From Escherichia phage ELT1, in the sequence record MZ892903.1: a stretch of DNA of 64,000 nucleotides, one strand, 5' to 3'. This document shows positions 1-64,000 of the stretch, one piece after another. The position numbers were made by a program, and so were the translations under genes. A model generated the notes under the pieces. The model saw only the letters and a program-made list of their open reading frames with translations. It had not been told where the DNA came from and ran no database searches. How positions within the stretch are numbered: position 1 is the first letter of the stretch; each line of letters starts with the position of its first letter.

Positions 1-1
1 T

Positions 2-127
2 TTAATCTCCGTCACGAACTTCTGCGGCTGTAATGAAATCTTTCTTAGCAATGGTAATTAAAATCGCAGCAGTTTTTTCATTCAGAACATCGTTAGAAGC
101 TTTGATGATGTAAGTTACTTTAGACAT
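2..127 (-). CDS. motA: MotA-like N-terminal fragment, 41 codons, stops 2 nt from window edge
   Basis: ATG 125-127 with GGAG RBS; product MSKVTYIIKASNDVLNEKTAAILITIAKKDFITAAEVR + DGD-stop; N-terminus recalled as T4 MotA, which is ~211 aa. Confidence 0.5.
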   Translation of the reverse strand: MSKVTYIIKASNDVLNEKTAAILITIAKKDFITAAEVRDGD

Positions 128-159
128 TTTAATCTCCGTTTCAGTTCATTTATTTGATA

Positions 160-195
160 GGTCTATAGTATCATGTTTAAAGCAGAAGTAAACAC
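160..195 (-). promoter_or_regulatory. T4-type early promoter
   Basis: revcomp GTTTAC at 188-193, extended -10 (TATAGTATCAT-like) at 164-174; recurrent motif family. Confidence 0.45.
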
Positions 196-232
196 TTTTT
201 TGCACTCTTTTTCAAGAGCTCTAATAAAGTAC

Positions 233-460
233 TTACTTAATGTTCAGATTACGAACTTCGATTTCGTCTTCATGGGCAAAATCAAACTGTTTGAATTCTG
301 TGTCACCTTTAAATTTAAAAATCATTGTGAAGAAAGTCAGAACACCAGGTTTTTCTTCACGAACTCCACAGATATCATATTCAATACCATCTACAACCAG
401 TTTGTTAGCAGTCAGAGCATTTTTAGCTTTAACGATTTCGTTTTCGATTTTAAATTTCAT
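233..460 (-). CDS. hypothetical protein, 75 aa
   Basis: ORF with GGAG RBS, downstream of early promoter at 505-560. Confidence 0.5.
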   Translation of the reverse strand: MKFKIENEIVKAKNALTANKLVVDGIEYDICGVREEKPGVLTFFTMIFKFKGDTEFKQFDFAHEDEIEVRNLNIK

Positions 461-504
461 TTTTTGTATCTCCGGGTCGTTTGTTTCAGTTCATTTATTT
501 GATA

Positions 505-560
505 GTTGTATAGTACCACAGTATGCTTTGGTTGTAAACCGTTTTGTGAAAAAATTTTTG
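505..560 (-). promoter_or_regulatory. T4-type early promoter with A/T-rich upstream element
   Basis: GTTTAC (revcomp) 534-539, -10 GTATAGTACCAC-like 508-519, A/T tract 540-565. Confidence 0.5.
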
Positions 561-565
561 AAATA

Positions 566-592
566 AAAAAGGGGAGCCGAAGCTCCCCAAAA
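566..592 (-). terminator. intrinsic terminator hairpin
   Basis: GGGGAGC-CGAA-GCTCCCC stem-tetraloop flanked by A/T runs, immediately 3' of ORF 594-743. Confidence 0.55.
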
Positions 593-593
593 A

Positions 594-743
594 TTACTGT
601 TCAAACGCGATAACTATCGTGATAACACGCTGAATACCAAAAGCAAGAAGACCTCCTGCTACGGCTGGAACAACACCTACCCCCGCTAGTAAAATGCCGC
701 CAGATACTAATGCTGCGCTTGTAATACCTACGAATGGACTCAT
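594..743 (-). CDS. small hydrophobic protein, 49 aa
   Basis: ATG overlaps gene 52 stop (ATGA); product MSPFVGITSAALVSGGILLAGVGVV... predicted membrane peptide. Confidence 0.4.
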   Translation of the reverse strand: MSPFVGITSAALVSGGILLAGVGVVPAVAGGLLAFGIQRVITIVIAFEQ

Positions 744-2068
744 TTGATTTCCTCTAAATCTTTGGTGTATTCTGTAACTACATCAGTAGTTTTCCAATAT
801 TCGTTTTCTTCTTTTTTGGCTTTAGCTTCTTCAGCAAGTTTCTTTGCTTCGTCGGAAGTCATATGAAAAATGTTCATTCCAACTAGTTTATCAACATAAG
901 AAGAATACATATCAATTTTAGAAAGTTCTTCGGTCAGTTCTTTGCGAGTTTTACCTTGTACAACAATTTCACCTGAAATTACTTTCTTAATGAAATGTGC
1001 CTTGGCAAAAGCTAAACGAAATGCTGATTCAGTTTCTTTGATTTTGTTATCAATTCGTTTTTGGACATAAGTTTTACGAACTTCAACGAAGTCTTTGATT
1101 AAATCAACTACGTTATCGTAAACTTGCAGCTTTCCTTTCTCATTAATAACGGTAATATTTTGGGAACGACGCTCAATCAACCCGAAGTCTTTCATGATTT
1201 TTGCATGGCGTTCTTCTTCATTATCGCTCAAAGAGTATTCTTTGCGGAATTTAATTTTAAAGCCAAAACCATGCTCACCGCAAGCATCATCCCATGTAAT
1301 GAAGCCTTTATCTTCAAGCGGGTCTAAGATTTTACTCACATAAGTTTCACGATCATACTTATATGGAATCTCAGTGATATGCATTTGAGTTCGTGAAGTA
1401 AACTTATATGTTCCACGAATTTCATATTGCCCATCAATTTCAACGACTTCACCACGAAATTCTGGGAATTCTACCTTCGGTTTAGTTACTTTCTTTCCTT
1501 GAAGAGCTTGTAGTACAGCTTTCTTGACAGAAGAAACACTATGAGGAAGAATGTAAGTTGCATAACCAGTTGCAATACCGGAAACACCATTAAGAAGAAC
1601 AGTAGGAATAATAGGCAAATAGAAAGCAGGAGGAATGTGTTCTTTATCTTGATGTACCGGAGCATATTCAGTATCTTTATATACGTTATAGAAATTTTTA
1701 CTTACACGAGCAAAAATATAACGACTTGCTGCTGCCTTTTGGACAGTACGAGAACCAAAGTTTCCTTGACCGTCTAACAGAGGAAAGTTATTATTCCAAG
1801 TATTAGCCATCAAAGCCCCCGCGTCTTGCGCAGAGTTTTCACCATGATGATATCCAAGGTCAGCTACACCACCTGCAATAGAAGCGAGTTTGTGAAACTT
1901 ATCTTTATTTCCTCGCGCCAAATCAAGAGCTCGAGCAATAACAAATCGTTGAACTGGCTTAAATCCATCAATCATATTTGGAATAGCACGATTTTCAACC
2001 GTGTACATAGCATAAGCCAGTGCTTCATTATCAATGATACTTTTTAAATCGCGATTATTCAGTTGCAT
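740..2068 (-). CDS. 52: DNA topoisomerase II medium subunit (GyrA-like), 442 aa
   Basis: 442-aa ORF; sequence and length match recalled T4 gp52. Confidence 0.95.
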   Translation of the reverse strand: MQLNNRDLKSIIDNEALAYAMYTVENRAIPNMIDGFKPVQRFVIARALDLARGNKDKFHKLASIAGGVADLGYHHGENSAQDAGALMANTWNNNFPLLDGQGNFGSRTVQKAAASRYIFARVSKNFYNVYKDTEYAPVHQDKEHIPPAFYLPIIPTVLLNGVSGIATGYATYILPHSVSSVKKAVLQALQGKKVTKPKVEFPEFRGEVVEIDGQYEIRGTYKFTSRTQMHITEIPYKYDRETYVSKILDPLEDKGFITWDDACGEHGFGFKIKFRKEYSLSDNEEERHAKIMKDFGLIERRSQNITVINEKGKLQVYDNVVDLIKDFVEVRKTYVQKRIDNKIKETESAFRLAFAKAHFIKKVISGEIVVQGKTRKELTEELSKIDMYSSYVDKLVGMNIFHMTSDEAKKLAEEAKAKKEENEYWKTTDVVTEYTKDLEEIK

Positions 2069-2072
2069 AAAT

Positions 2073-2213
2073 TTACCATACTAGTGAATGTAGTGCCATA
2101 ATAACATCAGAAATGAAAAGCACGACTTGAATTAATCCGAACATTACTCCATAATATAGTGCTACCAATAAAGCAGCAAGGGCTACCGAGTAGCCCAAGA
2201 TTTTCTTAATCAT
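2073..2213 (-). CDS. small hydrophobic protein, 46 aa
   Basis: ATG overlaps ac stop; product MIKKILGYSVALAALLVALYYGVMFGLIQ... Confidence 0.35.
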   Translation of the reverse strand: MIKKILGYSVALAALLVALYYGVMFGLIQVVLFISDVIMALHSLVW

Positions 2214-2361
2214 TAGATAACAACGCAAATGTTAAATATGCACACATACCCTGGGCTAAAGCTTGTGAAAACACACTGCTAGCATCGATACAGATAGTTA
2301 AAACACATGCTACTATCCAACAAATAAATGAAATAACTCCTAATAATTTTGCGATATTCAT
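2206..2361 (-). CDS. ac: acriflavine-resistance membrane protein, 51 aa
   Basis: product MNIAKLLGVISFICWIVACVLTICIDASSVFSQALAQGMCAYLTFALLSND; position between 52 and stp as in T4. Confidence 0.65.
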   Translation of the reverse strand: MNIAKLLGVISFICWIVACVLTICIDASSVFSQALAQGMCAYLTFALLSND

Positions 2362-2368
2362 ATTTTCC

Positions 2369-2449
2369 TCACTGGCGTCCGAAGACGCCTTTGGTTTTAA
2401 GATTGTTACGATAGAACTGCATCACGTGTTCGTTATGGAAATTGCTCAT
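2369..2449 (-). CDS. stp: Stp peptide (suppressor of pnk; activator of PrrC anticodon nuclease), 26 aa
   Basis: product [26 protein letters not shown] matches recalled T4 Stp; start overlaps ndd stop (TAATG). Confidence 0.8.
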
Positions 2450-2907
2450 TAATATGCCTGCAAAACAAATTTAAAATTATCAGCCAACATACGATTCATT
2501 TCTTCAAGCGTTTGATACTCAGAATGATGATTACGAGTAAACGCTAAAGCTAACTGACCTTTTCCAAATCCCGTCGTCAGAGGTTTCATCTTAGAAGCAG
2601 GTAGATAAAATACCGTGTATGGAACATTGTTATTTGCAATAGTACGCGCAAGCTGAGATCGACGCTGGCGAATATGACTTAAAACCGCGCTGAATCCTTG
2701 CTTAGAACGCTGATTACCTACATAAAATCGTGCAGACACACATGGATTACTAAATGGACGACCATCTAATTTACTCACTAAAAAGTAAAATCCAGGTTTA
2801 GATAAAATATCTTTATGCGGAGTTCCCAAAAACCACTCACCGTTCTTGATTGTACCAATAACAGTTGCGCCTGCATTATTCAGATCAGTAACAGTCATAT
2901 ATTTCAT
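2449..2907 (-). CDS. ndd: Ndd nucleoid disruption protein, ~152 aa
   Basis: ORF 2449-2955 trimmed to [13 protein letters not shown]... start with GAGG RBS; matches recalled T4 Ndd. Confidence 0.85.
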
Positions 2908-2967
2908 ATTAATTTCCTCTAAATTATTTTCTACTCCAAGGCCGCATGAATACACACGGCCATTAAA

Positions 2968-3183
2968 TTACTCGTCGCAGTCGACGCTCAATTCCCAAAA
3001 CTCTTCTACGGTATAAGTTTCAGTATCATTTTCAATACAGAAACGTTCATTACTGTTATTTGCTAAAGTAGCATTAACTGTCGGTTTCTCGTTAGTGCTC
3101 TTAAGAGGTGAAATACGAATTAACTGATCACCGTTATCTAAACAGAAAATTTCACCAACTTTTATATCTTTAAAAATTTTCAT
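2968..3183 (-). CDS. hypothetical protein, 71 aa
   Basis: ORF track; ndd.1-like position. Confidence 0.45.
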   Translation of the reverse strand: MKIFKDIKVGEIFCLDNGDQLIRISPLKSTNEKPTVNATLANNSNERFCIENDTETYTVEEFWELSVDCDE

Positions 3184-3191
3184 AATTCACC

Positions 3192-3302
3192 TCAGGGAGT
3201 ATAAAATCCAAATGCAGTTGTTGACCATCCCATCCAATATAGGAAATTTGCACCAATGTAAAACATAAGAATATAAAACCAAATGTTTAGTAAATTCATC
3301 AT
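3192..3302 (-). CDS. small hydrophobic peptide, 36 aa
   Basis: own translation MMNLLNIWFYILMFYIGANFLYWMGW...; one of a run of tiny membrane ORFs. Confidence 0.3.
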   Translation of the reverse strand: MMNLLNIWFYILMFYIGANFLYWMGWSTTAFGFYTP

Positions 3303-3361
3303 TTTACACCATTCCAAATTGTTTCAACTACGGATTTTAAACCATTTTGATGAATATCAAT

Positions 3362-3496
3362 TCAGACAACTGCCATCAAATAGATTCCAACTACAACTGA
3401 ACCCAAGGCGAAAATCAGCATGAAAATGAATAAAGCCGGAAAAATATTATCGAAAAACCATTCAATAAATGTAAAAGCACTGCGTTTACGCTTCAT
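3362..3496 (-). CDS. small hydrophobic peptide, 44 aa
   Basis: own translation MKRKRSAFTFIEWFFDNIFPALFIFMLIFALGSVVVGIYLMAVV. Confidence 0.3.
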   Translation of the reverse strand: MKRKRSAFTFIEWFFDNIFPALFIFMLIFALGSVVVGIYLMAVV

Positions 3497-3503
3497 ATTT
3501 TCC

Positions 3504-3617
3504 TCACATAAATCCAAAGTAAACGTTTAATACATCAATCATTAAAACGATTGGGAATATACTCAAAACTATTAGTATTATAACTACATTCCATATAGCT
3601 TTAACAATCTTTTTCAT
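3504..3617 (-). CDS. small hydrophobic peptide, 37 aa
   Basis: ORF 3504-3752 trimmed to MKKIVKAIWNVVIILIVLSIF... because upstream part spans a promoter. Confidence 0.3.
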   Translation of the reverse strand: MKKIVKAIWNVVIILIVLSIFPIVLMIDVLNVYFGFM

Positions 3618-3639
3618 TTTCTGTTCCTCCGTAGTTGAT

Positions 3640-3695
3640 AGGGTAATAGTACCACGGAAGAACAGTCTTGTAAACAACTTTTTTAAAAATATTCG
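3640..3695 (-). promoter_or_regulatory. T4-type early promoter
   Basis: GTTTAC (revcomp) 3670-3675, -10 TAATAGTACCAC-like 3644-3655, A/T upstream tract. Confidence 0.45.
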
Positions 3696-3781
3696 TAATA
3701 AATGTGAATACCAACTACTACTGCCGAAACTTGCGCAACCCACCACGCACACGCAATAAGTACAGAATTCAAAATTTTCAT
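3683..3781 (-). CDS. small hydrophobic peptide, 32 aa
   Basis: own translation MKILNSVLIACAWWVAQVSAVVVGIHIYYEYF. Confidence 0.25.
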   Translation of the reverse strand: MKILNSVLIACAWWVAQVSAVVVGIHIYYEYF

Positions 3782-3860
3782 AATAACCTCATCACAAAAG
3801 TAAATGTTAAACAAATTATTGGAATACTAATTAACCAAACAAAACACCACCATAATGAAC

Positions 3861-4124
3861 TCATAGTTCAATCTCAGCGATTTTCATTTCATTACTATTA
3901 ATAGCCTCTTTAAGACTATCTGAAAGAATTACATTCCAGTGGTCATTCATATGACCATTAACTAAGCGTGTAATTTCTTCAGGAGTTGAAAAATAAGGCT
4001 GATCAGACTCCCAATGCGATAATCCTAAGCGAGTATAAATCATACCTTCATCATCGCTAGAATATTCAACTGACACAAACTCATCAGTTATTTTATGTTT
4101 AGCGTAATAAAATTTAAATTTCAT
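3861..4124 (-). CDS. hypothetical protein, 87 aa
   Basis: ORF 3861-4217 trimmed to MKFKFYYAKHK... start with GGAGGAG RBS. Confidence 0.45.
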   Translation of the reverse strand: MKFKFYYAKHKITDEFVSVEYSSDDEGMIYTRLGLSHWESDQPYFSTPEEITRLVNGHMNDHWNVILSDSLKEAINSNEMKIAEIEL

Positions 4125-4144
4125 TTTTACTCCTCCGTAGTTGA

Positions 4145-4200
4145 TAAGGTAATAGTACCACAGTCCTTGTGGTATGTAAACCGTTTTGTGAAATTTTTTT
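4145..4200 (-). promoter_or_regulatory. T4-type early promoter
   Basis: GTTTAC (revcomp) 4176-4181, -10 4150-4161, CCACAGTCCTTGTGG palindrome in spacer. Confidence 0.45.
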
Positions 4201-4756
4201 AAATGGAAAGATACCATCCGTTGTAGTTGCTTTTTCTTACAACCTTACGAAGGTCTTCTCTGTCACCGATGAACTTCGGAGTGTACTGGATGACACCTGG
4301 ATGAATTTCTTTAGTGTTGAATATAATTATACAGTCCGCGACTTGATGATTAAGAATGGGCCCTAGATTTATTCCAGAACCATATGGATACTCTCCGCTG
4401 CATCCTGTTGTTACAGAAATCCAACGCGAGTCAGTTTGATGTGTCTTAACTTCTACACGGAGCCCGCAGTATTTTGGATGTGCTAAAACATCCCATGCAT
4501 ACGTGTACGGATCATCGACATCTTCTTGACCTTTGTTAACATACCCGCTTAGCCAATCTGCTACAAAAAACTCTGCGTACACCGCGATACGGCATCTTTC
4601 AATAACTTCTGCTTTATCCTGGTTCGGGTTTTGTTTTAAAGAGTATCTTGCAGTATCAGCAATTTTGACCTTCATTTCACTAGTCAAGTCACTGTTCGAT
4701 AGGGTAAATGTCGGAATCTGAAATAGTCTCTGTAAACCTGGATTCGTTTTCTGCAT
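4199..4756 (-). CDS. denB: endonuclease IV (DenB), 185 aa
   Basis: 185-aa ORF; sequence and length match recalled T4 DenB. Confidence 0.8.
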   Translation of the reverse strand: MQKTNPGLQRLFQIPTFTLSNSDLTSEMKVKIADTARYSLKQNPNQDKAEVIERCRIAVYAEFFVADWLSGYVNKGQEDVDDPYTYAWDVLAHPKYCGLRVEVKTHQTDSRWISVTTGCSGEYPYGSGINLGPILNHQVADCIIIFNTKEIHPGVIQYTPKFIGDREDLRKVVRKSNYNGWYLSI

Positions 4757-5018
4757 TTAGACTTTCCTTTTTACCACTAAGATAAGCGTTATATACTTTA
4801 AGAGTACCATAATAAATTCGATCATTTTCATCTAAAGAATTATGATCAAGTTCATCGAGATTCTTTTTATCCATGACTATAATATCATTGCAGTAAAGAA
4901 ACCCAAGTTTTTCGTGACCAAACTCAAATTTATTGCAGTACACAATATTAGCGTGATGATTTCCGTGCAGTTTAATCTCTTTTATGTCGGAATCACCGAT
5001 ATTCATACAATAAATCAT
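4689..5018 (-). CDS. hypothetical protein, 109 aa, overlaps denB 5' end
   Basis: ORF track; between rIIB and denB. Confidence 0.4.
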   Translation of the reverse strand: MIYCMNIGDSDIKEIKLHGNHHANIVYCNKFEFGHEKLGFLYCNDIIVMDKKNLDELDHNSLDENDRIYYGTLKVYNAYLSGKKESLNAENESRFTETISDSDIYPIEQ

Positions 5019-5034
5019 AATTTTTCCTTAAAAC

Positions 5035-5055
5035 AAAAGGGCCGAAGCCCTTTAT
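5035..5055 (-). terminator. intrinsic terminator hairpin
   Basis: AAAAGGGCCGAAGCCCTTTATTTT. Confidence 0.5.
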
Positions 5056-5056
5056 T

Positions 5057-5251
5057 TTACTTGAATTGTGCAATTCTTTTCTCTAGACATTCAGCATAAG
5101 ATTTCATTGAGATGAACTGTGAAAGTAGAAGTTCTTGCTCAACTGCACTAACCGTTAGAAACTTTGTGCTTTCTAAAAATTTGCTCAGTGCATTAATTTT
5201 GAGCATTAATTGATCGTATTCTTCTTTTACTCGTGCTTGATAACCTAACAT
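5057..5251 (-). CDS. hypothetical protein, 64 aa
   Basis: ORF track. Confidence 0.4.
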   Translation of the reverse strand: MLGYQARVKEEYDQLMLKINALSKFLESTKFLTVSAVEQELLLSQFISMKSYAECLEKRIAQFK

Positions 5252-5267
5252 AATTTTCCTTAATGTG

Positions 5268-5288
5268 ATAAGGGCCGAAGCCCTTATT
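5268..5288 (-). terminator. terminator-like hairpin 3' of rIIB
   Basis: GGGCCGAAGCCC stem-tetraloop followed by T-run on minus strand. Confidence 0.45.
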
Positions 5289-6222
5289 TAAATTGTTCAG
5301 TAACGTCTTCAACTACTTCGTATTGGCAGGTACGCATTTTAGCATCGTTGTAATCAATCGGAATTGATACTACATCACGCGGATGTACTTTAACTTTTAC
5401 AACTCGGCTGGTTGAACTGCCAAAGTGACGAATATAAGATTTAGAACACACATGCAGACCACGAGAACAAGTTTGTGTATCATCGTCATTCACACGAGTA
5501 CGTGGCATTTTAACTACTTTACCAGGACTGTTATCAAATGTGTTTGAGTGACAGTCAAAGTAATTGCTGCGAACTACTTTCCAAGCATAGAAGTAACCAT
5601 CTTCTGTAATTTCAATATCGTTTGCTACCAAGAAATCAAAGAGTCGAGATACCGCTTTTTGGCTTGGGTTTTCCAGCAGATTTTCCAAGAACGGAAAATA
5701 AAATTCAAAGTTTTCGCCTTTTTCCATCGAATCAAGAATACGATCAACTAAACCAGACCGCAATTCAATATTTTGATAGAACAAGCTTCCACCTTCAATT
5801 CGAACATCACCGGAAATATATTTTTCAACAGCGCGACGAACGTTAATTTTTTGCGCAGCTTCTTCCAGCTTATCCGCTACAAGCAGATTAAGAATTTCCT
5901 GGAAGTTTGAATGAGTATTAGGAGTTGCGTTATAAGTTACACCGTCAACAGTAATTGAAATGAATTTTTTAGATGCATTCCAAATAATGTCAGATTTAGC
6001 AACTGGAGCAATAACTGCATCGCTATTAACTTTAACTGTAATATCACCGCTAATAGTAACTTTAGGGCGTTTAGCTTCTTCAGCATTTTTCAAAACACGA
6101 CGGATTGTGTCAACCGATACATCCTTCCAATAAGCCAATTCCTGTTGGGTGTAATTACCACTTGAATACAGTTTAACAATTTCAGCTTGTTCGTTTTTGG
6201 TCAGGCATTTAATATTGTACAT
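5284..6222 (-). CDS. rIIB: rIIB rapid-lysis/membrane-associated protein, 312 aa
   Basis: 312-aa ORF; matches recalled T4 rIIB; adjacent to rIIA. Confidence 0.9.
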   Translation of the reverse strand: MYNIKCLTKNEQAEIVKLYSSGNYTQQELAYWKDVSVDTIRRVLKNAEEAKRPKVTISGDITVKVNSDAVIAPVAKSDIIWNASKKFISITVDGVTYNATPNTHSNFQEILNLLVADKLEEAAQKINVRRAVEKYISGDVRIEGGSLFYQNIELRSGLVDRILDSMEKGENFEFYFPFLENLLENPSQKAVSRLFDFLVANDIEITEDGYFYAWKVVRSNYFDCHSNTFDNSPGKVVKMPRTRVNDDDTQTCSRGLHVCSKSYIRHFGSSTSRVVKVKVHPRDVVSIPIDYNDAKMRTCQYEVVEDVTEQFK

Positions 6223-6233
6223 AATTTTCCTTA

Positions 6234-8411
6234 TTAGGCCGCAAGGGCCTTCATAGTTTTAGCGATTTGGGAAACTTCATCATCACTTAAAGAGTTGCGA
6301 TAACCGATGAAGTCAGAAACAATACGGAATTTCTTGGTAAACTCAGCAACCATTTTATCACTGTTTTTTGAAGCATTACGTGATAATTCATCAAAGAGAT
6401 TAGTTACTGTCCAGATGTCATGACCGATAGTATCTTTTCCACCATTAAAATATACACCCTGTAATGAACTAACCATATTAGCGAGTCGTGTATATTCTTC
6501 AGAAACTTCATCTACACTGAAGTACTTCATCATAAAATCTAGCTCAGGATACTTGATAATTTTATCAATATATCGTTTAGCTGAACTTGAATAACCTACA
6601 TACTTATCATAATCTACATCATCAAAAGCATCTACATATAAATCACGCAAAGCTTCAAAAATACATTGGCACTGACCGAGTTCTTTTACCTTTTTCTGTA
6701 AAAGCGGACGAATAACATAAAATTCATTAATGCCAATAAGATTAGCCATACGAATCAAAATATTCATAGATGGATGACAAAGAGATGTAGTACCATCCAT
6801 AGAGAAAATATCAGAACGATGCATATACGCTACATAACCAGTAATTTCATCTGCTTCTGACGTAAGTGTAAACAGTTCCTCTTTTTCCCAGCGCCCATCT
6901 TTAATTTCAAACTTAAATGCTGTAGCAGCTTTAGGACGAGGAGCTTTACTTTTTACTGCCTTTGGAATATAACTTTTAACTAAAGCTTCAATTTCTGACA
7001 AATAATGAATGTTAACTTCATCATTTTCAAACATTGCCATAATATCAGGGAGTAAATCAATCTGTGATTCTACTTCCGGATTAATAAACAGAAGACGTTC
7101 GTTATGATGAATATTCAGAGTGTTATTAAATTCACTATCATCTAATGCACGTGCTAATCCACGGACAATATTAACACGATTTTTAATATTATCAATAACG
7201 ATATTAATTTTTGTTGTATTAATACCAAACAGACGATAACTTGACGCAACGGCTGATGTTTCATGACTTTGCTTAATGCGCTTCAGTCGAGGGTCAAGAT
7301 TTACTTCATACACAACTCCTGCATTACATAACTTACTGTCAGGTTCAAACATGCTCTGCATCTTTTTATATGACAGATTTTTAGTCGTGAATTTGACCGA
7401 ATTACTAATCATATAATCTCGAGCAGAATATCCCATCTTCATTAATTCGCGATATGTGTGACGAGGAGATGTAGATTCTTTAAATCGTTTTACATCTTCA
7501 TTAAATGCTTTCTCACTAAGCTCTTTAACTCGTTCAATAATATTTTTACGAGTGCGATCATCTAATGAAAGAGCTTCACGTGATGGAGCAATATCAAGTG
7601 AACCCATTGGAAATTTAATGTAATTCACTTCATTACGAATGCTTAGCCAGTTACGGTCTCTAATAACACCATCGATAGGATAAACAATACCACCATAGAT
7701 AGCATATAATCCACCACGATCTGGCCAGTATCTTTCTGGATTTACGCCGTAATAGTCATCAAAATCCGGAAAATAATCAATTTCGCGGTCAAGACCATTA
7801 ATGATAGCCAAATCTTTGAATGGTCGCATGATATAAGAAACTTCATAAGCAAAGTTTCTAAAGTCTTTTTCTTCAACTGGAACTACGATTTCAATACCAG
7901 TTTTATCATCTGGACCCATTTCTTTTACGAATGTAGGTTTAATCTGTGGTCCATCACCATCCATGTAAGCTACATAACCACGAATTTCACCTTTATGATA
8001 CGAAGTAATACTAAACGTATCAGTATAACTAAACGGAGATTTAGAACCTAAACCAAATCCGCCAATGAAATCGTTAGATTCAGCCTTAGATGAACTGAAG
8101 TATGAATTATACAGCCCAGGAGAATTATCATCACCCTGAATATCAAAATCACTCATACCCGGACCAAAATCTCGACAAACAAATCGTGGATCTAAACGTC
8201 CAGGAACTTGAATGATAAATTTTTCAGGATTTCCATTGAGAGCATGGGCATCAATCATGTTAGTAATCAATTCACGGACTACTGCGCGAATCTTGTTTGT
8301 ATACAAATCAGATGACAGAATTTTAAATACTTTAGGAGATGCTGTGATGCTAAATGCTTTTGATTTAGAACCATTACCAAGAATTGTTTCTTTTTCAGTG
8401 GTGATAATCAT
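6234..8411 (-). CDS. rIIA: rIIA protein, 725 aa
   Basis: 725-aa ORF; matches recalled T4 rIIA. Confidence 0.95.
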
Positions 8412-8421
8412 AATTTCCTCA

Positions 8422-8625
8422 TTAATTCATATTACGCTTAATAACTTCAGCAACTTCTAGTAGTTCATCTTTAGTTGCGGTGTCGGATTGAATTTTATCT
8501 CTAATATCCTTAAAGCGGTTTTTAAACTCTTCGGCTTCTCCCATATCGAAAAAGCGTTGAATGATTCTATATTCTCGATGAACTGCTTTATCAAAAAGTT
8601 CTAAATTTACTTTATATGATTTCAT
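8422..8625 (-). CDS. hypothetical protein, 67 aa (rIIA.1 position)
   Basis: ORF track. Confidence 0.45.
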
Positions 8626-8647
8626 TTCAATATCCTCATTTGCCCAA

Positions 8648-8685
8648 TTAATTATACCACATCCTTGTGGTAAAGTAAACTACTG
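8648..8685 (-). promoter_or_regulatory. T4-type early promoter inside 3' end of gene 60
   Basis: GTTTAC (revcomp) 8675-8680, -10 TTATACCAC 8652-8660, CCACATCCTTGTGG palindrome. Confidence 0.45.
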
Positions 8686-9212
8686 GCTCATCCATTCTTT
8701 ACGAAGGTCAGCGTTATCTCCCATGAGCATTTCAAAAAGCTCTTTCCAATTCTCAGGAAGTTTAACAACATCATAAACTGGGTTCTGAATCATTTCACGG
8801 TATTCAGATTTTTCCAAAGAGCCAAGTCCCTTAATATAACGGATGCTATGTTTAGGTAGAGCATCTTTGGCACTCTCATATTCAGCGACTGTATAAAACC
8901 ATTCTTGTTTTTTACCGACCTGAGCGATGATTACAGGAGTTTTGACAAAGCGAATTCTTCCTTGTTCAAACAGTTCTGGCCAATTACTAAAAAATCCGAG
9001 CAGAGAAGGATAAATAGAACCTAATCCAATAATCTCTTAATTATGAGGTATTTCAATGGATAGCCCGAAGGCTATCCATCGTGATCTGCGTCTGTCATAA
9101 TAGCGACATTCGCATAGTTCATTGAAGAGGATTTAATAGAACGACGAACATTGTTCTGCAATTTATATTTTTTCATATCAACGCTAGAAGAATCAATTTT
9201 TACAAATTTCAT
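8680..9212 (-). CDS. 60: topoisomerase II subunit gp60 with 50-nt translational bypass; coding = complement(join(8683..9024,9075..9212)), 160 aa
   Basis: codons 1-46 MKFVKIDSS...IMTDADHDG end GGA then TAG; translation resumes after landing GGA with LGSIYPSLLGFFSNWPELFEQGRIRF...WMSQ. Confidence 0.9.
9025..9077 (-). other. gene 60 bypass element: take-off GGA, UAG stop, stem-loop, 50-nt coding gap, landing GGA
   Basis: minus strand GGA TAG CCTTCGGGCTATCC...ATTATT GGA TTA; 50 nt from after take-off GGA through landing GGA. Confidence 0.9.
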
Positions 9213-10011
9213 TATACACCTCATAGAACTTTTCATCAGGAATCCAACCGCGTTTAAATTCATTAAATGCTCGGCCGAATAATTTTGAATTCACAGTTAT
9301 ATTATTAACTGATTTCCATTTAGCAACTCCCGTTCGTTTATAATGATCGGGGTCATATTTCGTGACGTACCATTCATATAAATTTGGTATTAATTTTACA
9401 GCCTCTGGATTTGTCGCTGATTTATTATACCATGGTTTCGCTTTTTCAAGTTCAGCTGCTTTTGCAGTAGCAGCAACAGTATTTCCAATACCAACTAATT
9501 TTTCAGCTTTAATGCGTGGATCATTAACATGAAGACGAAAAACTTCGCCTTTTTCATTTTTAAAGCATGTCATGCCTTTAATTCCAGGAAGCTTAACACC
9601 TTTATTAACACCGCACCATTCCTTTGGGTTAAATGATCCTTTAATTAATAAGGCGCATTTACCCGATTTAATACTTCTCATTAAAACTTTATCTTTCATA
9701 AAGTTTTTTGACCATTCAGATACTGCTCTTTGATGGTAAATTCTAGCAATTTCATATAATTTACTAGAACGTAAATATTTTTCAGTGTTTAACATTCTAT
9801 TCATCGCATATGCCATTTCACGATTACGATGAATTTTATATAGTAGAAAATGTGCTAAAAAGTGTTCACGAAAAGTCAGTTTCACCAAATTTTCTTTATC
9901 ATCAGAACCTCCCATTGATCTTGGAAGGATATGGTGAATTTCACCCTTAAATTTAGAAACGCGGGTTTTACCCCGCACTATTAAGTCATTATAGATTTTT
10001 TCGTAATTCAC
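9193..10011 (-). CDS. mobA: HNH homing endonuclease (MobA-like), 272 aa, GTG start
   Basis: HHILPRSMGGSDDKENLVKLTFREHFLAHF HNH motif; lies between 39 and 60, overlapping both. Confidence 0.75.
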   Translation of the reverse strand: MNYEKIYNDLIVRGKTRVSKFKGEIHHILPRSMGGSDDKENLVKLTFREHFLAHFLLYKIHRNREMAYAMNRMLNTEKYLRSSKLYEIARIYHQRAVSEWSKNFMKDKVLMRSIKSGKCALLIKGSFNPKEWCGVNKGVKLPGIKGMTCFKNEKGEVFRLHVNDPRIKAEKLVGIGNTVAATAKAAELEKAKPWYNKSATNPEAVKLIPNLYEWYVTKYDPDHYKRTGVAKWKSVNNITVNSKLFGRAFNEFKRGWIPDEKFYEVYNEICKN

Positions 10012-11539
10012 CTACTGTTATCCATTTACCATTAATCTGTACTTCATCATTTTCATTTACAATAATTGTATCACCATTTAGTTCGAGAGTAAACCACTCA
10101 CCGTCTTCTTTTTCTTCAAACGCCTTTTCACCAAGAACTAATCCAGTGATTGCGCAAATATCAAACAGTTCTTTGTTTTTAAGCATGTCAGCATATGACA
10201 TACCCCAGCTATTAAGAACTTTACCGCGCAATGGATAACCACCATGAAGTTCTTTATCGCGAACATCAATAAGATATCCGATAGCAGAATCACCCTCAGT
10301 CAAGAAAAGAGTAGTGTCAGCATCTTTACCACAAAGATTCGCTTTGATATGTTTATGAACCTTAGCTTTAGAAGCCTTTTTAGCTGCTTTAGTTTCTGCT
10401 GCTTTTTCTGCCGCCAATTTACGAGCCAAAGCAGCTTCAATAATTGGCATTAAAATTGCTTCATTATTTAAAATAGCACGTGAAATCTTTTTAGCATCAA
10501 GCTGAATATGACTACGGATTTCACCAAATGGAGAAGTCAAACGCTCTTTAGTTTGAGAATCAAATCGCATGTTTTTCATATCACGAACAAACATAACGAT
10601 AGTCAAACATTCTTTAACACGTGCTTTAGTTACATCAATTTTGAATTTACGTTTGATTTGCGGAATAAGGTCTTCACAAATATCATCCATAACACAGTCA
10701 ATGTGATGGCCACCATTCTTAGTATGAATGTTATTGACGTATGTTAATTGACGAAAACCATCGGGTGAACGACCGACCGCAATAGAACAGTTTTCTTGTT
10801 CTTGAACGATGGCGTGTTCATCATATTGGCGTGCATATTTCTTAAAATTACCCTGAACCTTTTTACCATTAAAGGTAAATTGAATATCAGGATAAACTAC
10901 TGCAAGTGTCTGGAGACGATCTAGTGTAATGTCAAGATAAACTTGGGACAGCTCATTAGTTTCAAATGACATAAAATCAGGAATGAAAGTAACACGAGTT
11001 CCTTTCCATTTTCCAGGAATAGTTTCCCATGATTTATTTTCCATGCCATTTGAACAACGAACTACAATATTATTTTGACCATCACCAGTTTCACCGACAA
11101 ACATCACAGAAAAAATGTTTGTCAAACTAGAACCAACACCATTCATACCGCCAGTGACGCGTTCTTTATCATCACCGAAGTTACCACCTGCTTTTGGAAT
11201 AGTCCAGGCAGCAACTGGACCAGGAATTTCTTCACCGGTAGGTGTTTTGACCATCGCTTGTGGAATACCGCGACCGTTATCTTCAACTGTTACTTGATTG
11301 TTTTTAATAGTAACATTAATTTTATTTGCGAATTTAAACTTAGTACGAATACCTTCATCTACTGAGTTATCGATAATTTCATCAATAAGCTTAACAAGAC
11401 CAGGTACATACTGAACACTTTCCCATTTACCAAACAGAAAGCGCTCATGCATTTCATTAGCAGAAGAGCCAATATACATGCCGCTACGCTTTTTGATATG
11501 TTCAATATCGCTCAGAATTTTAATTTCATTCTTAATCAT
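9989..11539 (-). CDS. 39: DNA topoisomerase II large subunit (GyrB-like ATPase), 516 aa
   Basis: ORF trimmed to MIKNEIKILSDIEHIKK... ATG with GAGGA RBS; matches recalled T4 gp39. Confidence 0.95.
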   Translation of the reverse strand: MIKNEIKILSDIEHIKKRSGMYIGSSANEMHERFLFGKWESVQYVPGLVKLIDEIIDNSVDEGIRTKFKFANKINVTIKNNQVTVEDNGRGIPQAMVKTPTGEEIPGPVAAWTIPKAGGNFGDDKERVTGGMNGVGSSLTNIFSVMFVGETGDGQNNIVVRCSNGMENKSWETIPGKWKGTRVTFIPDFMSFETNELSQVYLDITLDRLQTLAVVYPDIQFTFNGKKVQGNFKKYARQYDEHAIVQEQENCSIAVGRSPDGFRQLTYVNNIHTKNGGHHIDCVMDDICEDLIPQIKRKFKIDVTKARVKECLTIVMFVRDMKNMRFDSQTKERLTSPFGEIRSHIQLDAKKISRAILNNEAILMPIIEAALARKLAAEKAAETKAAKKASKAKVHKHIKANLCGKDADTTLFLTEGDSAIGYLIDVRDKELHGGYPLRGKVLNSWGMSYADMLKNKELFDICAITGLVLGEKAFEEKEDGEWFTLELNGDTIIVNENDEVQINGKWITVGELRKNL

Positions 11540-11566
11540 CACTTATCCTCGTTTGGTTTCGGGAAT

Positions 11567-11592
11567 ATTATACTCCGGTAATCATAAAGCTA
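11567..11592 (-). promoter_or_regulatory. middle-promoter-like element upstream of gene 39
   Basis: minus strand AGCTTTA (MotA-box-like) about 12 nt upstream of TATAAT. Confidence 0.35.
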
Positions 11593-11608
11593 AAGGCCCG
11601 AAGGCCTT
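11592..11608 (-). terminator. terminator-like hairpin
   Basis: GGCCCGAAGGCC stem-tetraloop then T-run, 3' of ORF 11609-11869. Confidence 0.45.
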
Positions 11609-11869
11609 TTATTTAAAACGAATAGTCGAATCCTTGAAGAATAGTCCAGAACATACTGTTCCTTCTACTTTCTGCCCAGTAGGTCCAATAGCACGAAATC
11701 CAGTATGCTGGAAATCATTTTCAGAGCAACCGAACCAATTATATCCAGTGATTTCAATATTAGTAAAACCGCTTGAAGACAAAACTTTGGTTGCATTATC
11801 AGCATCAGTACATCCTACTAAAGATACTGCTAATACTAATGCTGCGATAGAACGATTAACATATTTCAT
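11609..11869 (-). CDS. predicted lipoprotein, 86 aa
   Basis: signal peptide with lipobox LVGC. Confidence 0.5.
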   Translation of the reverse strand: MKYVNRSIAALVLAVSLVGCTDADNATKVLSSSGFTNIEITGYNWFGCSENDFQHTGFRAIGPTGQKVEGTVCSGLFFKDSTIRFK

Positions 11870-11871
11870 AA

Positions 11872-12048
11872 TTACCCTTTAAGTAAGTCGTAAAATCCAC
11901 CGTTCACATGCTTAGGAGCGGAAACTAACCGAATAGCAATCCGATGACAATCAGGACATACATCAGTATCCCTTTCAGAAATTTTCTTGATTTTTTCGTA
12001 TTCTTTTGCACAGTCTTTGGATTGACATTTATAATCATAAAGAGGCAT
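11872..12048 (-). CDS. zinc-ribbon protein, 58 aa
   Basis: own translation MPLYDYKCQSKDCAKEYEKI...CPDCHRIAI; two CxxC pairs. Confidence 0.45.
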   Translation of the reverse strand: MPLYDYKCQSKDCAKEYEKIKKISERDTDVCPDCHRIAIRLVSAPKHVNGGFYDLLKG

Positions 12049-12050
12049 AA

Positions 12051-12476
12051 TTATTCCTTAAAGTGAGCTTTCAACATCTGATACAAAGACCATGCCTGTT
12101 CATTATTTTCAATAGTAACTTTCATGACAGGAAATTCTGTGAAATCTTCTATTTGTTCTTGCTCTTTCTCTTCCTGCTCTTGCTCTTCAGCTGCCTGGTA
12201 TGGATTTTCAACTTCATCAAAGAATTCAGCTTCGCTAGTAGAAAGCCAAATAAAATCTTCATCCAAAATATCTTTACCGGAGGATAATGCCAATCTTCCA
12301 GTAGATGTCACAATTTTAGTAGGACGACCAAGATAGTCAATATCTATAACTTTAAAAGGTTCCATACCTAAACGTCGTGCATAAATTCCGTTTTCAGTAT
12401 GATATTTAATAAATTTTTCTTGAGCTTGTTTATTTTTGAATTGATACCATTTATTAACTTCAAATTTAATAGCCAT
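12051..12476 (-). CDS. goF: GoF (comC-alpha)-like protein, 141 aa
   Basis: ORF trimmed to [13 protein letters not shown]...; length and position as T4 goF. Confidence 0.55.
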
Positions 12477-12691
12477 TAATAAATTTCCTTCCAATAAGTT
12501 GTGCCATTTTCAGTAATTTCACGAAATACACCATAAATTGGTTGTTTATCACCGACTTTCTCATACACATAAACAGAAGTCAAGTGAGTAAACTTGCTAG
12601 TATGTTCCTTTTGAACTACTACCAAATTTGGATCAAATAATACATCTTCAAATTCATCATTAGTGCAATTCTGAACAATTTTACGTTTCAT
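12476..12691 (-). CDS. cef: Cef-like protein (modifier of suppressor tRNAs), 71 aa
   Basis: 71-aa ORF in T4 cef position. Confidence 0.55.
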
Positions 12692-12799
12692 TACAATTTC
12701 CTCATTAATTAAACATTGGAGCGATGCGTTTCAGAAGAGTATCAGCACCTTTGGCGAATTTCCATTTTATTCTCCAAGTTGTTTTCTGTATCAGTAGTT

Positions 12800-12850
12800 G
12801 ATATTGATATAGTACCATAATCAACTACTGATGTATATAGTTTTATGAAA
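12800..12850 (-). promoter_or_regulatory. promoter-like element with flanking 11-bp inverted repeat
   Basis: -10 ATATAGTACCAT 12807-12818 inside CAGTAGTTGAT...ATCAACTACTG palindrome; -35 degenerate. Confidence 0.3.
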
Positions 12851-12862
12851 AAATTTTAAACT

Positions 12863-13360
12863 TTATGCACAGCGAGCTTTGCTATAGTGTTTAATCCAAC
12901 TTTCAGGAATGACTTTGTATGTTCCTAAAAATACCGCGTTGTACAGCTTAACACCATCTTCTACCCACTGATCGGTAATGTATGCGCACATAGCACGAGT
13001 ACGGCGTTTTTGAACAACCCCTTCCTCATCTTCAGTAAATTCGAATTCATAAGGAGCAATGAACTTAATAGCTTGACCGAGTTTCCACTTAAAGTCTACA
13101 CCTACATGCGAAGTATCAATCGTTTCAATTCCTTTAGCGGGAACAGCTTTCAAAAACGCAGATTCAAGAAATTTCGCGCGAACATAACCAAACTGAGGTT
13201 TAGACTTTCCATCTTTAGGAATGATACGCACTTTTACTTCAGAATCTTCATCTTTAACGCCGTGTTTAAGCTGAATGCTTACAATTTCGACCAATTTTCC
13301 TGCTGCTTTAGAGCGGGATTTATCAGATACACGAGCAATTTCACCAATATTAATAATCAT
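12863..13360 (-). CDS. motB: MotB-like protein, 165 aa
   Basis: length and position as T4 motB; shares C-terminal motif with next ORF. Confidence 0.55.
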   Translation of the reverse strand: MIINIGEIARVSDKSRSKAAGKLVEIVSIQLKHGVKDEDSEVKVRIIPKDGKSKPQFGYVRAKFLESAFLKAVPAKGIETIDTSHVGVDFKWKLGQAIKFIAPYEFEFTEDEEGVVQKRRTRAMCAYITDQWVEDGVKLYNAVFLGTYKVIPESWIKHYSKARCA

Positions 13361-13404
13361 AGTTATCTCTCACTTGTTAAAAAGATTTTATACTCCACAG
13401 GACC

Positions 13405-13440
13405 ATTATACTCTGGTCCCAAGAGTTTGTAAACTATTAA
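13405..13440 (-). promoter_or_regulatory. T4-type early promoter
   Basis: GTTTAC (revcomp) 13429-13434, -10 TATACTCT 13407-13414. Confidence 0.4.
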
Positions 13441-13982
13441 TTCAAAATAGCTACCACCGCACTACGAGGTACTACACTAAAATCTCCTGCATGGACAACG
13501 TTCAGAAGCTCAACACCATCTTCAATCCACTGGTCTGTTACCCAACCACAGATAGGATTATCAAAAGGACGACGGATAGACACAGCAGCACACAACAGGT
13601 CTGTAGGGTCTTGTTCTTCAACTTCTTGGAACAGGATGAACTCATCTTCATAAACCAGGTTTTTCTTTATTTTGTTATTATCTAACCGGCGACCGTGGAT
13701 GACGTAAGATTTGTCAAACCACTCACTTTTGGCAAATTCTTCAACAATAAATTCGCCTTCGCCAAAAACATCAGTCAGAGTTTTATGACCAGAAATCAAG
13801 GCATTAGTTTTAATTTTAGGTTCAACCAGTTTGTAGGTTTTGCCGATTTCAATAGCGGTAGTCATAGTAGGTTCCTTAATTTCCAGTGGTTTAACAGGGC
13901 ATACATAAGTGCTTACAACATCAAAATCAATCAGTTTAGCTACCGGATTCGGTGTGTATTCAGGATTATAATTAAATTTCAT
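13437..13982 (-). CDS. MotB paralog, 181 aa
   Basis: C-terminus VTDQWIEDGVELLNVVH resembles motB ITDQWVEDGVKLYNAVF. Confidence 0.5.
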   Translation of the reverse strand: MKFNYNPEYTPNPVAKLIDFDVVSTYVCPVKPLEIKEPTMTTAIEIGKTYKLVEPKIKTNALISGHKTLTDVFGEGEFIVEEFAKSEWFDKSYVIHGRRLDNNKIKKNLVYEDEFILFQEVEEQDPTDLLCAAVSIRRPFDNPICGWVTDQWIEDGVELLNVVHAGDFSVVPRSAVVAILN

Positions 13983-13984
13983 AA

Positions 13985-14524
13985 TTATCTCATTTCAATA
14001 AAATCTACGAGTTCAGCATGCGATTTGCGGAACATTACTTGGTGCCCACCAATGATAACTTCATCTTCAGGAACTTCGTATACAGCGAGATAAAATCCTT
14101 TAGAAGATAATTCTTCCCGCTCTTCTCGTGTGAACCATCTCATCATATCATATTCGCTAGCGAAAGCAAAATGATAAAGACCTATAAACCACCCTGGAAT
14201 ATGATATTCTACTCCAACATAATCTTTCTTGAACTTAGTATTAATTACTATATTAGCGTTTTTAACTAATAGTTTATCTTCGTGTGGTAAAGGAATTCTT
14301 TTATTATTATCGCTATGATGCATAAAATTAGGTCTGTCATAACCTACGTGTAATAGCCACTCTTCGCTCCATGAATCTATTATACTCCTGTATGGCGTTA
14401 TTTGAACACAAAGATTTCGACGTATTGTTATAGCATCTTCATAATTAAGAATACTAAACGATGATTCAACACGATAAATTTTCATTTTATTATCCTCAGT
14501 AGCTATGATGTTATAATACCACAA
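13985..14524 (-). CDS. hypothetical protein, 179 aa
   Basis: ORF track. Confidence 0.45.
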   Translation of the reverse strand: MWYYNIIATEDNKMKIYRVESSFSILNYEDAITIRRNLCVQITPYRSIIDSWSEEWLLHVGYDRPNFMHHSDNNKRIPLPHEDKLLVKNANIVINTKFKKDYVGVEYHIPGWFIGLYHFAFASEYDMMRWFTREEREELSSKGFYLAVYEVPEDEVIIGGHQVMFRKSHAELVDFIEMR

Positions 14525-14545
14525 CTAACCGAGGAAGTAAACAAT
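14505..14545 (-). promoter_or_regulatory. T4-type early promoter
   Basis: GTTTAC (revcomp) 14537-14542, -10 TTATAATACCAC ~14510-14522. Confidence 0.4.
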
Positions 14546-14548
14546 TTT

Positions 14549-15232
14549 TTATCGTTTTGTTGGAAGAGACAGAGGATCGCACTCTTCCTCTGATGGAGTA
14601 TCTTCAAGACCCATAGCGTATCGCAAAGCATACTTCATCATCAGGATGTCTTTCGCACAGTCATGAATAGAATTATGCGCAACAAATCCATCTAAAGTTC
14701 CCTTTGGAAGGGGGCATGTTGTCATATCACGAACAAGCAGAAGTGCTTCAATTCTGGTACGAATATCACGCTGATTCCAGAATTTACATGGTTCTAACTT
14801 AAATGTGTCAAGCTCATTCTCAGATACACCATTAAGGCGTTGAATATCACGAATGAGATCGACTAAAATTGGAAAATCAAACGACATTCCACGGCACCAG
14901 CCTTGAGATTTCCAAGGATCGATATTATGTGCATTGATGTAATCATTAAATTTTGCAATACCATCGATAGTGCTTACATCTTCATCTGATGGTGCAATAT
15001 TTTTTCTAGCTTCAGGTGATTGATTTTTCCACCATTCGATAGTACTTTTAGTAAAAAGACGATGTCCTTTTTGGCTTTTTAAATCAAACTTGATTTTAAT
15101 GCCGCGTGAAACTAATTCATCAAATGTTTCAATCACTTCTGGGTTAGGGTCAAAGGCAATAACAGCCAAATCAATAACGGCTGCTTTTTCACCACTTCCC
15201 ATTGTTTCAAAATCTATAATAAAATCAAACAT
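14549..15232 (-). CDS. dexA: exonuclease A (DEDD-type 3'-5' exonuclease), 227 aa
   Basis: 227-aa ORF matches recalled T4 DexA. Confidence 0.85.
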   Translation of the reverse strand: MFDFIIDFETMGSGEKAAVIDLAVIAFDPNPEVIETFDELVSRGIKIKFDLKSQKGHRLFTKSTIEWWKNQSPEARKNIAPSDEDVSTIDGIAKFNDYINAHNIDPWKSQGWCRGMSFDFPILVDLIRDIQRLNGVSENELDTFKLEPCKFWNQRDIRTRIEALLLVRDMTTCPLPKGTLDGFVAHNSIHDCAKDILMMKYALRYAMGLEDTPSEEECDPLSLPTKR

Positions 15233-15507
15233 TAAATTTTCCTTGCTAAATCGCGAATTTGACCTACAGTATAGTCTTGAATATAAACTTTATTAATGGG
15301 CTCATCAATAAATTTTGCCACAGATTCAATGTCTTTTTGTATCTCTTCAAGACTGTATACTATCTTTGAAGCTTTTTCGCGAATAGTAATATTTTCAGGA
15401 CCTGGATTTTCTTCAATGACATCTTTAACATTTGTTATAAGAGATTTAAACTGCCACCAACTTAATTCAATCATTAATAACCGCCTTATAAAGATAGCTA
15501 ATTTCAC
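15232..15507 (-). CDS. hypothetical protein, 91 aa
   Basis: ORF track. Confidence 0.45.
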   Translation of the reverse strand: MKLAIFIRRLLMIELSWWQFKSLITNVKDVIEENPGPENITIREKASKIVYSLEEIQKDIESVAKFIDEPINKVYIQDYTVGQIRDLARKI

Positions 15508-15727
15508 CTAAAATATAATCACTGATTGTAACAGTTTTTACTTCACCACAAAAGAATTCTAACGCAATTAAATCTCGTTCAATTTCTTCTAATTGAAGCA
15601 TCAACTTACTAGATTCAGTTTTCACATTTTTGCGATTTTTGCTATAAGCTATTTCATAAATTTCGCTTACTTTATCTTGAAGAAAATAAAACTGATCTTT
15701 AGTTATTTCCACGAATAGCTTCCTCAA
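15467..15727 (-). CDS. hypothetical protein, 86 aa
   Basis: ORF track. Confidence 0.45.
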   Translation of the reverse strand: MRKLFVEITKDQFYFLQDKVSEIYEIAYSKNRKNVKTESSKLMLQLEEIERDLIALEFFCGEVKTVTISDYILGEISYLYKAVIND

Positions 15728-15733
15728 ATTTAA

Positions 15734-17053
15734 TCATACATAAAATACATCATAACGACCACGGGTAACACCAACATAAAGAAGTTGTTGGGCCAATTCA
15801 GCATCTGCATAATGAATACAAGGCGTATAAATGAAAGCACGGTCTACAGACATACCCTGAGCTTTATGGAATGTTGATGCAGGAAGTGCTTTCACTTTAC
15901 TGAACTGTGATTTAGCATCCCAAAAATCACTCCAAGGTGCTTTTCCGCCTTTATTCCAGTTCTTATAAGTTTCTGCCGTTTTACCTAAAAATAGGTTAAA
16001 CTTATATAGCTCTTCATCAGATGAAATTATTTTAATCTTTTCACGATAATATTCATCATCGCCGTAAGTTTCTACTGTTAAATCCCAATGACGAATTAGA
16101 TATTCTCCAGAAACACCACGAGCTTTAACAAATGTTGATGTATACTCTGCTTCTATAATACGAACTAATTGTCCGTTATTAAAAATAATTTCTGACACAG
16201 GCTTTCCATCAATTTTATATGTTTTAATTAATGGTTCCTGCATTACAATAATTTCACCGACAATAAAATCTTTATCAGTTTCAAAAATCTTTTTACGAAT
16301 AATGCTATTTAACTTATCAACAGATTTATTCGTAAATGCCATTACACGATTTTCAAACAAATCATCTAAAGATTTTACGATTGAAAAATAATTTACCATA
16401 AAATCGCGTAAAGCGGTATCACCAGTAAATCCACGTACTCCATGACCGTCAACAATTTTATCATAAATCCACTTACCGTTACGAACATCAGTAGCTACAT
16501 CAATAATAGGAGCATTACTGCGTTTAACTTCAGTAAGTTCACACTGATAAAAATCTTTGTGTGTAAAGAATGGACTGATATAAGCAGTATTTTCTCCTGG
16601 GTCAACAGGTCTAATTTGCTTATTATCGCCTATTCCAATTATAGTACACCATGGCGGGATAGTTGAAAGCAGAATTTTAAATAGCTTTCTATCATACATT
16701 GACACTTCATCGCAGATTAATACCCTGCATTTAGCTAAATCTGGTACTTCCTTCTGTTCAAAAAGAACGTTTTCTTCATATGTTACTGGGTTAATTTTGA
16801 GAATACTGTGAATAGTACTCGCTTCTTTCCCTGATAGTTTTGAAAGAATCTTTTTAGCTGCATGAGTAGGAGCTGCTAAAATAATGCCAGTTTCGCCCGT
16901 AGATATTAAGGCTTCAATGATGAACTTAGTAAGAGTAGTCTTACCGGTACCAGCAGGTCCATTAATAGTTACATGATGTTTCTTTTCTTTGATAGCCCTC
17001 ATAACGATGTTAAAGGCATTTTTCTGGCCTTCGGTCAAATCATCAAATGTCAT
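15734..17053 (-). CDS. dda: Dda SF1 DNA helicase, 439 aa
   Basis: Walker A GPAGTGKT; sequence and length match recalled T4 Dda. Confidence 0.95.
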   Translation of the reverse strand: MTFDDLTEGQKNAFNIVMRAIKEKKHHVTINGPAGTGKTTLTKFIIEALISTGETGIILAAPTHAAKKILSKLSGKEASTIHSILKINPVTYEENVLFEQKEVPDLAKCRVLICDEVSMYDRKLFKILLSTIPPWCTIIGIGDNKQIRPVDPGENTAYISPFFTHKDFYQCELTEVKRSNAPIIDVATDVRNGKWIYDKIVDGHGVRGFTGDTALRDFMVNYFSIVKSLDDLFENRVMAFTNKSVDKLNSIIRKKIFETDKDFIVGEIIVMQEPLIKTYKIDGKPVSEIIFNNGQLVRIIEAEYTSTFVKARGVSGEYLIRHWDLTVETYGDDEYYREKIKIISSDEELYKFNLFLGKTAETYKNWNKGGKAPWSDFWDAKSQFSKVKALPASTFHKAQGMSVDRAFIYTPCIHYADAELAQQLLYVGVTRGRYDVFYV

Positions 17054-17361
17054 CGTAAATTCCCTGCAATTGGTATACTAACAATACGCCCAGTATCTAA
17101 AATTCGCCGATATAATCTTTGTGTGTCTACATCAGGCTTAACATGTTTAACTTCTATTTTATTAAACCAAAACTTGCGTGGAGTCTCAACTAGTCTTGGA
17201 ATTCCCATACCTAAAGCTAGTCGATACTGCTCTTTAAGAGTGGTAAATACTTTATCAGCAATCTCCCTTTCAAAAAATACAGCAGGGCGATGTTCATCAA
17301 GCGGAACTGGCGCCGTAAATCCGTCTTTGTCTCGGTAAACTATCGCATATACATAAACCAT
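17050..17361 (-). CDS. hypothetical protein, 103 aa
   Basis: ORF track. Confidence 0.45.
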   Translation of the reverse strand: MVYVYAIVYRDKDGFTAPVPLDEHRPAVFFEREIADKVFTTLKEQYRLALGMGIPRLVETPRKFWFNKIEVKHVKPDVDTQRLYRRILDTGRIVSIPIAGNLR

Positions 17362-17362
17362 A

Positions 17363-18109
17363 TTATCCTCGGATAAGTTTAAAAATTGAACAATTCAGCG
17401 GATATCCTCTTTTCAGTTTGAGTTTATCAATAAATGATAAGTTTTGAAACCGCTCTACACCTTGAATAATTTTATCACACATATCATATTGCATTTCTGC
17501 TTCTGACAACTTTTTCACAGTTTTCCAATCCGAGCCTTTAAGAAGAACGTTCAATTTAACAACTTCAGCGCCTTCTGCTATGCGAGAACCATCAATACGA
17601 GCTTTAAGTGCTATAATCGTTAGCTTAACGTCAGAAGTTTGTTTTGATTTAGAAAGCTGAGAAATGTGTTCAATTCGGTTTTCACGTTTTTTCTGTATAG
17701 CTTTAATTTGATTATAAGTCTTTTTGATTTTAGCCCATTTCTTTTCATCTAAATTTAGTTTATGAACTTTTTTCGCAGATGAACGACCAATTCGCAAAGC
17801 AAATAAATCACGCTTTTCAATCAACTCTTCTAAAGTATAATCAGAACGAAATGTATTATACTTTTTCTTTACTGCAATAACATTCCCTTTAATGTATCCA
17901 ACGTTATTATCAAAACGTTCTAATGATAATTTCTCTCCTTCAATACGATTATCAAAAGGTTCTCCCGAGTAAGCACAAACTTTTTGATCTAAAATGTTCT
18001 TAATGTAATTGAAGTCTAAGTTAAAATCTTTAGAACGTCTTTTTGCAGATGCCTGAGTATGCTCTAGACGACGTGTAATTTTACGAATTTGATTTTTAGA
18101 CAGTTTCAT
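17363..18109 (-). CDS. srd: Srd-like protein, 248 aa
   Basis: length and position between dda and modA as T4 srd. Confidence 0.55.
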   Translation of the reverse strand: MKLSKNQIRKITRRLEHTQASAKRRSKDFNLDFNYIKNILDQKVCAYSGEPFDNRIEGEKLSLERFDNNVGYIKGNVIAVKKKYNTFRSDYTLEELIEKRDLFALRIGRSSAKKVHKLNLDEKKWAKIKKTYNQIKAIQKKRENRIEHISQLSKSKQTSDVKLTIIALKARIDGSRIAEGAEVVKLNVLLKGSDWKTVKKLSEAEMQYDMCDKIIQGVERFQNLSFIDKLKLKRGYPLNCSIFKLIRG

Positions 18110-18234
18110 ATTTTTCTCACATCTTACGGACGATTTAATACTTTATTACTATAACATTTTTACCTTAACTTGTAAACAACTTTATGTAAAAATGCTTTAA
18201 AACTTTCGTGGTATAATGAATCTAAGTCCTTCCA

Positions 18235-18836
18235 TTATAGATTAAATCCTTCAAAATCAAGAGTATAGATAGTGTATGTTGAATACTTTTTATACTCATA
18301 TCTATCCGCAATTCTAAATACACTTCCAGCTGGTATCATTACTTCTTGTTCATCTGAAACTAATTCCATATTACGATAACGATGGCTATCTGGAAACTTA
18401 AAACTCGGACTATATTCTTTACAGCGTAGAGCTTTTATAGCATACTCCTGGAAATTAAACACCATAGGAGCTTTGAATTCAAAAATAACTTGTGTGTTAT
18501 ACTCTAAACCGGAAGCAAAATGTAGAGCTATATTTTTATCATATGAAGCTGATACTACTTTATCAAATGTAATAATATCAATTCCTTGATTTAACACCTG
18601 CTTAGTCTCAGCTGGAACACCTCTCCAAAGAGGTTTATCGTTTGGTTCCAAACGAGATTTGATTATTTCATTTAACCAAGTAGGTCATCTGGTTTATTAG
18701 TAATACAATGAATTAAAAGTTCAATTTCAGATAAATTAAATCCTTCAGAAAGTAATTCTTCACGAATAGAAGCACGCACCGATGCATCCATTGATTTTAT
18801 TTTAAAATCTTTTAGTTGCATTACTGAGTATTTCAT
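18235..18836 (-). pseudogene. modA: modA ADP-ribosyltransferase, split by a -1 frameshift near 18681-18686
   Basis: 5' ORF 18672-18836 MKYSVMQLKDFKIK...NKPDDLLG-stop; 3' ORF 18235-18651 carries ART motifs LWRG, SAS, EQEV; frames join to exactly 200 aa if one base is restored. Confidence 0.55.
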
Positions 18837-19456
18837 TCAACTACCTCAATATCATAAACTTTAAATATTCCAAACGAATCGTGTAATTTTTCTTTTGAAA
18901 TAGAAGTTATTCTATACTTTCCAATTGGAATCATCCATTCTTGTTCACGTACAATCATCATTAAGTTATCAGTACGCTCTGAATCTAGCCCATCAGTATC
19001 TTCATACGTGTACTTGAACTCAGTATTAGGAGAAGAAAGTATAATATCGCTGATATGGTCAGAATAATTAAAAGCTTTATCAGTTTTTAAGCGAAATATT
19101 ATTTCAGTGAAATACTCAACATAAGAAAAACCACATGCTGTGAGTAAACTAGTAGTAAATGAATCTACCCTGTTCGTTGAAAACACTTCTCCAACTTGTA
19201 AATCTTTAATAAGTTCTTCTGTTGATTTTGATATACCACGATATAACTGATATGGTGATTTAGTTAAATGCTTTTTAATGATTTTATTCAATTGCCGATG
19301 AAGAGCTTCATTCTTTTTAGCTTCCATACATTGCCAAAGAACAGACTGCTCAAAGTCAGTAAATTTTTCACAGACTTTTTTATACATATCATATTGAAAA
19401 TCAACGCTTTCAGCTTTTATAGATAACTGTTCAACATCTGCAAGATTAATAATCAT
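18833..19456 (-). CDS. modB: ModB ADP-ribosyltransferase, 207 aa
   Basis: ORF trimmed to MIINLADVEQ...; ART motifs LYRG, STN, EQEW. Confidence 0.7.
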   Translation of the reverse strand: MIINLADVEQLSIKAESVDFQYDMYKKVCEKFTDFEQSVLWQCMEAKKNEALHRQLNKIIKKHLTKSPYQLYRGISKSTEELIKDLQVGEVFSTNRVDSFTTSLLTACGFSYVEYFTEIIFRLKTDKAFNYSDHISDIILSSPNTEFKYTYEDTDGLDSERTDNLMMIVREQEWMIPIGKYRITSISKEKLHDSFGIFKVYDIEVVE

Positions 19457-19523
19457 GATAGCCTCCATATACTTCAGAAGCTATCATATCATCGTTAGAA
19501 AGGAAAGTAAACAACTTTTTGAA

Positions 19524-19706
19524 TTATTTTGCCCAGGGAGCCCAAGGCGGAGGGTCAAGATGGTATGAAGCTAGTTCTTCTAGAAGAGCATCTGGGGCTT
19601 CAATTCCATAATTCTGTAATACTATACGGTACTCTTTCTTATAATCACTAGAATCATTCTGGTTATTCGTAGAATGATTATCTTCTAACATCTCAAATAA
19701 ATCCAT
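19524..19706 (-). CDS. hypothetical protein, 60 aa
   Basis: ORF track. Confidence 0.4.
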   Translation of the reverse strand: MDLFEMLEDNHSTNNQNDSSDYKKEYRIVLQNYGIEAPDALLEELASYHLDPPPWAPWAK

Positions 19707-19714
19707 ATTAATTC

Positions 19715-20185
19715 CTAGCGATAAAAACCAAAATGACGATTAGCTTCAGCAATCTTTCTTTCTTCTTCGGACATTCTCCAGCGTAGTCCAACATCAAAAT
19801 GAGCCCAGACCATCCTAACAAATGCATTTATATCTTTAATATCTTCAATAATGAATGTTTTACTTTTAAAAGGCTGACTCGCTAATTTAACTTTATCATC
19901 TTCAAACAGGTCAAAAAGACCATATTCATGAGCTCTTTTATAGCCTTTAATAGTTAAAGCTTCAGAAGAAGAAAACGGTGAATCAGTATTCTGCAAAATA
20001 TCTTCAGTATGCTTTATAATTAGAATAATATTTTCTGGATATTTTCTTTCTTTTATATCTTTAATTAAAATATCCGGATTTTCTGCTAAAGGAATAATTA
20101 ATGAGCAATTTTTGTCAAGAGTATTTACTGATTTACCTTCTTTAGACATAAATTCTATTGAATAATGTTTTGCTACTTCAATCAT
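19715..20185 (-). CDS. hypothetical protein, 156 aa
   Basis: ORF track. Confidence 0.45.
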
Positions 20186-20330
20186 GCGATTTCCTCTTGC
20201 CTACTAATGGGCCGTCAGGAATTTTGTTTTCCTGGATATATTTCTCATTTTCTTCCATCATTTTACTACCGATTTTAAGAAGCAAATCCAATGCTTCATT
20301 TGCTTTAGCCTTGGCCTCTTCTAACGTCAT
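20178..20330 (-). CDS. hypothetical protein, 50 aa
   Basis: own translation [30 protein letters not shown]... Confidence 0.3.
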
Positions 20331-20338
20331 ATCTCTGT

Positions 20339-20542
20339 TCACGATTTATCCCCATAGATGTCTCTCATCAATTTAAGCGCTGAGCGTTCTAATTTCTTTT
20401 CTTTCTCAGCACTAATCATTGATTTCATCCATTCTTCTGATTCGTTCTGCATTTCTTTATTTGCTTGTTCAACCCAGCCATCATCAATATACATTGAGTT
20501 TGGTCTATTGAACCATTCAAACATTTTCTTCAGAACTTTCAT
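20339..20542 (-). CDS. hypothetical protein, 67 aa
   Basis: ORF track. Confidence 0.4.
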
Positions 20543-21014
20543 TTGTTTTACCTAAAACAACAGTAGGAGCATCATCAAATTCATGAATTTTTAGCAAATT
20601 TGGATGTAAACTATTCCATACAGAAGAAATAAAGTATGATAACGCATCTTCACTCGCAATTATAAATTTGTTTCCTTTGTCTATTTTCCAGTTATATACT
20701 GAATCGTACGAATAAAAAGATAAAGGCTTATCATTATATTGTTCTGCGCTAACATTAATGTATTCGGATTTAGTAAATGCTTCAATTGCTCTAAATGGAA
20801 TATTTGGTACAGTTTCAATAATTCCGATCTTTTTAAGTTTTATTTCAGCATCTTCTGGAACTGGCATTGAAACAAAATTTTCTACGAGATACATTGGGTC
20901 ACAATAACCCTTATCAATCATTACTGCTACGGTAATTGGAACGTCTTTAGCAAACGACATACTATTACTACTAATATACATTTCAAACAAAATCGCTTCC
21001 ATAATTTTCCTCAA
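20517..21014 (-). CDS. hypothetical protein, 165 aa
   Basis: ORF track. Confidence 0.45.
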
Positions 21015-21352
21015 TCACAAGATGTAGATGAACAACTAGAATCACAAGAACTTCCACACGAATCGCCCGTCCATACATGAACAGGAACATTAGTGTCATA
21101 TGAATCAGAACTAGACTGTGTATTCTGTGTATTAGATGATGCAGTAGGTGTTGACCAGCGCCAAGGATTTTTATAATATTCTTGGGCTTCTTCATAAGTC
21201 ATAGTAACTGCTTCTACTGTTCCATCTCCCATATAAACATATTCAACTACAGTTAAAGGAAGGTAGTCGTTTGAAATAGGAACTACACCTTCTCCAGGAG
21301 CTGTAGAGAAAAAATCCGTAAAGAAACTTTTAAACCAATTAAAGATAAACAT
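21011..21352 (-). CDS. hypothetical protein, 113 aa, hydrophobic N-terminus and Cys/Ser-rich tail
   Basis: C-terminus [18 protein letters not shown]. Confidence 0.45.
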
Positions 21353-21557
21353 TACAAAAAGCCTCTCTTAAATTCAACTTGCTTTTCGCCATAATCATAT
21401 CGAATCTCTGCATTAAATTCGACAGAACCATCTGCGTACATCATAAATGAATGCACAACAACTTCTGTAGACCATGGCTGTAGTTCATATTTTTCATTAC
21501 GTGTCGTGAAATGATAATATCTAAATCTTCATTCGGTTTAATCCAACGATTTAACAT
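21352..21557 (-). pseudogene. small gene in two frames (apparent -1 frameshift), ~68 codons if repaired
   Basis: ATG 21555-21557 with GAGGAG RBS gives 38 aa MLNRWIKPNEDLDIIISRH...; overlapping frame continues ...EKYELQPWSTEVVVHSFMMYADGSVEF... with no start. Confidence 0.3.
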
Positions 21558-21583
21558 AGCGCTCTCCTCTATAAGATAATTCT

Positions 21584-21614
21584 ATTATACCATACTCATT
21601 TTGGAAAGTAAACC
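21584..21614 (-). promoter_or_regulatory. T4-type early promoter
   Basis: GTTTAC (revcomp) 21608-21613, -10 TATTATACCAT 21584-21594. Confidence 0.45.
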
Positions 21615-21627
21615 ATTTAAATGAAAA

Positions 21628-21650
21628 AAGGACTCCCGAAGGAGTCCTTG
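21628..21650 (-). terminator. intrinsic terminator 3' of soc
   Basis: GGACTCC-CGAA-GGAGTCC flanked by A/T runs. Confidence 0.55.
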
Positions 21651-21655
21651 AATTA

Positions 21656-21901
21656 TTAACCACCAGTTACTTTCCACAAATCTTCGTTTGCAGCAATCCA
21701 TTCAGTACGCTGATTTTCTTCATATACAGTAGTATATGCTGCTTTTTCTGAAGGGAACGTCTGGTAATGAGCACCAGAAATTTTGTGAACGTCAGAATAA
21801 AGAGGGAAAGCTACTGAAATTTCCTTTCCTTCAATTTTCTTATTTCCATCTAATTTCTGCTCAAATGTTTTGATATTAACATAACCGCGAGTACTAGCCA
21901 T
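21656..21901 (-). CDS. soc: small outer capsid protein Soc, 81 aa
   Basis: matches recalled T4 Soc; AAGGAG RBS. Confidence 0.9.
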   Translation of the reverse strand: MASTRGYVNIKTFEQKLDGNKKIEGKEISVAFPLYSDVHKISGAHYQTFPSEKAAYTTVYEENQRTEWIAANEDLWKVTGG

Positions 21902-21931
21902 GTAATTCTCCTTTTATTTAAATTACATGAT

Positions 21932-21939
21932 TATTTATA
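21932..21939 (-). promoter_or_regulatory. late promoter TATAAATA upstream of soc
   Basis: exact TATAAATA on minus strand ~30 nt upstream of soc ATG. Confidence 0.5.
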
Positions 21940-21969
21940 ATAAATTCTCGCGGCTTTTAAGACGAGCTG

Positions 21970-22488
21970 TTAATAACCTCGGTCTTGACGAGCGAAATTT
22001 TCAGCATTTTTCAGATAATAAAGTTTAAAGATTTCTTCAGCCGTAAGACCGAGGCCTTGGAACATGTTCAGAACGAAATGAAGAATATCAATCATTTCGA
22101 ATTTAATTTCCAACTGGTCTTGTGGAGACAAATCAGTAATCAGAGTTTCACGTCGTTCACCATGTTGAGCTTTCCAAGGCTTCCATACAGCAGATGCATC
22201 TTTTTCACCATTGCTCATACCACCAAGAGAAGTCAGAAGTTCGCGGAATTCATCATCAATATAGTCTTTCTGATTGCGCAGCCAATCAACAACTTCACCT
22301 GCGGTAGCCAAATCATCAGGATGACGGTTATATTCAGGTTTATCTTTAGCTAAACGAATCTGCAGAGATTTCTGCATGTCAAGCATTACCTGCAGCGGGT
22401 CTTTTTCATCACCAAGAATATCCCAGTATTCATTTTGAGCTTTATCCGCGCCTTCAATCAGTTGACTACATTCGTTGAAATGTGGCAT
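21970..22488 (-). CDS. 56: dCTPase/dUTPase (MazG-like), 172 aa
   Basis: matches recalled T4 gp56. Confidence 0.85.
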   Translation of the reverse strand: MPHFNECSQLIEGADKAQNEYWDILGDEKDPLQVMLDMQKSLQIRLAKDKPEYNRHPDDLATAGEVVDWLRNQKDYIDDEFRELLTSLGGMSNGEKDASAVWKPWKAQHGERRETLITDLSPQDQLEIKFEMIDILHFVLNMFQGLGLTAEEIFKLYYLKNAENFARQDRGY

Positions 22489-22489
22489 G

Positions 22490-23140
22490 TTATTTTTCCT
22501 TTCTTATGAAGTTTTCTATCATATGTCTATAGCAGATATTAGGATAACCTGCCTTGACAGCTATTTTATTAAATTTTGTGCGCTTAGGTCTATTATTATA
22601 AACCCATAATTCATAAAGCGCATCATAACTATTCCATATTTCCCCTCGCCTAGGATTTGGTAAACCATATCGAGGCGAATTTTTACCGCTAAATCTTCCT
22701 TTTCGGGCTTTACTCATATTAGCCTTGGCTTCATCGGATATAATTTTACCTTTATGAGCTAGACGCATTTTGGCTTTAGTTTCTTCTGGAGTCTTTTTGC
22801 CTTTAATCCATGACGGCTTGCCATATCTAGGATTATTTTCACCCGAGAAAAGAACAGAGTTTTGGATTTTAAGGGTTTCTATTAATCTACTTGTTAATTT
22901 AACACCTTTATTATATCGCATTAAATTTACAGCATAATGCAATCCTCTCACATCTGGATATATTTTAGTTAATAATCTATGAGCTATAAAATGCTCACGC
23001 GCAGTTAACTCAACAAGATTGTTTTTGTCATCTGCTCCTCCCATACATCTAGGAATTATATGATGGCGTTCTTTATATCCATCAAGATGCCGGCATTTAG
23101 CTTTTGTAATTAAAGCCGAGTAAATTTTTTGGTAATTCAC
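22490..23140 (-). CDS. HNH homing endonuclease, 216 aa, GTG start
   Basis: N-terminus MNYQKIY... and HHIIPRCMGGADDKNNLVELTAREHFIAH; free-standing between 56 and dam. Confidence 0.75.
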   Translation of the reverse strand: MNYQKIYSALITKAKCRHLDGYKERHHIIPRCMGGADDKNNLVELTAREHFIAHRLLTKIYPDVRGLHYAVNLMRYNKGVKLTSRLIETLKIQNSVLFSGENNPRYGKPSWIKGKKTPEETKAKMRLAHKGKIISDEAKANMSKARKGRFSGKNSPRYGLPNPRRGEIWNSYDALYELWVYNNRPKRTKFNKIAVKAGYPNICYRHMIENFIRKEK

Positions 23141-23199
23141 ATATATCCTTTCAATTCATTAATAAGTTAAATAATTATATCATTTGAATATGTAAGCAA

Positions 23200-23988
<789 letters not shown>

Positions 23989-24089
23989 TCATTTATTGCA
24001 GCAAAAATGAATTATACAGTTCTTCATCATATGTATTTGATAGTAATACTAATACGTTTTGCGATAAATATTAATTTAAAGGAGGACAT

Positions 24090-24290
24090 ATGGTACAAAA
24101 ATTAATGGCACTTGTTAATGCCATCAAAGGTAATAAAAAGCGTATAGCTTTTACTATTTCTGCTACGGTAGGAATTTTACTCTGGAACTTTATTTTATCA
24201 CCTGTTGCTATTGCTCATGGCGTTAGTATTCCAGTAGTTACTCTTGATACATTCGTAGATTTAGCATTTGCTTTAGTTGGGTTAATTTAA
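24090..24290 (+). CDS. small membrane protein, 66 aa, plus strand
   Basis: strong RBS AAGGAGG 6 nt before ATG; hydrophobic product; only convincing plus-strand gene, convergent with gene 61. Confidence 0.5.
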   Translation: MVQKLMALVNAIKGNKKRIAFTISATVGILLWNFILSPVAIAHGVSIPVVTLDTFVDLAFALVGLI

Positions 24291-25315
24291 ATCTTAGCAT
24301 ATTTAGATAACCGCATTTTAGCCATCAACCCCTGTGCAATATTATTTTTCATATATTCCATAATTTGTTCAGGGGTTGCACCTTCCTTTCTAATCATATC
24401 ATTAACATCTTTTGATTTCCAGGGAGATTTATCCCAAAACATAACCCTTTCTCCTGCATCAACTAATTTAGTCATTCGTTTGATAGTGTCAGGATGACGA
24501 GGTTCATTATCTAAAACCCACACTCGTCTATCTTTAAATGGAACAACTTCTAGGTCTAATTGACCACCCGTAATAGCTATACCATTTTCAATAAAAAGTG
24601 AATCTATAGGTCCTTCTAGAACATATACATCACCATCTTTAACCCGTTCGACTCCATAGATTTTTGTTGCCTCAGGATAAGCTTTGATGGTGATATATTT
24701 TTGAGGAGCATCTTTCTTTAATGCACGTCCTTGAAAAGACTCAGCTTTTCCATTAGCATTATAAATTGGAATAACAAGACGAGGCTCAGAAATTTCCTTT
24801 TTATATGTTCCCGGTGCTATGCTATTAACCAATTTAGGCCATTCAGTTGTAAACCAAAGATATTTCCATTTATCCTTTGGAATACAACGAGCTTTTACAT
24901 ATTTTATAATTGGATGGTCTTCCGCCAGTTTATCTAATCTAACACATGACGGAAGAGATTTAATTATTTTCTTCTCAGGTTGTTTAGGAAGTTCTTTAGG
25001 TTTTTCTACTGGACGACTTTTACCTTTTTCTTTTCTTATTTCAAAGATATACTCACGATATAAATCGGGTTCAAACTCCTTTAAATATATTCCGATTGGT
25101 GCATGATAGTTACAGTTATAACAATGAATATTTCCTTCATTATTATCACCATAATACCATCCACGGGCTTTATTTTGGTCGGTTTTTGAATCTCCACACA
25201 CTGGGCATCTAAACCGCAATTTAAAAGTTGAACTATTATTTACTTGTGTGAATTTAGGTAAATGAGCTAATGCACGGTATGCAAACTCATTATCAATCCA
25301 AGGTATTGATGACAT
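24287..25315 (-). CDS. 61: DNA primase, 342 aa
   Basis: zinc-finger CPVCGDSK...CYNC; matches recalled T4 gp61. Confidence 0.95.
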   Translation of the reverse strand: MSSIPWIDNEFAYRALAHLPKFTQVNNSSTFKLRFRCPVCGDSKTDQNKARGWYYGDNNEGNIHCYNCNYHAPIGIYLKEFEPDLYREYIFEIRKEKGKSRPVEKPKELPKQPEKKIIKSLPSCVRLDKLAEDHPIIKYVKARCIPKDKWKYLWFTTEWPKLVNSIAPGTYKKEISEPRLVIPIYNANGKAESFQGRALKKDAPQKYITIKAYPEATKIYGVERVKDGDVYVLEGPIDSLFIENGIAITGGQLDLEVVPFKDRRVWVLDNEPRHPDTIKRMTKLVDAGERVMFWDKSPWKSKDVNDMIRKEGATPEQIMEYMKNNIAQGLMAKMRLSKYAKI

Positions 25316-25317
25316 TT

Positions 25318-25482
25318 TTACTCTTCTTTTTCTTTAGATTCCTCTTTTTTCTTTTTAGGAATCTGTTCAGGACCTTTATTTACTACAGCACCTGATGTTG
25401 TTCCAGTAGAGATATTTTCAGGATTACCACCTGAATCTCCAGCGACCATATCTTCTTTGATAAATTCTTTAAATGTTTTCAT
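25318..25482 (-). CDS. hypothetical protein, 54 aa
   Basis: own translation MKTFKEFIKEDMVAGDSGGNPENISTG...; GAGG RBS. Confidence 0.4.
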   Translation of the reverse strand: MKTFKEFIKEDMVAGDSGGNPENISTGTTSGAVVNKGPEQIPKKKKEESKEKEE

Positions 25483-25483
25483 A

Positions 25484-26110
25484 TTAACCTCTATTCATAA
25501 AAGCATTAAAAATTTGGTCATCAATAGAAACATTTACTTTAGACTGTTTTTCGGATGGTAATTCATATCCACATATTACAATTTTGTGATCAATATCAAA
25601 ATACACAGAAGCAATATGATTAATGCTGTTTTCAGTAAAGTCTAAATCAACATCAATATCTTTTTGACCAAAGCCCAAAGGATAAATAATGCGAGTAATT
25701 CGATTATCTTTAACAAAGATTCCACCGACATACTCTGTACTGCGTTTAAAGTCTACACGCCGACGAAATGAAAAATATTCAGGCTCTTTATGAGCTCGGC
25801 TTATAGGGCACAACGAATAACTAGAATAAGAGATGTCAAATCCTACGCCTTCAATATGAACTAAATTGTCATGATTAAACCAATTATAATCATATGCCAA
25901 GTCCATTAGATTGTCATATGTGAAAGGCACCGGATTAACATCATTGGTCACAAGCATATAATTAGCAACTGCTATAATTTCATTATTTTTAACGAATACA
26001 AACCGTGATTGATGCGAATGGCCTGGACCTGCGTTTTCACGATTAATGATATAACACTGGGCACCTTTATATTTGTACGTGTCTTTACACTTGTGCATTT
26101 GATAAAGCAT
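25484..26110 (-). CDS. hypothetical protein, 208 aa
   Basis: ORF track. Confidence 0.5.
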   Translation of the reverse strand: MLYQMHKCKDTYKYKGAQCYIINRENAGPGHSHQSRFVFVKNNEIIAVANYMLVTNDVNPVPFTYDNLMDLAYDYNWFNHDNLVHIEGVGFDISYSSYSLCPISRAHKEPEYFSFRRRVDFKRSTEYVGGIFVKDNRITRIIYPLGFGQKDIDVDLDFTENSINHIASVYFDIDHKIVICGYELPSEKQSKVNVSIDDQIFNAFMNRG

Positions 26111-26403
26111 TATTCACCTACCACTTCAGCGATGATATTTTTATTATTAAAGTTTTTATCGCAATACAGAACATAATTATACTGCATTACACCACCAGAC
26201 TTAAGTTGTTTTTGCACTTCAGCTTTCATTTCAGGACGATCGCGCTCAACGATATTCATAATATCTGCTTCAATCTGAGTTTCAACCTCAGTCTGATCTG
26301 CAGTCATAGACCATTCACACAAATCTTTATCATATCCTGCCATAGCAGGCTGAGCAGCACAAGAAGCCAAAGTAAAAATTGTAGCAAAAATAAATTTTTT
26401 CAT
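26110..26403 (-). CDS. sp: Spackle-like periplasmic protein, 97 aa
   Basis: signal peptide MKKFIFATIFTLASCAAQPAMA; length and position as T4 sp. Confidence 0.7.
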   Translation of the reverse strand: MKKFIFATIFTLASCAAQPAMAGYDKDLCEWSMTADQTEVETQIEADIMNIVERDRPEMKAEVQKQLKSGGVMQYNYVLYCDKNFNNKNIIAEVVGE

Positions 26404-26463
26404 GATAATCTCCTCAGTAGTTTATGTTTATATAGTATCTCAATTTCCAACAAAAGTAAACAG

Positions 26464-26721
26464 CTATTTTAAAACTTCTGCGTAATCACATGTTACAAAC
26501 TGTTTCTCTAGCTTAACGATTTTACGAAAATACCTTTTATACTGACGAATCTGCCTCTTCGTAGGACGTACAGCAAACTTAATAAATTCCACTCGACCAA
26601 ATGGAGGACTTTCTTCTGCTGGAATATCTAACACCAATTCCCACGTATCTGCAATAAGTGCTTTGAATTGAGTATTTTTCCTGACGTTATACGGAGTAGG
26701 TTTAAATAAAACAATATGCAT
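26464..26721 (-). CDS. hypothetical protein, ~85 aa
   Basis: ORF 26464-26763 trimmed to an internal Met to avoid overlap with dmd. Confidence 0.4.
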   Translation of the reverse strand: MHIVLFKPTPYNVRKNTQFKALIADTWELVLDIPAEESPPFGRVEFIKFAVRPTKRQIRQYKRYFRKIVKLEKQFVTCDYAEVLK

Positions 26722-26722
26722 A

Positions 26723-26905
26723 TTATCCTCGGCAATCCACTTCGCACACTTTCTTGTCATCAATGAAAGCTTTAACTAATGCTTTATTAACTTCAGCATA
26801 TTGAGTAGTAGCCCATTGAACGTCATCTTTCATCATTGTGATTTCTTTAATAAACATGCTTTCATTCTTAAACCATCCCATAAAAACTACCTTTACCAAT
26901 TCCAT
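26723..26905 (-). CDS. dmd: Dmd-like protein (discriminator of mRNA degradation), 60 aa
   Basis: 60-aa ORF MELVKVVFMGWFKNESMF...; length and position as T4 dmd. Confidence 0.65.
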   Translation of the reverse strand: MELVKVVFMGWFKNESMFIKEITMMKDDVQWATTQYAEVNKALVKAFIDDKKVCEVDCRG

Positions 26906-26929
26906 AACAATCTCCTCATTTAACCAACA

Positions 26930-26966
26930 AGACTACTATACCATAGTCTTGTCAGCTTGTAAACTA
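26930..26966 (-). promoter_or_regulatory. T4-type early promoter
   Basis: -10 CTACTATACCAT 26933-26944 and GTTTAC-like -35 near 26959-26964. Confidence 0.4.
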
Positions 26967-28391
26967 AAATTTTAATTCGTTTGCTAAAGCATCTAACTGG
27001 GCTCGAGTAGATTCATTTCTTTGATAGCGATTCTGTTCAGCCTGAATCTGCTGTGAACCTGCTACTTCGTTAACTTCAGTTGGAGTAGAATCTTGTTCAA
27101 TTTCTACCCATTTCTGATTTCCTTTTTGAACACCCATCAAAAACTTATTCCATTTATTCTTATCACCGTATCGTGATTTGATTTGCTTAATGAGTTGTTG
27201 TTCAGCAGCTGCTAACTCCTCGGTTTCAATGACCGCAAGCATAAAATCGGCTGTTGCTGGAAGACCGGCGGATTCTGCAATATCGCTCATGTTAACATCA
27301 GAAGAATCCCAAGCTTGTTTACCAACCTGTGCTGCAGTCCAAAGAACAGTTTCGGTTTCAACAGCCAGAGCACGCAATTCCTCTGCAATGGCTTTAACAG
27401 TTGTGTAACTATTTTCTGAGTAAACTCTGATGCGGCAAGATTTACAAATACCTAGATAGTCAACAATAATGATTGTTGGAACAAAATTCTTCTTGAGCTT
27501 TAATTCGTTTAAAAGTGATCGAAATGTATTAGCGTCTGCTCCACCAGTAGGATATTGCTTAACGATTAAACGACCGAGAGTAGATTTCTCACGCCATTTT
27601 TCCATTTTTCCTTTATATTCAGCGTAAGAAATATGCCCATCATCAATGTCATCAAGAGAAACGTCAAGCATATTAGCATCAATACGTTTAGCACAGACTT
27701 CTTCTGCCATTTCCATGGAAATGTAAAGAACATTATGTCCGAGCTGCAAATAATCTGCTGCCAATGAACACAGACCTAATGACTTACCAACGTTAACACC
27801 AGCCATTAAAACGTTCAGTGTTCCAGTTTCAGCTCCGCCTTTAGTAATTTTATTTAGAATTTTGAGTTTAAATGGAACCTTACGAGCTTTATTCATATAA
27901 GATAGCCAACGTGCTTCATAGTCATCCATCCAATCATGACCAACGTAACTATCAAATGAAATTGATAATGCTTGGCGCATGATGTCAGGAATAGCACCAA
28001 CATCCGGCATTTTCTTATTTCGTTTTTCCGGAGGAAGCTCAGCATTAGTTTGAATTTCAATTATTTTAGACGTAGCATTAAACATCGCCCTTTGCTGAAC
28101 ATATTTTTCTGTTTCTTTTACTAACCAGCTGTGGTCTTCCGGAGAATCAGCCAGTTTTGAAATAAGTGTTTTTACACCAGAATATTCTGTTTCAGTAAAT
28201 GAACTATTTTCTAATGCAACATTTAACGCATTAATAGATGGAACACTATGATACTCATTGACATGAGATTTAATTAATTTGAATGTATTTTTAGCTGGAC
28301 CACTTTCAAAATATTCTGAATCCATATATGGCCAAACTTTTGAAAAATAAGCTTGATCAAATATGAGATGGGAAAGAATAATTTCTACCAC
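26964..28391 (-). CDS. 41: replicative DNA helicase (DnaB-like), 475 aa
   Basis: Walker A GVNVGKS; matches recalled T4 gp41. Confidence 0.95.
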   Translation of the reverse strand: MVEIILSHLIFDQAYFSKVWPYMDSEYFESGPAKNTFKLIKSHVNEYHSVPSINALNVALENSSFTETEYSGVKTLISKLADSPEDHSWLVKETEKYVQQRAMFNATSKIIEIQTNAELPPEKRNKKMPDVGAIPDIMRQALSISFDSYVGHDWMDDYEARWLSYMNKARKVPFKLKILNKITKGGAETGTLNVLMAGVNVGKSLGLCSLAADYLQLGHNVLYISMEMAEEVCAKRIDANMLDVSLDDIDDGHISYAEYKGKMEKWREKSTLGRLIVKQYPTGGADANTFRSLLNELKLKKNFVPTIIIVDYLGICKSCRIRVYSENSYTTVKAIAEELRALAVETETVLWTAAQVGKQAWDSSDVNMSDIAESAGLPATADFMLAVIETEELAAAEQQLIKQIKSRYGDKNKWNKFLMGVQKGNQKWVEIEQDSTPTEVNEVAGSQQIQAEQNRYQRNESTRAQLDALANELKF

Positions 28392-28400
28392 ACTTACTCC

Positions 28401-28763
28401 TTAAAAGAATTTAAACTTTTTCTTTGACCTTTTATTGAATGCATCTTGTAGTTGCATTGTAATACATTTTTCTACATGAGGAGCTAACTCAGCTTTTCTT
28501 TCTTGGTCAAGAACAGCAAAGTCCATTACAACCTTTCCATCAACCCAATCTAATTTTGTCACATACACAATGTGTGTAGAACCATCTTCTAGTTTAATGA
28601 CAATCTCCTGGATAACATTTTCCATGGCAGATTTAATTATCTTAAGAGACTCATTAAAAAGACGTTCTTTTCTTTCTTCTTCCCCCTCCGAAGAGGGGGA
28701 TTCATCGATAATTTCTAGATCTAAGTCTAAATCATCTTTATTCATTAAATTCTTCCATATCAC
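28401..28763 (-). CDS. 40: gp40-like head vertex assembly protein, 120 aa
   Basis: length and position between uvsX and 41. Confidence 0.6.
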   Translation of the reverse strand: MIWKNLMNKDDLDLDLEIIDESPSSEGEEERKERLFNESLKIIKSAMENVIQEIVIKLEDGSTHIVYVTKLDWVDGKVVMDFAVLDQERKAELAPHVEKCITMQLQDAFNKRSKKKFKFF

Positions 28764-29385
28764 TTAACTGCTCGAGGTCAGTTTCTAAATCAGCAGCTGA
28801 TTTACTTTTACTTTCTGGAGATTTAAATTTTTCAACCTTTGAGTTAATCAATTCATCAACTTCAGCTTCAACAATTTCATTACTATCAATAGCACCTAAC
28901 TGATAAGCACGTTTAATAGCATCTCGGAATGGTTGATGCTTAAATAAAGGACCCCAGAATGTAGTGCAGTTGGTATCTTTTGCACGCCAAGATTTTTCTT
29001 CGCGAATCATCTCGCCGGTTTCTTCATCAAGAAATTCACGAGCATACCAGCCATTTTTTGGTTTTACTACAAATCCTAATTCTAGAGCCATATCTAACAA
29101 TCCAGAATAAGGATCGATACCACCGTCAAATTTAACATCAATAAAGAATTTACTTTTTTCTTTAACGGTACGAGATTTTTCTACATTTAGAACAAATTGA
29201 TACCCCTGAAGATCAGAACCATCTTTAATCTGACGCTTACCGATAATGAATACAGTATCAGCCGAATACATTACGCCTGTATTGTGTGTAACGATACCAT
29301 TTTCTAAAACATAATGCTCTACGTCAGCAACAGACAAATCATAGACTTCTTTTTTACCAACAGATTTAACAGATTTAATTTTCAT
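28738..29385 (-). CDS. uvsX: UvsX C-terminal piece: 35-aa C-intein fused to ~180-aa UvsX C-extein
   Basis: MKIKSVKSVGKKEVYDLSVADVEHYVLENGIVTHN then TGVMYSADTVFIIGKRQIKDG... (UvsX C-terminal half); own ATG with AAGG RBS. Confidence 0.85.
   Translation of the reverse strand: MKIKSVKSVGKKEVYDLSVADVEHYVLENGIVTHNTGVMYSADTVFIIGKRQIKDGSDLQGYQFVLNVEKSRTVKEKSKFFIDVKFDGGIDPYSGLLDMALELGFVVKPKNGWYAREFLDEETGEMIREEKSWRAKDTNCTTFWGPLFKHQPFRDAIKRAYQLGAIDSNEIVEAEVDELINSKVEKFKSPESKSKSAADLETDLEQLSDMEEFNE
29281..29385 (-). mobile_element. split intein C-fragment, 35 aa
   Basis: intein blocks F/G VYDLSV...H.Y..NGIVTHN followed by +1 Thr. Confidence 0.8.
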
Positions 29386-29417
29386 ACTTTACCTTGTGTT
29401 TCGTAGTAGCTAGTTTC

Positions 29418-29442
29418 AATATACATATTTCATGAAAGCATA
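29418..29442 (-). promoter_or_regulatory. middle-promoter-like element upstream of UvsX C-piece
   Basis: minus strand ATGCTTTCA (MotA-box-like), 12 nt, then TATATT. Confidence 0.35.
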
Positions 29443-29527
29443 ATCTTGATTGTCGCGTTCATTCCAAATTCTTTTACCATATCTTCGAATGTAGTGCGAA
29501 CCCGTAAAGAACTCGCATTGGAATGCC

Positions 29528-30250
29528 TTAACCACGTGCATCTACTGCATAAGCCCATCCTTTTGTGTTAGCTTTAATTTTGTTGATAATTGTGTTAGGA
29601 TTAATTCCCAGCGCTCTTGCAGCAGGTCTGACGCCCCGGTATTCAATACCGTTTATGATAACGCCTTTTTGTCTAGGATGAGAATGCTTTAATCTTTTCT
29701 TTGCTTTTTCTGATATTTCATTAATTGTTTCTTTGGTGTGTTTCTTACCATAGAACCCATTGTTTTCTCCTGTAATACCTTCTGATATGTGCTTACGGTG
29801 TTCATCAGAAGATTTCACGCCTTTTGTGACGCCAACATACACACCAGATTTAACAAGCGGATGGTTTCTTTCAAGACGAATACATTTACCTGTTATATGA
29901 TGCTTGTATGATGCAAAATCAGCATTAGCATATGAATTATGTCCACAAGCATAATCCAAATTAAAATAATCTGGATTTGTTTTAACGTTTACTTGTTTCT
30001 GATAGAAATTTTCGCGCTCTAGCAGTTTAGCATGTTTAATATCATCATATTGCTCCAGTATTTCAACAGTAACATTATTGATAAAATCATGATATCCGGG
30101 ATATCTCGATGAGCCATAGTACTCGCGACCACGGGCGTCAATAATCTTACCGTCTACATAAGAAGCATTTGTCTTGCTTCCTATGTAGTAATACGGCGGA
30201 GTGCCGTTTTTAATTCTATCGTTGAACACAATTTTATAGACAAAATTCAT
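29528..30250 (-). CDS. free-standing GIY-YIG homing endonuclease (Seg-like), 240 aa
   Basis: N-terminal FVYKIVF...YYYIGSK, NUMOD-like NGFYGKKHT, C-terminal helix-turn-helix-like tail; sits between the two uvsX pieces. Confidence 0.7.
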   Translation of the reverse strand: MNFVYKIVFNDRIKNGTPPYYYIGSKTNASYVDGKIIDARGREYYGSSRYPGYHDFINNVTVEILEQYDDIKHAKLLERENFYQKQVNVKTNPDYFNLDYACGHNSYANADFASYKHHITGKCIRLERNHPLVKSGVYVGVTKGVKSSDEHRKHISEGITGENNGFYGKKHTKETINEISEKAKKRLKHSHPRQKGVIINGIEYRGVRPAARALGINPNTIINKIKANTKGWAYAVDARG

Positions 30251-30253
30251 ATG

Positions 30254-30286
30254 GGTACCTCAAAAATATACATTAGTCCGGTACCC
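30254..30286 (-). promoter_or_regulatory. hairpin sequestering the RBS of the endonuclease gene
   Basis: inverted repeat GGGTACC (30254-30260) / GGTACCC (30280-30286); 3' arm covers GAGG just upstream of ATG 30248-30250. Confidence 0.45.
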
Positions 30287-30293
30287 ATATTTA

Positions 30294-31223
30294 TTACCTT
30301 ACAACACAATCCATTCCAGCTACTAAATCTTTAGCTTCAACCCAAGTTGGAATGTCTTTAACCATTACCAGGAACTTGTGGGTATCTGAAGTAGTTACTT
30401 TATAACCGTCTTCGAATTCAATTTCGAAACATTCAGGAGTACCTTCAGCCAGAGTTTCTGGGTCCCAAACATAAGTTACTTCATTATCACCGACCATGGT
30501 TTTAACACGTTCACCTGGACGAATATCTTCAACTGCTTTAGTAGAACCATCGGACATCTGGATTTTAGTACCAGCAATAACACAACCACCTGTCATCACG
30601 GTTTTACTAAACAGTTCAATTGTTTCAATTGTATGGTTAACCGCAACACACGGAATGTTTTTAATACTAAAATAAGGAGTAACAATACGGAATAATGACT
30701 TCAGTGATTTAGCACGAGTCATATCTGCCACAGATTTTTCATTCAAGGCATCTTCCGTTTCTTTCTTAGAAGCCATATTACCAATTGAGTCAATGAATAC
30801 AATAACTTTTTCACCACGCTCAATAGCTTCAAGCTGATTCACCATATCAATTTTCAGCTGTTCAACTGACTGAATTGGTGTATGAATTACTCGTTCCGGG
30901 TCAACTCCCATGGATCGCAAATAAGCTGGAGTAATACCAAATTCGCTATCATAGAATAGACAAACCGCGTCAGGATATTTGTTCAAATACGCCGCAACCA
31001 TAGTCAAAGACATATTTGATTTAAAGTGTTTAGAAGGACCTGCAAAAATGGTTAAACCAGACTGCATACCACCATCAATCGCACCAGAAATAGCGATATT
31101 AAGCATTGGGATTTTTGTACGGATTACATCCTTTTCATTAAAGAATTTAGATGTAGTCAGTTCAGCAGTCATTTTAGAAGTGGAAGCTTTAATTAAACGG
31201 GATTTTAAATCTGCAATAGACAT
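30294..31223 (-). CDS. uvsX: UvsX N-terminal piece: ~213-aa N-extein fused to 96-aa N-intein
   Basis: MSIADLKSRLIKAS..., Walker A GPSKHFKS, ...KTVMTGG then CVIAGTKIQ...TTSDTHKF...MDCVVR-stop. Confidence 0.85.
   Translation of the reverse strand: MSIADLKSRLIKASTSKMTAELTTSKFFNEKDVIRTKIPMLNIAISGAIDGGMQSGLTIFAGPSKHFKSNMSLTMVAAYLNKYPDAVCLFYDSEFGITPAYLRSMGVDPERVIHTPIQSVEQLKIDMVNQLEAIERGEKVIVFIDSIGNMASKKETEDALNEKSVADMTRAKSLKSLFRIVTPYFSIKNIPCVAVNHTIETIELFSKTVMTGGCVIAGTKIQMSDGSTKAVEDIRPGERVKTMVGDNEVTYVWDPETLAEGTPECFEIEFEDGYKVTTSDTHKFLVMVKDIPTWVEAKDLVAGMDCVVR
30297..30584 (-). mobile_element. split intein N-fragment, 96 aa
   Basis: intein block A CVIAGTKI and block B TTSDTHKFLV; ends at in-frame TAA. 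Confidence 0.8.
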
Positions 31224-31300
31224 TCATTTTTTCCATAGGCATCATTATATTTTCCTCACTGGTTAAAGATAGAGTAATTATAACACAATAAATTTAGGCA

Positions 31301-32143
31301 TTAATCAACTGCTATTGGATGAATAGCATTAAACTTATGAAATGCTTCTGATTTTTCTTTACGCGAAACACACATGCGAAGAACCTTTAGTGGTTCATCT
31401 TCTTCACCCAACGATTTTCGTTTTTCAATATTTGAAGTTTTCCAACGAGCTTGCTCTGGAAACTCTCTATTGATTTGCTCAAGCGCTCTATTATGTTTAG
31501 AATTACTACGAATTGAACTACATCCACCGGGAGCGTGTGATTTTCCAGATACAACTAGATATTTGAACAAGGCCAAATGCGGATAACCTTGATTAATTAA
31601 ATTGAGAAATGCATACATATCTTCGCATAAATCAATTTTTCCATACCCAATTTGTTCTGTCGTAAGTTTTCCGAGGTCATACCATGTATTCGTGAATCCA
31701 TATGAGTTTTCACGATAATTACCCCAAGATGAAGTAATTTTAAAAATTGGTAGACGAGCATGGCCATGATAATACCCACAATCCATGGCATCTTCAACGT
31801 ATTGAATCAATTCATAGAACTGTTCACGAGTTAATTGATTAATTTTATCTACACGCCGTTTATCGTCTCTCTTTCGTATTGAACTCATACGAATAGTAGT
31901 ATCATCATCAATCATCCAGATTCGTTGACCTGCATACATATCAGTAATTGCTTTACGAGTACCGGCAATTCCATTAACATCATCAGGAATAGTTACAATT
32001 TTAGCTCTAGACCCATAAGCATCATAATAAGCTTTTTCTTCGTGTTCACGCACTACAATATGGGGTTCATAATCAGTCGGAAACATATTAAGGGCAGAAA
32101 CTGCCCCTACACGCTGATAACTTGGAATTACGAATTGAATCAT
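31301..32143 (-). CDS. putative glycosyltransferase (GT-A-like, DxD), 280 aa, in the position of T4 b-gt
   Basis: WMIDDD motif; unlike the recalled 351-aa T4 beta-glucosyltransferase. Confidence 0.55.
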   Translation of the reverse strand: MIQFVIPSYQRVGAVSALNMFPTDYEPHIVVREHEEKAYYDAYGSRAKIVTIPDDVNGIAGTRKAITDMYAGQRIWMIDDDTTIRMSSIRKRDDKRRVDKINQLTREQFYELIQYVEDAMDCGYYHGHARLPIFKITSSWGNYRENSYGFTNTWYDLGKLTTEQIGYGKIDLCEDMYAFLNLINQGYPHLALFKYLVVSGKSHAPGGCSSIRSNSKHNRALEQINREFPEQARWKTSNIEKRKSLGEEDEPLKVLRMCVSRKEKSEAFHKFNAIHPIAVD

Positions 32144-32781
32144 TTAAGTGCCTTACATTTGTCAAAATGGTATCTTGTCATATTTGGCCCACGTCCTTTT
32201 AGTCCGCAATGCGGACATATTTTTTCTATCAAATTATGAGGTTTTCCTTTACGATTTTTAGACATCGTTTCTTTAATTATTTTAGCTTTTTCTACGCCAA
32301 AAATTTCTTCATAAGTTTTACCAGAATTTTCCTTGGCTCGATTTATAATTCCATATGCCTGCTCATTTTTACCATACATTGGATTACCTTCGCCTTTCAT
32401 TCTTTTAGAATGATCAGGACGCTTGATTCCACGAAAGGCATTTCCGCACTTATATCTTTCTTCTGGAGATAGTTTTTTACCGTACATTCCATTTAATTTG
32501 CCTGGAAAACTTCCTCCCCATGCTTCATTCTTTAAATTATATGAATCCGGACAATTAGCAGCATCTAAACAAGTTAAAATAATTTCTTCAACCTGTCTAA
32601 ACATTGGTCCTTCATATAATATTTCTTTATTAAAGGATTTTATTCCATATTTCTTTTTAGCATGTTGCCAAACTACACCCGAACCATCATAATTCGGGTT
32701 GTGACCATCATGACTTCCTATATACCACTTTTTAGTTTTAGGATGTTTATACTTATAAACATGTGGCACATTTACTTCCAT
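32140..32781 (-). CDS. GIY-YIG homing endonuclease (Seg-like), 213 aa
   Basis: HVYKYKHPKTKKWYIGS, NUMOD-like NGMYGKK and NPMYGKN, C-terminal CPHCG zinc finger. Confidence 0.65.
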   Translation of the reverse strand: MEVNVPHVYKYKHPKTKKWYIGSHDGHNPNYDGSGVVWQHAKKKYGIKSFNKEILYEGPMFRQVEEIILTCLDAANCPDSYNLKNEAWGGSFPGKLNGMYGKKLSPEERYKCGNAFRGIKRPDHSKRMKGEGNPMYGKNEQAYGIINRAKENSGKTYEEIFGVEKAKIIKETMSKNRKGKPHNLIEKICPHCGLKGRGPNMTRYHFDKCKALK

Positions 32782-33512
32782 TTTCCAGTATAATCCTTTT
32801 TAGCAATATGAGTCTCACCGGTGTTCCACCAATGGTCAACTAAATAAAACTGATTTTCGTACACATGAAGACTTCCAACGTTCCATATAATAGAACCTGC
32901 TTTATATTGCCGCGATGGGTCGCCTGCATTCAAATCAGATACTAATTTATCTAGTACGTATTTTTGCCAAGCATAATCATTACGATAGCCTGCCCAGCAA
33001 TCATTGCTTCTCATGCTAACAACCGCATTGACTTTCTTATCACGAATCAGGTACTGTACTGTATTAGTACACATGAAATCTGACATACCATCTTTATTGT
33101 AGTCAAATTGCATGGATGGACGAGTATAAATCATGATACCACGTCGAGAATCAGGATTTTGACCAAGTTCAGCTAAACACATATCATACTGGGCATAGTT
33201 ATCTTCTGACCAGATAGCCCAACCATAATTCGAGTTAATTTCACCTTTAGAAGATGCTACCTGCTGCCAAATCTTCGGTGTTTCACCTGGAATATCTTTA
33301 ACAAACAGACTTTGAGACTTATACCATTCAAGTTCACGCTGAATGTATTCATCATTAAGAGCGCCAAAAATAAACGGTTCATCTGCTACAAATGATGCGC
33401 CAATAATTTCAATAGTTTTAACGCCAGTTTTATCAACTACGAAATCTTTTTCCTTTAATGCAAGCCCCAAATGAAGACGGATTTCTTCAACTGTCATAGA
33501 GTCACTAATCAT
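32772..33512 (-). CDS. 42: dCMP hydroxymethylase, 246 aa
   Basis: matches recalled T4 gp42. Confidence 0.95.
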   Translation of the reverse strand: MISDSMTVEEIRLHLGLALKEKDFVVDKTGVKTIEIIGASFVADEPFIFGALNDEYIQRELEWYKSQSLFVKDIPGETPKIWQQVASSKGEINSNYGWAIWSEDNYAQYDMCLAELGQNPDSRRGIMIYTRPSMQFDYNKDGMSDFMCTNTVQYLIRDKKVNAVVSMRSNDCWAGYRNDYAWQKYVLDKLVSDLNAGDPSRQYKAGSIIWNVGSLHVYENQFYLVDHWWNTGETHIAKKDYTGKWK

Positions 33513-33519
33513 TTAAACC

Positions 33520-33669
33520 TCAATTGATACATTCATATTTAACTTGTAACAGTAATAAACCCCAACCTAAAATAATAGTTGGAATCATAAGAGGAACCGT
33601 TACACTATAGTATATACTTATTATAACCATCAAGATTAAAAGCAATGCTGTTATAATTTTGCTTTTCAT
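33520..33669 (-). CDS. small hydrophobic protein, 49 aa
   Basis: own translation MKSKIITALLLILMVIISIYYSV...; ATG overlaps imm stop. Confidence 0.35.
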   Translation of the reverse strand: MKSKIITALLLILMVIISIYYSVTVPLMIPTIILGWGLLLLQVKYECIN

Positions 33670-33917
33670 TCCTTCTCTCTGATGATAATTACCTGATTTG
33701 GCTGCGCAGACTTTTTAGTTTCACCCGCAATTGACCAAATAAATGTAATAAACCAACCAATAATTGACCAGTTAAACAGTAAAGATGTGAAAAAGATTCC
33801 TACTGTCGATTTTGACCCACGCATCAAGGCGATAAACCACGGAAGCATGTATATAATAATAGCCAACACGCCTGAAACTAAAACCATAAAAATTGAACCT
33901 GCTACTAAAGTTTCCAT
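33666..33917 (-). CDS. imm: Imm superinfection immunity membrane protein, 83 aa
   Basis: matches recalled T4 Imm. Confidence 0.8.
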   Translation of the reverse strand: METLVAGSIFMVLVSGVLAIIIYMLPWFIALMRGSKSTVGIFFTSLLFNWSIIGWFITFIWSIAGETKKSAQPNQVIIIREKE

Positions 33918-33924
33918 GTTTTCC

Positions 33925-34305
33925 TCACTTAGTCAAATTTTTTACACATGAATTATAAGAATTCACTACATACTCCATCGGAGCATTTTTACCTGTACGC
34001 CATTGGTAATTATTAGCCCAATTTGCCCAAAGTTCTGCACAGTAGTTTTCAATTTTTTCTTCGCGTGTAATTACATCCGAATTACGATATGCTTGAGCAG
34101 ATTCATCTGGACGAATAGCTTCGTCAAAATTCGCCTGCATTTGTTCTACTGTCTGTTTTGGAGCTTCTTTATAACACTTGACATTAGGATTATAAAATTT
34201 GCTTGAACAGTTTACAATTTTTCCTACATCAGACTGATTTACTACCGGTCCTTGAGCTACACAACCAGTAAGACCTAATGCAATAACCAAAATAGCGATT
34301 TTCAT
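33925..34305 (-). CDS. predicted lipoprotein, 126 aa
   Basis: signal peptide with lipobox LTGC. Confidence 0.5.
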   Translation of the reverse strand: MKIAILVIALGLTGCVAQGPVVNQSDVGKIVNCSSKFYNPNVKCYKEAPKQTVEQMQANFDEAIRPDESAQAYRNSDVITREEKIENYCAELWANWANNYQWRTGKNAPMEYVVNSYNSCVKNLTK

Positions 34306-34315
34306 AATAATTTCC

Positions 34316-34573
34316 TCAAATACAAGTAGTAATTACTCCAGTAGTGCTTACACAGATATTACCTAATTGAACACCCAGCGTTCCATTAGTATTCATATGA
34401 AGATTATCATCAATTTTTGTTGATACTTTACCATTCATGTGAATAACAGTATTAGATTCAATCACATTCTGAGTGTCATTTTCAATATCAATAAATGGAA
34501 CAGCTGCTAATGCAACTAGAACAACTGCTAATGCAACTAAACACGCTGCTAAACAACCATAAACAATTTTCAT
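34316..34573 (-). CDS. small membrane protein, 85 aa
   Basis: ORF 34316-34762 trimmed to MKIVYGCLAACLVALAVV... because the upstream part spans a promoter. Confidence 0.45.
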   Translation of the reverse strand: MKIVYGCLAACLVALAVVLVALAAVPFIDIENDTQNVIESNTVIHMNGKVSTKIDDNLHMNTNGTLGVQLGNICVSTTGVITTCI

Positions 34574-34599
34574 TTTATTCTCCAAATCCGTATCAGTTG

Positions 34600-34660
34600 A
34601 TAGTTGTATAGTACCATGGAAGAACAGGGATGTAAACGGTTTTGTGAAAAAATTTTTAAT
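34600..34660 (-). promoter_or_regulatory. T4-type early promoter with A/T-rich upstream element
   Basis: GTTTAC (revcomp) 34632-34637, -10 GTATAGTACCAT 34607-34618. Confidence 0.5.
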
Positions 34661-34719
34661 GAATTCCAGAGGTCCAGAATCATCTATTTTTCCTAAGTAT
34701 AGATTTATATTACTTGTAT

Positions 34720-34745
34720 GAAAAAGGGACCCGGAGGTCCCTAGA
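34720..34745 (-). terminator. intrinsic terminator 3' of gene 43
   Basis: GGGACC-CGGA-GGTCCC flanked by A/T runs. Confidence 0.55.
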
Positions 34746-34754
34746 TTTATTCTA

Positions 34755-37451
34755 TCAGCCAAACAGGAAGTCTAACGAAGCTTTTTCTTCATAGTCCATG
34801 CCAGCCGATTCACACATACCTGCAAGCGGTTTAACAAACGATTTTTGGAACAAAGTTGAATGGTCAATCCAAGATAGTACATCAGAACGAATTTCTTTTG
34901 GAAGTTCTGTACCCGATGGCCAAGCAATGCACTTGTCACCAAATGGATTTCCTTCACGTAATGGAAGAACCATTACTTTATTTCCATCCAAAATTGGAGC
35001 TACACCTAGACCACTAACAGCTCGACGATAAGTTAGCACACCGCGAATATGGAATGGGCATTTAAACCCTGGCCAACCTTTATCATCATATTTCGCTATA
35101 TCGTTCGCGGTTTTTACTTCAGCAATAACTTTATAGTCAAGTTGACGATATTCTTTCTCGAAGTTCTTGTAGTATTCTTGGACGGACTCTTCACCTTCCT
35201 GAAGAATACGACGAATACTTTCTTCGAGAGCTTCTTGTACTGCTTTTGGTGTTGAACTCTGCTGAGTTTCCATACCCATGATTTTTAAATGCGGTTCAGC
35301 AAATCGCTTATCTTCCATATCATAAACGTTCAGAGCATAACGCTTTTTCGCTTTCCAAAATCCACCAACACCCTTTGAACCAAGTGGAGGGCAAGAAATA
35401 GCTTCACGGTCCATATGCATCAGATGCTCGCGGTTATTCATATAATCACATAACTCACGATATGCAACATCAATCATAGGTTCCATCTTTTTCTTACCGA
35501 ACTGATTCATAAATTCAACCAAATCGTTCTGCTCTTTGAATCGGTCAAGACCAACTTTTTCAATAACTTTATCTACACAAACATATACCGAATCAGTATC
35601 ACCTGCTGCAATGAAATCTTCGCCATTAGTTCCGCATACTTTATTCAGATATTCATTAATTTTACGAGCAATCCACTGAATACCAACTTGGCCGAAAATT
35701 GTGATAGCAGTAGCATTTCGCAAATCATAGTAACGGAAATGAATATTACCAAGAGCACCGTAAAGACTGTTAATGAGAATTTTACGGTTCAGCTGATTTG
35801 TGTTAGCAAGTGTAGCAGCTTTTTCACATTCCTCAATCAGACTATTGAGAACAGATTCGGTGTAATTCGATAGTTCATTTAAGAAATCATCACTGAACTT
35901 AACATATCGTTCAACTTCTGGTTTAGTTGAACAAGACCCTGCGCCTTTCATAATAATCTTTTTAATAGCTTCGGCATTCATTTCTTCAGCGAACATTTTC
36001 TTTTTCCAATCTTTACGCTGGAAAAATACTTTAGCGATTTCCTTTGGAATGATACCTTCTTGATGCTTATCATACATCCATCCATTCGGAGAACAAGAAT
36101 ATTCATCACTCGGTTTAGGAGCTGTTCCTGCAATATATTCATGAATTGGATGAACTTTAAACTGCCCACGAATAGTCTCAGGACTAATGTTAACCTGACG
36201 AATAATGCTAGGATACAGAGACGTCAAGTCAAAACTCATAATATATCGACGAGCAATTGGTTTAGGTTCAAACACAAATGCACCCGGAAAACTTTGTTTA
36301 ACGTGCGAACCCTGTTGAGGAATAACCTTATGTTCACCTTTCAATGAGTTAAAAATAATAGCATCCCAAGTTTTAATAGGACTCATTACACCAGAAAAAG
36401 GCATTTTAGCGTAATAAGACATACTTAAAACTAGATCGATAAACCCGCGAATTTTATCAATTGCTTGAACTGATTCTACGTCAATGATGTTATAACTAAT
36501 GTATCGTTGATGATTAGTCTCACGAAGTTTATTAATAGGACCGTCGTATGGTAATTTACCTTTTTTGGTTTCATGTTGAGCAACTGATTCCAAAGAGAAT
36601 GACGGCAAATTAGTAAAAGCAAATTTCTTGTACAAATCTAAATAATCAAGAATAGATACACCATCAATAGAATAAATTTCTTTGCTGCCGTACATATTTT
36701 GAATTAGTTTAGATTTTACTCGACCGATTGGAGAGAAGCGTTTCATACTACGTTCACCGAGAACCATTTTAACGCGATTCATGATATACGGAACGTCAAA
36801 TCCCTCAATATTCCAACCAGTAAAAATAGCAGGTCGTTTCTGTTCCCAGAGATTGATATATTCCATGAGCATATCACGCTCATTATCGAATGGCATATAA
36901 ATTACTCGGTCAAGAATTTCTTGAGGAACTTCATCACCACCTTCACAGTCAAGCTTAGCAGCTAACTTTGCATCCCATTTTGATACTGAACCATACATTG
37001 AATTCAAAAGGTCGAAAACATAAAAACGATCGTCAATTGAATCATAATGAGTGATAGCATCAATTTCATATTCTGCTTTCATTGGGTCAGGAAATTTATC
37101 GCCAGTAACCTCAATGTCACAGTTAGCTACACGAACAAATTTTCGGTCATAAACAATTTCTGAACCATACGTATCACTGATATAAGCGAGTTTAAAATCG
37201 TTCATACCAAGAGCTTCGAGACCGATGTCTTCCATTCGCTTCATCCAATCTCGTGCATCTTTCATTGATGGAAATTTTTGAGGAGCGCAATTTTTACCAT
37301 AGATGTCTTTATATTTTGACTCTTCCTTACAATGCCTAAACATAGTCGGAAGATATTCTACTTCACGAGTACGTTCCTTTCCGTTTTCATCAATATAACG
37401 CTCAACAATGTTATTTCCGACTGTTTCAATAGAGATATAAAATTCTTTCAT
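34755..37451 (-). CDS. 43: DNA polymerase (family B), 898 aa
   Basis: exonuclease and polymerase motifs; matches recalled T4 gp43. Confidence 0.97.
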   Translation of the reverse strand: MKEFYISIETVGNNIVERYIDENGKERTREVEYLPTMFRHCKEESKYKDIYGKNCAPQKFPSMKDARDWMKRMEDIGLEALGMNDFKLAYISDTYGSEIVYDRKFVRVANCDIEVTGDKFPDPMKAEYEIDAITHYDSIDDRFYVFDLLNSMYGSVSKWDAKLAAKLDCEGGDEVPQEILDRVIYMPFDNERDMLMEYINLWEQKRPAIFTGWNIEGFDVPYIMNRVKMVLGERSMKRFSPIGRVKSKLIQNMYGSKEIYSIDGVSILDYLDLYKKFAFTNLPSFSLESVAQHETKKGKLPYDGPINKLRETNHQRYISYNIIDVESVQAIDKIRGFIDLVLSMSYYAKMPFSGVMSPIKTWDAIIFNSLKGEHKVIPQQGSHVKQSFPGAFVFEPKPIARRYIMSFDLTSLYPSIIRQVNISPETIRGQFKVHPIHEYIAGTAPKPSDEYSCSPNGWMYDKHQEGIIPKEIAKVFFQRKDWKKKMFAEEMNAEAIKKIIMKGAGSCSTKPEVERYVKFSDDFLNELSNYTESVLNSLIEECEKAATLANTNQLNRKILINSLYGALGNIHFRYYDLRNATAITIFGQVGIQWIARKINEYLNKVCGTNGEDFIAAGDTDSVYVCVDKVIEKVGLDRFKEQNDLVEFMNQFGKKKMEPMIDVAYRELCDYMNNREHLMHMDREAISCPPLGSKGVGGFWKAKKRYALNVYDMEDKRFAEPHLKIMGMETQQSSTPKAVQEALEESIRRILQEGEESVQEYYKNFEKEYRQLDYKVIAEVKTANDIAKYDDKGWPGFKCPFHIRGVLTYRRAVSGLGVAPILDGNKVMVLPLREGNPFGDKCIAWPSGTELPKEIRSDVLSWIDHSTLFQKSFVKPLAGMCESAGMDYEEKASLDFLFG

Positions 37452-37509
37452 AGATATTCCTTAGTTTATAGCCCGAGTTATTAGGCTCTTGATATATTAT
37501 ACTCCAATT

Positions 37510-37528
37510 AAGGGGCCGAAGCCCCTTG
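37510..37528 (-). terminator. terminator-like hairpin 3' of regA
   Basis: GGGGCCGAAGCCCC. Confidence 0.5.
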
Positions 37529-37529
37529 C

Positions 37530-37898
37530 TTAATTACCAATCGTATATTTAGGAACGAGTTTCCATTCATGTTTTTGTTTAAAAGAAATAACTCGGAAGT
37601 TATTAGTTAAATCTTTCATAAAAGTTCTTTGACCAGGGACGATTTCAATCAGTCCCCAATCTTCTAACAGCCATGCAATCGAATCACGACGAACTTCATC
37701 TTCTTCTGTCATTTCAACTTGGCGACCATCCATACGAAGCATTTCTTTAAAATGAACGATATAGTATAGTCCTTTTTTCTGAAGAATATGACAGGACTGA
37801 TACAGAACTTTATCTTTATTATTAGCAATTCCCATACGAGTCAAAGTTTCTTTTACTTTCAGAAAATCTTCAGGTTTTTTAAGAGTAATTTCAATCAT
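37530..37898 (-). CDS. regA: RegA translational repressor, 122 aa
   Basis: matches recalled T4 RegA. Confidence 0.9.
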   Translation of the reverse strand: MIEITLKKPEDFLKVKETLTRMGIANNKDKVLYQSCHILQKKGLYYIVHFKEMLRMDGRQVEMTEEDEVRRDSIAWLLEDWGLIEIVPGQRTFMKDLTNNFRVISFKQKHEWKLVPKYTIGN

Positions 37899-37899
37899 T

Positions 37900-38463
37900 T
37901 TACCATTCCAATGCTAGTTTTTTGAGTTGTTTCTGTTCTTTTACGTTCTTAGTCACTTCTTTCAAAAAATCATCCGTGACTAAACCTTTTAGTTCTTTTA
38001 ATACTAAAGGAAGTTTTCCATTTTTAGTAAGAATTGATTTATAGTTAATTGCATCATTTGTATTAACTTGATACCGTTTAGCAAGTAACTTAATAATCAA
38101 TACTTCGGTGGAATCTTCAACCAGTTTTGCCCATTTACCATATCTTTTACCACGAGGAACTGCAGCCATCAGATAATTAAAATGAGCTTCATCACTTAAT
38201 CCAGAACCGATTAAATTCATAGCATATACAGCTGGCATGCACTCTGGAAATTGTGATAATGCATTCTCAACCATGTATTTTGAATAATCTTTTTGAGCAA
38301 TAGAGCATTTAGTTTTATTATTAATAGCTCCAATTATTTCAAAAAATTCATTTTCAGCTTTTTCTTTAAAAGAATCAGCAGCGGATTGGACAGCTGTCCA
38401 ATCTTTTGAATACCAAGCAACTTGATGCTCGTTTAATTGAATATCATCTTCAAATAAGCTCAT
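37900..38463 (-). CDS. 62: clamp loader small subunit, 187 aa
   Basis: ORF trimmed to [18 protein letters not shown]...; matches recalled T4 gp62. Confidence 0.9.
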
Positions 38464-38464
38464 A

Positions 38465-39424
38465 TCACTTCCACTGCATTTCACATGCTAACTGAATGAA
38501 AAGATATGCTAAATGTAATTCAGTATTAGCCGCAATTCCATGATACTGGTTATTTTCACCAACAATTTCATACATACGAATAATACTTTGCGGAGTTACG
38601 CGTGTATAGATTTCTTCGGCAAGTTTACCTACGAACCACGAATAATCAGCTGCATATTTTGGTGCTAAAGCTCTGAGCTGTTTAACATCTTTATTTTTGA
38701 GAGACTCAAGAACATCATCAATAGCACCACGATCGTTAGTAACCAGTGATAAAATACCAGCATCCAAAACACCTTTAGATGAATAACTATCGAGCTCGCC
38801 AATAGTTTTACGAAAATCAGGAAAATTCTTTTTAACCAAAGCTGCTACAACTTTCATATCAGCTATAGCAATTCCTTCACGCTTGCAGATTTCAGTCAAT
38901 CGACGAATCATCTGCTTCATCATTTCAATTTTATCTTCATCGGTCGGTTGACCGAATGTAATAACTCGGCAGCGTGACTGAAGTGGTTTAATAATACCAT
39001 CAATATTGTTAGCAGTAATAATAATACTACAGTTTGAACTATAAGCTTCCATAAAGGAACGAAGATGTCGCTGAGACTCTGCTAACCCTGAACGGTCAAA
39101 TTCATCAATAACGATTACTTTTTGACGACCATCAAATGAAGCTGCACTAGCAAAATTGGTCAAAGGACCGCGAACGAAATCAATTTTACAATCTGACCCA
39201 TTCACAAACATCATATCAGCATTTACATCATGACACAATGCTTTTGCTACAGTTGTTTTACCTGTTCCTGGAGAAGGAGAATGAAGAATAATATGTGGAA
39301 TCTTACCTTTACTTGTAATAGATTTAAAGGTTTCTTTATCAAAGGCGGGAAGAATACATTCATCGATAGTAGATGGACGATATTTCTGTTCAAGAATGTG
39401 TTCTTTTTCATTTACTGTAATCAT
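38465..39424 (-). CDS. 44: clamp loader ATPase subunit (AAA+), 319 aa
   Basis: ORF trimmed to [11 protein letters not shown]...; Walker A GTGKTT; matches recalled T4 gp44. Confidence 0.95.
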
Positions 39425-39455
39425 AATTTCCTCATTCAAGTTTTAGTGTAAATTA

Positions 39456-39475
39456 TAAAGGGCCGAAGCCCTTTA
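39456..39475 (-). terminator. terminator-like hairpin 3' of gene 45
   Basis: AAAGGGCCGAAGCCCTTT. Confidence 0.5.
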
Positions 39476-40162
39476 TTAAAAATCGTGGGTAGAATCAGCT
39501 TCAAGAGCTACTACATAATTCGCATGTTCACCTTCAAATTTAGCAGCACCTTGTTTACCTTTTGCCCAGAGCAGAAGTTTATAATTTCCTGGTTGCATTT
39601 TCATATTTGCCATATTGATAATGAAATTAAATGTATTTTCACCATCATAATCACCAAGAGTCAAAGAATATTTAACACGAGTCAAAGCAGAATCTTCTAC
39701 TTTATTAAAACCGTTAATTACGATTTTACCTTCTTTTACCGTGATAGCAATTGTATCAATCTGCAGACCACGAGATACACGCAACAGTTGTTGAAGGTCT
39801 TCAGCTTTAATTTCAGTAACAACAGATGCTACCGGGAATGGAATTGGTTTATTAGGAGCAACTACTGTACTCGGATCGGCTGCTGGCCAAAAAATTGTTG
39901 AACGAGCATCAGCAATTTTAATATTTCCATCTTCTGACTGGGAAATTTCTGCATCATCATTAACTAGAGACAGAATACCGAGAAAACCGTTCAAATCGTA
40001 AATTGCTACATCAAAATCAATAACGTCAGAAATATTTGCTTCCGCATAAGTTGTACCATTAACTGCGCGAGTCATAATAAATTGACCGGATTTAAGCATA
40101 ATACCGGAGTTAATAGTAGCGAAATTTTTCAAAATATTCAGTGTATCTTTAGACAGTTTCAT
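39476..40162 (-). CDS. 45: sliding clamp, 228 aa
   Basis: matches recalled T4 gp45. Confidence 0.95.
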   Translation of the reverse strand: MKLSKDTLNILKNFATINSGIMLKSGQFIMTRAVNGTTYAEANISDVIDFDVAIYDLNGFLGILSLVNDDAEISQSEDGNIKIADARSTIFWPAADPSTVVAPNKPIPFPVASVVTEIKAEDLQQLLRVSRGLQIDTIAITVKEGKIVINGFNKVEDSALTRVKYSLTLGDYDGENTFNFIINMANMKMQPGNYKLLLWAKGKQGAAKFEGEHANYVVALEADSTHDF

Positions 40163-40217
40163 GTAATTTCCTTCAATTCAAATGAGATTTAATTTTATAA
40201 CTAATTTAATAAAGCAA

Positions 40218-40607
40218 TTAACGATTAAAATCAGCCGCAATTGTTTCGGCAACAATTTGAGCAGCAACAATTAGACGTTCATCTGCATTACCGCAATAAT
40301 CATCTTCAAGGCGTTCACCACATGAAGTCATAATAAATTTAGCACCGGCGTTTAGGGATTCTGTAGTATGTTTGCGCATTAGTTCAATCCATTTATTACT
40401 TACTTCACGATCGATAGCTTCATAATACGCATGACGAGCAGGTGCAGATTTAATTTTATTCTGAATAACTTCCATTGCGTTATCAGAAAGAGACAAAACC
40501 CATGCTCGACGAATTTTATTTTGGTTTTGTGGATTTGATTCAGAACGCACGTGTTTTGGCTGAATATCTTTTGCATCAACAGTATAATTCACAGTAATTT
40601 TAGTCAT
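40218..40607 (-). CDS. rpbA: RpbA-like RNA polymerase-binding protein, 129 aa
   Basis: length and position between 45 and 46. Confidence 0.6.
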
Positions 40608-40616
40608 AATACACCT

Positions 40617-40805
40617 TTAGTCATAATAATCAGTAACAGTCCAAGCTTCATTTCTATTGGACATTATTTTTGTATATTCTGATTTAAATGCATTCCTAAG
40701 CATAGATTCAGTAACTATATGCTCTTCATTAGAAAAATTATTTCTCAGAATATATCGTTTTATTTCAGGAATAGTTAATAGATGCTGTCCAGTTGAATAT
40801 TCCAT
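40617..40805 (-). CDS. hypothetical protein, 62 aa
   Basis: ORF track. Confidence 0.45.
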   Translation of the reverse strand: MEYSTGQHLLTIPEIKRYILRNNFSNEEHIVTESMLRNAFKSEYTKIMSNRNEAWTVTDYYD

Positions 40806-40860
40806 GTTTTTCCTCCATAGAGATTATACTCTAATAAATTAAAGCATAATCTCTTATAAA

Positions 40861-42543
40861 TTAAACCATTACAGTAAATCGACCGACTTTCTTCATTTGA
40901 AGATGCTGACCATATTCTTGTGGGTCATGGTCTTTATGCGAAATTATAAAAACATTAGTGTTTTTCATTGAATTTATAATATTAGCTACACCTTTAATAC
41001 CTTCGGCATCAAATGACCCATCAAACACTTCATCAAGAATTAATGTACTAATACTAACACCAGATACGATAGAAGCAATATCACGCCAAGTAAATAAAAG
41101 AGCAATATCAATTCTTGCCTTTTCACCTTCACTAAATGAAGCATAACTAAAATCTTCACGACCACGGGATTTAATTGTCTCATTAAATTCTTCATCTAAT
41201 GTAAACACATAATCCGCTTCCATTATTTTAAGATAATGGTTAATCTGCTTATTAAATAATGGAATGTACTTTTTAATAATAGCACCTTTAATACCAGAAT
41301 CTTTGAGCATATCAGTCAAAATTCCTCGGTGGTATTTTTCCATTACTAAATTAGTTTTTGTCTTAACAATTTTATCAAGTTCTTCTTGAAGCAGTGCTAT
41401 TTCATCAGCATGGTCAATAAACTCAGAAGATGCTTTTTCTATAGCCGCTTTAACCTTTTTAGCTTTATCTACTGCTGCGATCAGAGATTGCTTTTTATTG
41501 CGAATATCATTTGCCAACGACTGTTGGGTTTTAATATTATCTCGGTATTCATCAACAAGAACTTTTAAATTATCACGATGTGTTGAAAGCTGTTCAAACG
41601 AATGCGTACATTCAGAAACTTTATCTTTAATTTTAGAAACAACTTTATCACCGGAACTTAATTGTGACAAACAGGTTGGACATAATCCACCTTCGTGATA
41701 CATATTAATGACTTTATTATACGAGTCAATTTTTGATTTAATTAAAACTGCTTCTTGACCGATTTTATTAAATGCATCAGTCGGGTCTTCATCTAAAACA
41801 ATATTAACTAATCTTTCGTTAGCTTCTTCTATTTCCGATTTTAGCGTTCTAGCTTCTTTTGCCAAATCATCATACATATTTTGAAGACGAGTAAGATTGT
41901 CACCAGACAATTTTTTCTGGCGTTCAACATTATCGTTATATATTTTAATTTGTTGGATAATACTATCTTTTTTAACATCAAGCACTTGGTTTTGTGAGTT
42001 TAATTCACGTATTAGTGCTTTATTAAGCTTATCCATTTCAGCTAATGTTCCTACCTCAAGCAGGTCTTCCACAAGCTTTCTTCGCGCAGGGGTCGACAAA
42101 CCCATGAAAGGGGTATACCCTGCTGTACCAAGGACAACAATCTGCTTGAAACTGACATATGACATTCCGATAAGCTGTTCAAATTCTGCTTGGAAATCTT
42201 TACTGCTGGCAGATTCATTAAGACGTGTACCGTTAACGGTGATTTCAAAAACGTTCGGTTTTTGTCCTCTTTTGATATAGTACTTTTTCTCATCATATTC
42301 CATCCACAGTTCAACTAAAAGTTCTTTCTTATTTGTGCTGTTTATTAATTGACCTTTCTTTACATCGCGAAATGGCTTGCCAAAAAGCCCAAATGTGATG
42401 GCTTCTAACATAGTAGACTTACCACCGCCATTTCGTCCAGTAATAAGAGTTTTTTGAACCTTATCTAATTGAATGTCAACTCCATTTTGACCAACTGACA
42501 TTATATTTTTATATTTTACTCTATTAAGTTTAAAATTCTTCAC
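40861..42543 (-). CDS. 46: recombination nuclease subunit (Rad50/SbcC-like), 560 aa
   Basis: Walker A GRNGGGKST, coiled-coil middle; matches recalled T4 gp46. Confidence 0.95.
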   Translation of the reverse strand: MKNFKLNRVKYKNIMSVGQNGVDIQLDKVQKTLITGRNGGGKSTMLEAITFGLFGKPFRDVKKGQLINSTNKKELLVELWMEYDEKKYYIKRGQKPNVFEITVNGTRLNESASSKDFQAEFEQLIGMSYVSFKQIVVLGTAGYTPFMGLSTPARRKLVEDLLEVGTLAEMDKLNKALIRELNSQNQVLDVKKDSIIQQIKIYNDNVERQKKLSGDNLTRLQNMYDDLAKEARTLKSEIEEANERLVNIVLDEDPTDAFNKIGQEAVLIKSKIDSYNKVINMYHEGGLCPTCLSQLSSGDKVVSKIKDKVSECTHSFEQLSTHRDNLKVLVDEYRDNIKTQQSLANDIRNKKQSLIAAVDKAKKVKAAIEKASSEFIDHADEIALLQEELDKIVKTKTNLVMEKYHRGILTDMLKDSGIKGAIIKKYIPLFNKQINHYLKIMEADYVFTLDEEFNETIKSRGREDFSYASFSEGEKARIDIALLFTWRDIASIVSGVSISTLILDEVFDGSFDAEGIKGVANIINSMKNTNVFIISHKDHDPQEYGQHLQMKKVGRFTVMV

Positions 42544-42803
42544 AAAAGATTCCTTTTAATGTATCTTTTAGACCATTCTATCATATCATCATAATCTAAA
42601 AAGTATTCATCAAATTCAGCCATGCAAACAACACCTTGTGCTGTTTTTGATGTAATATAAATTATTCCAACATATCTAGAATCTTCTTCGATATAATCAA
42701 TATTTGCTATGAATTCATCATTAATGTCAAATGTCGAAAACTTCACAGTATGCATCCTTAATACAAGATACAGCCATATCTTGTAATGATTTAGGTGTGT
42801 CAT
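42540..42803 (-). CDS. hypothetical protein, 87 aa
   Basis: ORF track; begins inside another frame of the upstream region. Confidence 0.45.
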   Translation of the reverse strand: MTHLNHYKIWLYLVLRMHTVKFSTFDINDEFIANIDYIEEDSRYVGIIYITSKTAQGVVCMAEFDEYFLDYDDMIEWSKRYIKRNLL

Positions 42804-42989
42804 TATCTAAAATGTTGAAGTTAAAAGATACAGCCCAGTCAGTGCAGACTGTGACCTTTTTAATACAATTATCTTCAACCTCTAGTGGTTCAAACCAGTA
42901 TTCAATAATTTCTTTATGCCCATATCATCTTTTACTTCACATTCAAAATGCTGACTCATCATAACATTTTTAAATTCATCAAAAGTCAT
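42721..42989 (-). pseudogene. small gene between 47 and 46 read in successive frames (apparent frameshifts)
   Basis: ATG 42987-42989 gives 35 aa MTFDEFKNVMMSQHFECEVKDDMG...; -1 frame continues HKEIIEYWFEPLEVEDNCIKK...AYCEVFDI with no start; GACATTTGACATT direct repeat at the next frame change. Confidence 0.3.
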
Positions 42990-44005
42990 TGTGTTGCCTC
43001 TACATATAGCTGGTTTGCATATTGAATAAGTGCTTCACGGTCAGAATCAGTGATGTCTGGAATTGCATTAATGTATTCTTCCATCAACGTCTGAAGAGAT
43101 TGAACTTCAACTTCTTCACTGTCATCTGACTCGACAGAGTTATCAATCTTTGACACAACTCGTAATGAATGCACAACTTTTTCTAGTTCAGATTCGAACT
43201 TCGTCAGATTTTTGTCTACTTCAGTTACTATAACACGTACTGATAGATTTGTAAAATCTTTATAGTCAATTTTTCCTTTAAATGGATAATGAATTCTACG
43301 ATGCCAAGTAGTATTGTTTGGAATAAATTCCATTCGTTCTGTTTCTGTATCAAACATCCAGAACCCACGAGGGTCATTCTCGTCACCTGCAGTTAGTGTC
43401 CATGGTGTCCCAATATATCTGACGTTAGCAGCCTCAGAGATAGTATGGAAGTGACCAGACCACACTTCTTTATAAGTCTTAAGGAAATCAGGTTCAAGAC
43501 CGTGAGATTTCATTCCTTTATAAAAATAAAATCCATTCAGTTCCCAGTGACCAACACAAAAAGAAGCAGATGAAGTTTTGATGTGCTCAAGAATTTCACC
43601 AGTATTTTCTTCGCACATCCAAGGAATTAAATCAATCAAACATCCGTCAAAATCTACTGTAGTAGGCTTATCATATACTTTAACATTAGGATATTTAGCC
43701 AAAAGCTCAGTAGAGGCATTTGGAGTTAAAGTATTTTTAAAGTGCATATCATGGTTTCCTACAACAGTATGTAGGGTAATACCAGCATCATCAAGCATTT
43801 GAACTATTTCACGAGCGAACTCCATAGTTTTATGCGTGATTGCTTTTCGCACATCAAAAATATCGCCATATTGAATCCAGGTAGTAATTCCATTTTTCTT
43901 AGAATATTCTATTGCTTGTTTAATTCCATCCAACTGAATGGATTGAACCCACTCATCATCGGCTTTAACGCCTAAATGCCAATCACCTAAATTTAAAATT
44001 TTCAT
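42986..44005 (-). CDS. 47: recombination nuclease subunit (Mre11/SbcD-like), 339 aa
   Basis: phosphoesterase motifs GDWHLG and GNHD; matches recalled T4 gp47. Confidence 0.95.
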   Translation of the reverse strand: MKILNLGDWHLGVKADDEWVQSIQLDGIKQAIEYSKKNGITTWIQYGDIFDVRKAITHKTMEFAREIVQMLDDAGITLHTVVGNHDMHFKNTLTPNASTELLAKYPNVKVYDKPTTVDFDGCLIDLIPWMCEENTGEILEHIKTSSASFCVGHWELNGFYFYKGMKSHGLEPDFLKTYKEVWSGHFHTISEAANVRYIGTPWTLTAGDENDPRGFWMFDTETERMEFIPNNTTWHRRIHYPFKGKIDYKDFTNLSVRVIVTEVDKNLTKFESELEKVVHSLRVVSKIDNSVESDDSEEVEVQSLQTLMEEYINAIPDITDSDREALIQYANQLYVEATQ

Positions 44006-44142
44006 ATATCAAGAACCGTCATTGAAATGCAAAATAAAATTATTGAAATAAACCCATCTGGTGTGCTAAAGAATCCAATCCAACACGCTCTAGTGAAAAG
44101 ATAAAACGCGAGAAAAAGTATCACATATCCAAGAAATATCAT
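44002..44142 (-). CDS. small hydrophobic protein, 46 aa
   Basis: own translation MIFLGYVILFLAFYLFTRACWIGFF...; stop overlaps gene 47 ATG. Confidence 0.35.
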   Translation of the reverse strand: MIFLGYVILFLAFYLFTRACWIGFFSTPDGFISIILFCISMTVLDI

Positions 44143-44164
44143 TATATCAAACTCCGCATAAAGC

Positions 44165-44185
44165 TAAAGGGCCGAAGCCCTTTAT
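44165..44185 (-). terminator. terminator-like hairpin 3' of a-gt
   Basis: AAAGGGCCGAAGCCCTTTATTTT. Confidence 0.5.
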
Positions 44186-45384
44186 TTTGTAATAATGTCA
44201 AACTGTTCTTTAAAGCAGAAGCTTGAATCTTGATGCTGATACAAAAATTCATAAGCTTTTTCACGTTCGCGGTCATAAAGAGTTCGGTCAGATGACAGTT
44301 CTTTAATACGTTCAAATGTTGATTCCATGTCATTTTCATCAAACCAAATGATACCGCTATCATGCGAGGTCAAAGGAGTATTATCAACACGGAATTTTAA
44401 ATTATCACCCGTTGATTTCCAAAATACCGGAATTGTACCGCAAGCACCTAATTCAAGATGAGTATATTCGAGTGAGCGTTGTAAGTATTTCTGGTTAAGT
44501 TTACTCAACTGATATCCAAAGCCAGATTTACTCATTCGTTCAAGCATTTCACTATTAATATAACAATCTAGGATTTGTGCCGGTTGATTCGGCGTGAGAT
44601 TCATTTTATCAATCTCACGATTACCATAATATTCATACGGAATACCTTTTTCCTTAATTGCAATAAAAGCAGGGGAACGTTCAAGACCTTCCATTACAGT
44701 GGATTTACCAGCAGGTTTTAAGAATTTTTCGTGAAAATCAAACATCTGATAAAAACCTTTCCATGTAGTCGTACGACCAATCCAACGGTTGATGTTCATG
44801 TTAATTTCAGAAACATCTTTCCAATAAGTTGACCGAACCTTCGCAATATCCATAGGAGGCTGAAAATTATATACTGTTGGTGCTTCTTCAATATCATCAA
44901 ACAGAGAAACAGTTTCTGGATACCATTCTTTCATCAGAACTTTATTAAAATCACCATTATCAGAATGGCTAAAAATAACATCAGCTCGACGAACAGTTTC
45001 TTCTAATCCCAAATTTCGACGCAAAGAAAGCACAGAATGATCATGCTGATAAACTACAACACGAATAGAAGGTTTAATATTATCTAAAAGTTTTTTATAG
45101 TTATTAATCGTAGCTTCTTGAACGGAAGTAGCAGGAACAGAATTAATAATTAGAATATCACAATCATTTACCAGCTTAAGTGCTTTATCGTATTCTTTAG
45201 CTAAAATAACTGGAATTGAAAATGATTTGTGGTCATGAGAACTTGTACGAGTAAATGATTTATCTTTAGCATAAACCAAAGTTACTTCATGACCATTTTT
45301 AATAAACCAATCACGCTGCTCAAGAGAAAATTTAGTTACACCGCAACCTTCAAGGCCCCGAGCCAGAAAAATGCATACTTTCAT
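44182..45384 (-). CDS. a-gt: DNA alpha-glucosyltransferase, 400 aa
   Basis: matches recalled T4 alpha-glucosyltransferase in sequence and length. Confidence 0.9.
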   Translation of the reverse strand: MKVCIFLARGLEGCGVTKFSLEQRDWFIKNGHEVTLVYAKDKSFTRTSSHDHKSFSIPVILAKEYDKALKLVNDCDILIINSVPATSVQEATINNYKKLLDNIKPSIRVVVYQHDHSVLSLRRNLGLEETVRRADVIFSHSDNGDFNKVLMKEWYPETVSLFDDIEEAPTVYNFQPPMDIAKVRSTYWKDVSEINMNINRWIGRTTTWKGFYQMFDFHEKFLKPAGKSTVMEGLERSPAFIAIKEKGIPYEYYGNREIDKMNLTPNQPAQILDCYINSEMLERMSKSGFGYQLSKLNQKYLQRSLEYTHLELGACGTIPVFWKSTGDNLKFRVDNTPLTSHDSGIIWFDENDMESTFERIKELSSDRTLYDREREKAYEFLYQHQDSSFCFKEQFDIITK

Positions 45385-45434
45385 TTAATATCCTCTTTGT
45401 TTTGGTTTATTTTATCAAAAAAATTATAAAGCAA

Positions 45435-45455
45435 TATAGGAGCCGAAGCTCCTAT
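45435..45455 (-). terminator. terminator-like hairpin
   Basis: ATAGGAGC-CGAA-GCTCCTAT. Confidence 0.45.
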
Positions 45456-45628
45456 CCGCATAATACGCCATACAAAGGCTCGTTAGAGCTTCTAAATTTT
45501 TATGCGCTTATATGTTATAGTTCCTTCTGCTTTAGCTTTATCGTAAGACTCTTTAAAGCGTCTCATCATTTCTACTTTAGAGGAACGAATTTTATTATAA
45601 TCTATTTCAGAAGTCTGGTGTTCATCTT

Positions 45629-45835
45629 TCATAACTGCCACCATTTTTTGACTTGATAAGAATCAACCCACACTTTCATATTAGGGTCTGCTCTTACAAT
45701 AGGAGGATTAACTTCTTTAATTGAACTATCATGGTATTCTTTTTCAGAAATTTTCACGCAAAGATGACCGTTCAAAGATTCAGTAAATCCTGCATTAATT
45801 TTAAGACGCTTGAATTTTACGTGTGTAAGCATCAA
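45629..45835 (-). CDS. hypothetical protein, 68 aa
   Basis: ORF track. Confidence 0.4.
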   Translation of the reverse strand: MMLTHVKFKRLKINAGFTESLNGHLCVKISEKEYHDSSIKEVNPPIVRADPNMKVWVDSYQVKKWWQL

Positions 45836-46118
45836 TCATATCCTCAATCTGCGATCTAGTAGTCTTCCAAAGAATACTGATGAGTTCATCGTTATATGGC
45901 TGTTTTAGAATATCCCGACTTTTCTTGATAGCATATTCGTATTGAGCAAAATTATTATTTTCAGCTGCGATCTGAGCGTGCTTATAAAGACGATTCAGTT
46001 CGCGTTTGTTTTTAGACAATAACTTATTTGCTTTTCTTTCTGCTTCAAGACGGTTCTTTTCTTCAATAGAAGAAATAAGCTTTTCCACTTCATCATTAAT
46101 TTCGGGTTTATCAGTCAT
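45801..46118 (-). CDS. hypothetical protein, 105 aa
   Basis: ORF track. Confidence 0.45.
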   Translation of the reverse strand: MTDKPEINDEVEKLISSIEEKNRLEAERKANKLLSKNKRELNRLYKHAQIAAENNNFAQYEYAIKKSRDILKQPYNDELISILWKTTRSQIEDMIDAYTRKIQAS

Positions 46119-46119
46119 A

Positions 46120-46338
46120 TTATTTCTCTAATATAAAATAAAAATCATCATCTGTTAAATGATACCGATAGTTTAATTCTACACCATTAGATTTAAAAGC
46201 GGTATCATACGGATTTTCTGGATCAATATCAATGTCAAGAGCTAAAACTTCCCTGAGATACATTTTAAGTAAATAGGGAATAGCTTCAACTTCAGGTATT
46301 TCTTCCAAGAATCCGGAGAGGTTAATCGTTAGCCTCAT
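46120..46338 (-). CDS. hypothetical protein, 72 aa
   Basis: ORF track. Confidence 0.45.
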
Positions 46339-46879
46339 ATAAAAAATCCAAACTAGGAGAATCGTCTACAACACTTTTCTTTTCAGCCCCCGGTGTTCTA
46401 TAGGTTGATTCTTCGTAATGCGTCATTTTATCATAGATGTCTTGAATAAAAGTTTCATCTACTAACGCAACCATATCGTCGTCACGGCTGTCATAGACAT
46501 TGTGAACGAAGTAACTATATTTCTTTGCAACTTCCTTACGTTCTTTTTTAATACGTTGGACGAATGCATTAAAACAAGCTTGAGTTATATATGCATGTGG
46601 GTTTTTATATTTCGTTTCATCAAAATTATGAAGCCCCTTAATAGAAGCTTCTATACCATCTGCAATCATTTCTTGTTTCCAGGATTGGGTGTATCCTGAA
46701 AAGTTGAAACGTTTAGATAAGCCTTCTGCAATAAGCATAATGGCTAATCCGATAGTATCATTCTGACGAACTACTTTATTTGGGTCTTTATTATTTGCTA
46801 ATTCTGTTTTCCAATCAATAATAGCTTGTAAAAGCTCTTTATTGTTTACGTAATTATATTTAGGCTTAGTTTCTGACAT
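46322..46879 (-). CDS. 55: late-transcription sigma factor, 185 aa
   Basis: ORF trimmed to [23 protein letters not shown]...; matches recalled T4 gp55. Confidence 0.9.
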
Positions 46880-46957
46880 TTTCACCTCTTAGCTCAATTC
46901 ATAGATCTATTATATCATAATATTTGAAGATCTATCTTAAAGCATAGAGGATATCAG

Positions 46958-47227
46958 TTATCTAAGTAAGCAGTATGCTTGGAACACTTTTTCCATCATC
47001 TTTTTAAATTCATGAATATCTATATAATGACTAGTTAGATCAGCATGATATAAAAAGTCTAAAAACTTTTCATGTGTACTAACATATTCACTTCCATTTA
47101 ATTCAGAAACATGGCTTTCCCAATATCCAACACCAGTCTTATTTGGGAAAAATGAAATTTTCATGTATTGGTCAACATAGAAAATGCCATAATTTTCAAT
47201 AGTAATAGAAATATTAATAAATTTCAT
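46958..47227 (-). CDS. hypothetical protein, 89 aa
   Basis: ORF track. Confidence 0.45.
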   Translation of the reverse strand: MKFINISITIENYGIFYVDQYMKISFFPNKTGVGYWESHVSELNGSEYVSTHEKFLDFLYHADLTSHYIDIHEFKKMMEKVFQAYCLLR

Positions 47228-47439
47228 ACATTCATCAACTTAGCCGCTTCGAGAGCTGCATCTAGTGAATCAAATTGGTCAACATATTCAATCAATTCGC
47301 CGTAATTGGCATATAACCACCATTGGCTAAATTCATACTCAAGGATGAATCCATTTCCTTCAATTTGAGTTAAACCATTGCCGTTTGTATTTACTTCATA
47401 TCCGGCAAGACGCAAATCGTTAATAAGAGCTTCGTTCAT
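47224..47439 (-). CDS. hypothetical protein, 71 aa
   Basis: ORF track. Confidence 0.45.
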   Translation of the reverse strand: MNEALINDLRLAGYEVNTNGNGLTQIEGNGFILEYEFSQWWLYANYGELIEYVDQFDSLDAALEAAKLMNV

Positions 47440-47441
47440 AA

Positions 47442-47768
47442 TTATACCTTAGTAATTTTCAGGTCTGCAAATTTTTTCTTGCGTTGATTTTTCATACGAC
47501 GAATAGTTTTATCAGAAATTTCATGCTTTTGATAAGCTTTAGATTCTACACCAAAAGCTTTAACATCAAATTCTGACAAGATATATTGAACCAACAATTC
47601 ACGGACAGTATTGCGTCCAATCTTCTGATCATTCTGTTTCATCGTCTGATGAAGCTCTTTTTCCCATTTATCCAAAATTTGAGGAGTTACAATATCGCCT
47701 TTTTCTAGCAAAGAAACTACTTTATCATATGCGTAAGAATTAATGGCGTTTTTAATTTGAATAGTCAT
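47442..47768 (-). CDS. hypothetical protein, 108 aa
   Basis: ORF track. Confidence 0.45.
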   Translation of the reverse strand: MTIQIKNAINSYAYDKVVSLLEKGDIVTPQILDKWEKELHQTMKQNDQKIGRNTVRELLVQYILSEFDVKAFGVESKAYQKHEISDKTIRRMKNQRKKKFADLKITKV

Positions 47769-47804
47769 ACATTATCCTCAATTACATTAAAATTTTATTA
47801 TCCA

Positions 47805-47822
47805 AAAAGGGCCGAAGCCCTT
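47805..47822 (-). terminator. terminator-like hairpin
   Basis: AAAGGGCCGAAGCCCTT. Confidence 0.45.
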
Positions 47823-48021
47823 AGCTAAACTTTTTGGCACCCTTCCAGCCTTCGTACATCATTGCGACTGACAATGACAAAGCTCCTTCACATGCTGCAT
47901 ACTTATTATTCCAGAACCAATTTAGAAAAACTTCATCCTCAATACCATTGTGTTTCATGTTCTGGAAAAATTTGGCGCGTTCTTCAGCAATTCGCTGCGA
48001 TAATTTAGATTCAGGATTCAT
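47821..48021 (-). CDS. hypothetical protein, 66 aa
   Basis: ORF track. Confidence 0.4.
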   Translation of the reverse strand: MNPESKLSQRIAEERAKFFQNMKHNGIEDEVFLNWFWNNKYAACEGALSLSVAMMYEGWKGAKKFS

Positions 48022-48237
48022 TTAAATTTCCCAATTACCATTTTCATCAATAAATTTAATCCAGTCATTGACTGACCACTTAGTTGTATCGCCTTTTGGA
48101 GTAACATTTAAAGTGTATAACCCTTGCTTAAAAAGCATTCGTTTGATATTCATATTTTCCTCAGCTATAACGATAACACTCGTTTGATTTACGTTTAGCA
48201 ACTCGTTGAGAAGTATTATAATCAAAATCGTCATCAA
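48022..48237 (-). CDS. hypothetical protein (71-aa ORF; true start may be an internal Met)
   Basis: ORF track; overlaps the next ORF unless started at MNIKRMLF... Confidence 0.35.
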   Translation of the reverse strand: MMTILIIILLNELLNVNQTSVIVIAEENMNIKRMLFKQGLYTLNVTPKGDTTKWSVNDWIKFIDENGNWEI

Positions 48238-48454
48238 TGTAAACTGATTTTTTCAACTTTCTTACTTCACTGCGCAATTGACGATTTAACTCATCTTTAA
48301 CTTCTGAATCAATGCCTTTCATTCTACGCCATTTATCTGAGCGAAAAATGTTTTCAACCATATCTTTATGACTTACCCCATCAGGAGCTTTACGCTTTCC
48401 GAAATAGTCATAATCACGCACTTTTAAGTCTTTACGACGATACGTTTTACCCAT
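48161..48454 (-). CDS. hypothetical basic protein, ~97 aa
   Basis: ORF 48161-48499 trimmed to MGKTYRRKDLKVRDYDYFGKRK... Confidence 0.4.
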   Translation of the reverse strand: MGKTYRRKDLKVRDYDYFGKRKAPDGVSHKDMVENIFRSDKWRRMKGIDSEVKDELNRQLRSEVRKLKKSVYIDDDFDYNTSQRVAKRKSNECYRYS

Positions 48455-48629
48455 AGAGTTTAATTTCCTTAGCAACTGAACTAAATACAGCACGGTCACA
48501 AATCATGTGTTTATGTAACTTAAGTATAAGATAATAAACATCATAACCATTTACGTAAGTAACGCGAACAGCATTACCATTAATAAGATAATACTGTCCC
48601 TTTTTAATTTCTTTATCAATCATAACCAT
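48447..48629 (-). CDS. hypothetical protein, 60 aa
   Basis: ORF track. Confidence 0.4.
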   Translation of the reverse strand: MVMIDKEIKKGQYYLINGNAVRVTYVNGYDVYYLILKLHKHMICDRAVFSSVAKEIKLYG

Positions 48630-48659
48630 ATCAATTCCTCAAAGGCAATTCATGTGTTA

Positions 48660-48695
48660 ATAATACCACGGTTTGAACTTGTTGTAAACAACTTT
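48660..48695 (-). promoter_or_regulatory. T4-type early promoter
   Basis: GTTTAC (revcomp) 48684-48689, -10 TAATACCAC 48661-48669. Confidence 0.45.
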
Positions 48696-48765
48696 GTGAA
48701 AATATTTTAGGGAATGATAAGAAAGGAACGATAGCTTAGAATGGTAATATACAGAATGTAAGAAA

Positions 48766-48785
48766 GAAAGGCCCAGAGGGCCTAT
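48766..48785 (-). terminator. terminator-like hairpin 3' of nrdH
   Basis: AGGCCC-AGA-GGGCCT. Confidence 0.45.
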
Positions 48786-48786
48786 C

Positions 48787-49110
48787 TTAGTCTTCTATGA
48801 TATCTCTATCATATCCAAGTGAAATGAGGGTTTCTTTGAAGTGTTTAATGTTCTTTTGTCTGGAATCATTAATGAAAATGACTGGATAACGAATGTTAAG
48901 AGATGTGAATCCGGCGCGTTTAGCAAGAGATACAATCAGTGGACGATCATACTCAATCTTACCATTATTTGTAAGAACTTTATAGAAAGTAAAAGGAGCA
49001 TTGAGCTCCTTTAGAAGTTTTGTAACTGATTGACATCCAGGACAACGACCTACTTCATCTGGAATTCCATAGACTTCAATCTTATTCTTTAAGTTCGAGT
49101 TTTGTTCCAC
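48787..49110 (-). CDS. nrdH: NrdH glutaredoxin-like protein, ~107 aa, start uncertain (GTG proposed)
   Basis: CPGC active-site motif; 150-aa ORF overlaps upstream gene, so trimmed to GTG with AAGGA RBS. Confidence 0.55.
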   Translation of the reverse strand: MEQNSNLKNKIEVYGIPDEVGRCPGCQSVTKLLKELNAPFTFYKVLTNNGKIEYDRPLIVSLAKRAGFTSLNIRYPVIFINDSRQKNIKHFKETLISLGYDRDIIED

Positions 49111-49393
49111 GAGAAATAATTCCTTGATAAGCCCAGTATGGCGGGTTAACAGAATCCTCACCAGAGTTTTCTTCAGGAAAATAAACCTGGATAACGAAGC
49201 CGGATTCATCAAAGGTAAAATAAACCGTAGGCAGTTCACCTAACAAATCGGCACGAGCGTTGATTTCTTCGAGGTCTTGTTCACGTCCAGCCCAGAAGCT
49301 TGGGTTCAGACTACATTCATAGAAATAATAGTCATTACCGAACATATCAAAACCATTCCAACTCTCTACTACATACCGCTCAAAACTAATCAT
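49082..49393 (-). CDS. hypothetical protein, 103 aa
   Basis: ORF track. Confidence 0.45.
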   Translation of the reverse strand: MISFERYVVESWNGFDMFGNDYYFYECSLNPSFWAGREQDLEEINARADLLGELPTVYFTFDESGFVIQVYFPEENSGEDSVNPPYWAYQGIISRGTKLELKE

Positions 49394-49395
49394 AA

Positions 49396-49611
49396 TTAAG
49401 CCTTTTTATCAAGAACAGCATTCAGCTTGTTAGTAATTTTATCCAGACGCTCATTGAACTCACTAGAAGATAAACCTTTTTCTGGAGAAATTAAGCTAAT
49501 CACGAAAAATACAACAATAAAAGGAATAAGGAAAATAGCTCCAACTGCCATAAACAGAAAGAATGTTACAGTTGTAAGAAAATCAGCTAAACCTTTACGA
49601 AATTTATACAT
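49396..49611 (-). CDS. hypothetical membrane protein, 71 aa
   Basis: hydrophobic stretch TVTFFLFMAVGAIFLIPFIVVFFVISLI. Confidence 0.45.
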   Translation of the reverse strand: MYKFRKGLADFLTTVTFFLFMAVGAIFLIPFIVVFFVISLISPEKGLSSSEFNERLDKITNKLNAVLDKKA

Positions 49612-49726
49612 ATTTTATCCTTAATTAATTAACCAAGCATTGATAAGTACTAAACTATACTGCGAATAAAATTCTGGACCAAAATGAAAAATCATATCAT
49701 TTATAGTATCAATAATATAATTCAGT

Positions 49727-50197
49727 TTAATCATGTTTCCACACCCCATCGGTATTTGACCAAAGTCGCTGATTATCTGATCCTCGCCACAGCTTTTTGG
49801 TCGGAAGATTTTTCTCATACTTCCCATCAATAATAACATCAACATATTTAAGCATTTCTAGTTGTTTAATATCTTCAAACTTATATCCTGTCCACAACCA
49901 GATATCTTTCTCCGGAAATCTTGCTTTAACCCAAGAAACTAAATTTGAAATCTCTTCTCGGTTCTGTGGATAAAGTGGGTCACCACCGGTTAAGGTAAGG
50001 CCTTGGATATACGATTTGCTTAAATGGGACGCAAGTTCTTTAACGGTATTCATAGTGAATAACTGTCCGTTACGAGCATTCCAAGTACTACGATTATAAC
50101 AACCTTCGCATTTATGCAAACATCCAGTGACGAAGAGAACGACCCTGCATCCAGGACCATTAACAAAGCAGCACGGGTATATTCTATCATAATTCAT
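49727..50197 (-). CDS. nrdG: anaerobic ribonucleotide reductase activating protein (radical SAM), 156 aa
   Basis: ORF trimmed to MNYDRIYPCCFVNGPGCRVV...; cysteine cluster CLHKCEGC. Confidence 0.85.
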   Translation of the reverse strand: MNYDRIYPCCFVNGPGCRVVLFVTGCLHKCEGCYNRSTWNARNGQLFTMNTVKELASHLSKSYIQGLTLTGGDPLYPQNREEISNLVSWVKARFPEKDIWLWTGYKFEDIKQLEMLKYVDVIIDGKYEKNLPTKKLWRGSDNQRLWSNTDGVWKHD

Positions 50198-50819
50198 CTT
50201 TATATTTCCAAGTATATCCCTTATGAATAGATTGAATTCCTTTGCAACATTTATAAACAGCAGAATGAAAAAATCCTGCATTTCTTATTTCAGTTGCTCC
50301 AGTTAGTTCTATTGTATTTCCGTCTGGTGAATAGCCAATAACCGTTTTGGTGTTAAAGCGATTTCTAGAACTATTTTTGATATGCTCTTTATGACTAGTA
50401 GACAAAGTTCTTCCTGTTAGCCCATCAGATATCCTTTTTCCAAAATCATCAGGAAGAGTTACTTTAGACCTAGCTATGCTCATTAGCTTCTTAGTTTTAT
50501 CGCTTCTTTTTGTGCCACGCTGATTTTCAAATTTCTTAGCTTTTGCATACGCGTATTGTGAAGAAGTAACTTTTCTATGCTTACTATTACTCATTATCCA
50601 ATATGCATCATACATCTTTCCACCACATATTTTAGCCAATAAATGGTGAGCAGTATAGTGGGCCTTATAAGTTAAAAATACTAAGTTGTCTAAATCATCT
50701 GAACCACCCATGCTTCTTGGAATTATATGATGAAGTTCATACCCGGCTTTAGTTTGACGGGGCTTAGATGGGTGTTCAGCAGAATTAACTAGATTTGAAT
50801 AGATTCTGTCATAATTCAT
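50187..50819 (-). CDS. HNH homing endonuclease, 210 aa
   Basis: MNYDRIYSNL... and HHIIPRSMGGSDDLDNLVFLTYKAHYTAHH; free-standing between nrdG and nrdD. Confidence 0.75.
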   Translation of the reverse strand: MNYDRIYSNLVNSAEHPSKPRQTKAGYELHHIIPRSMGGSDDLDNLVFLTYKAHYTAHHLLAKICGGKMYDAYWIMSNSKHRKVTSSQYAYAKAKKFENQRGTKRSDKTKKLMSIARSKVTLPDDFGKRISDGLTGRTLSTSHKEHIKNSSRNRFNTKTVIGYSPDGNTIELTGATEIRNAGFFHSAVYKCCKGIQSIHKGYTWKYKDEL

Positions 50820-50831
50820 TGGTGTTTAACC

Positions 50832-52111
50832 CTATGCATGTTTTACTCGTTTTACCATTTCTTTCATTTTACCTAAATTCCATGGGACAACGCTAGGAGT
50901 TCCAAGATATCCGCATGTTCTTCTTATGGTGTTCATCTTTTTAGGATCAGTTTCTCCACAAATAGAACAAACAAATCCGTTTTCAGTAGGAGTCATTTCA
51001 TGGGTACTTCCACATGTAAAACATTTATCTACTGGCATGTTAACACCAAAATAATCTAAATGTTGCGCAGCATAATCCCATACGGCCTCAAGACCTTTTA
51101 AGTTATTTTTCATATCAGGAAGCTCAACATAAGAAATGTGACCACCTGTCGCAATGAAATGATATGGCGCTTCACGAGAAATCTTTTCAAACGGAGTAAT
51201 ATTTTCTTCTACTGAAACATGGAAACTGTTAGTGTACCAGCCTTTATCAGTAACATCTTTTACACTTCCATATTTTTCTGTATCGAGTTTACAGAAGCGA
51301 TAACAAAGGTTTTCAGCAGGAGTCGAATATAAACTAAAAGCAAATCCGGTTCTTTCAGTCCACTGTTTAAGATGGGCATTCATTTTAGTTAAAATTTCTT
51401 GTCCAATATCACGACCGACAAGAATATTCAATTCATGAATACCAATGTATCCTAAAGACACTGAACTTCTACCGTTTTTAAATAACTCAATTATGTCGTC
51501 ATCAGGTTTAAGACGAACCCCGAATGCACCTTCTTGGTAAAGAATAGGAGCAACAGTCGCTTTAACTCCTTTTAAGGAACTAATTCTACACATCAAAGCT
51601 TCAAAACACAAATCCATTCGTTCATTGAATAATTCAACAAATTTCTGTTCATTGAACTGTGTTCCAATATAAGAATCTAATGCGATACGAGGAAGATTCA
51701 GTGTTACAACACCAAGATTATTACGTCCATCAAGAATTTCATTACCAGTCGAATCTTTCCATACACTCAAGAAACTACGGCAACCCATTGGAGAAACAGG
51801 AACAGATGAACCAGTGATAGCTTTATTGTTCTTAGCTGAAATAATATCAGGATACATTCTTTTGCTTGCGCACTCTAGAGCAAGCTGCTTAATATCATAG
51901 TTCGGATCGTCTTTATAAAGATTAACACCTTCTTCAACGAACATAACAAGCTTAGGGAAAATAGGAGTTATCCCATCACGACCAAGACCTTTAATACGAT
52001 TTTTCAGAATTGCTTTCTGAATCATTCGTTCAGTCCAGTCAGTTCCCGTACCAAATGTAATTGTTACAAAAGGCGTTTGTCCATTAGAGCTGAAAAGTGT
52101 ATTTACTTCAT
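50832..52111 (-). CDS. nrdD: anaerobic ribonucleotide reductase NrdD, exon 2 (426 codons incl. split Tyr)
   Basis: glycyl-radical C-terminus and zinc ribbon CFTCGSTH...CSICGE; exon 1 + exon 2 = 605 aa as recalled for T4 NrdD. Confidence 0.85.
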
Positions 52112-53156
52112 CATTATATTCAGCATGAGTCGCAAATTCATGCCCGTTTATATGAAACAACAAAATTTGGATAGTCCATAGATATGCAACGTTCTTTTAT
52201 AGTGCTAGGATGAAAATTTAGCGCTTTAGCTGCTTCTATATAAGACGTATACTTAATACCGTCAACAACCACATATTCAGGAACTTTATGAATAGTAGTC
52301 TTAATACTCAAAACAAGAGGATGAGTTTCGACTTCACTTTCAGTGCAATTTAAATATTCCGCTGCTTTTTTAAAACTTCTAAAAGTTTTATTTTTAAGCT
52401 TTATCGATACTTGTTTTTTACTTTTTCGACTATTGACATTATTTTGCACATGTTCCTTAGATCTTCCGTTTTTAGCATAATATTCAGCTACAGAAGATTT
52501 TATATTGTTTTTATGAGATTCGGATAACACTTTACCCTTATGAGCATCTCTTAATTTTTGAATATGTTCTTCAGTATCCGGATGCTTATAAAACTTTTTA
52601 CCGCCTATGGATTTATTTAAACATTTTTTGCTATAAAAATATTTACGTATGACCTCTTCTTCATGTTTTAATGCATCTTTATAACTATCAAATGTTTTTA
52701 AAATTATCCATTTAGTAGGTGTATCAGTTTTTAAGCGTTCATTTATATACTTAGATGACGTTGTGTAAGTTTTCCAGTTTGTGGGCTTGTTTTTAATTGT
52801 TCTAAATTTTTTATAACCGATATAAATGTCGCCATTAGAAAACTTAACTAAGTATGTAAATGCGTCTTTATCTTTTATTTTAGTACAACGTCTTTTTATC
52901 CATTTCATTGTTTCACCTCGTATTCATAAGATAATCTTATTTATACAAGATGACTGCTGCATGTCGCCATGCAGATTAGACTATATCTTCATCTTTCGAT
53001 GCCGGCCGTTTCGAATAGCATTAGCTTCTATTCTACACCGCTACATTCATCACGGTTAGTCGTTAGGCATTTAGTTCAAAAGAACATTTAGCACGGGATT
53101 GTCTACTAGAGAGGTTCCCCGTTTAGACCGGTTTTACATGAGCCTGAATTAAATTA
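52112..53156 (-). mobile_element. group I self-splicing intron in nrdD carrying the I-TevII ORF
   Basis: ~1.0-kb non-coding interruption of nrdD with internal GIY-YIG ORF; junction placed by homology (AFQAYE|YEVNTLF vs E. coli AFQALEYEVNTL); last intron base is G. Confidence 0.65.
52138..52908 (-). CDS. intron-encoded GIY-YIG homing endonuclease I-TevII, 256 aa
   Basis: YLVKFSNGDIYIGYKK motif; GAGGTGA RBS; inside nrdD intron. Confidence 0.85.
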   Translation of the reverse strand: MKWIKRRCTKIKDKDAFTYLVKFSNGDIYIGYKKFRTIKNKPTNWKTYTTSSKYINERLKTDTPTKWIILKTFDSYKDALKHEEEVIRKYFYSKKCLNKSIGGKKFYKHPDTEEHIQKLRDAHKGKVLSESHKNNIKSSVAEYYAKNGRSKEHVQNNVNSRKSKKQVSIKLKNKTFRSFKKAAEYLNCTESEVETHPLVLSIKTTIHKVPEYVVVDGIKYTSYIEAAKALNFHPSTIKERCISMDYPNFVVSYKRA

Positions 53157-53694
53157 ACTCATACGCCTGGAATGCATCGTATACGTCTTTTTCTGTTTTA
53201 GATTGGGCATAATTCAACGCATCAGCGATTTGCCATTTTTCTGCATCCTCAATATGTTTTGCATAGGTGCGTTTAACATAAGGAGAAAGTACTTTATCTA
53301 CATTCGCAAAAGTCGTTCCGCCATATTGATGGGAAGCAACCTGCGCAGTAATTTGTGCCATAATTGCAGTAGCAACACCGATTGATTTAGGAGTTTCAAT
53401 CTGTGCATTACCAAGCTTAAATCCGTTCTCAAGCATTCCTTTTAAATCTACTAAACAGCAATTAGTAAATGGAAGAGCAGGGGAATAATCAATATCGTGC
53501 ACGTGAATAATTCCGCTTTCATGCGCTTTCATAATAAAAGACGGGACCATATTTTTGGCAATGTGTTTAGACACAATACCGGCCATAAGGTCCCGTTGAG
53601 TTGGAAAAACACGAGAATCTTTATTAGCATTCTCGTTTAAAAGGTCTTTATTAGTTTTATGAATCAATCCTTCAATTTCTTTTTCAATTGTCAT
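53157..53694 (-). CDS. nrdD: anaerobic ribonucleotide reductase NrdD, exon 1 (179 codons + first base of split Tyr)
   Basis: MTIEKEIEGLIHK...DVYDAFQAYE; ORF runs into intron and stops after ELI. Confidence 0.85.
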
Positions 53695-54164
53695 TTTAAA
53701 CTCTTTCTAAGCTGCTTCTTAAATGAAGCTATTAATTGTGTTTTGGTGTCAGATTCATTATATTCAAATCCTCTTTGAAGCATCTCAGCCATCATTTCCT
53801 CTTTTCCTAAACGAGAAAATTCCTTTGATTTATCTCCAACGAAGTTAGGGTGAATATTATTTTGGGTGTAATCGGATTTTAAATAAGTAAGTAAATTTTC
53901 TAACCATTCAAGATAATCAACACCTTGTCCCTTTAAGCCAGAACGATTAAATTTGTGCTTCATTTGACCTTCTGCAGCATTGCAGAGATTACAAAGCAAT
54001 CCACGTATCTTTCCTGCTTTTGGTCCATTTAATTCATGGTCATGGTCGAGGTGATTAGCTTGAACATCAGGATTTAGTTCTCGTTGGCAAATTAAGCATT
54101 TACCGTTTTGTGCATTATAAAATTTTTGTTTTTCTTCTTTGTATAATTTGCCAGTCAATAACAT
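53691..54164 (-). CDS. 49: endonuclease VII (Holliday-junction resolvase), 157 aa
   Basis: zinc-binding CLIC...C; matches recalled T4 gp49. Confidence 0.85.
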   Translation of the reverse strand: MLLTGKLYKEEKQKFYNAQNGKCLICQRELNPDVQANHLDHDHELNGPKAGKIRGLLCNLCNAAEGQMKHKFNRSGLKGQGVDYLEWLENLLTYLKSDYTQNNIHPNFVGDKSKEFSRLGKEEMMAEMLQRGFEYNESDTKTQLIASFKKQLRKSLK

Positions 54165-54213
54165 AATAAAACCCTTACCTTAAATAGATAAGGGTATTTA
54201 TTATTTTCAAGTA

Positions 54214-54678
54214 TTAAAACGCTCGGTCAGAAAAAGAAATTTGAGTTTCAAGCCATTCAATATATTCTGCCGCGGCTTGCATCAAATTTCCTTCATAACC
54301 ATCGTTATTTTCTTGTGCAGCTAATTTAGCTAATGCATATGAAATGCGTTCACCTTGAAAAGCGGCTTTAGGTTTATGAATAGCTTGATCAACTCGTTCT
54401 ACGACTTCTTCAATTTCGCCATTTTCTACTGATTCAGTATTCCACAAGCACCAATACGTAATTGGCTTATCGTAGATGTTAATAATCTTTCCATCAGAAA
54501 GTTCAATTTCAATAATTCCAGTATCAGGTTCTATATCATCTTCACATTCTTTTGCAAGTTCACGAACTTTAAAGACAGTACCTGCACTAAGTTCCGGCCA
54601 GTAATTACACAGCCCTATATCAGCACGATTAATTCTAAACCACTTATCTACTGTAATCATGTCCCATCTCCATATCAA
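54214..54678 (-). CDS. hypothetical protein, 154 aa
   Basis: ORF track. Confidence 0.45.
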   Translation of the reverse strand: MIWRWDMITVDKWFRINRADIGLCNYWPELSAGTVFKVRELAKECEDDIEPDTGIIEIELSDGKIINIYDKPITYWCLWNTESVENGEIEEVVERVDQAIHKPKAAFQGERISYALAKLAAQENNDGYEGNLMQAAAEYIEWLETQISFSDRAF

Positions 54679-54783
54679 TTAAGTCATTTATCGTAGGTTC
54701 ATTATATACTGTTTCTTCATCAGTGTAAACCGGTTCTTCCGGCTCTGGCTCTACAGTTTCCCATCTAGCCGCCCACCAGGGTT

Positions 54784-55104
54784 TTATAGCGTAATCCATT
54801 CTCGTATTGTCTGGGTTACTACACGTTCACGGGGCTCGACTAATTCAACAGTCGGAACTGCATAATACCAGTCAGAATGGTAAGAACCTGAACGGCATTC
54901 ATTTACGGAAACATGTACATTATGTTTTGGGCTAAAATAAACACACTGCCGATATTGGCATTTGCCATCTTGTACCCAGTCTTCTATTTCGATAGGTTTA
55001 AGATAATCCGAAAAATCGAAATCATAATTTTCTGAAAATGCATCATGGTCTTCGATGATTTCACTCAGAACTGCATCAACATCTAATTTATTTTCAATAT
55101 TCAT
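54784..55104 (-). CDS. hypothetical protein, 106 aa
   Basis: ORF track. Confidence 0.45.
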   Translation of the reverse strand: MNIENKLDVDAVLSEIIEDHDAFSENYDFDFSDYLKPIEIEDWVQDGKCQYRQCVYFSPKHNVHVSVNECRSGSYHSDWYYAVPTVELVEPRERVVTQTIREWITL

Positions 55105-55114
55105 TTTTCACCAA

Positions 55115-55324
55115 TTAATTTCGCAATTTATTAAGTTCTTCATAATCAATCCAGGATTCTAATCCTGATGGCAAATCAGATTCAATTTCCCAAAGAAGTT
55201 CTTCAATTTTATGAAGACGATCTAATTCTTCAGCTGGAATAGTAACCATTGATGGAGTTCTTGATACACTAATATCGTAAATCATATTTACCCCAGTTTG
55301 ACCATGCAATCGCCGTATTTCCAC
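55115..55324 (-). CDS. hypothetical protein, 69 aa
   Basis: ORF track. Confidence 0.4.
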   Translation of the reverse strand: MEIRRLHGQTGVNMIYDISVSRTPSMVTIPAEELDRLHKIEELLWEIESDLPSGLESWIDYEELNKLRN

Positions 55325-55503
55325 TTAGAAATAGACTTTTCGCCATTAGAATAATAAACTTCGAGTTTAGCACGGTTATTTTTAATTTGAATAATCTTTG
55401 CTGTCATCAAAGTTCCATATCCATAGTAAACTGCAACTTCATCACCTACATATACCGCGCTTCCACGATAATCATGGATATAATCAGTTCCTTCGAGCAT
55501 CAT
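55288..55503 (-). CDS. hypothetical protein, 71 aa
   Basis: ORF track. Confidence 0.4.
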   Translation of the reverse strand: MMLEGTDYIHDYRGSAVYVGDEVAVYYGYGTLMTAKIIQIKNNRAKLEVYYSNGEKSISKWKYGDCMVKLG

Positions 55504-55763
55504 TTAAAGTATTCCCGCAATTGGTCAAATCCACCAATATGACTTCCATCAGGAGCAAATACCTGAGGCATTGTCAAGCCGATTTGAGTATCACGACCTA
55601 GTTTAGTCAGAAGCTCAGCAATTTTCTCATCATCAAAAACACCTTTTTCCGGCATAATGTTGATAAATTCAAACGGCTGTTTCTTCACAGTCAAGAGACG
55701 TTTTGCATTATCGCAATACACGCATTTGTGGATGTTGCTATCATAACCATATACTTTAAACAT
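55500..55763 (-). CDS. nrdC: NrdC thioredoxin/glutaredoxin, 87 aa
   Basis: active site CVYC; length as recalled for T4 NrdC. Confidence 0.8.
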   Translation of the reverse strand: MFKVYGYDSNIHKCVYCDNAKRLLTVKKQPFEFINIMPEKGVFDDEKIAELLTKLGRDTQIGLTMPQVFAPDGSHIGGFDQLREYFK

Positions 55764-55764
55764 A

Positions 55765-56007
55765 TTATTCCTTAATTCCTAGTACTTGTTTAAAAGTCTC
55801 GTCGTAATCAAGACTTTGGCCCGTTTGTTCTTTATGTTTGTATATAATATCACTTACTTCTGATAGCATATTTTTATATGAACGAGTTAAAGCAGATTTA
55901 AACACGCTGTATCTATCAGGAAATTTACCATGTTCATTATAATACGCTATTGCTAATTCACGGACTGCCTTTTCAGCAGTCTCCATATATTCTTTACGCT
56001 TGGCCAT
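55765..56007 (-). CDS. hypothetical protein, ~80 aa
   Basis: ORF 55765-56148 trimmed to [13 protein letters not shown]... Confidence 0.4.
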
Positions 56008-56308
56008 TTTCTTCTCGGTCAAATCGGTGTTTACAATGACGACATTTATAACGAAGATTACTAGTCTGCCAATGGACCAATTGCACCTGTTCAGTTCCAC
56101 ATTCAGGGCAATTAGGAACGTTTTTAGAAGCCCTTTCACGACGTTCAACCATAACCATTACAGAATCCCAATTAACAGGAGGGCTATAATCATCACAACC
56201 ATGAATCTTTCCACGCATTTCCAGATCGTCTTCTTCACCAGCCATAATAATTTTAATTAGACTAGAATTACTTGAAGCTGCAATGTCTTCTAATAGACGC
56301 TTTTTCAT
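55994..56308 (-). CDS. zinc-ribbon protein, 104 aa
   Basis: CPECG...CRHC. Confidence 0.45.
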
Positions 56309-56655
56309 TTCAATACCTCAATAGCATTGCGTAAACCATTTGCTTTTGCATTAAGAGCTTTTAACAATTTGGTGTGTTCTGCAATTTGGGCTTCAACTTC
56401 AATCAAACGAGCATTGAGATATTCGCGTTCTTCACTCAGATTATCAGCCTTTTCTGCTTTAGGTTCTTTTACAACTTGCTTATATGTATTAGGGTTCTTC
56501 AGTTTAATTAGAATGCGTGAACTGTACAGCATTGAACCATTATCTTCGGTTTCGTCATACATTTCCACTACGTCCATCATCTCCACCATCGTGCAGAGTT
56601 TATAAGACAACGAACGAATAATTTTGTTGTGCTTATTAATTTCTCTAGCTGTCAT
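56305..56655 (-). CDS. hypothetical protein, 116 aa
   Basis: ORF track. Confidence 0.45.
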   Translation of the reverse strand: MTAREINKHNKIIRSLSYKLCTMVEMMDVVEMYDETEDNGSMLYSSRILIKLKNPNTYKQVVKEPKAEKADNLSEEREYLNARLIEVEAQIAEHTKLLKALNAKANGLRNAIEVLK

Positions 56656-56695
56656 GGTGCCGAGATTACGTGAGTAATAATAAGGAACCTGGATA

Positions 56696-57235
56696 TTAAT
56701 TAATTAATACTGATGAACCACCTGGCTTGTGTGTTACTTCATCAGCAATAACCCAATCCTTAACATGAACTGTATTTGTACGGTCATCGCCCGCGGTAAA
56801 TAGTTTACGAGCATGCTTAAAAAGCATATTCACTTGGTCATTGAATTGACAAGCGAATTTATCAGCAAATTTAGTTTCGGGAATGGTAGATAACCAATCA
56901 GCCAAATGGGTCTTTTTAACATCGTTAACAATAGTAAATTCAACCAAATCGGTTATAGATGTCGCAGTTTTAATGAATCTCGGCTTCATAAAGTTTTTAA
57001 TGTTATCGCGAGCTACAGTAGAAGATAACATACGAGAACGTTTAAACCATTCAAGTAAATTGCCTAACGAATGAGAATAAGCGTTCTGAGTATCTTTACA
57101 GATATGATTTTCCTGGCCAACATACTGAAGGAAATCACGAAGAATATTATTGATTACTGCTCTGTGTCCTATCTGATAATCACGATGTTTAGTAATAAGA
57201 CTGTCAAAATAATCAATATAATGTTTACGAGTCAT
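56696..57235 (-). CDS. hypothetical protein, ~179 aa
   Basis: ORF 56696-57265 trimmed to MTRKHYIDYF... Confidence 0.45.
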   Translation of the reverse strand: MTRKHYIDYFDSLITKHRDYQIGHRAVINNILRDFLQYVGQENHICKDTQNAYSHSLGNLLEWFKRSRMLSSTVARDNIKNFMKPRFIKTATSITDLVEFTIVNDVKKTHLADWLSTIPETKFADKFACQFNDQVNMLFKHARKLFTAGDDRTNTVHVKDWVIADEVTHKPGGSSVLIN

Positions 57236-57261
57236 ATTAATCTCCTCAGTAGAAAGTAAGA

Positions 57262-57296
57262 ACATTATACCACATCCTTGTGGCGAAGTAAACTAG
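57262..57296 (-). promoter_or_regulatory. T4-type early promoter
   Basis: GTTTAC (revcomp) 57289-57294, -10 ATTATACCAC 57265-57274, CCACATCCTTGTGG palindrome. Confidence 0.45.
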
Positions 57297-58312
57297 TTTA
57301 GTGCATTGTTTAGTTTAGAACGTTGCTTCGTGAGATTTTTGACTTTTTCTTGAGCTTTTTCTAGCATCTTTTCAGCTTCTAACACTTCATTAGTTGCTTT
57401 AACGAGTTCATCATCTACTGCCTTGATAGACTTCTCAATCGCATCCGCGTGCCATTTTTCAACAGGTTTAAGACTCGGATTTTCAACAGGAAGAAAACTC
57501 ACTTTATTAAGTTTACATGCATCTATATTGCTTGAGCTATACATCCAAAATTTAGGATCGTTTGATAAGTAATTGGATAAATTTAAATTTAAGGTATCTT
57601 GCACTTCTTGCTTTTTCTCTTGCGGGACTTCGTCCTTTCTCAAAAAATCGTATTTAAATGAAACGATCATATCAAGTTCATATGTTGTTGTGTCTAATTT
57701 AAATCGCTCAAAACGAGGTAAAATCTTAGATTGAACAGCAGAAACAACATCCATATACTTAAATGCTTCTGTCAACTGCGATTTAAGGCATTCGCAAATT
57801 GAAAGAGAATTTTTTGTATTAGGTTTAAAGCTAATTCGTGCAGTTCTATTATTTTCTTTTAATGGTCTTACTTCCATCTGAAGAGTATAACCATCAAATT
57901 TCAGGTTCTTTAAGTTAATGTCAGAACCTTTTAATCGACTAGCCGTCGACAAAATTTGCTTTAATTGTTTACGGAATAGAGCAATAAATCTCCATTCAAT
58001 ACGATAATGATTTGGATTGAAAAATCCAGATGATAAATCGACCTTACTCTGACCAACGCCTTGAGCAAATAGAGGATTTTTATAATCAATGGTTTTACAG
58101 AAATCGGTGAGCTGCTCACGAGCCGTCATTTGTGTAATATACCCCGCTTTACTAAAATGACGTAACCATTCACTGCTATTTAGATATTTAAAGTGATGAA
58201 TAGCACGATTAACTTTATCAGGGTCTAAATTATTTTCACACAAAAATGTCATAACATTACGAGTATCGCTGGCAGTACGAACCATATCTTCAATTTGAGA
58301 ACGAGTTTTCAT
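57293..58312 (-). CDS. hypothetical protein, 339 aa, coiled-coil C-terminus
   Basis: ORF track; C-terminal ...ELVKATNEVLEAEKMLEKAQEKVKNLTKQRSKL. Confidence 0.5.
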   Translation of the reverse strand: MKTRSQIEDMVRTASDTRNVMTFLCENNLDPDKVNRAIHHFKYLNSSEWLRHFSKAGYITQMTAREQLTDFCKTIDYKNPLFAQGVGQSKVDLSSGFFNPNHYRIEWRFIALFRKQLKQILSTASRLKGSDINLKNLKFDGYTLQMEVRPLKENNRTARISFKPNTKNSLSICECLKSQLTEAFKYMDVVSAVQSKILPRFERFKLDTTTYELDMIVSFKYDFLRKDEVPQEKKQEVQDTLNLNLSNYLSNDPKFWMYSSSNIDACKLNKVSFLPVENPSLKPVEKWHADAIEKSIKAVDDELVKATNEVLEAEKMLEKAQEKVKNLTKQRSKLNNALN

Positions 58313-58320
58313 GGTATTCC

Positions 58321-59244
58321 TTAAGATTTAAGTAAATCGACAATTTTAATTAACTTTTCACGCTCAGATTTAGCTTTACTACTCAGTCCAGATAGTCTGA
58401 AAATTTCATCATCATATTGTTGAATAGAAATATTCAGCTCTTCAATCTGTTTATTAAAATAATCAATTTGTTCAGAATGTTTTTCGTTACTACGAACTGG
58501 TACAGGTTTCGTAGGCAATGTAGTTGAACTGGATTCATCCGGGCGATAAATTAAAATACAACTTGAACCAATAGAGCATTTTGCACCAGATGAATATTCT
58601 AATGTTCCAACTTCTTTTAAAACTTCAAAAGCTAAACAGAGATGATGCCCCATATTGACATAATCTGTAGAGCGAGCTCTGATGTAATAATCATCTCCAC
58701 GAATACTAAATTTAAAGAATTTAAGGTCTTCTGTATTATTGGTCTTAAAAATCATTTGTTTATCTAGACCTTTAGCTAATCGAGCACCTAATGCTAATAA
58801 TCGTCGTTGATTTTCCCACAAATCCGCAATCATTTGGTCGAATGATAATTTTGGCATTAGTCGACCATAAAGGTCATATCCTTTATTATAATTGCGAAGA
58901 ATTTCACTCGCGTTAATGCGAGACAACGCTCCAATTTTATTAAGGACTTTCATGATGCGATTAGATAAAAGCATTCCAGACTCGTTTGTTCGTTGTAAAT
59001 GTTTTTCTAATCCAAATCCAATATCAACTTTAAATTTATCTAAAATTTCAGCATGAACATCTTTATCAATAACATTTAAATTTAGTACTGGGTTAAATTT
59101 ATGAAAAAATTTATCTGACTCGTCGCGTTGAAGTACAGTCCATTCATTTGATTTTTTATTAACTAAAGATTTAATTACTGCATTGACATTATTAATTGCT
59201 ACTGACATATTTTCCTCACTCAATTTCAATTTTACTAAATACAC
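58321..59244 (-). CDS. hypothetical protein, 307 aa, coiled-coil C-terminus; likely paralog of 57293-58312
   Basis: similar central pattern (R..L..RL.KG.D) and C-terminal coiled coil. Confidence 0.5.
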   Translation of the reverse strand: MYLVKLKLSEENMSVAINNVNAVIKSLVNKKSNEWTVLQRDESDKFFHKFNPVLNLNVIDKDVHAEILDKFKVDIGFGLEKHLQRTNESGMLLSNRIMKVLNKIGALSRINASEILRNYNKGYDLYGRLMPKLSFDQMIADLWENQRRLLALGARLAKGLDKQMIFKTNNTEDLKFFKFSIRGDDYYIRARSTDYVNMGHHLCLAFEVLKEVGTLEYSSGAKCSIGSSCILIYRPDESSSTTLPTKPVPVRSNEKHSEQIDYFNKQIEELNISIQQYDDEIFRLSGLSSKAKSEREKLIKIVDLLKS

Positions 59245-59623
59245 AGAATATGATGGAACAGACTATATAAGCACCACACACAGATTGAACTAATACCATT
59301 CCAAAGAACCAAACAATATTATCAAACAATGTCTGTTTTACGTCAAAAGGACGTAAACTTACAGTAATATTATCGCCTTTTTCTATTGAAGAATACATCT
59401 CTGGGGAAATATATTCACTAAATCTATAACCGTCTTTGAGTTCATATATAGCAATAAACGATAAACTAGACCCCTTTCCTTGTGTTCCTGTAATAGTATT
59501 AACTACAGTAACATCATAATCTTTATAATGCATATAATCATTAATTGCGTAATAACCATATGCAATTGCTATACATAAACAACATATCAATAAATTCAAT
59601 CTTTTAATTATCAACTGTTTCAT
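59216..59623 (-). CDS. hypothetical membrane protein, 135 aa
   Basis: two hydrophobic segments. Confidence 0.45.
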   Translation of the reverse strand: MKQLIIKRLNLLICCLCIAIAYGYYAINDYMHYKDYDVTVVNTITGTQGKGSSLSFIAIYELKDGYRFSEYISPEMYSSIEKGDNITVSLRPFDVKQTLFDNIVWFFGMVLVQSVCGAYIVCSIIFCVFSKIEIE

Positions 59624-59678
59624 AATAATCTCAATTAAAAGGGCTTAGAACCATTATACCATCCTTGGTATAAAGCAG

Positions 59679-60206
59679 TTATGCGAGTACCGTCTTTAAC
59701 CGTTCTTCAAACTTCCGAAGAGTATTTTGGCGTTCAGCTCTTTGCTTTTTGTAAGTTTCAATACGCTCTGAAATGAGAGTGTATCGTTCATTTACTGATT
59801 CTTTCATAAAATCAGGAATTTCACGAGAAGCTTTAATCTCGTCAAATTTATCAATAACAGCTTGCTCTTCAGCAATTAAGTTATCATACATCAAAATATC
59901 TTTCTTGATGAACTCAATATCTTCTTGAGTTACACGAGATAATTTAGATGCTTTATCCTTTTTGTACTGTTCGTTAGTATCACGAGACCAGTGTAATGTA
60001 CGATTTTTATTCGTATTCTTGTAAATTTCTACAATACCAATCTCATCAATAATAACGATCCAATTCCAACGGGATTTGTAAATTTGTCCTCCATCAACCG
60101 TGATTTCACCTCCGATTGAGATGTCATTAAAGAACTTGCTTTGTGCTTCAGATTTAAATTTACCATCGTTGTAATTTACCAGGTTGAAAATATCTTTAGC
60201 GTTCAT
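59679..60206 (-). CDS. hypothetical protein, 175 aa
   Basis: ORF track. Confidence 0.5.
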   Translation of the reverse strand: MNAKDIFNLVNYNDGKFKSEAQSKFFNDISIGGEITVDGGQIYKSRWNWIVIIDEIGIVEIYKNTNKNRTLHWSRDTNEQYKKDKASKLSRVTQEDIEFIKKDILMYDNLIAEEQAVIDKFDEIKASREIPDFMKESVNERYTLISERIETYKKQRAERQNTLRKFEERLKTVLA

Positions 60207-60227
60207 TTTGTGTTCCTCCGTAGTTGA

Positions 60228-60266
60228 TAGTTGTATAGTACCACAGAGGAACAGTCTTGTAAACCA
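60228..60266 (-). promoter_or_regulatory. T4-type early promoter
   Basis: GTTTAC (revcomp) 60259-60264, -10 GTATAGTACCAC 60233-60244. Confidence 0.45.
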
Positions 60267-60581
60267 CTAAAAGAAACTTCTTTCACAATTTTTTCCACTG
60301 AACCATGCGCTCACTGCTTTCTTAGTCTCAGGAGCAGTGTTATCCATAAACCATTCAAAGGCAGCCTTTTTATGATTCTGGAGGGCTTCTCGGGCTTTAA
60401 TCTGCTCACGGTCTATTAACACTAACATATGAGCCTTTCTTGTCACCAGGGGCTTCTTATGATTTTTTGAATACTCCCAATCATTTGTCCATCGCATCGT
60501 TGTTGCGAATTGAAGTACAGCTTCTTTAATCTTAGTTTCGTAAATTTCACGAGCCTTTGAGTATAACATCATTACCTCCAT
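60267..60581 (-). CDS. hypothetical protein, 104 aa
   Basis: ORF track. Confidence 0.45.
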   Translation of the reverse strand: MEVMMLYSKAREIYETKIKEAVLQFATTMRWTNDWEYSKNHKKPLVTRKAHMLVLIDREQIKAREALQNHKKAAFEWFMDNTAPETKKAVSAWFSGKNCERSFF

Positions 60582-60671
60582 TTACCAGTTTAATTCTAGT
60601 CATCTTTTTAACGGCAGTCCATATAATCTATTTCTGAACTGCCTTTTTGTCTTAGAAGTCCTCTTATGAAT

Positions 60672-61652
60672 TTATTTCAGAAGAGTAACCTCAGCAATTT
60701 CTTGCCAACCGTTTTTGTCGGTCATAATAAAGTCAGCAAGATAAAGTGCAGTACGCAGTGAAACATTACGTAAACGGTTAACATTGACTTTCATCCATGA
60801 TAATGCTTTATAAGTTTCTTCATCAGAAAGACCACGCTTTTGCATCATGTCGGTTGAAAGAATAACATCTTCAACCCTGACCATAATTTCTTCATTAGTG
60901 TGAACACCCAAATCTAAATAAACTGAGCGGGACACTAATGCTTGTAAATGTGGAGCAAGTTTAGTACCACGGTCTAATTCGCGGTCAATGTCAACGTTTG
61001 TGATAAAAACAATCGTTCCTTTAAATTCAAACTCACGCTCAATGCCTTTTTCTTCTAAGTAAGAAGATGCGGTGCTCCAGCAGACTTTACGGGTCTCTCC
61101 GGTGTCCAGAGCAGCTTTCAGAAGATTAAGAATGTCCATATCAGAGAAAACATCCACATCATCAATCAAAAGGACAGAATTCTCTTCACGATTATTCCAG
61201 AGCTGTTCATAAAGACCGATACCAGAGATTTTACCGTTAATGCTTTTATATTCAATGTATCCATTATCATTTGCTTTATTTAAAGCTTTATCTAAAGAAT
61301 ACGTTTTACCAATACCCGCCGCACCAGAGATAATTAATGAACGAATGTTTCCGTTAATAATACCATTCGTCATCATTCCCATAACATTAAATCTTTTATT
61401 AATGCGGGTTTTCATATCTTCATATGATTCTTTAACTTCTTCAACTTTTACACCATCATATGAAATGTCTGATTTGTAAACCCAAACACCGCGACGCTTA
61501 CCGTCAATTTCAACAAAAACTTTACCATCTCCTTGTGCATCTACCGGAGCATTATCTGGGAACCATTCGCCTAAGAGCTCAAAAGTTCCAGAGATTTCTT
61601 TACCGAAGTAGATACCCTTATTGATAGTTACAGTTTTCATTTTATTCTCCAA
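60672..61652 (-). CDS. predicted AAA+/P-loop ATPase, 326 aa
   Basis: Walker A GAAGIGKT, Walker B LLIDDVDVF, sensor-like FITN. Confidence 0.55.
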   Translation of the reverse strand: MENKMKTVTINKGIYFGKEISGTFELLGEWFPDNAPVDAQGDGKVFVEIDGKRRGVWVYKSDISYDGVKVEEVKESYEDMKTRINKRFNVMGMMTNGIINGNIRSLIISGAAGIGKTYSLDKALNKANDNGYIEYKSINGKISGIGLYEQLWNNREENSVLLIDDVDVFSDMDILNLLKAALDTGETRKVCWSTASSYLEEKGIEREFEFKGTIVFITNVDIDRELDRGTKLAPHLQALVSRSVYLDLGVHTNEEIMVRVEDVILSTDMMQKRGLSDEETYKALSWMKVNVNRLRNVSLRTALYLADFIMTDKNGWQEIAEVTLLK

Positions 61653-61669
61653 TTTTACATTTGTTTTGA

Positions 61670-61708
61670 TAGGGTAATAGTATCACACTACTACCCTACT
61701 GTAAACAA
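61670..61708 (-). promoter_or_regulatory. T4-type early promoter with flanking inverted repeat
   Basis: GTTTAC (revcomp) 61701-61706, -10 TAATAGTATCAC 61674-61685, AGGGTA...TACCCT palindrome. Confidence 0.45.
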
Positions 61709-61709
61709 T

Positions 61710-61973
61710 TTATTTTAATGTTTGCCAAATTTTTACTGCTTCGCGACGAGATACTTCTACAGCTCCAAGTTCTACAGCTTTTTGGCGTCGCCGAGCGTGT
61801 AAGTCATAATGTTTAATGCGTTTATCTTGAAACCAAGAACGTTTCATTCCTATTGCTTCTGCCATTTTATGAAGCTCTTCAATATCTCCATCAGTGAACA
61901 TATGACAATTTTTAGTTGGATGACCGCGAAGTTTCCATCCATGATTCATTAAAACATCTACGTAAACTGTCAT
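61710..61973 (-). CDS. hypothetical protein, 87 aa
   Basis: ORF track. Confidence 0.45.
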   Translation of the reverse strand: MTVYVDVLMNHGWKLRGHPTKNCHMFTDGDIEELHKMAEAIGMKRSWFQDKRIKHYDLHARRRQKAVELGAVEVSRREAVKIWQTLK

Positions 61974-62188
61974 TGATTCTTCTCCAAATAAGTTTCGATA
62001 ATTTTCTGAGCGAGATAAACTGCATTATCTTCAGTTGCATCTTCTAAGAAACTTTCAAAACACTCTGAAATTTCTTCTGTGTCAATCAACTTTTTTACTT
62101 CAATTGGTGTAATTTTCATTTTGTTTTTCCGTTTAAGTGTTTGTTTTGATAGTTGTATAGTACCATAAAGCTTTATGCTTGTAAACAA
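61970..62188 (-). CDS. hypothetical protein, 72 aa
   Basis: ORF track. Confidence 0.4.
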   Translation of the reverse strand: MFTSIKLYGTIQLSKQTLKRKNKMKITPIEVKKLIDTEEISECFESFLEDATEDNAVYLAQKIIETYLEKNQ

Positions 62189-62200
62189 CTTTGTGAAAAA
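62150..62200 (-). promoter_or_regulatory. T4-type early promoter with A/T-rich upstream element
   Basis: GTTTAC (revcomp) 62181-62186, -10 GTATAGTACCAT ~62153-62164. Confidence 0.45.
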
Positions 62201-62211
62201 TTTTTGAAATA

Positions 62212-62236
62212 AAAAAGGGAGCCCGAAGGCTCCCTA
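62212..62236 (-). terminator. intrinsic terminator
   Basis: GGGAGCC-CGAA-GGCTCCC flanked by A/T runs. Confidence 0.55.
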
Positions 62237-63247
62237 TCATTTATAATAACTTCGGTGGTTTTCAAGATAGACCTTCTCAAGGAAGTCATCCCAGAAACTC
62301 ATGTCTACTGTTTTAGGCATACCGTTCTTAGAAGCTTCAGTAGATGCTGCTTCTACTTGATCGACCACATCTTCCAAAAACTCTTGAACTGTTTTAAATG
62401 GATGTTTACCCAACTTCACGTCGAGAATAAATGGAGCGTCTTGGAGTGGATAAACCAAGTCACCAGTTTTGTAAATTTCCAATAGTTGAAGTCCACCGCG
62501 ACAAGCATGGCTCAGAGCTTTCCAGTCAATACCTTCATTGGCTTCGGCCTTACGAGCACGTTCACCGTATTCAGCATCTAATTTGTTCAGTGACTGCTTA
62601 AGCTCAATAAGAGAAAGAGTTGTCTGATATTTACGACCCAACACTGTGTAAAACGTCTGTGGGCCTGTTTTCTCATGATTATGGAACACCCATTCACAGA
62701 ATTCGTTTTCTGGAAGACGATGCTTAATATCTTCAACTTTAGTGCGGCGAAGTCTATCAGGGATTCCTTCTTGATAGTCGACCCACTGGTCAGGGATTTG
62801 ATTAACTACTTTCAATACATCGCGTAATGCAGCCAAACGAGAACCCTTGACGCCGTATTTAGAAGCTTGCTTGCGGACATATCCTAAATATGATTTCATG
62901 TTAGTCGTATAAAAACGAGAACGGTTGTCTTGAATAAACTTCCACACATCAGGCAAATCAGATTTAACCACTAGTTCAGGTGGAGTGTGAAGCATATCCA
63001 ATGCTACGGTTTCACCATCTGCTGCTAATTTAAAGAAATATTTAAGACTGTATAGTTCATGGTCAATATCATCTTTGGTGTTTTTAGATGATGTGTTGTT
63101 AGTGTTTTTACTCATATGCTCTTTAACATTTCCGATAAGAATATCACGAGCAGGAGGAACAAAGATTTCTTTAAAATCTACATCAGATTCTGGAGTAGAA
63201 GTTCCATAAAGATGACTACCAAAATAAGACTTAACTACAGTTTTCAT
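62237..63247 (-). CDS. predicted Pol-beta-superfamily nucleotidyltransferase, 336 aa
   Basis: N-terminal GSHLYGTSTPESDVDF (GS...DxD) plus downstream acidic residue; helical C-terminal region. Confidence 0.45.
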   Translation of the reverse strand: MKTVVKSYFGSHLYGTSTPESDVDFKEIFVPPARDILIGNVKEHMSKNTNNTSSKNTKDDIDHELYSLKYFFKLAADGETVALDMLHTPPELVVKSDLPDVWKFIQDNRSRFYTTNMKSYLGYVRKQASKYGVKGSRLAALRDVLKVVNQIPDQWVDYQEGIPDRLRRTKVEDIKHRLPENEFCEWVFHNHEKTGPQTFYTVLGRKYQTTLSLIELKQSLNKLDAEYGERARKAEANEGIDWKALSHACRGGLQLLEIYKTGDLVYPLQDAPFILDVKLGKHPFKTVQEFLEDVVDQVEAASTEASKNGMPKTVDMSFWDDFLEKVYLENHRSYYK

Positions 63248-63431
63248 TATTCCACCTAATCATTTCAAGATATTGAACTAACTTAGCTTTAGATTTATCC
63301 AAATCCTTTTTAGCTGCTTCTATACCGTCGTATGAATATCCTTCACAATGCTCAACTGCCAATTGGTATGAATCTATTTCAACATCACGTGCTAATTTAA
63401 TGATTTTTTCAAACTGTTCACGTGTTAACAT
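63231..63431 (-). CDS. hypothetical protein, 66 aa
   Basis: ORF track. Confidence 0.4.
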   Translation of the reverse strand: MLTREQFEKIIKLARDVEIDSYQLAVEHCEGYSYDGIEAAKKDLDKSKAKLVQYLEMIRWNNENCS

Positions 63432-63433
63432 AC

Positions 63434-63652
63434 TTAAACTCTCGTATTATGATCAATAATTTCATCAAGAAACATATCTAACGCTTCTACAGCATTATCA
63501 ACTTTAGCTTCAAATTCTTCAATACCTGATAAGGCAAAGTTAATGCGTTCCTCATCTGCTTTACGAATTAAAGCTACCAATTCTTTAATCTTATCCGCTT
63601 GTTCGATACTAATCATTATTCCACCACATATGAAAGAGAGAATATTGCACAC
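63434..63652 (-). CDS. hypothetical protein, 72 aa
   Basis: ORF track. Confidence 0.4.
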
Positions 63653-63849
63653 GCCATATGAGTTGCAGCTTCATCACACATATCATAACGTTTCTTAAGA
63701 AGTTCTACAAGTTCTTCACTAGTGACTTCATCCATGTCGACGAAAAAATCACCATTAATGATGACGTAGATATTTCCTTCTTGATTAAGTGCTTCAATTT
63801 TCATGATGTTCTCCTCTTTATCCGATAGTTGTATAGTACCACAGCTCAA
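63616..63849 (-). CDS. hypothetical protein, 77 aa
   Basis: ORF track. Confidence 0.4.
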
Positions 63850-63866
63850 ACGGAAAGTAAACCGGT
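63828..63866 (-). promoter_or_regulatory. T4-type early promoter
   Basis: GTTTAC (revcomp) 63858-63863, -10 GTATAGTACCAC 63830-63842. Confidence 0.45.
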
Positions 63867-63875
63867 AAAATGAAA

Positions 63876-63897
63876 AAAGTCTCCCGAAGGAGACTAA
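63876..63897 (-). terminator. intrinsic terminator
   Basis: AGTCTCC-CGAA-GGAGACT flanked by A/T runs. Confidence 0.5.
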
Positions 63898-63899
63898 TG

Positions 63900-64000
63900 T
63901 TATTCGAGGGAAAGAAGATACTTACTCTGGTAAAACATTCCAGTAATATCATCTATCGTGCTTTGGATGGCTGGAGGCATTTCTTTATAAATGCTGTTAG
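63900..64000 (-). CDS. 3' end of a gene continuing beyond the right edge (partial)
   Basis: open frame ending ...[12 protein letters not shown]-stop at 63900-63902, followed by terminator. Confidence 0.3.

Follow-up and report, generated by a model that had tools for sequence, protein, structure and literature searches.

Gene content of the window

The window analysed here, a single stretch of 64,000 nucleotides from Escherichia phage ELT1 (sequence record MZ892903.1), comes from a T4-like (Tequatrovirus) genome in which the genes at the left end run along the minus strand in the order gene 52, 52.1, an open reading frame (ORF) of 75 amino acids, and motA. Read from left to right, the window therefore presents motA, the 75-amino acid ORF, 52.1 and 52, followed by rIIB and rIIA (Table 1). 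The early and replication genes, together with rIIB and rIIA, lie further to the right, and the large ones among them are complete and have the sizes expected from T4. At the left edge of the window, motA is represented by an ORF that stops after 41 codons. Because no other large gene of the window is broken and all have the sizes expected from T4, this anomaly at the edge is isolated and structural, and it does not reflect a general decay of the sequence.

Table 1. Features at the left end of the window, with positions counted from its first base
Feature	Position	Strand	Remarks
Second copy of the motA leader/RBS	1..12	minus	Minus-strand sequence ACGGAGATTAAA; source of the D-G-D-stop that ends the short ORF
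41-codon ORF	2..127	minus	MSKVTYIIKASNDVLNEKTAAILITIAKKDFITAAEVRDGD; MotA residues 1-38 followed by D-G-D-stop
Novel junction, leader copy to motA codon 38-39	12..13		Position taken from alignments with ECML-123-2 and DalCa; microhomology 1 nt (T12)
Putative 127-nt repeat unit (fully visible copy)	13..139	minus	motA codons 1-38 and the 12-nt leader; bases 12-139 collinear with relatives
Native motA leader/RBS	128..139	minus	Directly upstream of the motA ATG (125-127)
Early-promoter-like region (T4-type) upstream of motA	140..200	minus	GTTTAC 188-193, 17-nt spacer, TACTAT 165-170; read from the sequence
75-amino acid ORF	233-460	minus	phrog_10955, function unassigned
52.1	594-743	minus	49 aa
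Gene 52	740-2068	minus	442 aa

Comparison of the window with phage sequences by megablast gives a top identity of 98.8% when bases 1-2100 are used as the query and of 97.1% when bases 1-25000 are used, and in both searches the matches listed begin at base 12 of the query or later. No phage record was found by megablast that is at least 99% identical over bases 1-2100. One phage record is at least 99% identical to a part of bases 1-25000; it stands outside the top-ranked matches, so that its coverage of the query is partial, and the matching part is possibly a mosaic segment common to ELT1 and another phage. The collections of E. coli genomes and plasmids contain no match to the window sequence.

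Exact-protein look-ups covered six products of the window, of which gp52, a product of 87 amino acids and rIIB are carried only by phages that are about 95% identical, and the phages of about 95% identity that share the same gp52, 87-amino acid product or rIIB all have a MotA of 211 amino acids. For the 118-amino acid reading of positions 3861-4217 and for the 71-amino acid ORF at 2968-3183, no exact protein is on record. Three stretches (2644-2683, 4322-4367 and 5827-5869) have no 16-mer in common with any of the T4-like loci that were fetched and are, judged by this sequence comparison, private variants in ndd, denB and rIIB; a 33-mer at 2646-2678 that is specific to the ELT1 genome was absent from IMG/VR, JGI and GTDB in exact searches. 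In the denB region (4199-5018, minus strand) an ORF of 109 amino acids (DUF7418 in relatives) lies upstream of endonuclease IV, and among the relatives this region takes two forms, one with ORFs of 109 and 158 amino acids and the other with a single End_IV ORF of 185 amino acids.

The shortened motA reading frame and the repeated leader

An earlier note on this DNA had claimed that the ORF at the edge begins as MotA and terminates with D-G-D and a stop codon, and both the translation and the comparison with a related protein bear this out. Residues 1-38 are identical to those of the 211-amino acid MotA of phage ECML-123-2, and the minus strand of the ORF ends with ...GAA GTT CGT GAC GGA GAT TAA A. 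Aligned with the Pfam profile of the activation domain (PF09114, MotA_activ), the ORF covers profile positions 1-38 of 95, the MotA of the relative covering positions 1-95, so the activation domain is incomplete. The visible ORF also lacks the DNA-binding domain of the C-terminus (PF09158, MotCF), which may lie past the left edge of the window. The ELT1 locus is like that of T4 MotA (PF09114 and PF09158) in its promoter region and leader, in residues 1-38 and in its site downstream of 52 and 52.1, but it differs in that the visible ORF stops after 41 codons with 38 of the 95 activation-domain positions and without a DNA-binding domain. By its sequence, the 41-amino acid ORF is a MotA fragment, and it is not a member of the family in the functional sense. 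A look-up across 153 billion gene positions found no gene that encodes exactly these 41 amino acids.

The end of the ORF can be accounted for by a copy of the motA leader. The note had also claimed that the first 12 bases are identical to the leader/RBS in front of the motA start codon, and this too was confirmed: the 12-mer TTTAATCTCCGT is present at positions 1-12 and 128-139 and nowhere else on either strand of the 64-kb window, compared to a chance expectation of 0.00 matches in 100 shuffles, and a repeat search gives a start-to-start spacing between the two sites of exactly 127 nt. From the sequence of the minus-strand end and the presence of the leader copy at 1-12, it follows that the D-G-D-stop of the ORF is the leader ACGGAGATTAAA read in the frame of motA.

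In relatives that have the same type of leader, the same 12-mer precedes ATGTCTAAAGTA. When up to one mismatch is allowed, ACGGAGATTAAA has a single occurrence in each of 26 T4-like loci out of 27, in every case in front of ATGTCTAAAGTA, and none in the remaining locus (L009); it is found once in about 108 kb of the remaining DalCa genome, and in the 64-kb window it is still confined to 1-12 and 128-139. Because the 12-mer occurs in T4-like DNA only as the leader of motA, bases 1-12 must be regarded as the leader of motA itself, present a second time, and not as the RBS of some other T4 gene. The earlier note had placed two explanations side by side, a duplication of the 5' region of motA and an inserted element bringing its own RBS; the fact that the 12-mer is only ever the motA leader favours the former and disfavours the latter. 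A start codon would be expected to lie just beyond the edge of the window.

The junction and the intact motA genes of relatives

Bases 1-11 of the window (TTTAATCTCCG) stand where the intact motA of the relatives has CTGGATGCACC, base 12 (T) is common to both, and bases 13-260 are collinear in the alignment with the intact motA and the upstream region of ECML-123-2 and DalCa. The comparison with relatives extended to 496 phage records and about 30 fetched loci. The best matches listed among 898 and 496 phage records all begin at query base 12, and in all 27 of the fetched loci that were compared by BLAST the homology to the window begins at this same base. The 5' segment of motA was located at 496 places in 496 phage records, none of which has two copies. 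MotA has 211 amino acids in every relative whose genes were listed, and both Pfam domains are present in the MotA of the relatives wherever domain hits were listed; the site of motA downstream of genes 52 and 52.1, together with its leader, is conserved in position and is present in the window.

Exact searches for a 25-mer spanning the junction found it in neither IMG/VR, nor the JGI metagenomes, nor the GTDB genomes, and an exact junction 35-mer that was searched in the same way was likewise not found. The natural 23-mer of the uninterrupted motA is present in IMG/VR. A 15-mer, ACGGAGATTAAAATG, returned unrelated contigs among the matches listed for IMG/VR, the pattern being too short for a collection of that size. 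Since the junction 25-mer is absent from the collections and the match to the relatives does not extend past base 12, the junction is private to the ELT1 sequence. Two further origins for it were considered and rejected: a natural allele of motA that diverges at codon 39, because no record extends the match to the left of base 12, and a deletion that fuses motA with a gene further downstream whose RBS is the same, because the genome of a relative has this RBS at no other place.

The region upstream of motA

The region at 140..200 is unchanged relative to the relatives, and the hexamers that can be read in it suggest that it may function as an early promoter. This region is 92% identical to a copy at 483-518, and it was the hexamers of the latter copy that the promoter scan picked up. 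The similarity takes the form of a 36-nt direct repeat (138-173 and 483-518, 92% identical) which places an early-promoter -10/leader region on either side of the 75-amino acid ORF. The ORF and both 36-nt copies are present in KY290975, ECML-123-2 and DalCa, and in the relatives that are without the ORF (MZ065353 and ERZ21883143) just one promoter is present, and it lies directly in front of motA. The ORF with its flanking repeats looks like a promoter-bounded optional gene cassette.

Modular cassettes of the promoter-early-stem-loop (PeSL) type were reportedly described in T4-type phages by Arbiol et al. in 2010. The 75-amino acid ORF of ELT1 is like these cassettes in that it is bounded by the 36-nt promoter/leader repeats and is present in some relatives and absent from others, but the junction of ELT1 is unlike them, because it is located inside the coding sequence of motA, away from any repeat of this kind. 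Positions 571-588 on the minus strand, which separate 52.1 from the first early promoter, form a strong hairpin that resembles a terminator (GGGGAGCTTCGGCTCCCC with a run of T after it), and a terminator is annotated in DalCa at the matching position.

Origin of the junction

The truncation of motA at the edge of the window is probably an artefact: an assembler overlap that was left untrimmed would have produced a tandem duplication of 127 bases, of which the window shows the end. Such an overlap is favoured over a biological duplication by three observations together: the spacing is exactly 127 nt, the two sides of the join share a single nucleotide of microhomology, and the junction is absent from the relatives and the collections. 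The process can be envisaged as follows. A de Bruijn assembler working at k=127 (SPAdes itself or its wrapper Shovill) would produce from a circularly permuted phage a contig in which the last 127 nt are the same as the first 127 nt. If this contig were then re-opened at another coordinate, or circularised, with the overlap untrimmed, the two copies would come to lie side by side and would create the unnatural join ...TTTAATCTCCGT/CACGAAC..., in which the stroke marks the point of joining. Bases 1-12 of the window would then be the last 12 nt of the copy of the 127-nt tandem repeat that lies upstream on the plus strand.

The layout predicted for the minus strand would consist of the early promoter, the leader, motA codons 1-38, the D-G-D-stop, one A, and the ATG of a complete motA of 211 codons. 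In the phage itself there would be a single motA of the normal kind, and both the 41-codon ORF and the 127 extra bases would be confined to the record. From the 12 nt of the other copy that are visible, we infer that the 127-nt unit is repeated over its whole length, with the remaining 115 nt duplicated and a full motA beyond the left edge; the identity of the assembler would follow from the period of the repeat. Under this artefact model the truncation of motA is only apparent, the complete gene should begin just to the left of the window, and the 41-codon ORF is probably a spurious product of the duplication.

Circular contigs assembled by SPAdes with an artificial terminal overlap of 127 bp have been reported (PMC5923482, PMC8104045), and in one of these cases, a coliphage announcement, the 127-bp terminal repeats were removed and the genome was then re-opened (PMC8104045). 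The Phage Annotation Guide points out that contigs can exceed 100% of the genome length and that duplicated regions should be checked (PMC8785237). The case of ELT1 is like the SPAdes overlap in its period of 127, which is the top default k-mer of SPAdes, in the circular permutation of the phage genome, in the presence of the junction in no other genome, and in the arbitrary nature of the join, whose 1-nt microhomology is what is expected for an arbitrary contig break. It is different in that the ELT1 repeat would be internal and tandem and not at the ends of the record, which requires that the contig was re-opened or circularised untrimmed, and in that 12 of the 127 nt are seen.

An artefact of some other kind is unlikely, whether a contig with a chimeric end, a mis-join made by hand or during scaffolding, or an effect of the boundary of the window or the record. 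It would be in keeping with the position of the anomaly at the very edge of the window and with a junction unique to the ELT1 sequence, but a mis-join at random would hardly bring in the leader of motA itself, and at a distance of exactly 127 nt. A tandem duplication of 127 nt that the phage truly carries, and that would place a 41-codon upstream ORF directly before an intact and translationally coupled motA, predicts the same window sequence as the untrimmed overlap does, and nothing inside the window tells the two apart. Such a duplication is nevertheless very unlikely, because its period would have to coincide with the commonest top k-mer of SPAdes, and because the microhomology at the join is just 1 nt, slippage duplications usually arising via longer repeats. 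It is also disfavoured by the other records, in that each of the 496 has the motA 5' segment just once and the 41-amino acid product has never been recorded.

Also very unlikely is a true interruption of motA at codon 38 through an insertion or rearrangement, in which the incoming DNA would bring a leader of the motA type followed by another gene, for example in a cassette bounded by a promoter and RBS or in the form of a homing-endonuclease gene. The 11 visible bases that do not belong to motA leave room for foreign DNA past the edge, and the promoter-bounded optional cassette nearby, with its 75-amino acid ORF and 36-nt repeats, demonstrates that leader-type sequences are duplicated in this region in nature. 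That known cassette sits between genes, however, and not within a coding sequence; the 12-mer, even with 1 mismatch, is present in no other T4-like gene, and the spacing of 127 would have to be a matter of chance. All of the relatives keep an intact MotA, which is needed for middle-mode transcription. The interruption is thus disfavoured by two coincidences, the 12/12 identity to the leader and the 127 offset, together with the loss of an activator that the relatives keep.

Free-standing homing-endonuclease genes and group I introns inserted in T-even genes are similar to what would be required in ELT1, in that they could interrupt a gene and bring their own RBS, but they differ in that the 11 nt seen in ELT1 are the motA leader itself and in that the exon would end in A and not in U. 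The last exon base at a group I 5' splice site is usually U, and on the minus strand of ELT1 it would be A; a group I intron in motA, of which 11 nt would be visible, is therefore unsupported by the base at the splice site.

Implications

If the junction originates, as is probable, from an untrimmed assembler overlap, then its consequences are restricted to curation: the record would be 127 bp too long and would contain, in front of a normal motA, a spurious "MotA fragment" of 41 amino acids, and the extra bases and the fragment should be trimmed. The biological consequences would be of a different order if motA were truly interrupted. In T4, MotA acts together with AsiA to redirect the host RNA polymerase to the middle promoters, and an interrupted motA would imply, with the same very low probability as the interruption itself, a phage without MotA-dependent middle transcription or one in which the activator has been relocated or replaced. 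A real junction would make ELT1 a natural Tequatrovirus whose motA is broken off at codon 38, which would be unexpected.

What the first reader, a model, noticed from the sequence alone, without database searches (positions are those of the whole stretch)
8680..11539. Topoisomerase large subunit split into genes 39 and 60 with an HNH endonuclease gene wedged between
The GyrB-like function is divided: gene 39 (ATPase domain), then a MobA-like HNH ORF with a GTG start, then gene 60 (Toprim motif IMTDADHDG). The endonuclease ORF overlaps the 3' end of 39 (23 nt) and the 5' end of 60 (20 nt). This arrangement resembles a mobile cassette interrupting an ancestral single gene. An early promoter also sits inside the 3' end of gene 60.
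Basis: partly seen in the sequence, partly recalled or inferred. Interest (0 to 1): 0.45.

Follow-up and report, generated by a model that had tools for sequence, protein, structure and literature searches.

The report
T4 mobA homing cassette with ribosomal bypass

Summary
The window comes from a T4-like phage (Tequatrovirus). Its closest match is JEP6 at 99.2%, and T4 matches at about 97%. All genes lie on the minus strand. The coordinates, the GTG start of mobA and the 23-nt and 20-nt overlaps are all correct. About 490 close relatives carry one uninterrupted 605-aa gene. Comparing them with the window defines a 1,106-nt element (window 10121..9016) that replaces 64 nt of that gene. The element encodes a 43-aa tail on gp39, MobA (272 aa, HNH residues present), the first 46 codons of gene 60, and a 50-nt coding gap.

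It is join(9212..9075, 9024..8680), read by translational bypassing from GGA-UAG to a matching GGA. Every published bypass signal except the forward-slippage barrier is present. The joined gp60 is 100% identical to T4 gp60.

The "early promoter inside gene 60" actually sits immediately after the stop codon.

All of this is published (Bonocora 2011; Edgell 2010; Manning & Atkins 2022). The only local detail is a two-base gap variant that lengthens the take-off stem. Phage HY01 has the same variant. Verdict: real, correctly read as a mobile cassette, already known, low novelty.

The parts
9989..11539 (-). Gene 39, 516 aa. It holds the GHKL ATPase, the transducer and the N-terminal half of Toprim (EGDSA at aa 415). 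Residues 1-473 are parental and residues 474-516 are the element-encoded C-terminal extension.
   Evidence: identical protein in HY01 and JEP6, 5 aa differences from T4T
9016..10121 (-). The MobA mobile element as defined by comparison with uninterrupted relatives. It is 1,106 nt and replaces 64 nt of the parental gene.
   Evidence: matches the 1097-1106 nt element and 64-nt deletion reported by Manning & Atkins
9992..10121 (-). C-terminal extension (CTE) of gp39, 43 aa: FEEKEDGEWFTLELNGDTIIVNENDEVQINGKWITVGELRKNL. The first base (10121) is the third position of the Ala473 codon. No counterpart exists in uninterrupted genes.
   Evidence: described as part of a ~70-aa Toprim insertion seen as a pendant outside Toprim in cryo-EM of T4 topo II
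9193..10011 (-). mobA, an HNH homing endonuclease of 272 aa with a GTG start and a weak SD. It overlaps gene 39 by 23 nt and gene 60 by 20 nt, out of frame with both.
   Evidence: phrog_655 'homing endonuclease' E 2.5e-57; HNH motif EIHH(25-26)...N41...H50 aligned to the 6me0 maturase HNH domain; 1 aa from T4T MobA, identical to JEP6
9075..9212 (-). Gene 60, first piece, codons 1-46. Residues 1-30 are the unique N-terminal extension that carries the nascent-peptide bypass signal KYKLQNNVRRSIKSSS. Residues 31-46 are the HomR copy of the replaced parental segment. The piece ends in the take-off codon GGA (9077..9075).
   Evidence: 46-aa chain identical to PDB 5np6_C
9025..9074 (-). The 50-nt untranslated coding gap: UAG (9074..9072), the 3' arm of the take-off stem-loop, an AU-rich tract, the GAG mini-SD (9036..9034) and the landing GGA (9027..9025).
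   Evidence: annotated as 'non-coding translational bypass region' in T4T, T4 and HY01; differs from T4 at 9058 (U>C) and 9055 (A>U)
9054..9081 (-). Take-off stem-loop, 12 bp with a UUCG tetraloop, containing the take-off GGA and the UAG.
   Evidence: -20.2 kcal/mol, z -7.9, 0 of 200 shuffles as stable; the T4 version is 10 bp and -14.7 kcal/mol
9087..9114 (-). 5' stem-loop upstream of the take-off site, identical in sequence to T4.
   Evidence: -10.1 kcal/mol, z -1.9, weak on its own; role taken from the literature
8680..9024 (-). Gene 60, second piece, codons 47-160 plus the stop. The first 9 nt (TTA GGT TCT) still belong to the element and are synonymously recoded against the parental CTA GGA AGC. 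Parental sequence resumes at 9015.
   Evidence: joined gp60 100% identical to T4 gp60 and to residues 517-676 of PDB 8yo3_C
8651..8680 (-). T4-early-type promoter-like site (GTTTAC ... TG-TATAAT) for rIIA.1/rIIA. It starts on the last base of the gene 60 stop codon.
   Evidence: 10/12 match, TG-extended -10; function not tested

Best explanation
The locus is the MobA homing-endonuclease / translational-bypass cassette of T4-type phages, sitting in the topoisomerase II large-subunit gene.

Shown here: a 1,106-nt element replaces 64 nt in the middle of the Toprim-coding region of an otherwise single 605-aa gene. It ends the upstream part with a 43-aa tail, giving gp39. It carries an intact HNH endonuclease gene (mobA) that overlaps both neighbours out of frame. 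It restarts the downstream part with its own strong SD and ATG, a 30-aa leader and a diverged 16-aa copy of the replaced segment. It then interrupts that reading frame with a 50-nt gap.

Inferred from published T4 work. gp60 is made when ribosomes stall at GGA-UAG. The nascent peptide and the take-off stem-loop in the A site make peptidyl-tRNA(Gly) detach. The ribosome slides 50 nt, is caught by the GAG mini-SD, re-pairs at the matching GGA and resumes at UUA. gp39 and gp60 then assemble with gp52 into an active topoisomerase. MobA nicks uninterrupted gene 39 in co-infecting phages inside the segment the element replaces. Recombinational repair then copies the whole cassette into the other genome. 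The 50-nt gap, about 20 nt from the nick site, keeps MobA from cutting its own genome.
For: - Layout identical to curated T4T.
- 41 records carry the cassette and about 490 carry the uninterrupted gene.
- Junctions are clean to the nucleotide, 1,106 nt in place of 64 nt, and equal the published element dimensions.
- CTE, NTE and HomR anatomy is as published.
- Bypass signals are present: GGA/GGA, UAG, a UUCG stem-loop with z -7.9, and GAG 6 nt before landing.
- gp60 is 100% identical to T4 gp60, to 8yo3 and to the ribosome-bound 46-mer 5np6_C.
- MobA has the HNH residues and matches phrog_655 at 2.5e-57.
- The element is more conserved between phages (99.0-99.6%) than its flanks (96.0-98.7%), as expected for lateral spread.
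- Mechanism and homing experiments are summarised.
Against: - Nothing in the sequence contradicts this explanation.
- MobA activity, homing and bypassing were not and cannot be tested here. They are carried over from T4/T2 experiments.
- The Pfam HNH hit is just under the gathering score (20.1 against 21.4 bits).
- mobA has a GTG start and a weak SD, so expression may be low.
- The forward-slippage-barrier hairpin described for T4 is not distinguishable from shuffled sequence in a simple fold (z +1.7).
- The primary paper (Bonocora 2011, PMC3182709) could not be opened, so its results are cited second-hand.
Confidence: 0.95

Rival explanations
1. The cassette is a decayed, immobile relic. The split and the bypass persist, but MobA in this phage no longer works, as the T4 reference record annotates it ('MobA homing endonuclease pseudogene' plus ORF 60.1).
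For: - AF158101 annotates mobA as a pseudogene.
- Manning & Atkins list lineages with a degraded or lost endonuclease.
- mobA has a GTG start and a poor SD.
- The Pfam HNH hit is below threshold.
Against: - The ORF here is intact at 272 aa, identical to JEP6 and one residue from the T4T and HY01 MobA.
- H25/H26, N41 and H50 are all present.
- The element is under tighter conservation than its flanks.
Confidence: 0.08
2. There is no bypass. The region encodes a 46-aa peptide and a separately initiated C-terminal topoisomerase fragment, as several automatic annotations draw it.
Against: - Those second CDSs start at internal codons (45-107 aa) and drop conserved Toprim residues that follow the gap directly (LGSIYPSLL...).
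- No start codon or SD lies at the resume site, and only a TTG 45-aa ORF is listed.
- The joined product is collinear with the uninterrupted protein and identical to T4 gp60, whose bypass is experimentally established.
Confidence: 0.02
3. The 50 nt, or the whole insert, is removed at the RNA or protein level by a group I intron or an intein, as with other T4 endonuclease-bearing elements.
For: T4 has three group I introns that carry endonucleases.
Against: - No Rfam intron or other family matches in 8500..11700. The single hit is a chance sub-threshold sRNA match on the other strand, 24 against 86 bits.
- No Hint or intein domain appears in any product.
- 50 nt is far too short for a group I intron.
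- The literature states that the 50 nt are present in the mRNA.
Confidence: 0.01
4. The split is a sequencing or assembly artefact of a single gene.
For: None specific.
Against: A 1.1-kb insert with a complete, conserved ORF recurs in 41 independent records, with identical junctions and gap signals.
Confidence: 0.01

Closest known systems
Phage T4 39-mobA-60 cassette with the gene 60 50-nt translational bypass (Huang 1988; Weiss 1990; Bonocora et al. 2011; clade 1 of Manning & Atkins 2022)
   Same: - Same genes, order, overlaps (23 and 20 nt) and GTG start.
- Same element size (1,106 nt) and 64-nt replacement.
- gp60 is 100% identical, MobA differs by 1 aa and gp39 by 5 aa from T4T.
- Same take-off and landing GGA, UAG, UUCG loop and GAG spacing.
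   Different: - Two substitutions in the gap (window 9058 U>C, 9055 A>U) turn a G.U pair into G-C and add two closing pairs. The predicted take-off stem is 12 bp at -20.2 kcal/mol, against 10 bp at -14.7 kcal/mol in T4. The same changes remove T4's second UAG in the gap.
- mobA is intact here, whereas the AF158101 reference annotates a pseudogene.
Phage HY01 / JEP6 / PEC04 / pSe_SNUABM_01 versions of the same cassette
   Same: The 131 nt around the gap are 100% identical. gp39 is identical, and MobA differs by 0-1 aa in JEP6 and HY01. HY01 is the worked example in Manning & Atkins, Fig. 2.
   Different: gp60 residues 11 and 18 are V and L here, as in T4, but I and S in HY01 and JEP6. L18 lies inside the nascent-peptide signal.
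MobE insertion splitting nrdA in Aeromonas phage Aeh1
   Same: A free-standing Mob-family HNH endonuclease is inserted inside an essential enzyme gene. It adds C- and N-terminal tails to the two halves, which reassemble into an active enzyme.
   Different: The target gene is different and there is no translational bypass cassette.
Intron- or intein-borne homing endonucleases (I-TevI/II/III, I-HmuI)
   Same: They follow the same selfish logic: cut or nick the empty allele, spread by recombinational repair, and protect their own site by disrupting it.
   Different: Those elements restore the host gene by RNA or protein splicing. Here the gene stays split and the disruption is tolerated by ribosome hopping.

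Membership tests
MobA/bypass mobile element of Topo2L (Bonocora 2011; Manning & Atkins 2022) | Inserted in the Toprim-coding part of the topoisomerase II large-subunit gene at about aa 466-473, with uninterrupted near-identical relatives existing | tested here: met
   The break comes after Ala473 (window 10122/10121). About 490 relatives have an uninterrupted 605-aa gene.
MobA/bypass mobile element of Topo2L (Bonocora 2011; Manning & Atkins 2022) | Element of about 1097-1106 nt replacing 55-75 nt of the parental gene | tested here: met
   1,106 nt (10121..9016) replaces 64 nt, against the published range.
MobA/bypass mobile element of Topo2L (Bonocora 2011; Manning & Atkins 2022) | HNH endonuclease ORF of 269-279 aa overlapping both flanking ORFs out of frame | tested here: met
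   272 aa, with overlaps of 23 and 20 nt.
MobA/bypass mobile element of Topo2L (Bonocora 2011; Manning & Atkins 2022) | In-frame CTE of about 44 aa on ORF1; NTE of 44-46 aa on ORF2 made of a unique leader of about 30 aa plus a HomR copy of about 15 aa | tested here: met
   CTE of 43 aa. NTE of 30 aa plus a 16-aa HomR (MNYANVAIMTDADHDG against parental ENLNYHNIAIMTDADHDG).
MobA/bypass mobile element of Topo2L (Bonocora 2011; Manning & Atkins 2022) | Bypass cassette with matched take-off and landing codons, a stop or hungry codon after take-off, a take-off stem-loop with a stable tetraloop, and a mini-SD 5-7 nt before landing | tested here: met
   GGA/GGA, UAG, a 12-bp stem with UUCG (z -7.9), and GAG 6 nt upstream of the landing codon.
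MobA/bypass mobile element of Topo2L (Bonocora 2011; Manning & Atkins 2022) | Ribosomes actually bypass the gap; MobA nicks the empty allele and the cassette homes | not testable with these tools
   Known only from T4/T2 experiments reported in the literature.
HNH (beta-beta-alpha-metal) nuclease | Catalytic His (general base), conserved Asn, and a distal metal-binding His in the H-N-H spacing | tested here: met
   EIHHILPRSMGGSDDKENLVKLTFREH aligns with EIHHILPKHKGGSDDLDNLVLIHANCH of the 6me0 maturase HNH domain. Weaker matches go to Cas8f-HNH, McrA and IscB HNH.
HNH (beta-beta-alpha-metal) nuclease | Passes the curated Pfam PF01844 threshold | tested here: inconclusive
   20.1 bits against a gathering score of 21.4, E 7e-4. 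phrog_655 'homing endonuclease' scores 2.5e-57.
Type IIA topoisomerase B-type (GyrB-like) subunit | GHKL ATPase, transducer, and Toprim with the E-G-D-S-A glutamate and the DxDxD metal site | tested here: met
   - HATPase_c and DNA_gyraseB domains in gp39.
- GyrB/ParE NCBIfam models align to gp39 residues 4-476.
- EGDSA at gp39 residue 415.
- DADHD in gp60 residues 41-45, and TOPRIM_C in the second piece of gp60.
- The two Toprim halves lie on different polypeptides.
Group I intron / intein (considered) | Intron RNA fold, or Hint splicing domains flanking the endonuclease | tested here: not met
   No Rfam family at E<=1 apart from one chance sRNA hit. No Hint domains.

The most novel reading that the evidence does not exclude
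The two-base gap variant carried here (C at 9058, U at 9055) is also found in HY01, JEP6, PEC04 and pSe_SNUABM_01, and G50 is a one-step intermediate. It lengthens the take-off stem-loop from 10 to 12 bp, about 5.5 kcal/mol more stable, and removes T4's second UAG. It could be a natural allele that changes bypass efficiency, and with it the gp60:gp39 ratio, compared with the T4 sequence on which almost all mechanistic work was done.
Probability: 0.25. Interest if true: 0.3.

Novelty: already known. Interest (0 to 1): 0.12.

Why it matters
The locus is biologically remarkable. It is the classic case of programmed translational bypassing, and a homing endonuclease carries its own means of tolerating its insertion into an essential gene. 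But it has been studied since 1988, its mobility was shown in 2011, and its natural variants, including this one, were catalogued in 2022.

Two practical points follow:
- Gene 60 must be annotated as a two-piece join. Several public relatives annotate it wrongly.
- The window supplies one more intact-mobA, strong-stem allele that could be used in comparative bypass assays.

Tried and rejected
- Intron or structured-RNA explanation: the Rfam E-value scan of 8500..11700 gave only one sub-threshold chance hit on the other strand.
- Promoter inside gene 60: the consensus scan found no convincing site within the 3' end. The strong site begins at the stop codon, and promoter-like hits in the region are fewer than in shuffles. 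No MotA-box consensus or late-promoter TATAAATA was found inside the cassette.
- Forward slippage barrier: folding the 68 nt from the landing codon onwards gave no structure better than shuffles.
- MobA relatives among solved structures: only short HNH-motif matches were found, with no solved homologue of the C-terminal (presumed DNA-binding) two-thirds. A weak gp6 baseplate-domain hit is judged to be chance.
- Base composition as a sign of foreign origin: the element is 33.0% GC against 36.7-38.7% in the flanks and 34.6% window-wide. The difference is too small to say anything.
- Reading Bonocora et al. 2011 directly: the paper is not held. Its results are taken from the reviews and the preprint that cite it.
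- The large protein-database, structure-prediction and metagenome tools were not used, because the identity of the locus was settled without them.
Full report
**What is in the sequence.** Four ORFs relevant here lie on the minus strand of 8680..11539.
- Gene 39 runs 11539..9989 and encodes 516 aa. It has an ATG start preceded by GAGGA.
- mobA runs 10011..9193 and encodes 272 aa. Its GTG start follows an in-frame TAG directly, so the ORF cannot begin further upstream.
- A 46-codon ORF runs 9212..9075. It encodes MKFVKIDSSSVDMKKYKLQNNVRRSIKSSSMNYANVAIMTDADHDG, followed by the stop codon TAG at 9074..9072.
- A reading frame from 9024 to 8680 continues LGSIYPSLLGFF...EWMSQ.

Pfam places HATPase_c and DNA_gyraseB in gp39, and TOPRIM_C in the 8680..9030 product. 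NCBIfam GyrB/ParE models align to gp39 residues 4-476. gp39 also contains the Toprim EGDSA motif at residue 415. The split therefore falls inside Toprim, not between the ATPase and Toprim.

**Identity of the window.** The 3,021 nt from 8600 to 11620 match 533 phage records. The best match is Escherichia phage JEP6 at 99.2%. The T4 isolates match at 96.9-97.5%. The curated T4T record (HM137666) has the same layout base for base. It lists 39, then mobA ('homing endonuclease; H-N-H family'), then gene 60 as a two-piece join around a 50-nt 'non-coding translational bypass region'. Mapped onto the window, gene 60 is join(9212..9075, 9024..8680) and the gap is 9074..9025.

**The ancestral single gene exists.** Only 41 of the 533 records cover the whole query. 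The rest span the same flanks in 1,979 bp instead of 3,021 bp. They annotate one gene, for example 'gp60plus39' in ime09 and '60plus39' in RB68. Those genes are 1,818 nt and encode 605 aa.

At protein level:
- gp39 residues 1-473 are collinear with the uninterrupted protein up to ...VLGEKA.
- A 43-aa tail follows that has no counterpart in the uninterrupted protein.
- gp60 residues 1-30 are unique to the element.
- gp60 residues 31-46 are a diverged copy of the parental ENLNYHNIAIMTDADHDG.
- Everything after the gap is identical to the parental protein.

At nucleotide level, identity breaks after window 10122 and resumes at 9015. The element is therefore 10121..9016, which is 1,106 nt, and it replaces 64 nt. 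The three codons after the landing site are synonymously recoded: TTA GGT TCT against parental CTA GGA AGC. These figures equal those published for this element: 1097-1106 nt, a 64-nt deletion in HY01, and 9 extra nt beyond the gap in the E. coli clade.

**Bypass signals**.
- The take-off codon GGA (9077..9075) is followed by UAG.
- A matching landing GGA sits at 9027..9025, and translation resumes at UUA (9024).
- GAG lies at 9036..9034, 6 nt before the landing codon, within AU-rich sequence.
- The take-off stem-loop at 9081..9054 has 12 bp and a UUCG loop. It folds at -20.2 kcal/mol with z -7.9, and none of 200 shuffles was as stable.
- The 5' stem-loop at 9114..9087 is identical to T4's but is only weakly distinguished from shuffles (z -1.9).
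- The forward slippage barrier reported for T4 is not detectable by simple folding (z +1.7).

The joined gp60 is 100% identical to T4 gp60. It matches residues 517-676 of the T4 topo II cryo-EM chain 8yo3_C, and its first 46 residues equal chain 5np6_C. The mechanism is taken from the T4 literature. In that account the nascent peptide and an A-site hairpin drive peptidyl-tRNA(Gly) to detach. The ribosome slides, anti-SD pairing slows it, and the tRNA re-pairs at the landing codon. About half of ribosomes complete the hop.

**MobA.** The protein matches phrog_655 'homing endonuclease' at 2.5e-57. Its motif EIHH-x14-N-x8-H aligns residue for residue with the HNH domain of a group II intron maturase (6me0). 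It matches Cas8f-HNH, McrA and IscB HNH more weakly. The Pfam HNH hit falls just below threshold, 20.1 against 21.4 bits. The protein is identical to JEP6 MobA and one residue from the T4T and HY01 MobA.

The GUG start and the 23-bp overlap are already noted by Edgell et al. 2010, who also report that MobA nicks one strand of its target. According to Manning & Atkins, citing Bonocora et al. 2011:
- MobA nicks T2 gene 39 within the segment corresponding to HomR.
- The cassette, gap included, is copied into T2 in mixed infections.
- The gap, about 20 nt from the nick site, protects the carrier genome.

I could not open the 2011 paper itself.

**Support for mobility from this comparison.** Against T4T, HY01 and JEP6, the element is 99.0%, 99.5% and 99.6% identical. 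The gene 39 parental part is 96.0%, 97.3% and 98.7% identical, and the gene 60 parental part is 97.3%, 96.7% and 99.4%. This fits recent lateral spread, or strong constraint, or both.

**Function of the split enzyme.** The 2024 cryo-EM study describes the gp39 tail plus gp60 leader as a Toprim insertion of about 70 aa. It hangs outside the domain, does not touch DNA and has little effect on relaxation activity. The authors suggest it acts as an assembly aid.

**The promoter claim.** The only strong sigma-70/T4-early-type site is GTTTAC (8680..8675), a 17-18 nt spacer with TG, then TATAAT (8656..8651). Its first base is the last base of the gene 60 stop codon. It lies in the spacer before rIIA.1, which starts at 8625. 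It abuts gene 60 rather than sitting inside it. The one match truly inside the 3' end of the gene scores 9/12, and the region has fewer promoter-like matches than shuffled sequence does.

**Local variation.** The gap differs from T4's at two bases (9058 U>C and 9055 A>U). Both lie in the lower take-off stem, and both improve pairing, from 10 bp at -14.7 kcal/mol to 12 bp at -20.2 kcal/mol. G50 has only the first change. HY01, JEP6, PEC04 and pSe_SNUABM_01 have both. HY01 is the exemplar in the 2022 survey, so the variant is not new. Whether it alters bypass efficiency is untested.

**Alternatives.**
- An intron or intein reading is not supported. There is no Rfam family match and there are no Hint domains.
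- The 'two separate CDS' reading in several automatic annotations drops conserved residues and lacks a start site at the resume point.
- An assembly artefact is excluded by recurrence in 41 records.
- A non-functional MobA cannot be excluded by computation, but it is unlikely given the intact, conserved ORF.

**Verdict.** The interpretation as a mobile cassette splitting an ancestral gene is right. The defining extra feature, the 50-nt ribosomal bypass, was missed. The whole system is already known in detail. Novelty: already known. Interest: low.

Noticed in passing
window 11567..11609 (- strand): Upstream of gene 39 there is a UUCG-tetraloop hairpin AAAGGCC-UUCG-GGCCUUU (11609..11592), which G50 annotates as a terminator. 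A MotA-box-like TTAGCTTTA (11593..11585) overlaps its 3' end. A TATAAT (11572..11567) lies 12 nt after the box. Together they look like a terminator followed by a T4 middle-type promoter for the 39-mobA-60 transcript.
   Followed up: partly
L007 (CJY920, PQ349265, UNVERIFIED record) 3233..4123: This relative has about 890 extra nt right after gene 60. About 23 nt of the gene 60 3' end are duplicated on either side. The insert holds a second Mob-type HNH ORF of 265 aa (MNYRKIYDKL...ETHHILPKSMGGSNAKSNLV...). That gives two HNH homing genes flanking gene 60.
   Followed up: partly
L008 (GRNsp7, ON720975), gap region: The coding gap is 51 nt, not 50. One extra T sits between the GAGA and TTATTGGA, so the mini-SD is 7 nt from the landing codon. 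This is either a tolerated natural variant or a homopolymer sequencing error.
   Followed up: no
L003 (JEP6), L008 (GRNsp7), L009 (Manna), L010 (G50): Public records mis-annotate gene 60 as a 46-aa CDS plus a separate truncated 'topoisomerase' CDS of 45-107 aa. None annotates the two-piece join with the bypass.
   Followed up: yes
L002 (T4 AF158101) against L001 (T4T HM137666): The T4 reference record is 11 nt longer across this stretch. It annotates mobA as a 37-aa pseudogene plus ORF 60.1, whereas T4T and the window have one intact 272-aa mobA. I did not locate the 11-nt difference.
   Followed up: partly
window 9016..10121 against its flanks: The element is more conserved between phages (99.0-99.6% to T4T, HY01 and JEP6) than the adjacent parental parts of genes 39 and 60 (96.0-98.7% and 96.7-99.4%).
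   Followed up: partly
window 9212..9075 (gp60 residues 11 and 18): The window's gp60 leader has V11 and L18, as T4 does, while its closest relatives JEP6 and HY01 have I11 and S18. Yet the gap carries the HY01/JEP6-type bases rather than the T4-type. The cassette here is a mosaic of the two allele sets. L18 lies in the nascent-peptide bypass signal.
   Followed up: no
window 9676..9834 (MobA residues 60-112): MobA residues 60-112 give a weak similarity to the baseplate gp6 C-terminal domain III (Pfam PF21871 E 8e-4, below threshold; PDB 9f4a E 0.18). It is probably chance.
   Followed up: no

Follow-up and report, generated by a model that had tools for sequence, protein, structure and literature searches.

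Studies of gene control in phages take bacteriophage T4 as their reference, and the ways in which its early genes are tuned and then silenced are incompletely understood (PMC2988021, PMC3014915). The question raised by positions 8651 to 8680 of the DNA analysed here, a stretch of 64,000 nucleotides from Escherichia phage ELT1 that we call the window, is why a strong early promoter should carry an inverted repeat between its -35 and -10 elements. A preliminary description regarded such repeats as dispensable for promoter recognition and suspected a separate role, provided that they are not chance matches.

The early promoters of the window

With an identity of 97-98% to T4, the window belongs to Tequatrovirus. 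When the clearest copies of the promoter module were used to seed a position-weight scan, exactly 21 strong copies emerged, all of them on the minus strand, which is the early-gene strand; from 27.9 the score drops to 3.7 at the next match. The G of the -35 element is located at 539, 3675, 4181, 8680, 10094, 12838, 13434, 14542, 18177, 19512, 21613, 26461, 26964, 34637, 43256, 48689, 57293, 60264, 61706, 62186 and 63862. The full set spans 510..63862 (minus strand), with each core from -35 to -10 running from the listed G down 29 bases, and the promoters are named here by that G. The module opens with an A/T tract and GTTTAC; these are followed by a spacer of 18 nt, usually with (t)gtGG at its end, the hexamer TA(C/T)(T/A)AT, a conserved +1 box acaACTATCAAC and then a short leader with a GGAG-type ribosome-binding site. 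It precedes the early genes rIIA.1, cef, motB, motB.2, srd, modB, mrh.2, sp, dmd, imm.1 and others. The pattern GTTTAC-N15-19-TAYAAT alone gives 7 matches compared to 0.22 expected.

All 21 copies combine GTTTAC (TTTACa) with a 17-bp spacing in the sigma-70 register, TGn, a -10 of the form TAnnnT and, further upstream, an A/T-rich tract. We identify the module as the classical early promoter of T4 (Pe), which by its consensus is predicted to be used by the host sigma-70 RNA polymerase. It shares with the T4 Pe (the UP / -35 / TGn / -10 'uber' promoters) the organism group, the strand, the consensus and the position before early genes, and the promoter itself is no different. The assignment to early sigma-70 promoters in the preliminary description is thus borne out by the scan and its score gap, and the strand was correct as well, while the count of at least 17 copies was an underestimate. 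The shared element TATA(G/A)TACCAC proposed there is only loosely kept: it is exact at 4 sites, and with up to one mismatch there are 12 matches, 10 of them at promoters, where 2.2 are expected. Extra conserved regions of Pe outside the hexamers have already been noted, and reviews describe this conservation as optimising polymerase contacts; intramolecular complementarity is not described there (PMC2988021).

A hairpin with an invariant AGGA loop inside the promoter

The early promoter of rIIA.1 (8651..8680, minus strand) is composed of GTTTAC, the 18-nt spacer tttaccacaaggatgtgg and TATAAT, and its -35 element is overlapped by the TAG stop codon of gene 60 (TAGTTTAC). Wholly between -35 and -10 lies the hairpin TACCACA-AGGA-TGTGGTA (8655..8672, minus strand), which represents our class I. 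Its 3' arm is the extended -10 (TGTGG-TA), including the first two bases of the -10 hexamer. The RNA fold has -8.2 kcal/mol (z -2.9), and the match to the covariance model of the class reaches 32.5 bits. The palindrome CCACATCCTTGTGG inside it is found at 8657-8670 and again at 57270-57283, where 0.05 matches are expected by chance; the positions given previously, 8658-8670 and 57271-57284, were off by one base.

The second copy belongs to the early promoter after nrdC.5 (57264..57293, minus strand), whose -35 is overlapped by the nrdC.5 TAG stop. This promoter is fused to an nrdC.3-like ORF because nrdC.4 has been lost relative to T4, and its class I hairpin GCCACA-AGGA-TGTGGT (57269..57284, minus strand) has G.U as the outer pair. 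The early promoter in the ndd-denB region (4152..4181, minus strand; -10 TACTAT) carries the variant TACCACA-AGGAC-TGTGGTA (4156..4174, minus strand) with a 5-nt loop and a covariance-model score of 17.7 bits; its palindrome occupies 4158-4172 rather than 4157-4171. One more class I hairpin, TTATACCA-AGGA-TGGTATAA (59654..59673, minus strand; 29.7 bits), is situated between nrdC.8-like and nrdC.7-like ORFs and adjoins TGGTATAAT; a properly spaced -35 is absent. Palindromes of the CCACA-AGGA-TGTGG type, including the AGGAC-loop variant, are restricted to 3/21 window promoters, and only for these does the notion of a conserved spacer palindrome hold, since the inverted repeats of the window differ from promoter to promoter in sequence and position. 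A search of the whole window for Rfam families gave 0 matches at the gathering score.

The class I palindrome is not a chance match. Covariation at orthologues of the MotB locus was uninformative, because five of the seven MotB-anchored loci in IMG/VR are nearly identical to the window, and these loci were replaced by GenBank phages of other genera. Among 14 distinct promoter variants the loop core CA-AGGA-TG is invariant and the stem covaries: 92.9% of the alignment cells are paired compared to 64.4% in shuffles (0/500), and changes on both sides occur in 25 cells compared to 7.7 expected (0/500 shuffles). When the pairing partner is slid along, the maximum is 0.235, against 0.725. The arms appear as CCACA, TCACA, AACCA, ATCCA, TTCCA and AAGCA around an unchanged asymmetric loop, and all imperfect pairs are G.U on the sense strand. 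Stems of at least 5 bp occur in 12/16 T4-like promoter contexts and in 3/66 other contexts (IMG/VR, searched with one loose anchor pattern). Relative to the hexamers the hairpin occupies at least two registers with a 4-nt shift, and it persists without a -35, as seen at 59654-59673 of the window and at 49889-49910 of T4. The matches to the covariance model were on the sense strand in 17/17 cases (345 kb searched). Class I hairpins recur in T4-like phages of at least five lineages, and the 30-nt module is present in 783 phage records with Escherichia, Klebsiella, Enterobacter and others as hosts. Generic GGA-loop hairpins, loosely defined, are common (64 on the sense strand) and were therefore left out of the evidence. 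The invariance of the AGGA loop finds no explanation in a purely structural role.

Pairing beyond the spacer and its relation to gene borders

In class II hairpins the spacer is paired with the discriminator, the +1 box or the leader, in some cases as far as the ribosome-binding site. At the cef promoter (-35 at 12838), 13-bp arms ATCAGTAGTTGAT / ATCAACTACTGAT flank the -10 (12790..12832, minus strand); the 3' arm is the +1 box and the fold has -20.2 kcal/mol (z -6.9). The arms GTAGGGTAGTAGTG / TACTATTACCCTAT at promoter 61706 (61669..61699, minus strand) include the -10 hexamer within the stem and fold with -17.8 kcal/mol (z -5.2). Both repeats had been seen before and needed only a correction of their limits from 12784-12829 and 61671-61696. 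In the dmd promoter the TAG stop of gene 41 overlaps the -35 (at 26964), and the arms are GACAAGACTA / TAGTCTTGTt (26926..26953, minus strand), and comparison of the T4 dmd promoter with the paralogous mobD.2 promoter reveals the compensatory change GACAAGA(C>T)TA ... TA(G>A)TCTTGTC. At the motB promoter (-35 at 13434) the arms GGGACC(A) / (T)GGTCCT flank TATAAT (13399..13420, minus strand), and this promoter cassette is found at another locus in phage Bp7. Spacer and leader are paired over 15 bp including the ribosome-binding site at promoter 3675 (3621..3665, minus strand; CTGTTCTTCCGTGGT / ACTACGGAGGAACAG; z -5.9). Such pairing also covers the ribosome-binding site at the motB.2 promoter 14542 (14493..14535, minus strand; z -4.8) and at promoter 60264 (60211..60253, minus strand; z -4.5). 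At the modB promoter 19512, the -10 together with the discriminator pairs with the modB ribosome-binding site and ATG (19454..19488, minus strand).

These inverted repeats are under selection for pairing. Over 58 promoters a spacer pairs with its own leader at -10.55 kcal/mol and with other leaders at -7.82 kcal/mol (permutation z = -8.4, and -4.95 for the window alone), and spacers compared to dinucleotide-shuffled ones give z < -2 in 19/58 promoters (p = 6e-7). Perfect arms of at least 7 nt are present in 6/21 promoters, compared to 1.4 expected from column shuffles (P = 0.002) and 2.0 from random windows. Hence, the suspicion of chance matches is answered by their excess, while a constant position was not found. 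A universal helix in fixed register flanking the -10 was rejected (56.2% compared to 53.0% in shuffles, 12/500; 55 aligned promoters); the register-free pairing test was kept. About a third of the promoters have no hairpin of any kind. The perfect 14-bp palindrome CATAAAGCTTTATG at promoter 62186 may be a chance match; it folds weakly (-3.7 kcal/mol), and this promoter already has an upstream terminator.

In every repeat one arm doubles as a conserved promoter element: the +1 box (ATCAAC, TACCCTA) in some, the extended -10 (TGTGG-TA) in others. The palindromes are therefore not independent of the promoter, because only the spacer arm is free; nevertheless, the selection for pairing makes a separate role likely, as the preliminary description had supposed. 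Where the stop codon of the upstream ORF is at most 12 nt away from the -35, the fold is more stable (-10.8 compared to -7.7 kcal/mol, p = 0.014), and promoters with an upstream terminator have a less stable internal fold. Promoters with room upstream possess ordinary terminators in place of internal hairpins, such as the canonical GGGGAGC-TTCG-GCTCCCC followed by a T run (571..588, minus strand) just upstream of promoter 539 and similar ones (minus strand) at 21630-21647, 62217-62234 and 63879-63894 upstream of promoters 21613, 62186 and 63862, respectively. The spacer hairpins resemble intrinsic terminators in being stem-loops directly 3' of a stop codon. However, that reading was rejected, as their stems are short and A/T-rich and their 3' arms are followed by TATAAT..., ATCAAC... 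and similar sequences; no T run follows any spacer hairpin of the window, so none is a canonical intrinsic terminator. A terminator scan of positions 1-20000 picked up none of the spacer palindromes.

A probable action on read-through RNA and competing explanations

The combination of promoter and stem-loop is already published, which the preliminary description had missed: promoter-early stem-loops (PeSLs) were reported earlier for T4-type phages (Arbiol 2010, PMC2839356; Comeau 2014, PMC4122927). In RB49 and phi1 these stem-loops are located between -35 and -10 or overlap the -10, and one from phi1 cut the expression of a lacZ reporter like a strong terminator (PMC2839356). PeSLs and the window elements are alike in joining a strong early promoter to a stem-loop between -35 and -10, over the -10 or upstream, which applies to class I, class II and the upstream terminators of the window. 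They are also alike in lying between small early ORFs and in being tied to insertions and deletions among close relatives. Relative to T4, the window has an additional ORF cassette between promoters 62186 and 61706, whose left breakpoint falls in the +1 box CTATCAA, and is missing nrdC.4 at promoter 57293; the same promoter cassettes occupy other loci in other phages. The published layouts were seen again in JSE (Krischvirus), which served for the layouts only because it is without the GTTTAC-type module. In contrast to the window, the PeSLs of RB49 and phi1 have G/C tracts (GGGG...CCCC) and no conserved loop, and for PST and T4 the PeSL literature places the stem-loops just upstream of the promoter. 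The window elements differ by A/T-richer stems, by an arm that is a promoter consensus element and by the class I loop AGGA, which is invariant across genera. Class I is apparently an undescribed conserved variant within this known kind of element.

The best reading, which we hold to be somewhat more probable than all its competitors taken together, is that the hairpins are intercistronic RNA stem-loops of the PeSL type acting on read-through transcripts. At 8657-8670, a 5' arm complementary to the extended -10 would have been recruited in an otherwise free spacer, yielding a 7-bp stem with an AGGA loop. As both class I arms are upstream of the start site, this hairpin is absent from the promoter's own transcript, so that analysis of that transcript's 5' end, as suggested originally, would miss it. 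At least the 5' arm is upstream of the start site in both classes, which therefore form only in RNA from upstream promoters. With the upstream stop codon adjoining or overlapping the -35, no other intergenic room exists, which would be why the hairpins are found within the promoter. Most likely they delimit the upstream cistron on its 3' side, where they would block 3'-exonucleases and/or attenuate read-through, and they would also lock up the pyrimidine-rich spacer; at a subset of promoters the same principle may mask the downstream ribosome-binding site on read-through RNA. T4 data on 3' ends or transcript stability did not turn up in the literature search. While G.U pairs number 57 in sense and 21 in antisense orientation, the sense-strand preference is 67% compared to 65% in mismatched controls and matches the compositional background, so that action at the RNA rather than the DNA level is only suggested by this bias; like any specific function, it is what we infer.

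An unlikely but still considerable alternative is that class I is bound or cleaved in read-through RNA by a protein specific for its loop, the best candidate being host CsrA and the second T4 RegB. Less likely again, the CA-AGGA-UG hairpin could be a dedicated signal on read-through RNA that is read via its GGA loop, most plausibly by CsrA, a global regulator of the host, or alternatively by the phage's RegB. The invariance of the AGGA loop makes loop recognition plausible, as the core CA-AGGA-TG stays fixed while the stem covaries, and the motif is conserved among phages of enteric hosts. The sequence CCACAAGGAUGUGG includes ACAAGGAUGU, which agrees with 10/12 positions of the CsrA SELEX consensus RUACARGGAUGU. 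Conservation in this consensus is complete for ACA and for GGA, the latter being displayed in a hairpin loop (PMC4347634). ACAAGGAUGU, an exact match to the consensus core, is found at promoters 8680 and 57293, and an AGGA loop on a stem of 5-8 bp agrees with the sequence and structure of CsrA sites. Hairpins bound by CsrA/RsmA (CsrB-type repeats) are likewise short with GGA in the loop, whereas the candidate lies in phage read-through RNA inside a promoter and some variants are without ACA, having CCA or GCA instead. Moreover, the resemblance was spotted post hoc, with about 0.1 exact matches to ACARGGATGT expected per window strand by our estimate, and papers that connect CsrA with T4 promoters did not emerge from the literature; the similarity is a speculative though testable lead. 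RegB by itself recognises GGA and its sites are intergenic in early mRNAs (PMC3014915), yet its strong consensus GGAGRAYARAA is not present here. Bound CsrA might span the roughly 30 nt to the downstream ribosome-binding site and reach its GGA as well, or might be titrated by abundant early RNA. If the dedicated signal is real, what happens to polycistronic early RNA (translation of the next cistron, decay or processing) would be tied by the phage to an RNA-binding protein of its host, and RNA from the promoter itself, without the site, would escape.

Rather improbable is a gating of translation, in which the promoter-embedded 5' arm would mask, or at local-hairpin promoters deliberately leave open, the downstream ribosome-binding site on read-through RNA, so that downstream expression would depend on which promoter made the RNA. 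At least 3/4 bases of the ribosome-binding site are paired in 17/29 strong spacer-leader duplexes. For promoters 3675, 14542, 19512, 57293 and 60264 the unpaired probability of the site is predicted to fall from 0.39-0.92 in the own transcript to 0.00-0.02 in read-through RNA, and at the local-hairpin promoters 8680, 12838, 26964 and 61706 the site is predicted to be more open than with foreign upstream segments (rank 45-50 of 52); all these accessibilities are thermodynamic predictions. A precedent exists in the T4 genes e, soc, 49 and I-TevI, where a late promoter is inside the 5' arm, only the longer upstream transcripts fold and the ribosome-binding site is masked (PMC3014915). Promoters 3675, 14542, 19512 and 60264 are predicted to share this geometry, with the difference that the T4 cases concern late promoters and are experimentally shown, whereas the window cases are early promoters and predicted only. 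However, averaged over all promoters the accessibility of the site is 0.40 with native and 0.40 with foreign upstream segments (z = 0.2); general masking was dropped for this reason and kept for the subset only. The hairpin at 8655-8672 does not reach the ribosome-binding site, which is predicted to be 0.90 unpaired in read-through RNA.

More doubtful still is an action at the DNA level, by which the spacer sequence or a cruciform would tune the binding of RNA polymerase, or the repeats would serve as recombination substrates. One repeat arm is always a polymerase-contact element, complementarity in the antisense orientation is significant too (z = -6.3), and promoter modules border insertions and deletions between the window and T4, as in the recombination model for PeSLs (PMC4122927). 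Nevertheless, homologous recombination requires similarity between promoters and not pairing within them. Loops of 8-17 nt disfavour cruciform extrusion. The different registers, the survival of the hairpin without a -35 and the restriction of imperfect class I pairs to sense-strand G.U also count against it. A palindromic operator for a dimeric protein needs conserved half-sites at a fixed position, whereas here the arms vary around a fixed loop, the reverse of such an operator, and the register shifts by 4 nt.

Least probable of all is that the palindromes have no function and were inherited with duplicated or transferred cassettes, being kept perfect by quasipalindrome-templated correction, a known mutational process of T4: the near identity of the three CCACA...TGTGG promoters possibly reflects a single event and the same cassettes at different loci in different phages would fit, but at least six unrelated stem sequences surround one loop, the 18-nt spacer is 100% identical between phages that share only about 70% identity in their core genes, and hairpins are enriched specifically where an upstream stop codon abuts the -35.

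Returning to the reading as PeSL-type stem-loops, this idea has so far been mainly positional, and the analysis adds selection for pairing inside the early promoters of T-even phages, the placement of stem-loops inside the promoter when genes abut, and definable classes. Among these, the class with the invariant GGA loop, kept from Escherichia to Klebsiella and Enterobacter phages, gives mutation and binding experiments something definite to aim at. Should CsrA or RegB turn out to read the loop, promoter architecture and post-transcriptional control would be linked in a new way; if not, the pairing still explains why the spacers of T4 early promoters are not free sequence, a constraint that is relevant wherever these very strong promoters are re-used as parts.

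The early-promoter module and its inverted repeats

The 4-kb stretch around the finding shares 97-98.6% identity with T4 and its close relatives (523 matching phage records), and coordinates can be converted as window x ~ T4 x-6222. The window covers the T4 map from its motA/52/ndd/rIIB end to the nrdC cluster, by way of rIIA, 39, dda, modA, 41, 43, 45, 46, 47, 55 and nrdD, with essentially all genes on the minus strand. The finding is located at the gene 60/rIIA.1 junction, where gene 60 ends in a TAG that overlaps the -35 (TAGTTTAC) of the rIIA.1 early promoter (8651-8680, minus strand; GTTTAC-tttaccacaaggatgtgg-TATAAT). An iterated position-weight matrix search, seeded with the obvious copies, resulted in 21 early promoters in the window, all 21 on the minus strand, after which the score falls from 27.9 to 3.7. 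The module consists of an A/T-rich tract followed by GTTTAC, a spacer of 18 nt that mostly ends in (t)gtGG, TA(C/T)(T/A)AT, the acaACTATCAAC box and a leader of 15-30 nt with GGAG or GAGG before the ATG. It is the published T4 early promoter, described as an 'uber' UP/-35/TGn/-10 promoter with additional consensus regions (PMC2988021). Two of the copies, with lower scores, are promoter-like sites in coding sequence on the minus strand: one towards the 3' end of gene 39, upstream of mobA (10065-10094; score 30.4), the other inside gene 47 with no start codon nearby (43227-43256; score 28.1).

The palindromes mentioned in the preliminary description do exist, although its positions were off by one base: CCACATCCTTGTGG is found at 8657-8670 and 57270-57283 (0.05 expected), a class I variant (hairpin within the spacer) at 4158-4172, and long inverted repeats at 12790-12832 and 61669-61699. 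Perfect inverted repeats with arms of at least 7 nt occur in six window promoters, compared to 1.4 expected from consensus-keeping column shuffles (P = 0.002) and 2.0 in random windows, and the 13-bp and 9-bp arms are each improbable taken singly. Every repeat has a conserved promoter element as one arm, namely TGTGG-TA (the extended -10 with the first bases of the -10 hexamer) or the box following the -10 (ATCAACTAC, TACCCTA), while the other belongs to the otherwise unconstrained spacer. Hence, the claim that the palindromes are not needed for promoter recognition is only half true; the observation as such was real, if over-generalised, and its interpretation right in part. The spacer of promoter 62186 (promoters are named by the window coordinate of the -35 G) is filled by a perfect 14-bp palindrome with AAGCTT, CATAAAGCTTTATG (62166-62179, minus strand), which folds weakly at a promoter already having an upstream terminator and is possibly due to chance.

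A hairpin with an AGGA loop inside the spacer

Close relatives in IMG/VR were too similar to the window to be informative, therefore we used homologous early regions of a Mosigvirus-like phage, Bp7 (Dhakavirus), a Klebsiella phage, EnA02 (Karamvirus) and JSE (Krischvirus). Early promoters were called as in the window, and two structural classes recur among the resulting 58 promoters, window included. In class I the hairpin lies within the spacer and has an AGGA loop, with fold energies of about -8 kcal/mol (z -2.2 to -2.9). The Klebsiella phage has the very same 18-nt spacer, tttaccacaaggatgtgg, before cef and again after gene 43; these genes are not the ones that it precedes in T4, and core-gene identity between the two phages is only about 70%. 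EnA02 carries CCACA-TGGA-TGTGG after gene 43, and other phages keep the same loop on changed stems (cAACCA/TGGTTg, CATCC/GGATG, ACAAGCA/TGCTTGT, AGGCA/TGCTT). An IMG/VR scan with a loose anchor (GTTTAC, AAGGATG, TAYWAT) revealed a stem of at least 5 bp around the loop in 12 of 16 distinct T4-like promoter contexts, including a compensatory TCACA/TGTGA, and the alternative hairpin ACATCC-ATGGAA-GGATGT in 3 further ones, whereas other contexts showed such a stem in only 3/66, two of which are misclassified T4-like sites.

When 14 distinct variants were aligned, 92.9% of cells in the helix were paired versus 64.4% in shuffles (0/500), and 25 double-sided stem changes were counted versus 7.7 expected, with slid controls far lower; this alignment omits four anchor matches without class I hairpin, which favours structure. 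The covariance model built from it found 17 sites in 345,723 bases, 17/17 on the sense strand, 16 of them at early promoters or adjoining a -10-like hexamer and one, weak (13.6 bits), inside gene 60. Two sites lack a proper -35. The hairpin TTATACCA-AGGA-TGGTATAA at 59654-59673 (minus strand), between nrdC.8-like and nrdC.7-like ORFs, is linked with a perfect extended -10 (TGGTATAAT), with no -35 at the proper distance; it may represent a promoter that does without a -35, or a half element that has decayed. The second, AGCCA-AGGA-TGGCT followed by cggagTATAAAT, is situated upstream of nrdC.3 at T4 49889-49910 (37889-37910 of the T4 sequence used, L002) without GTTTAC; its hairpin is kept with a compensatory stem change, its promoter looks degraded, and the region is deleted in the window. 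Moreover, two or more registers of the class I hairpin with respect to the hexamers were seen. The variable stem, the invariant asymmetric loop, the shifting register and the survival without a -35 together argue for a folded single strand, and against polymerase contact or a palindromic operator.

The 30-nt module is present in 783 phage records, mostly with two copies per genome. No Rfam family was matched anywhere in the window. At 92-97% identity the module also appears in records not obviously T4-sized, namely those of Salmonella phage emhyr (53 kb), Escherichia phage EC.W1-1 (a 38 kb record) and a Klebsiella phage of 261 kb.

Pairing of the spacer beyond the -10 and the level of action

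In class II the spacer pairs with sequence after the -10. Spacer-leader RNA duplexes reach -10.55 kcal/mol with the own leader versus -7.82 with leaders of other promoters, a preference with permutation z = -8.4 over the 58 promoters and -4.95 over the window's 21. Compared with dinucleotide-shuffled spacers, 19/58 promoters had z below -2 (p = 6e-7); those in the window are 3675, 12838, 13434, 14542, 21613, 26964, 60264 and 61706. Many class II promoters share a register with the loop tgnTAnnn; since one fixed helix imposed on all promoters was only marginal, class II pairing is a property of a promoter subset. Strong individual folds are the hairpins of the cef promoter (12790-12832; -20.2 kcal/mol, z -6.9), of promoter 61706 (61669-61699; -17.8 kcal/mol, z -5.2) and of the dmd promoter (26926-26953; -13.8 kcal/mol, z -3.7). 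The T4 dmd and mobD.2 promoters differ by a compensatory pair, and the repeat flanking the cef -10 differs among T4-like, Dhaka-like and Karam-like phages.

Both arms in class I and the 5' arm in class II lie upstream of the start site, so that a promoter's own transcript cannot fold the hairpin; from this geometry, the structures would form only in read-through RNA begun farther upstream. G.U pairs number 57 in sense versus 21 in antisense orientation, and where class I pairs are imperfect they are G.U on the sense strand in every case. The sense bias equals the compositional background (67% vs 65%), hence the strand argument for RNA-level action is suggestive, not proven. No T run follows any spacer hairpin.

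The 3' arm covers the ribosome-binding site in 17/29 strong duplexes, and predicted site accessibility collapses in read-through RNA at promoters 3675, 14542, 19512, 57293 and 60264. T4 e, soc, 49 and I-TevI, which involve late promoters, are known to have the same geometry (PMC3014915). Across all promoters, the native upstream segment on average gave no better masking of the site than a foreign one (z = 0.2), and at local-hairpin promoters including 8680 the site is predicted to be more open than foreign segments would leave it. At modB, a 14-pair hairpin (19454-19488, minus strand) joins the -10 and discriminator with the ribosome-binding site and ATG; in read-through RNA the site has a predicted accessibility of 0.01, down from 0.75.

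Gene junctions and promoter-early stem-loops

In 35/58 promoters the upstream ORF stops at most 12 nt from the -35, often as TAGTTTAC, and cores with an abutting stop fold at -10.8 versus -7.7 kcal/mol otherwise (p = 0.014). Less stable folds were found at promoters directly preceded by a canonical terminator (in the window 571-588, 21630-21647, 62217-62234 and 63879-63894). Such a distribution agrees with a rule of one stem-loop per gene junction, shifted into the promoter when intergenic DNA runs out. The stop overlaps or abuts the -35 at 8680, 26964 and 57293, and lies within 3 nt at 13434, 61706, 60264 and 26461; the promoter then makes up the entire intergenic region.

In RB49/phi1, Arbiol et al. 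described early promoters joined to stem-loops (PeSLs), located between -35 and -10, overlapping either box or just outside; they mediate modular shuffling, and one behaved like a strong terminator in a reporter (PMC2839356). Comeau et al. widened the PeSL concept to PST/T4, where the stem-loops lie directly upstream of the promoter (PMC4122927). RB49-type layouts are present in JSE, and PeSL-type rearrangements relative to T4 also in the window; hence the finding is a member of this known kind.

Promoter cassettes move between loci. The cassette GTTTAC aaactcttgggacc(a/g)gag TATAAT ggtcct stands before motB (window 13434) and before a gene 55.3-like ORF in Bp7 (44720 of its sequence, L012). 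Compared to T4, the window has an extra cassette before nrdC.10 (61706-62186) with ORFs of 72 and 87 aa and a second early promoter, its left breakpoint falling at the promoter +1 box CTATCAA; it is a PeSL-style insertion or deletion. At 56696-57293 the T4 nrdC.4 is absent, and an nrdC.3-like ORF is fused to promoter 57293 and its leader, both of the nrdC.4 type, with the junction within the first codons (ATGACTCGTAA) common to both paralogues.

In the literature we found no description of a spacer-internal hairpin with invariant AGGA loop, covarying stem and cross-genus conservation, and the AGGA-loop variant appears to be undescribed. The class I core ACAAGGAUGU matches the CsrA SELEX consensus RUACARGGAUGU, which presents GGA in a hairpin loop (PMC4347634), and RegB likewise recognises GGA (PMC3014915). 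CsrA or RegB could be candidate readers of the loop, as leads rather than results. The best explanation, which we consider probable if only modestly so, is that a classical T4 early promoter here contains an intercistronic RNA stem-loop of the PeSL type.

Follow-up and report, generated by a model that had tools for sequence, protein, structure and literature searches.

Gene 60 of Escherichia phage ELT1, very probably a functional copy of the T4 programmed translational bypass on a MobA element

Introduction

The hop in gene 60 of phage T4, known since 1988, is the case on which the concept of programmed translational bypassing was founded. In T4, purified E. coli ribosomes bypass the gap in defined mRNAs in vitro, the take-off complex has been imaged by cryo-EM with the gap RNA in place, and mass spectrometry finds a single product with landing at GGA. 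Residues Y16, R24 and S28 of the T4 nascent peptide contact the exit tunnel, and the published description of T4-type signals expects a Shine-Dalgarno-like GAG 5-7 nt before the landing codon. Cassettes of this type have take-off and landing codons that match and are decoded by one and the same tRNA, on either side of a non-coding gap, which measures 50 nt in clade 1 of the family.

With respect to the origin of the mobile element on which the hop resides, Bonocora and colleagues are said to have proposed in 2011 that the element family descended from a degenerate group I intron. Homing by MobA and the mobility of the cassette have been known since 2011, as related in papers citing that work. 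The family of bypass cassettes was surveyed more recently, with phage HY01 as the worked example and member of 'clade 1', and the element was reported to be 1097-1106 nt long (Manning & Atkins, 2022, bioRxiv 10.1101/2022.08.31.505936). Here, gene 60 of Escherichia phage ELT1 was compared with these systems.

Results

The window, i.e., the analysed stretch of 64,000 nucleotides of the ELT1 record MZ892903.1, belongs to a Tequatrovirus (T4-like), and its closest match over 25 kb in the GenBank phage collection was phage JEP6 with 97.1% identity. On the minus strand, rIIA (6234-8411), rIIA.1 (8422-8625), gene 60, mobA (9193-10011) and gene 39 (9989-11539) follow each other, and this gene 39/mobA/gene 60/rIIA.1/rIIA order is that of phage T4. 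The topoisomerase II large-subunit gene is split into gene 39 and gene 60 by a MobA homing-endonuclease element. As judged from the break-points of BLAST alignments and from views of the junctions, the element lies at 9016..10122 on the minus strand, including the gap and the recoded codons GGA UUA GGU UCU after it, and the size of this insert (~1.1 kb, window ~10122-9016) agrees with the reported range. Gene 39, assigned from the ORF list, alignment and Pfam, codes for the N-terminal part of the large subunit (516 aa, Pfam matches HATPase_c and DNA_gyraseB), the last ~43 aa of its product being an element-encoded C-terminal extension. The mobA gene was recognized from the ORF list and Pfam as an HNH homing-endonuclease ORF of 272 aa starting at GTG; it overlaps with the last part of gene 39 and the first part of gene 60, shows colinearity and no indels when compared to mobA of 17 other phages, and its Pfam HNH match is weak (20.1 bits, just below the cut-off of 21.4). 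The mobA ORF is intact in ELT1, whereas it is broken in the T4 record NC_000866.

The coordinates of gene 60 were all verified on the minus strand by reading the sequence, and all features described below lie on that strand. The gene starts with ATG at 9212-9210, and 6 nt 5' of this codon stands a Shine-Dalgarno-like GAGG (9219..9222) with a putative role in initiation. ORF1 (9075..9212), which is encoded by the MobA element and was delimited by translation and identity to T4, comprises codons 1-46 (MKFVKID...TDADHDG; full reading MKFVKIDSSSVDMKKYKLQNNVRRSIKSSSMNYANVAIMTDADHDG) and ends with the take-off codon GGA (Gly46, 9075..9077), directly followed by UAG (9072..9074). Following the convention of the T4 misc_feature, the untranslated 50-nt coding gap extends from UAG through the landing codon GGA (9025..9074, with the landing codon at 9025..9027). 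The distance from the take-off GGA (9077-9075) to the landing GGA (9027-9025) is thus exactly 50 nt, and the gap sequence was checked for further GGA triplets within it with negative result. The resume codon is UUA (Leu47, 9022..9024), and the post-landing reading from there, LGSIYPSLLGFF..., continues for 114 codons (9024-8683). This ORF2 (8680..9024, codons 47-160 plus TAG at 8682-8680) codes for the C-terminal part of the TOPRIM domain according to translation and Pfam, and the product of gene 60 amounts to 46 + 114 = 160 aa. A UAA at 9039-9037, within the gap, closes the ORF2 frame upstream, and between this stop and position 8817 the frame holds no ATG, GTG or TTG. The catalytic DxD motif is located in ORF1 and the remaining TOPRIM domain in ORF2; Pfam searches recognized TOPRIM_C on the joined 160-aa product and gave no match for the 46-aa piece by itself.

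This layout bears out the initial annotation, made from the letters alone, which had described GGA at codon 46 followed by UAG and a stem-loop, correct to the base (9077-9075 and 9074-9072), a matching GGA exactly 50 nt downstream (found at 9027-9025) and a completed topoisomerase subunit of 160 aa, now seen as 46 + 114 codons and as 160 of 160 residues of T4 gp60. It had also stated that callers of contiguous ORFs miss the 3' segment; indeed, the mechanical ORF list of gene 60 contained just a 63-aa piece and a 45-aa piece, and most of the 18 cassette-bearing GenBank records retrieved have the gene split into fragments.

All signals experimentally defined in T4 were found in ELT1 gene 60, with the 5' stem-loop, the mini Shine-Dalgarno sequence and the 3' stem-loop at the published T4 positions. 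The nascent-peptide bypass signal, as defined in T4, is KKYKLQNNVRRSIKSSS (codons 13-29, 9126..9176); the KKYK motif, Y16, R24, S28 and the other residues of the T4 peptide are present, ORF1 being identical to T4 at 46 of 46 positions. The 5' stem-loop (9087..9114) ends 9 nt before the take-off codon, is identical to that of T4 and folds with -10.1 kcal/mol (z = -3.2). The take-off hairpin has the core GGAUAGCC-UUCG-GGCUAUCC and, by folding and covariation, extends to 12 continuous base pairs (9054..9081, UUCG tetraloop at 9069-9066) with a minimum free energy of -20.2 kcal/mol (z = -6.5), a stability reached by none of 200 shuffled sequences. The apical part of this extended stem-loop is the A-site hairpin, and the whole structure spans the take-off codon, located in its 5' arm, the UAG and both positions that differ from T4 (9058 C and 9055 U). 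The mini Shine-Dalgarno GAG (9034..9036), whose role was defined in T4, lies 6 nt 5' of the landing codon in AU-rich surroundings. Folding further indicated a weak 3' stem-loop (approximately 8994..9011), a putative barrier to forward slippage about 14 nt past the landing codon, with an energy of -1.7 kcal/mol (z = -1.4) that is not significant by itself; its position fits the T4 description and, as far as the T4 alignment extends, the sequence is the same in both phages. Rfam holds no family for the bypass element.

The T4 gene (NC_000866, misc_feature 2803..2852) shares with ELT1 the locus, the gene order and the 50-nt distance as well as the GGA/UAG take-off site, the UUCG hairpin, the GAG mini Shine-Dalgarno, the GGA landing codon and the UUA resume codon, and its record labels the homologous 50 nt 'non-coding translational bypass region'. 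In an alignment of 241 nt covering the upstream flank, ORF1, the gap and the start of ORF2, ELT1 and T4 are distinguished by two substitutions within the gap, U to C at nt 17 and A to U at nt 20 (the U of UAG being nt 1). No nucleotide differences from T4 were seen in ORF1 and in the 15 nt that follow the landing codon, and 48 of the 50 gap positions are shared, which answers the check by nucleotide alignment to T4 gene 60 that the initial annotation had proposed. The joined gp60 is identical to T4 gp60 (PDB 8yo3) over 160 of 160 residues, and its residues 1-46 correspond 46/46 to chain C of PDB 5np6, the nascent T4 chain in a cryo-EM structure of the ribosome at take-off. Owing to the two substitutions, ELT1 has G-C where the extended stem of T4 has a G.U pair, and G.U where T4 has a G.A mismatch, and the 12 continuous pairs of ELT1 have an energy of -20.2 kcal/mol as compared to -14.7 kcal/mol in T4. 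Moreover, the T4 gap has a second in-frame UAG, which is lost in ELT1 owing to the change at nt 20. The match with the T4 gene 60 bypass stated in the initial annotation is supported by the same locus, near-identical nucleotides, the bypass region annotated in T4 and the junction DADHDG/LGSIYPS, which is continuous in RB14.

In RB14 the topoisomerase subunit is uninterrupted, and the junction ...IAIMTDADHDGLGSIYPSLLGFF... is read there without a break. Residues 1-473 of ELT1 gp39 are 99% identical to residues 1-473 of RB14 gp60plus39, and residues 27-160 of the joined gp60 align without gaps across DADHDG/LGS to residues 472-605 with 96% identity. At the DNA level, the ELT1 insert of ~1.1 kb takes the place of ~51 nt of the RB14 gene; an element-encoded homologous region of 46 nt (9121-9076, 78% identity) substitutes for the deleted RB14 segment, and RB14 has one single Gly codon as the counterpart of take-off and landing GGA alike. 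A 701-nt query matched 498 phage records, 41 of which covered most of the query, while the remaining records match only from window position 9015 downstream because they carry uninterrupted gp60plus39. If ORF2 is read as continuing ORF1, the result is in accordance with RB14, where the sequence is uninterrupted. Variation of ORF2 among 18 cassette phages is overwhelmingly synonymous, 53 of the 76 variable sites being third codon positions, and the synonymous/non-synonymous differences from ELT1 are 9/0 for T4, 13/0 for F26 and 11/0 for e11/2. The sequence comparison thus indicates purifying selection on ORF2 and, since ORF2 is under such selection and has no start codon of its own, it must be translated.

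The 66-nt core from take-off to landing is 100% identical in HY01, PEC04, pSe_SNUABM_01 and JEP6 and 97% identical in T4, with E-values of 9e-27 to 2e-23 that are not due to chance; the gap alone is identical to the former four phages at 50 of 50 positions. The IMG/VR viral contigs gave no match when scanned for the exact pattern GCAGATCACGATGGATAG, and therefore all relatives were drawn from the GenBank phage collection. Over the whole element of ~1.1 kb, ELT1 differs from HY01, JEP6, PEC04 and pSe_SNUABM_01 at 4-6 positions, and these four phages have V11I and L18S in the nascent peptide, whereas ELT1 has the T4-type peptide. Three gap alleles occur among 19 cassettes, namely the T4-type ...CUAUCUAUAG..., the G50-type ...CUAUCCAUAG... 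and the window-type ...CUAUCCAUUG..., with extended-stem energies of -14.7, -17.0 and -20.2 kcal/mol, respectively; they vary at just those two positions at which the extended stem of T4 is not Watson-Crick paired. The combination of T4-type peptide and HY01-type gap was seen in ELT1 and in none of the 18 records compared, while HY03 shows the reverse combination (V11I/L18S peptide with T4-type gap). The occurrence of each peptide allele with each gap type in ELT1, T4, HY01 and HY03 implies that the element of 1.1 kb has undergone internal recombination or recurrent mutation. The ELT1 combination is a trivial allelic novelty. In the V11I/L18S allele, found in JEP6, pSe_SNUABM_01, HY01 and HY03, L18S lies in the KYKLQ part of the nascent-peptide signal. 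Variable sites number 3 of 138 in ORF1 as compared to 76 of 345 in ORF2, a contrast that may reflect a recent horizontal spread of the element, a dual constraint on RNA and peptide, or both.

More distant cassettes, in Salmonella phage S16, Proteus phage Pm5461, Acinetobacter phages fHyAci03 and Stupor, Aeromonas phage Aes012 and Shewanella phage Thanatos-1, are inserted at the same point of the TOPRIM motif. As in ELT1, the codons for take-off and landing are matched, the take-off codon is part of the 5' arm of a hairpin, a Shine-Dalgarno-like triplet precedes the landing site, and take-off is followed by a stop codon or, in Stupor, by the rare codon AGG. By contrast, their take-off codons GGU, GGG, GAU and GAC differ from the GGA of ELT1 (take-off/landing pairs GGU/GGC, GGG/GGA, GAU/GAC, GAC/GAC and GGU/GGU), their loops are GCAA or UUAG, the gap of the Aeromonas cassette is about 17-20 nt, and their N-terminal extension has only 52-59% identity to that of ELT1. 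In a loop-anchored alignment of 8 cassettes from 5 genera, a small sample from which the structure itself had been derived, the 12-bp stem was paired at 92.7% and 6 of its 12 pairs were changed on both sides, a level not attained in any of 500 shuffles, with slid registers reaching 21-43%. The third base of the take-off codon and its partner, for instance, occur as A-U, U-A and G-C. This covariation reproduces an earlier result (Manning & Atkins, 2022, bioRxiv 10.1101/2022.08.31.505936).

Public annotation of the locus is heterogeneous. In most of the 18 GenBank cassette records, gene 60 is given as two or three unrelated CDS, the fragments are labelled 'hypothetical protein', 'frameshift' or 'rIIA lysis inhibitor', and in some of them ORF2 starts at CTG. 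Among the 18 retrieved, only the records of T4 and HY01 connect the two segments over the gap of 50 nt and show a bypass region, the HY01 record (KF925357) already annotating the region of the 66-nt core as such; further T4 records and T4T also list a bypass feature, as seen among the matches.

Discussion

In view of its anatomy, the nearly complete identity to T4, a joined product colinear with uninterrupted homologues, the purifying selection on ORF2 and the stem covariation, all of them directly seen here, gene 60 of ELT1 is very probably a functional copy of the T4 programmed translational bypass carried on a MobA element. That the translation event takes place in ELT1 is suggested by the T4 experiments together with the near-identity to T4, and by analogy with the same experiments the ribosomes would be expected to slide over the gap with an efficiency of roughly 50%. 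We propose that ribosomes translate codons 1-46 of gene 60, whereupon the nascent peptide (KKYK...SSS) would grip the exit tunnel. At this point GGA would occupy the P site and UAG the A site, in which the apical UUCG hairpin would form and block the release factor, and the peptidyl-tRNA-Gly would unpair from GGA while being retained in the ribosome. The GAG mini Shine-Dalgarno and the weak 3' stem-loop may then act as a brake, the tRNA would re-pair at the second GGA and, in the last step, decoding would resume at UUA, yielding the 160-aa gp60 that completes the TOPRIM domain. No contrary sequence evidence against the bypass reading was found.

Three other explanations have to be weighed. The gene might be broken, the gap truncating gp60 at 46 aa, with ORF2 as an untranslated remnant and the phage using the host gyrase. 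The in-frame UAG at 9074-9072, further stops in all frames and the many public annotations that keep the pieces separate would be in line with such a loss; however, ORF2 is intact over 114 codons, its protein is 100% identical to T4 with 9 synonymous and 0 non-synonymous differences, at ratios similar to those for most of the remaining cassette phages, none of the bypass signals is lost, and the DxD motif in ORF1 is separated from the rest of the TOPRIM domain in ORF2. A broken gene is therefore regarded as highly improbable. A similarly low probability is assigned to the notion that ORF1 and ORF2 give two separate polypeptides without a hop, with ORF2 initiated internally at AUU after the GAG or at CTG. 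While the GAG and its AU-rich surroundings resemble a weak ribosome-binding site and some GenBank records start ORF2 at internal non-canonical codons, the ORF2 frame is devoid of ATG, GTG and TTG from the UAA at 9039-9037 to 8817, mass spectrometry of the T4 protein finds the single product landing at GGA, and the junction colinear with RB14 predicts a single chain. It is least probable, to the point of being almost negligible, that the 50 nt are removed from the RNA as a tiny intron, by editing or by transcriptional skipping and that an ordinary mRNA is then translated: despite an insert precisely bounded by duplicated GGA, the group I intron ancestry said to have been proposed for the element family and a genuine group I intron elsewhere in the window, a permissive Rfam scan of 8400-9500 recovered neither an intron nor another relevant family, 50 nt is far smaller than self-splicing introns, and in T4 it is gap-containing defined mRNAs that are bypassed in vitro and gap RNA that is imaged in the take-off complex.

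Two specific candidates were rejected. Group I introns have a conserved P3-P9 catalytic core and measure a few hundred nucleotides, and the gap was discarded as a self-splicing intron of this type as Intron_gpI had no match at 8400-9500 and the insert is just 50 nt. The permissive scan of this region gave only two chance-level matches, to a snoRNA and to atpB, whereas the same type of scan found the true group I intron at 52957-53192, which shows that the method works in the window. An ordinary +1 or -1 frameshift was rejected since the shifted frame is not open into ORF2: a one-base shift at take-off cannot reach ORF2 because the UAA at 9039-9037 closes the frame.

Returning to the bypass as the preferred reading, the bypass in ELT1 gene 60 is already known in the sense that an identical core is annotated in GenBank (HY01), and the ELT1 copy adds almost nothing scientifically beyond one more natural allele. 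Only the stem-perfecting substitutions and the loss of the second UAG are a mildly new point. The fact that both substitutions fall on the two imperfect pairs of the extended stem fits a functional stem. According to the folding model, they would strengthen the lower stem by ~5.5 kcal/mol and could change the kinetics, and we infer that the ELT1 gap allele should be at least as competent as that of T4. It is conceivable, although rather doubtful, that this gap allele with the T4-type peptide is a natural tuning allele that alters efficiency, landing fidelity or temperature dependence as compared to T4; if true, it would offer a ready-made natural test of the model in which refolding of the exiting mRNA drives forward sliding. 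Recognizing the hop matters mainly for correct annotation, and where it is overlooked, a T4-like genome seems to be without an intact topoisomerase subunit.

Two further phages deserve mention with regard to cassette variation. Salmonella phage GRNsp7 (ON720975, about 1427-1477) has a gap of 51 nt with GAGATTTATTGGA in place of GAGATTATTGGA, which puts the mini Shine-Dalgarno 7 nt, not 6, from the landing codon; this could be a real length variant, tolerable to a frame-independent hop, or a sequencing error. In Pseudoalteromonas phage vB_Psh_XG4 (PP712099, 1501-1770), a distant relative of the gene 60 N-terminal extension with 37% identity runs straight into the TOPRIM C-terminal part (...DQDPDGADIACLLIQFFSKWPDLF...) without stop or gap. 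This arrangement is reminiscent of those Aeromonas and Campylobacter phages for which it has been described that the 'element came and left' (Manning & Atkins, 2022, bioRxiv 10.1101/2022.08.31.505936).

Elsewhere in the window, a group I intron appears to interrupt the nrdD region (50187-53192, minus strand). Intron_gpI was recognized at 52957-53192 with 70.6 bits (gathering score 50) in a targeted Rfam scan, although the scan of the whole window at gathering thresholds had given 0 matches. A GIY-YIG-like ORF of 256 aa (52138-52908) separates the intron core from the C-terminal part of NrdD (50832-52163), which ends with the glycyl-radical motif RTCGYLG. Directly downstream, between nrdD and nrdG, a 210-aa HNH protein (MNYDRIY...HHIIPRSMGGSDD) is encoded at 50187-50819, which looks like a MobA paralogue.
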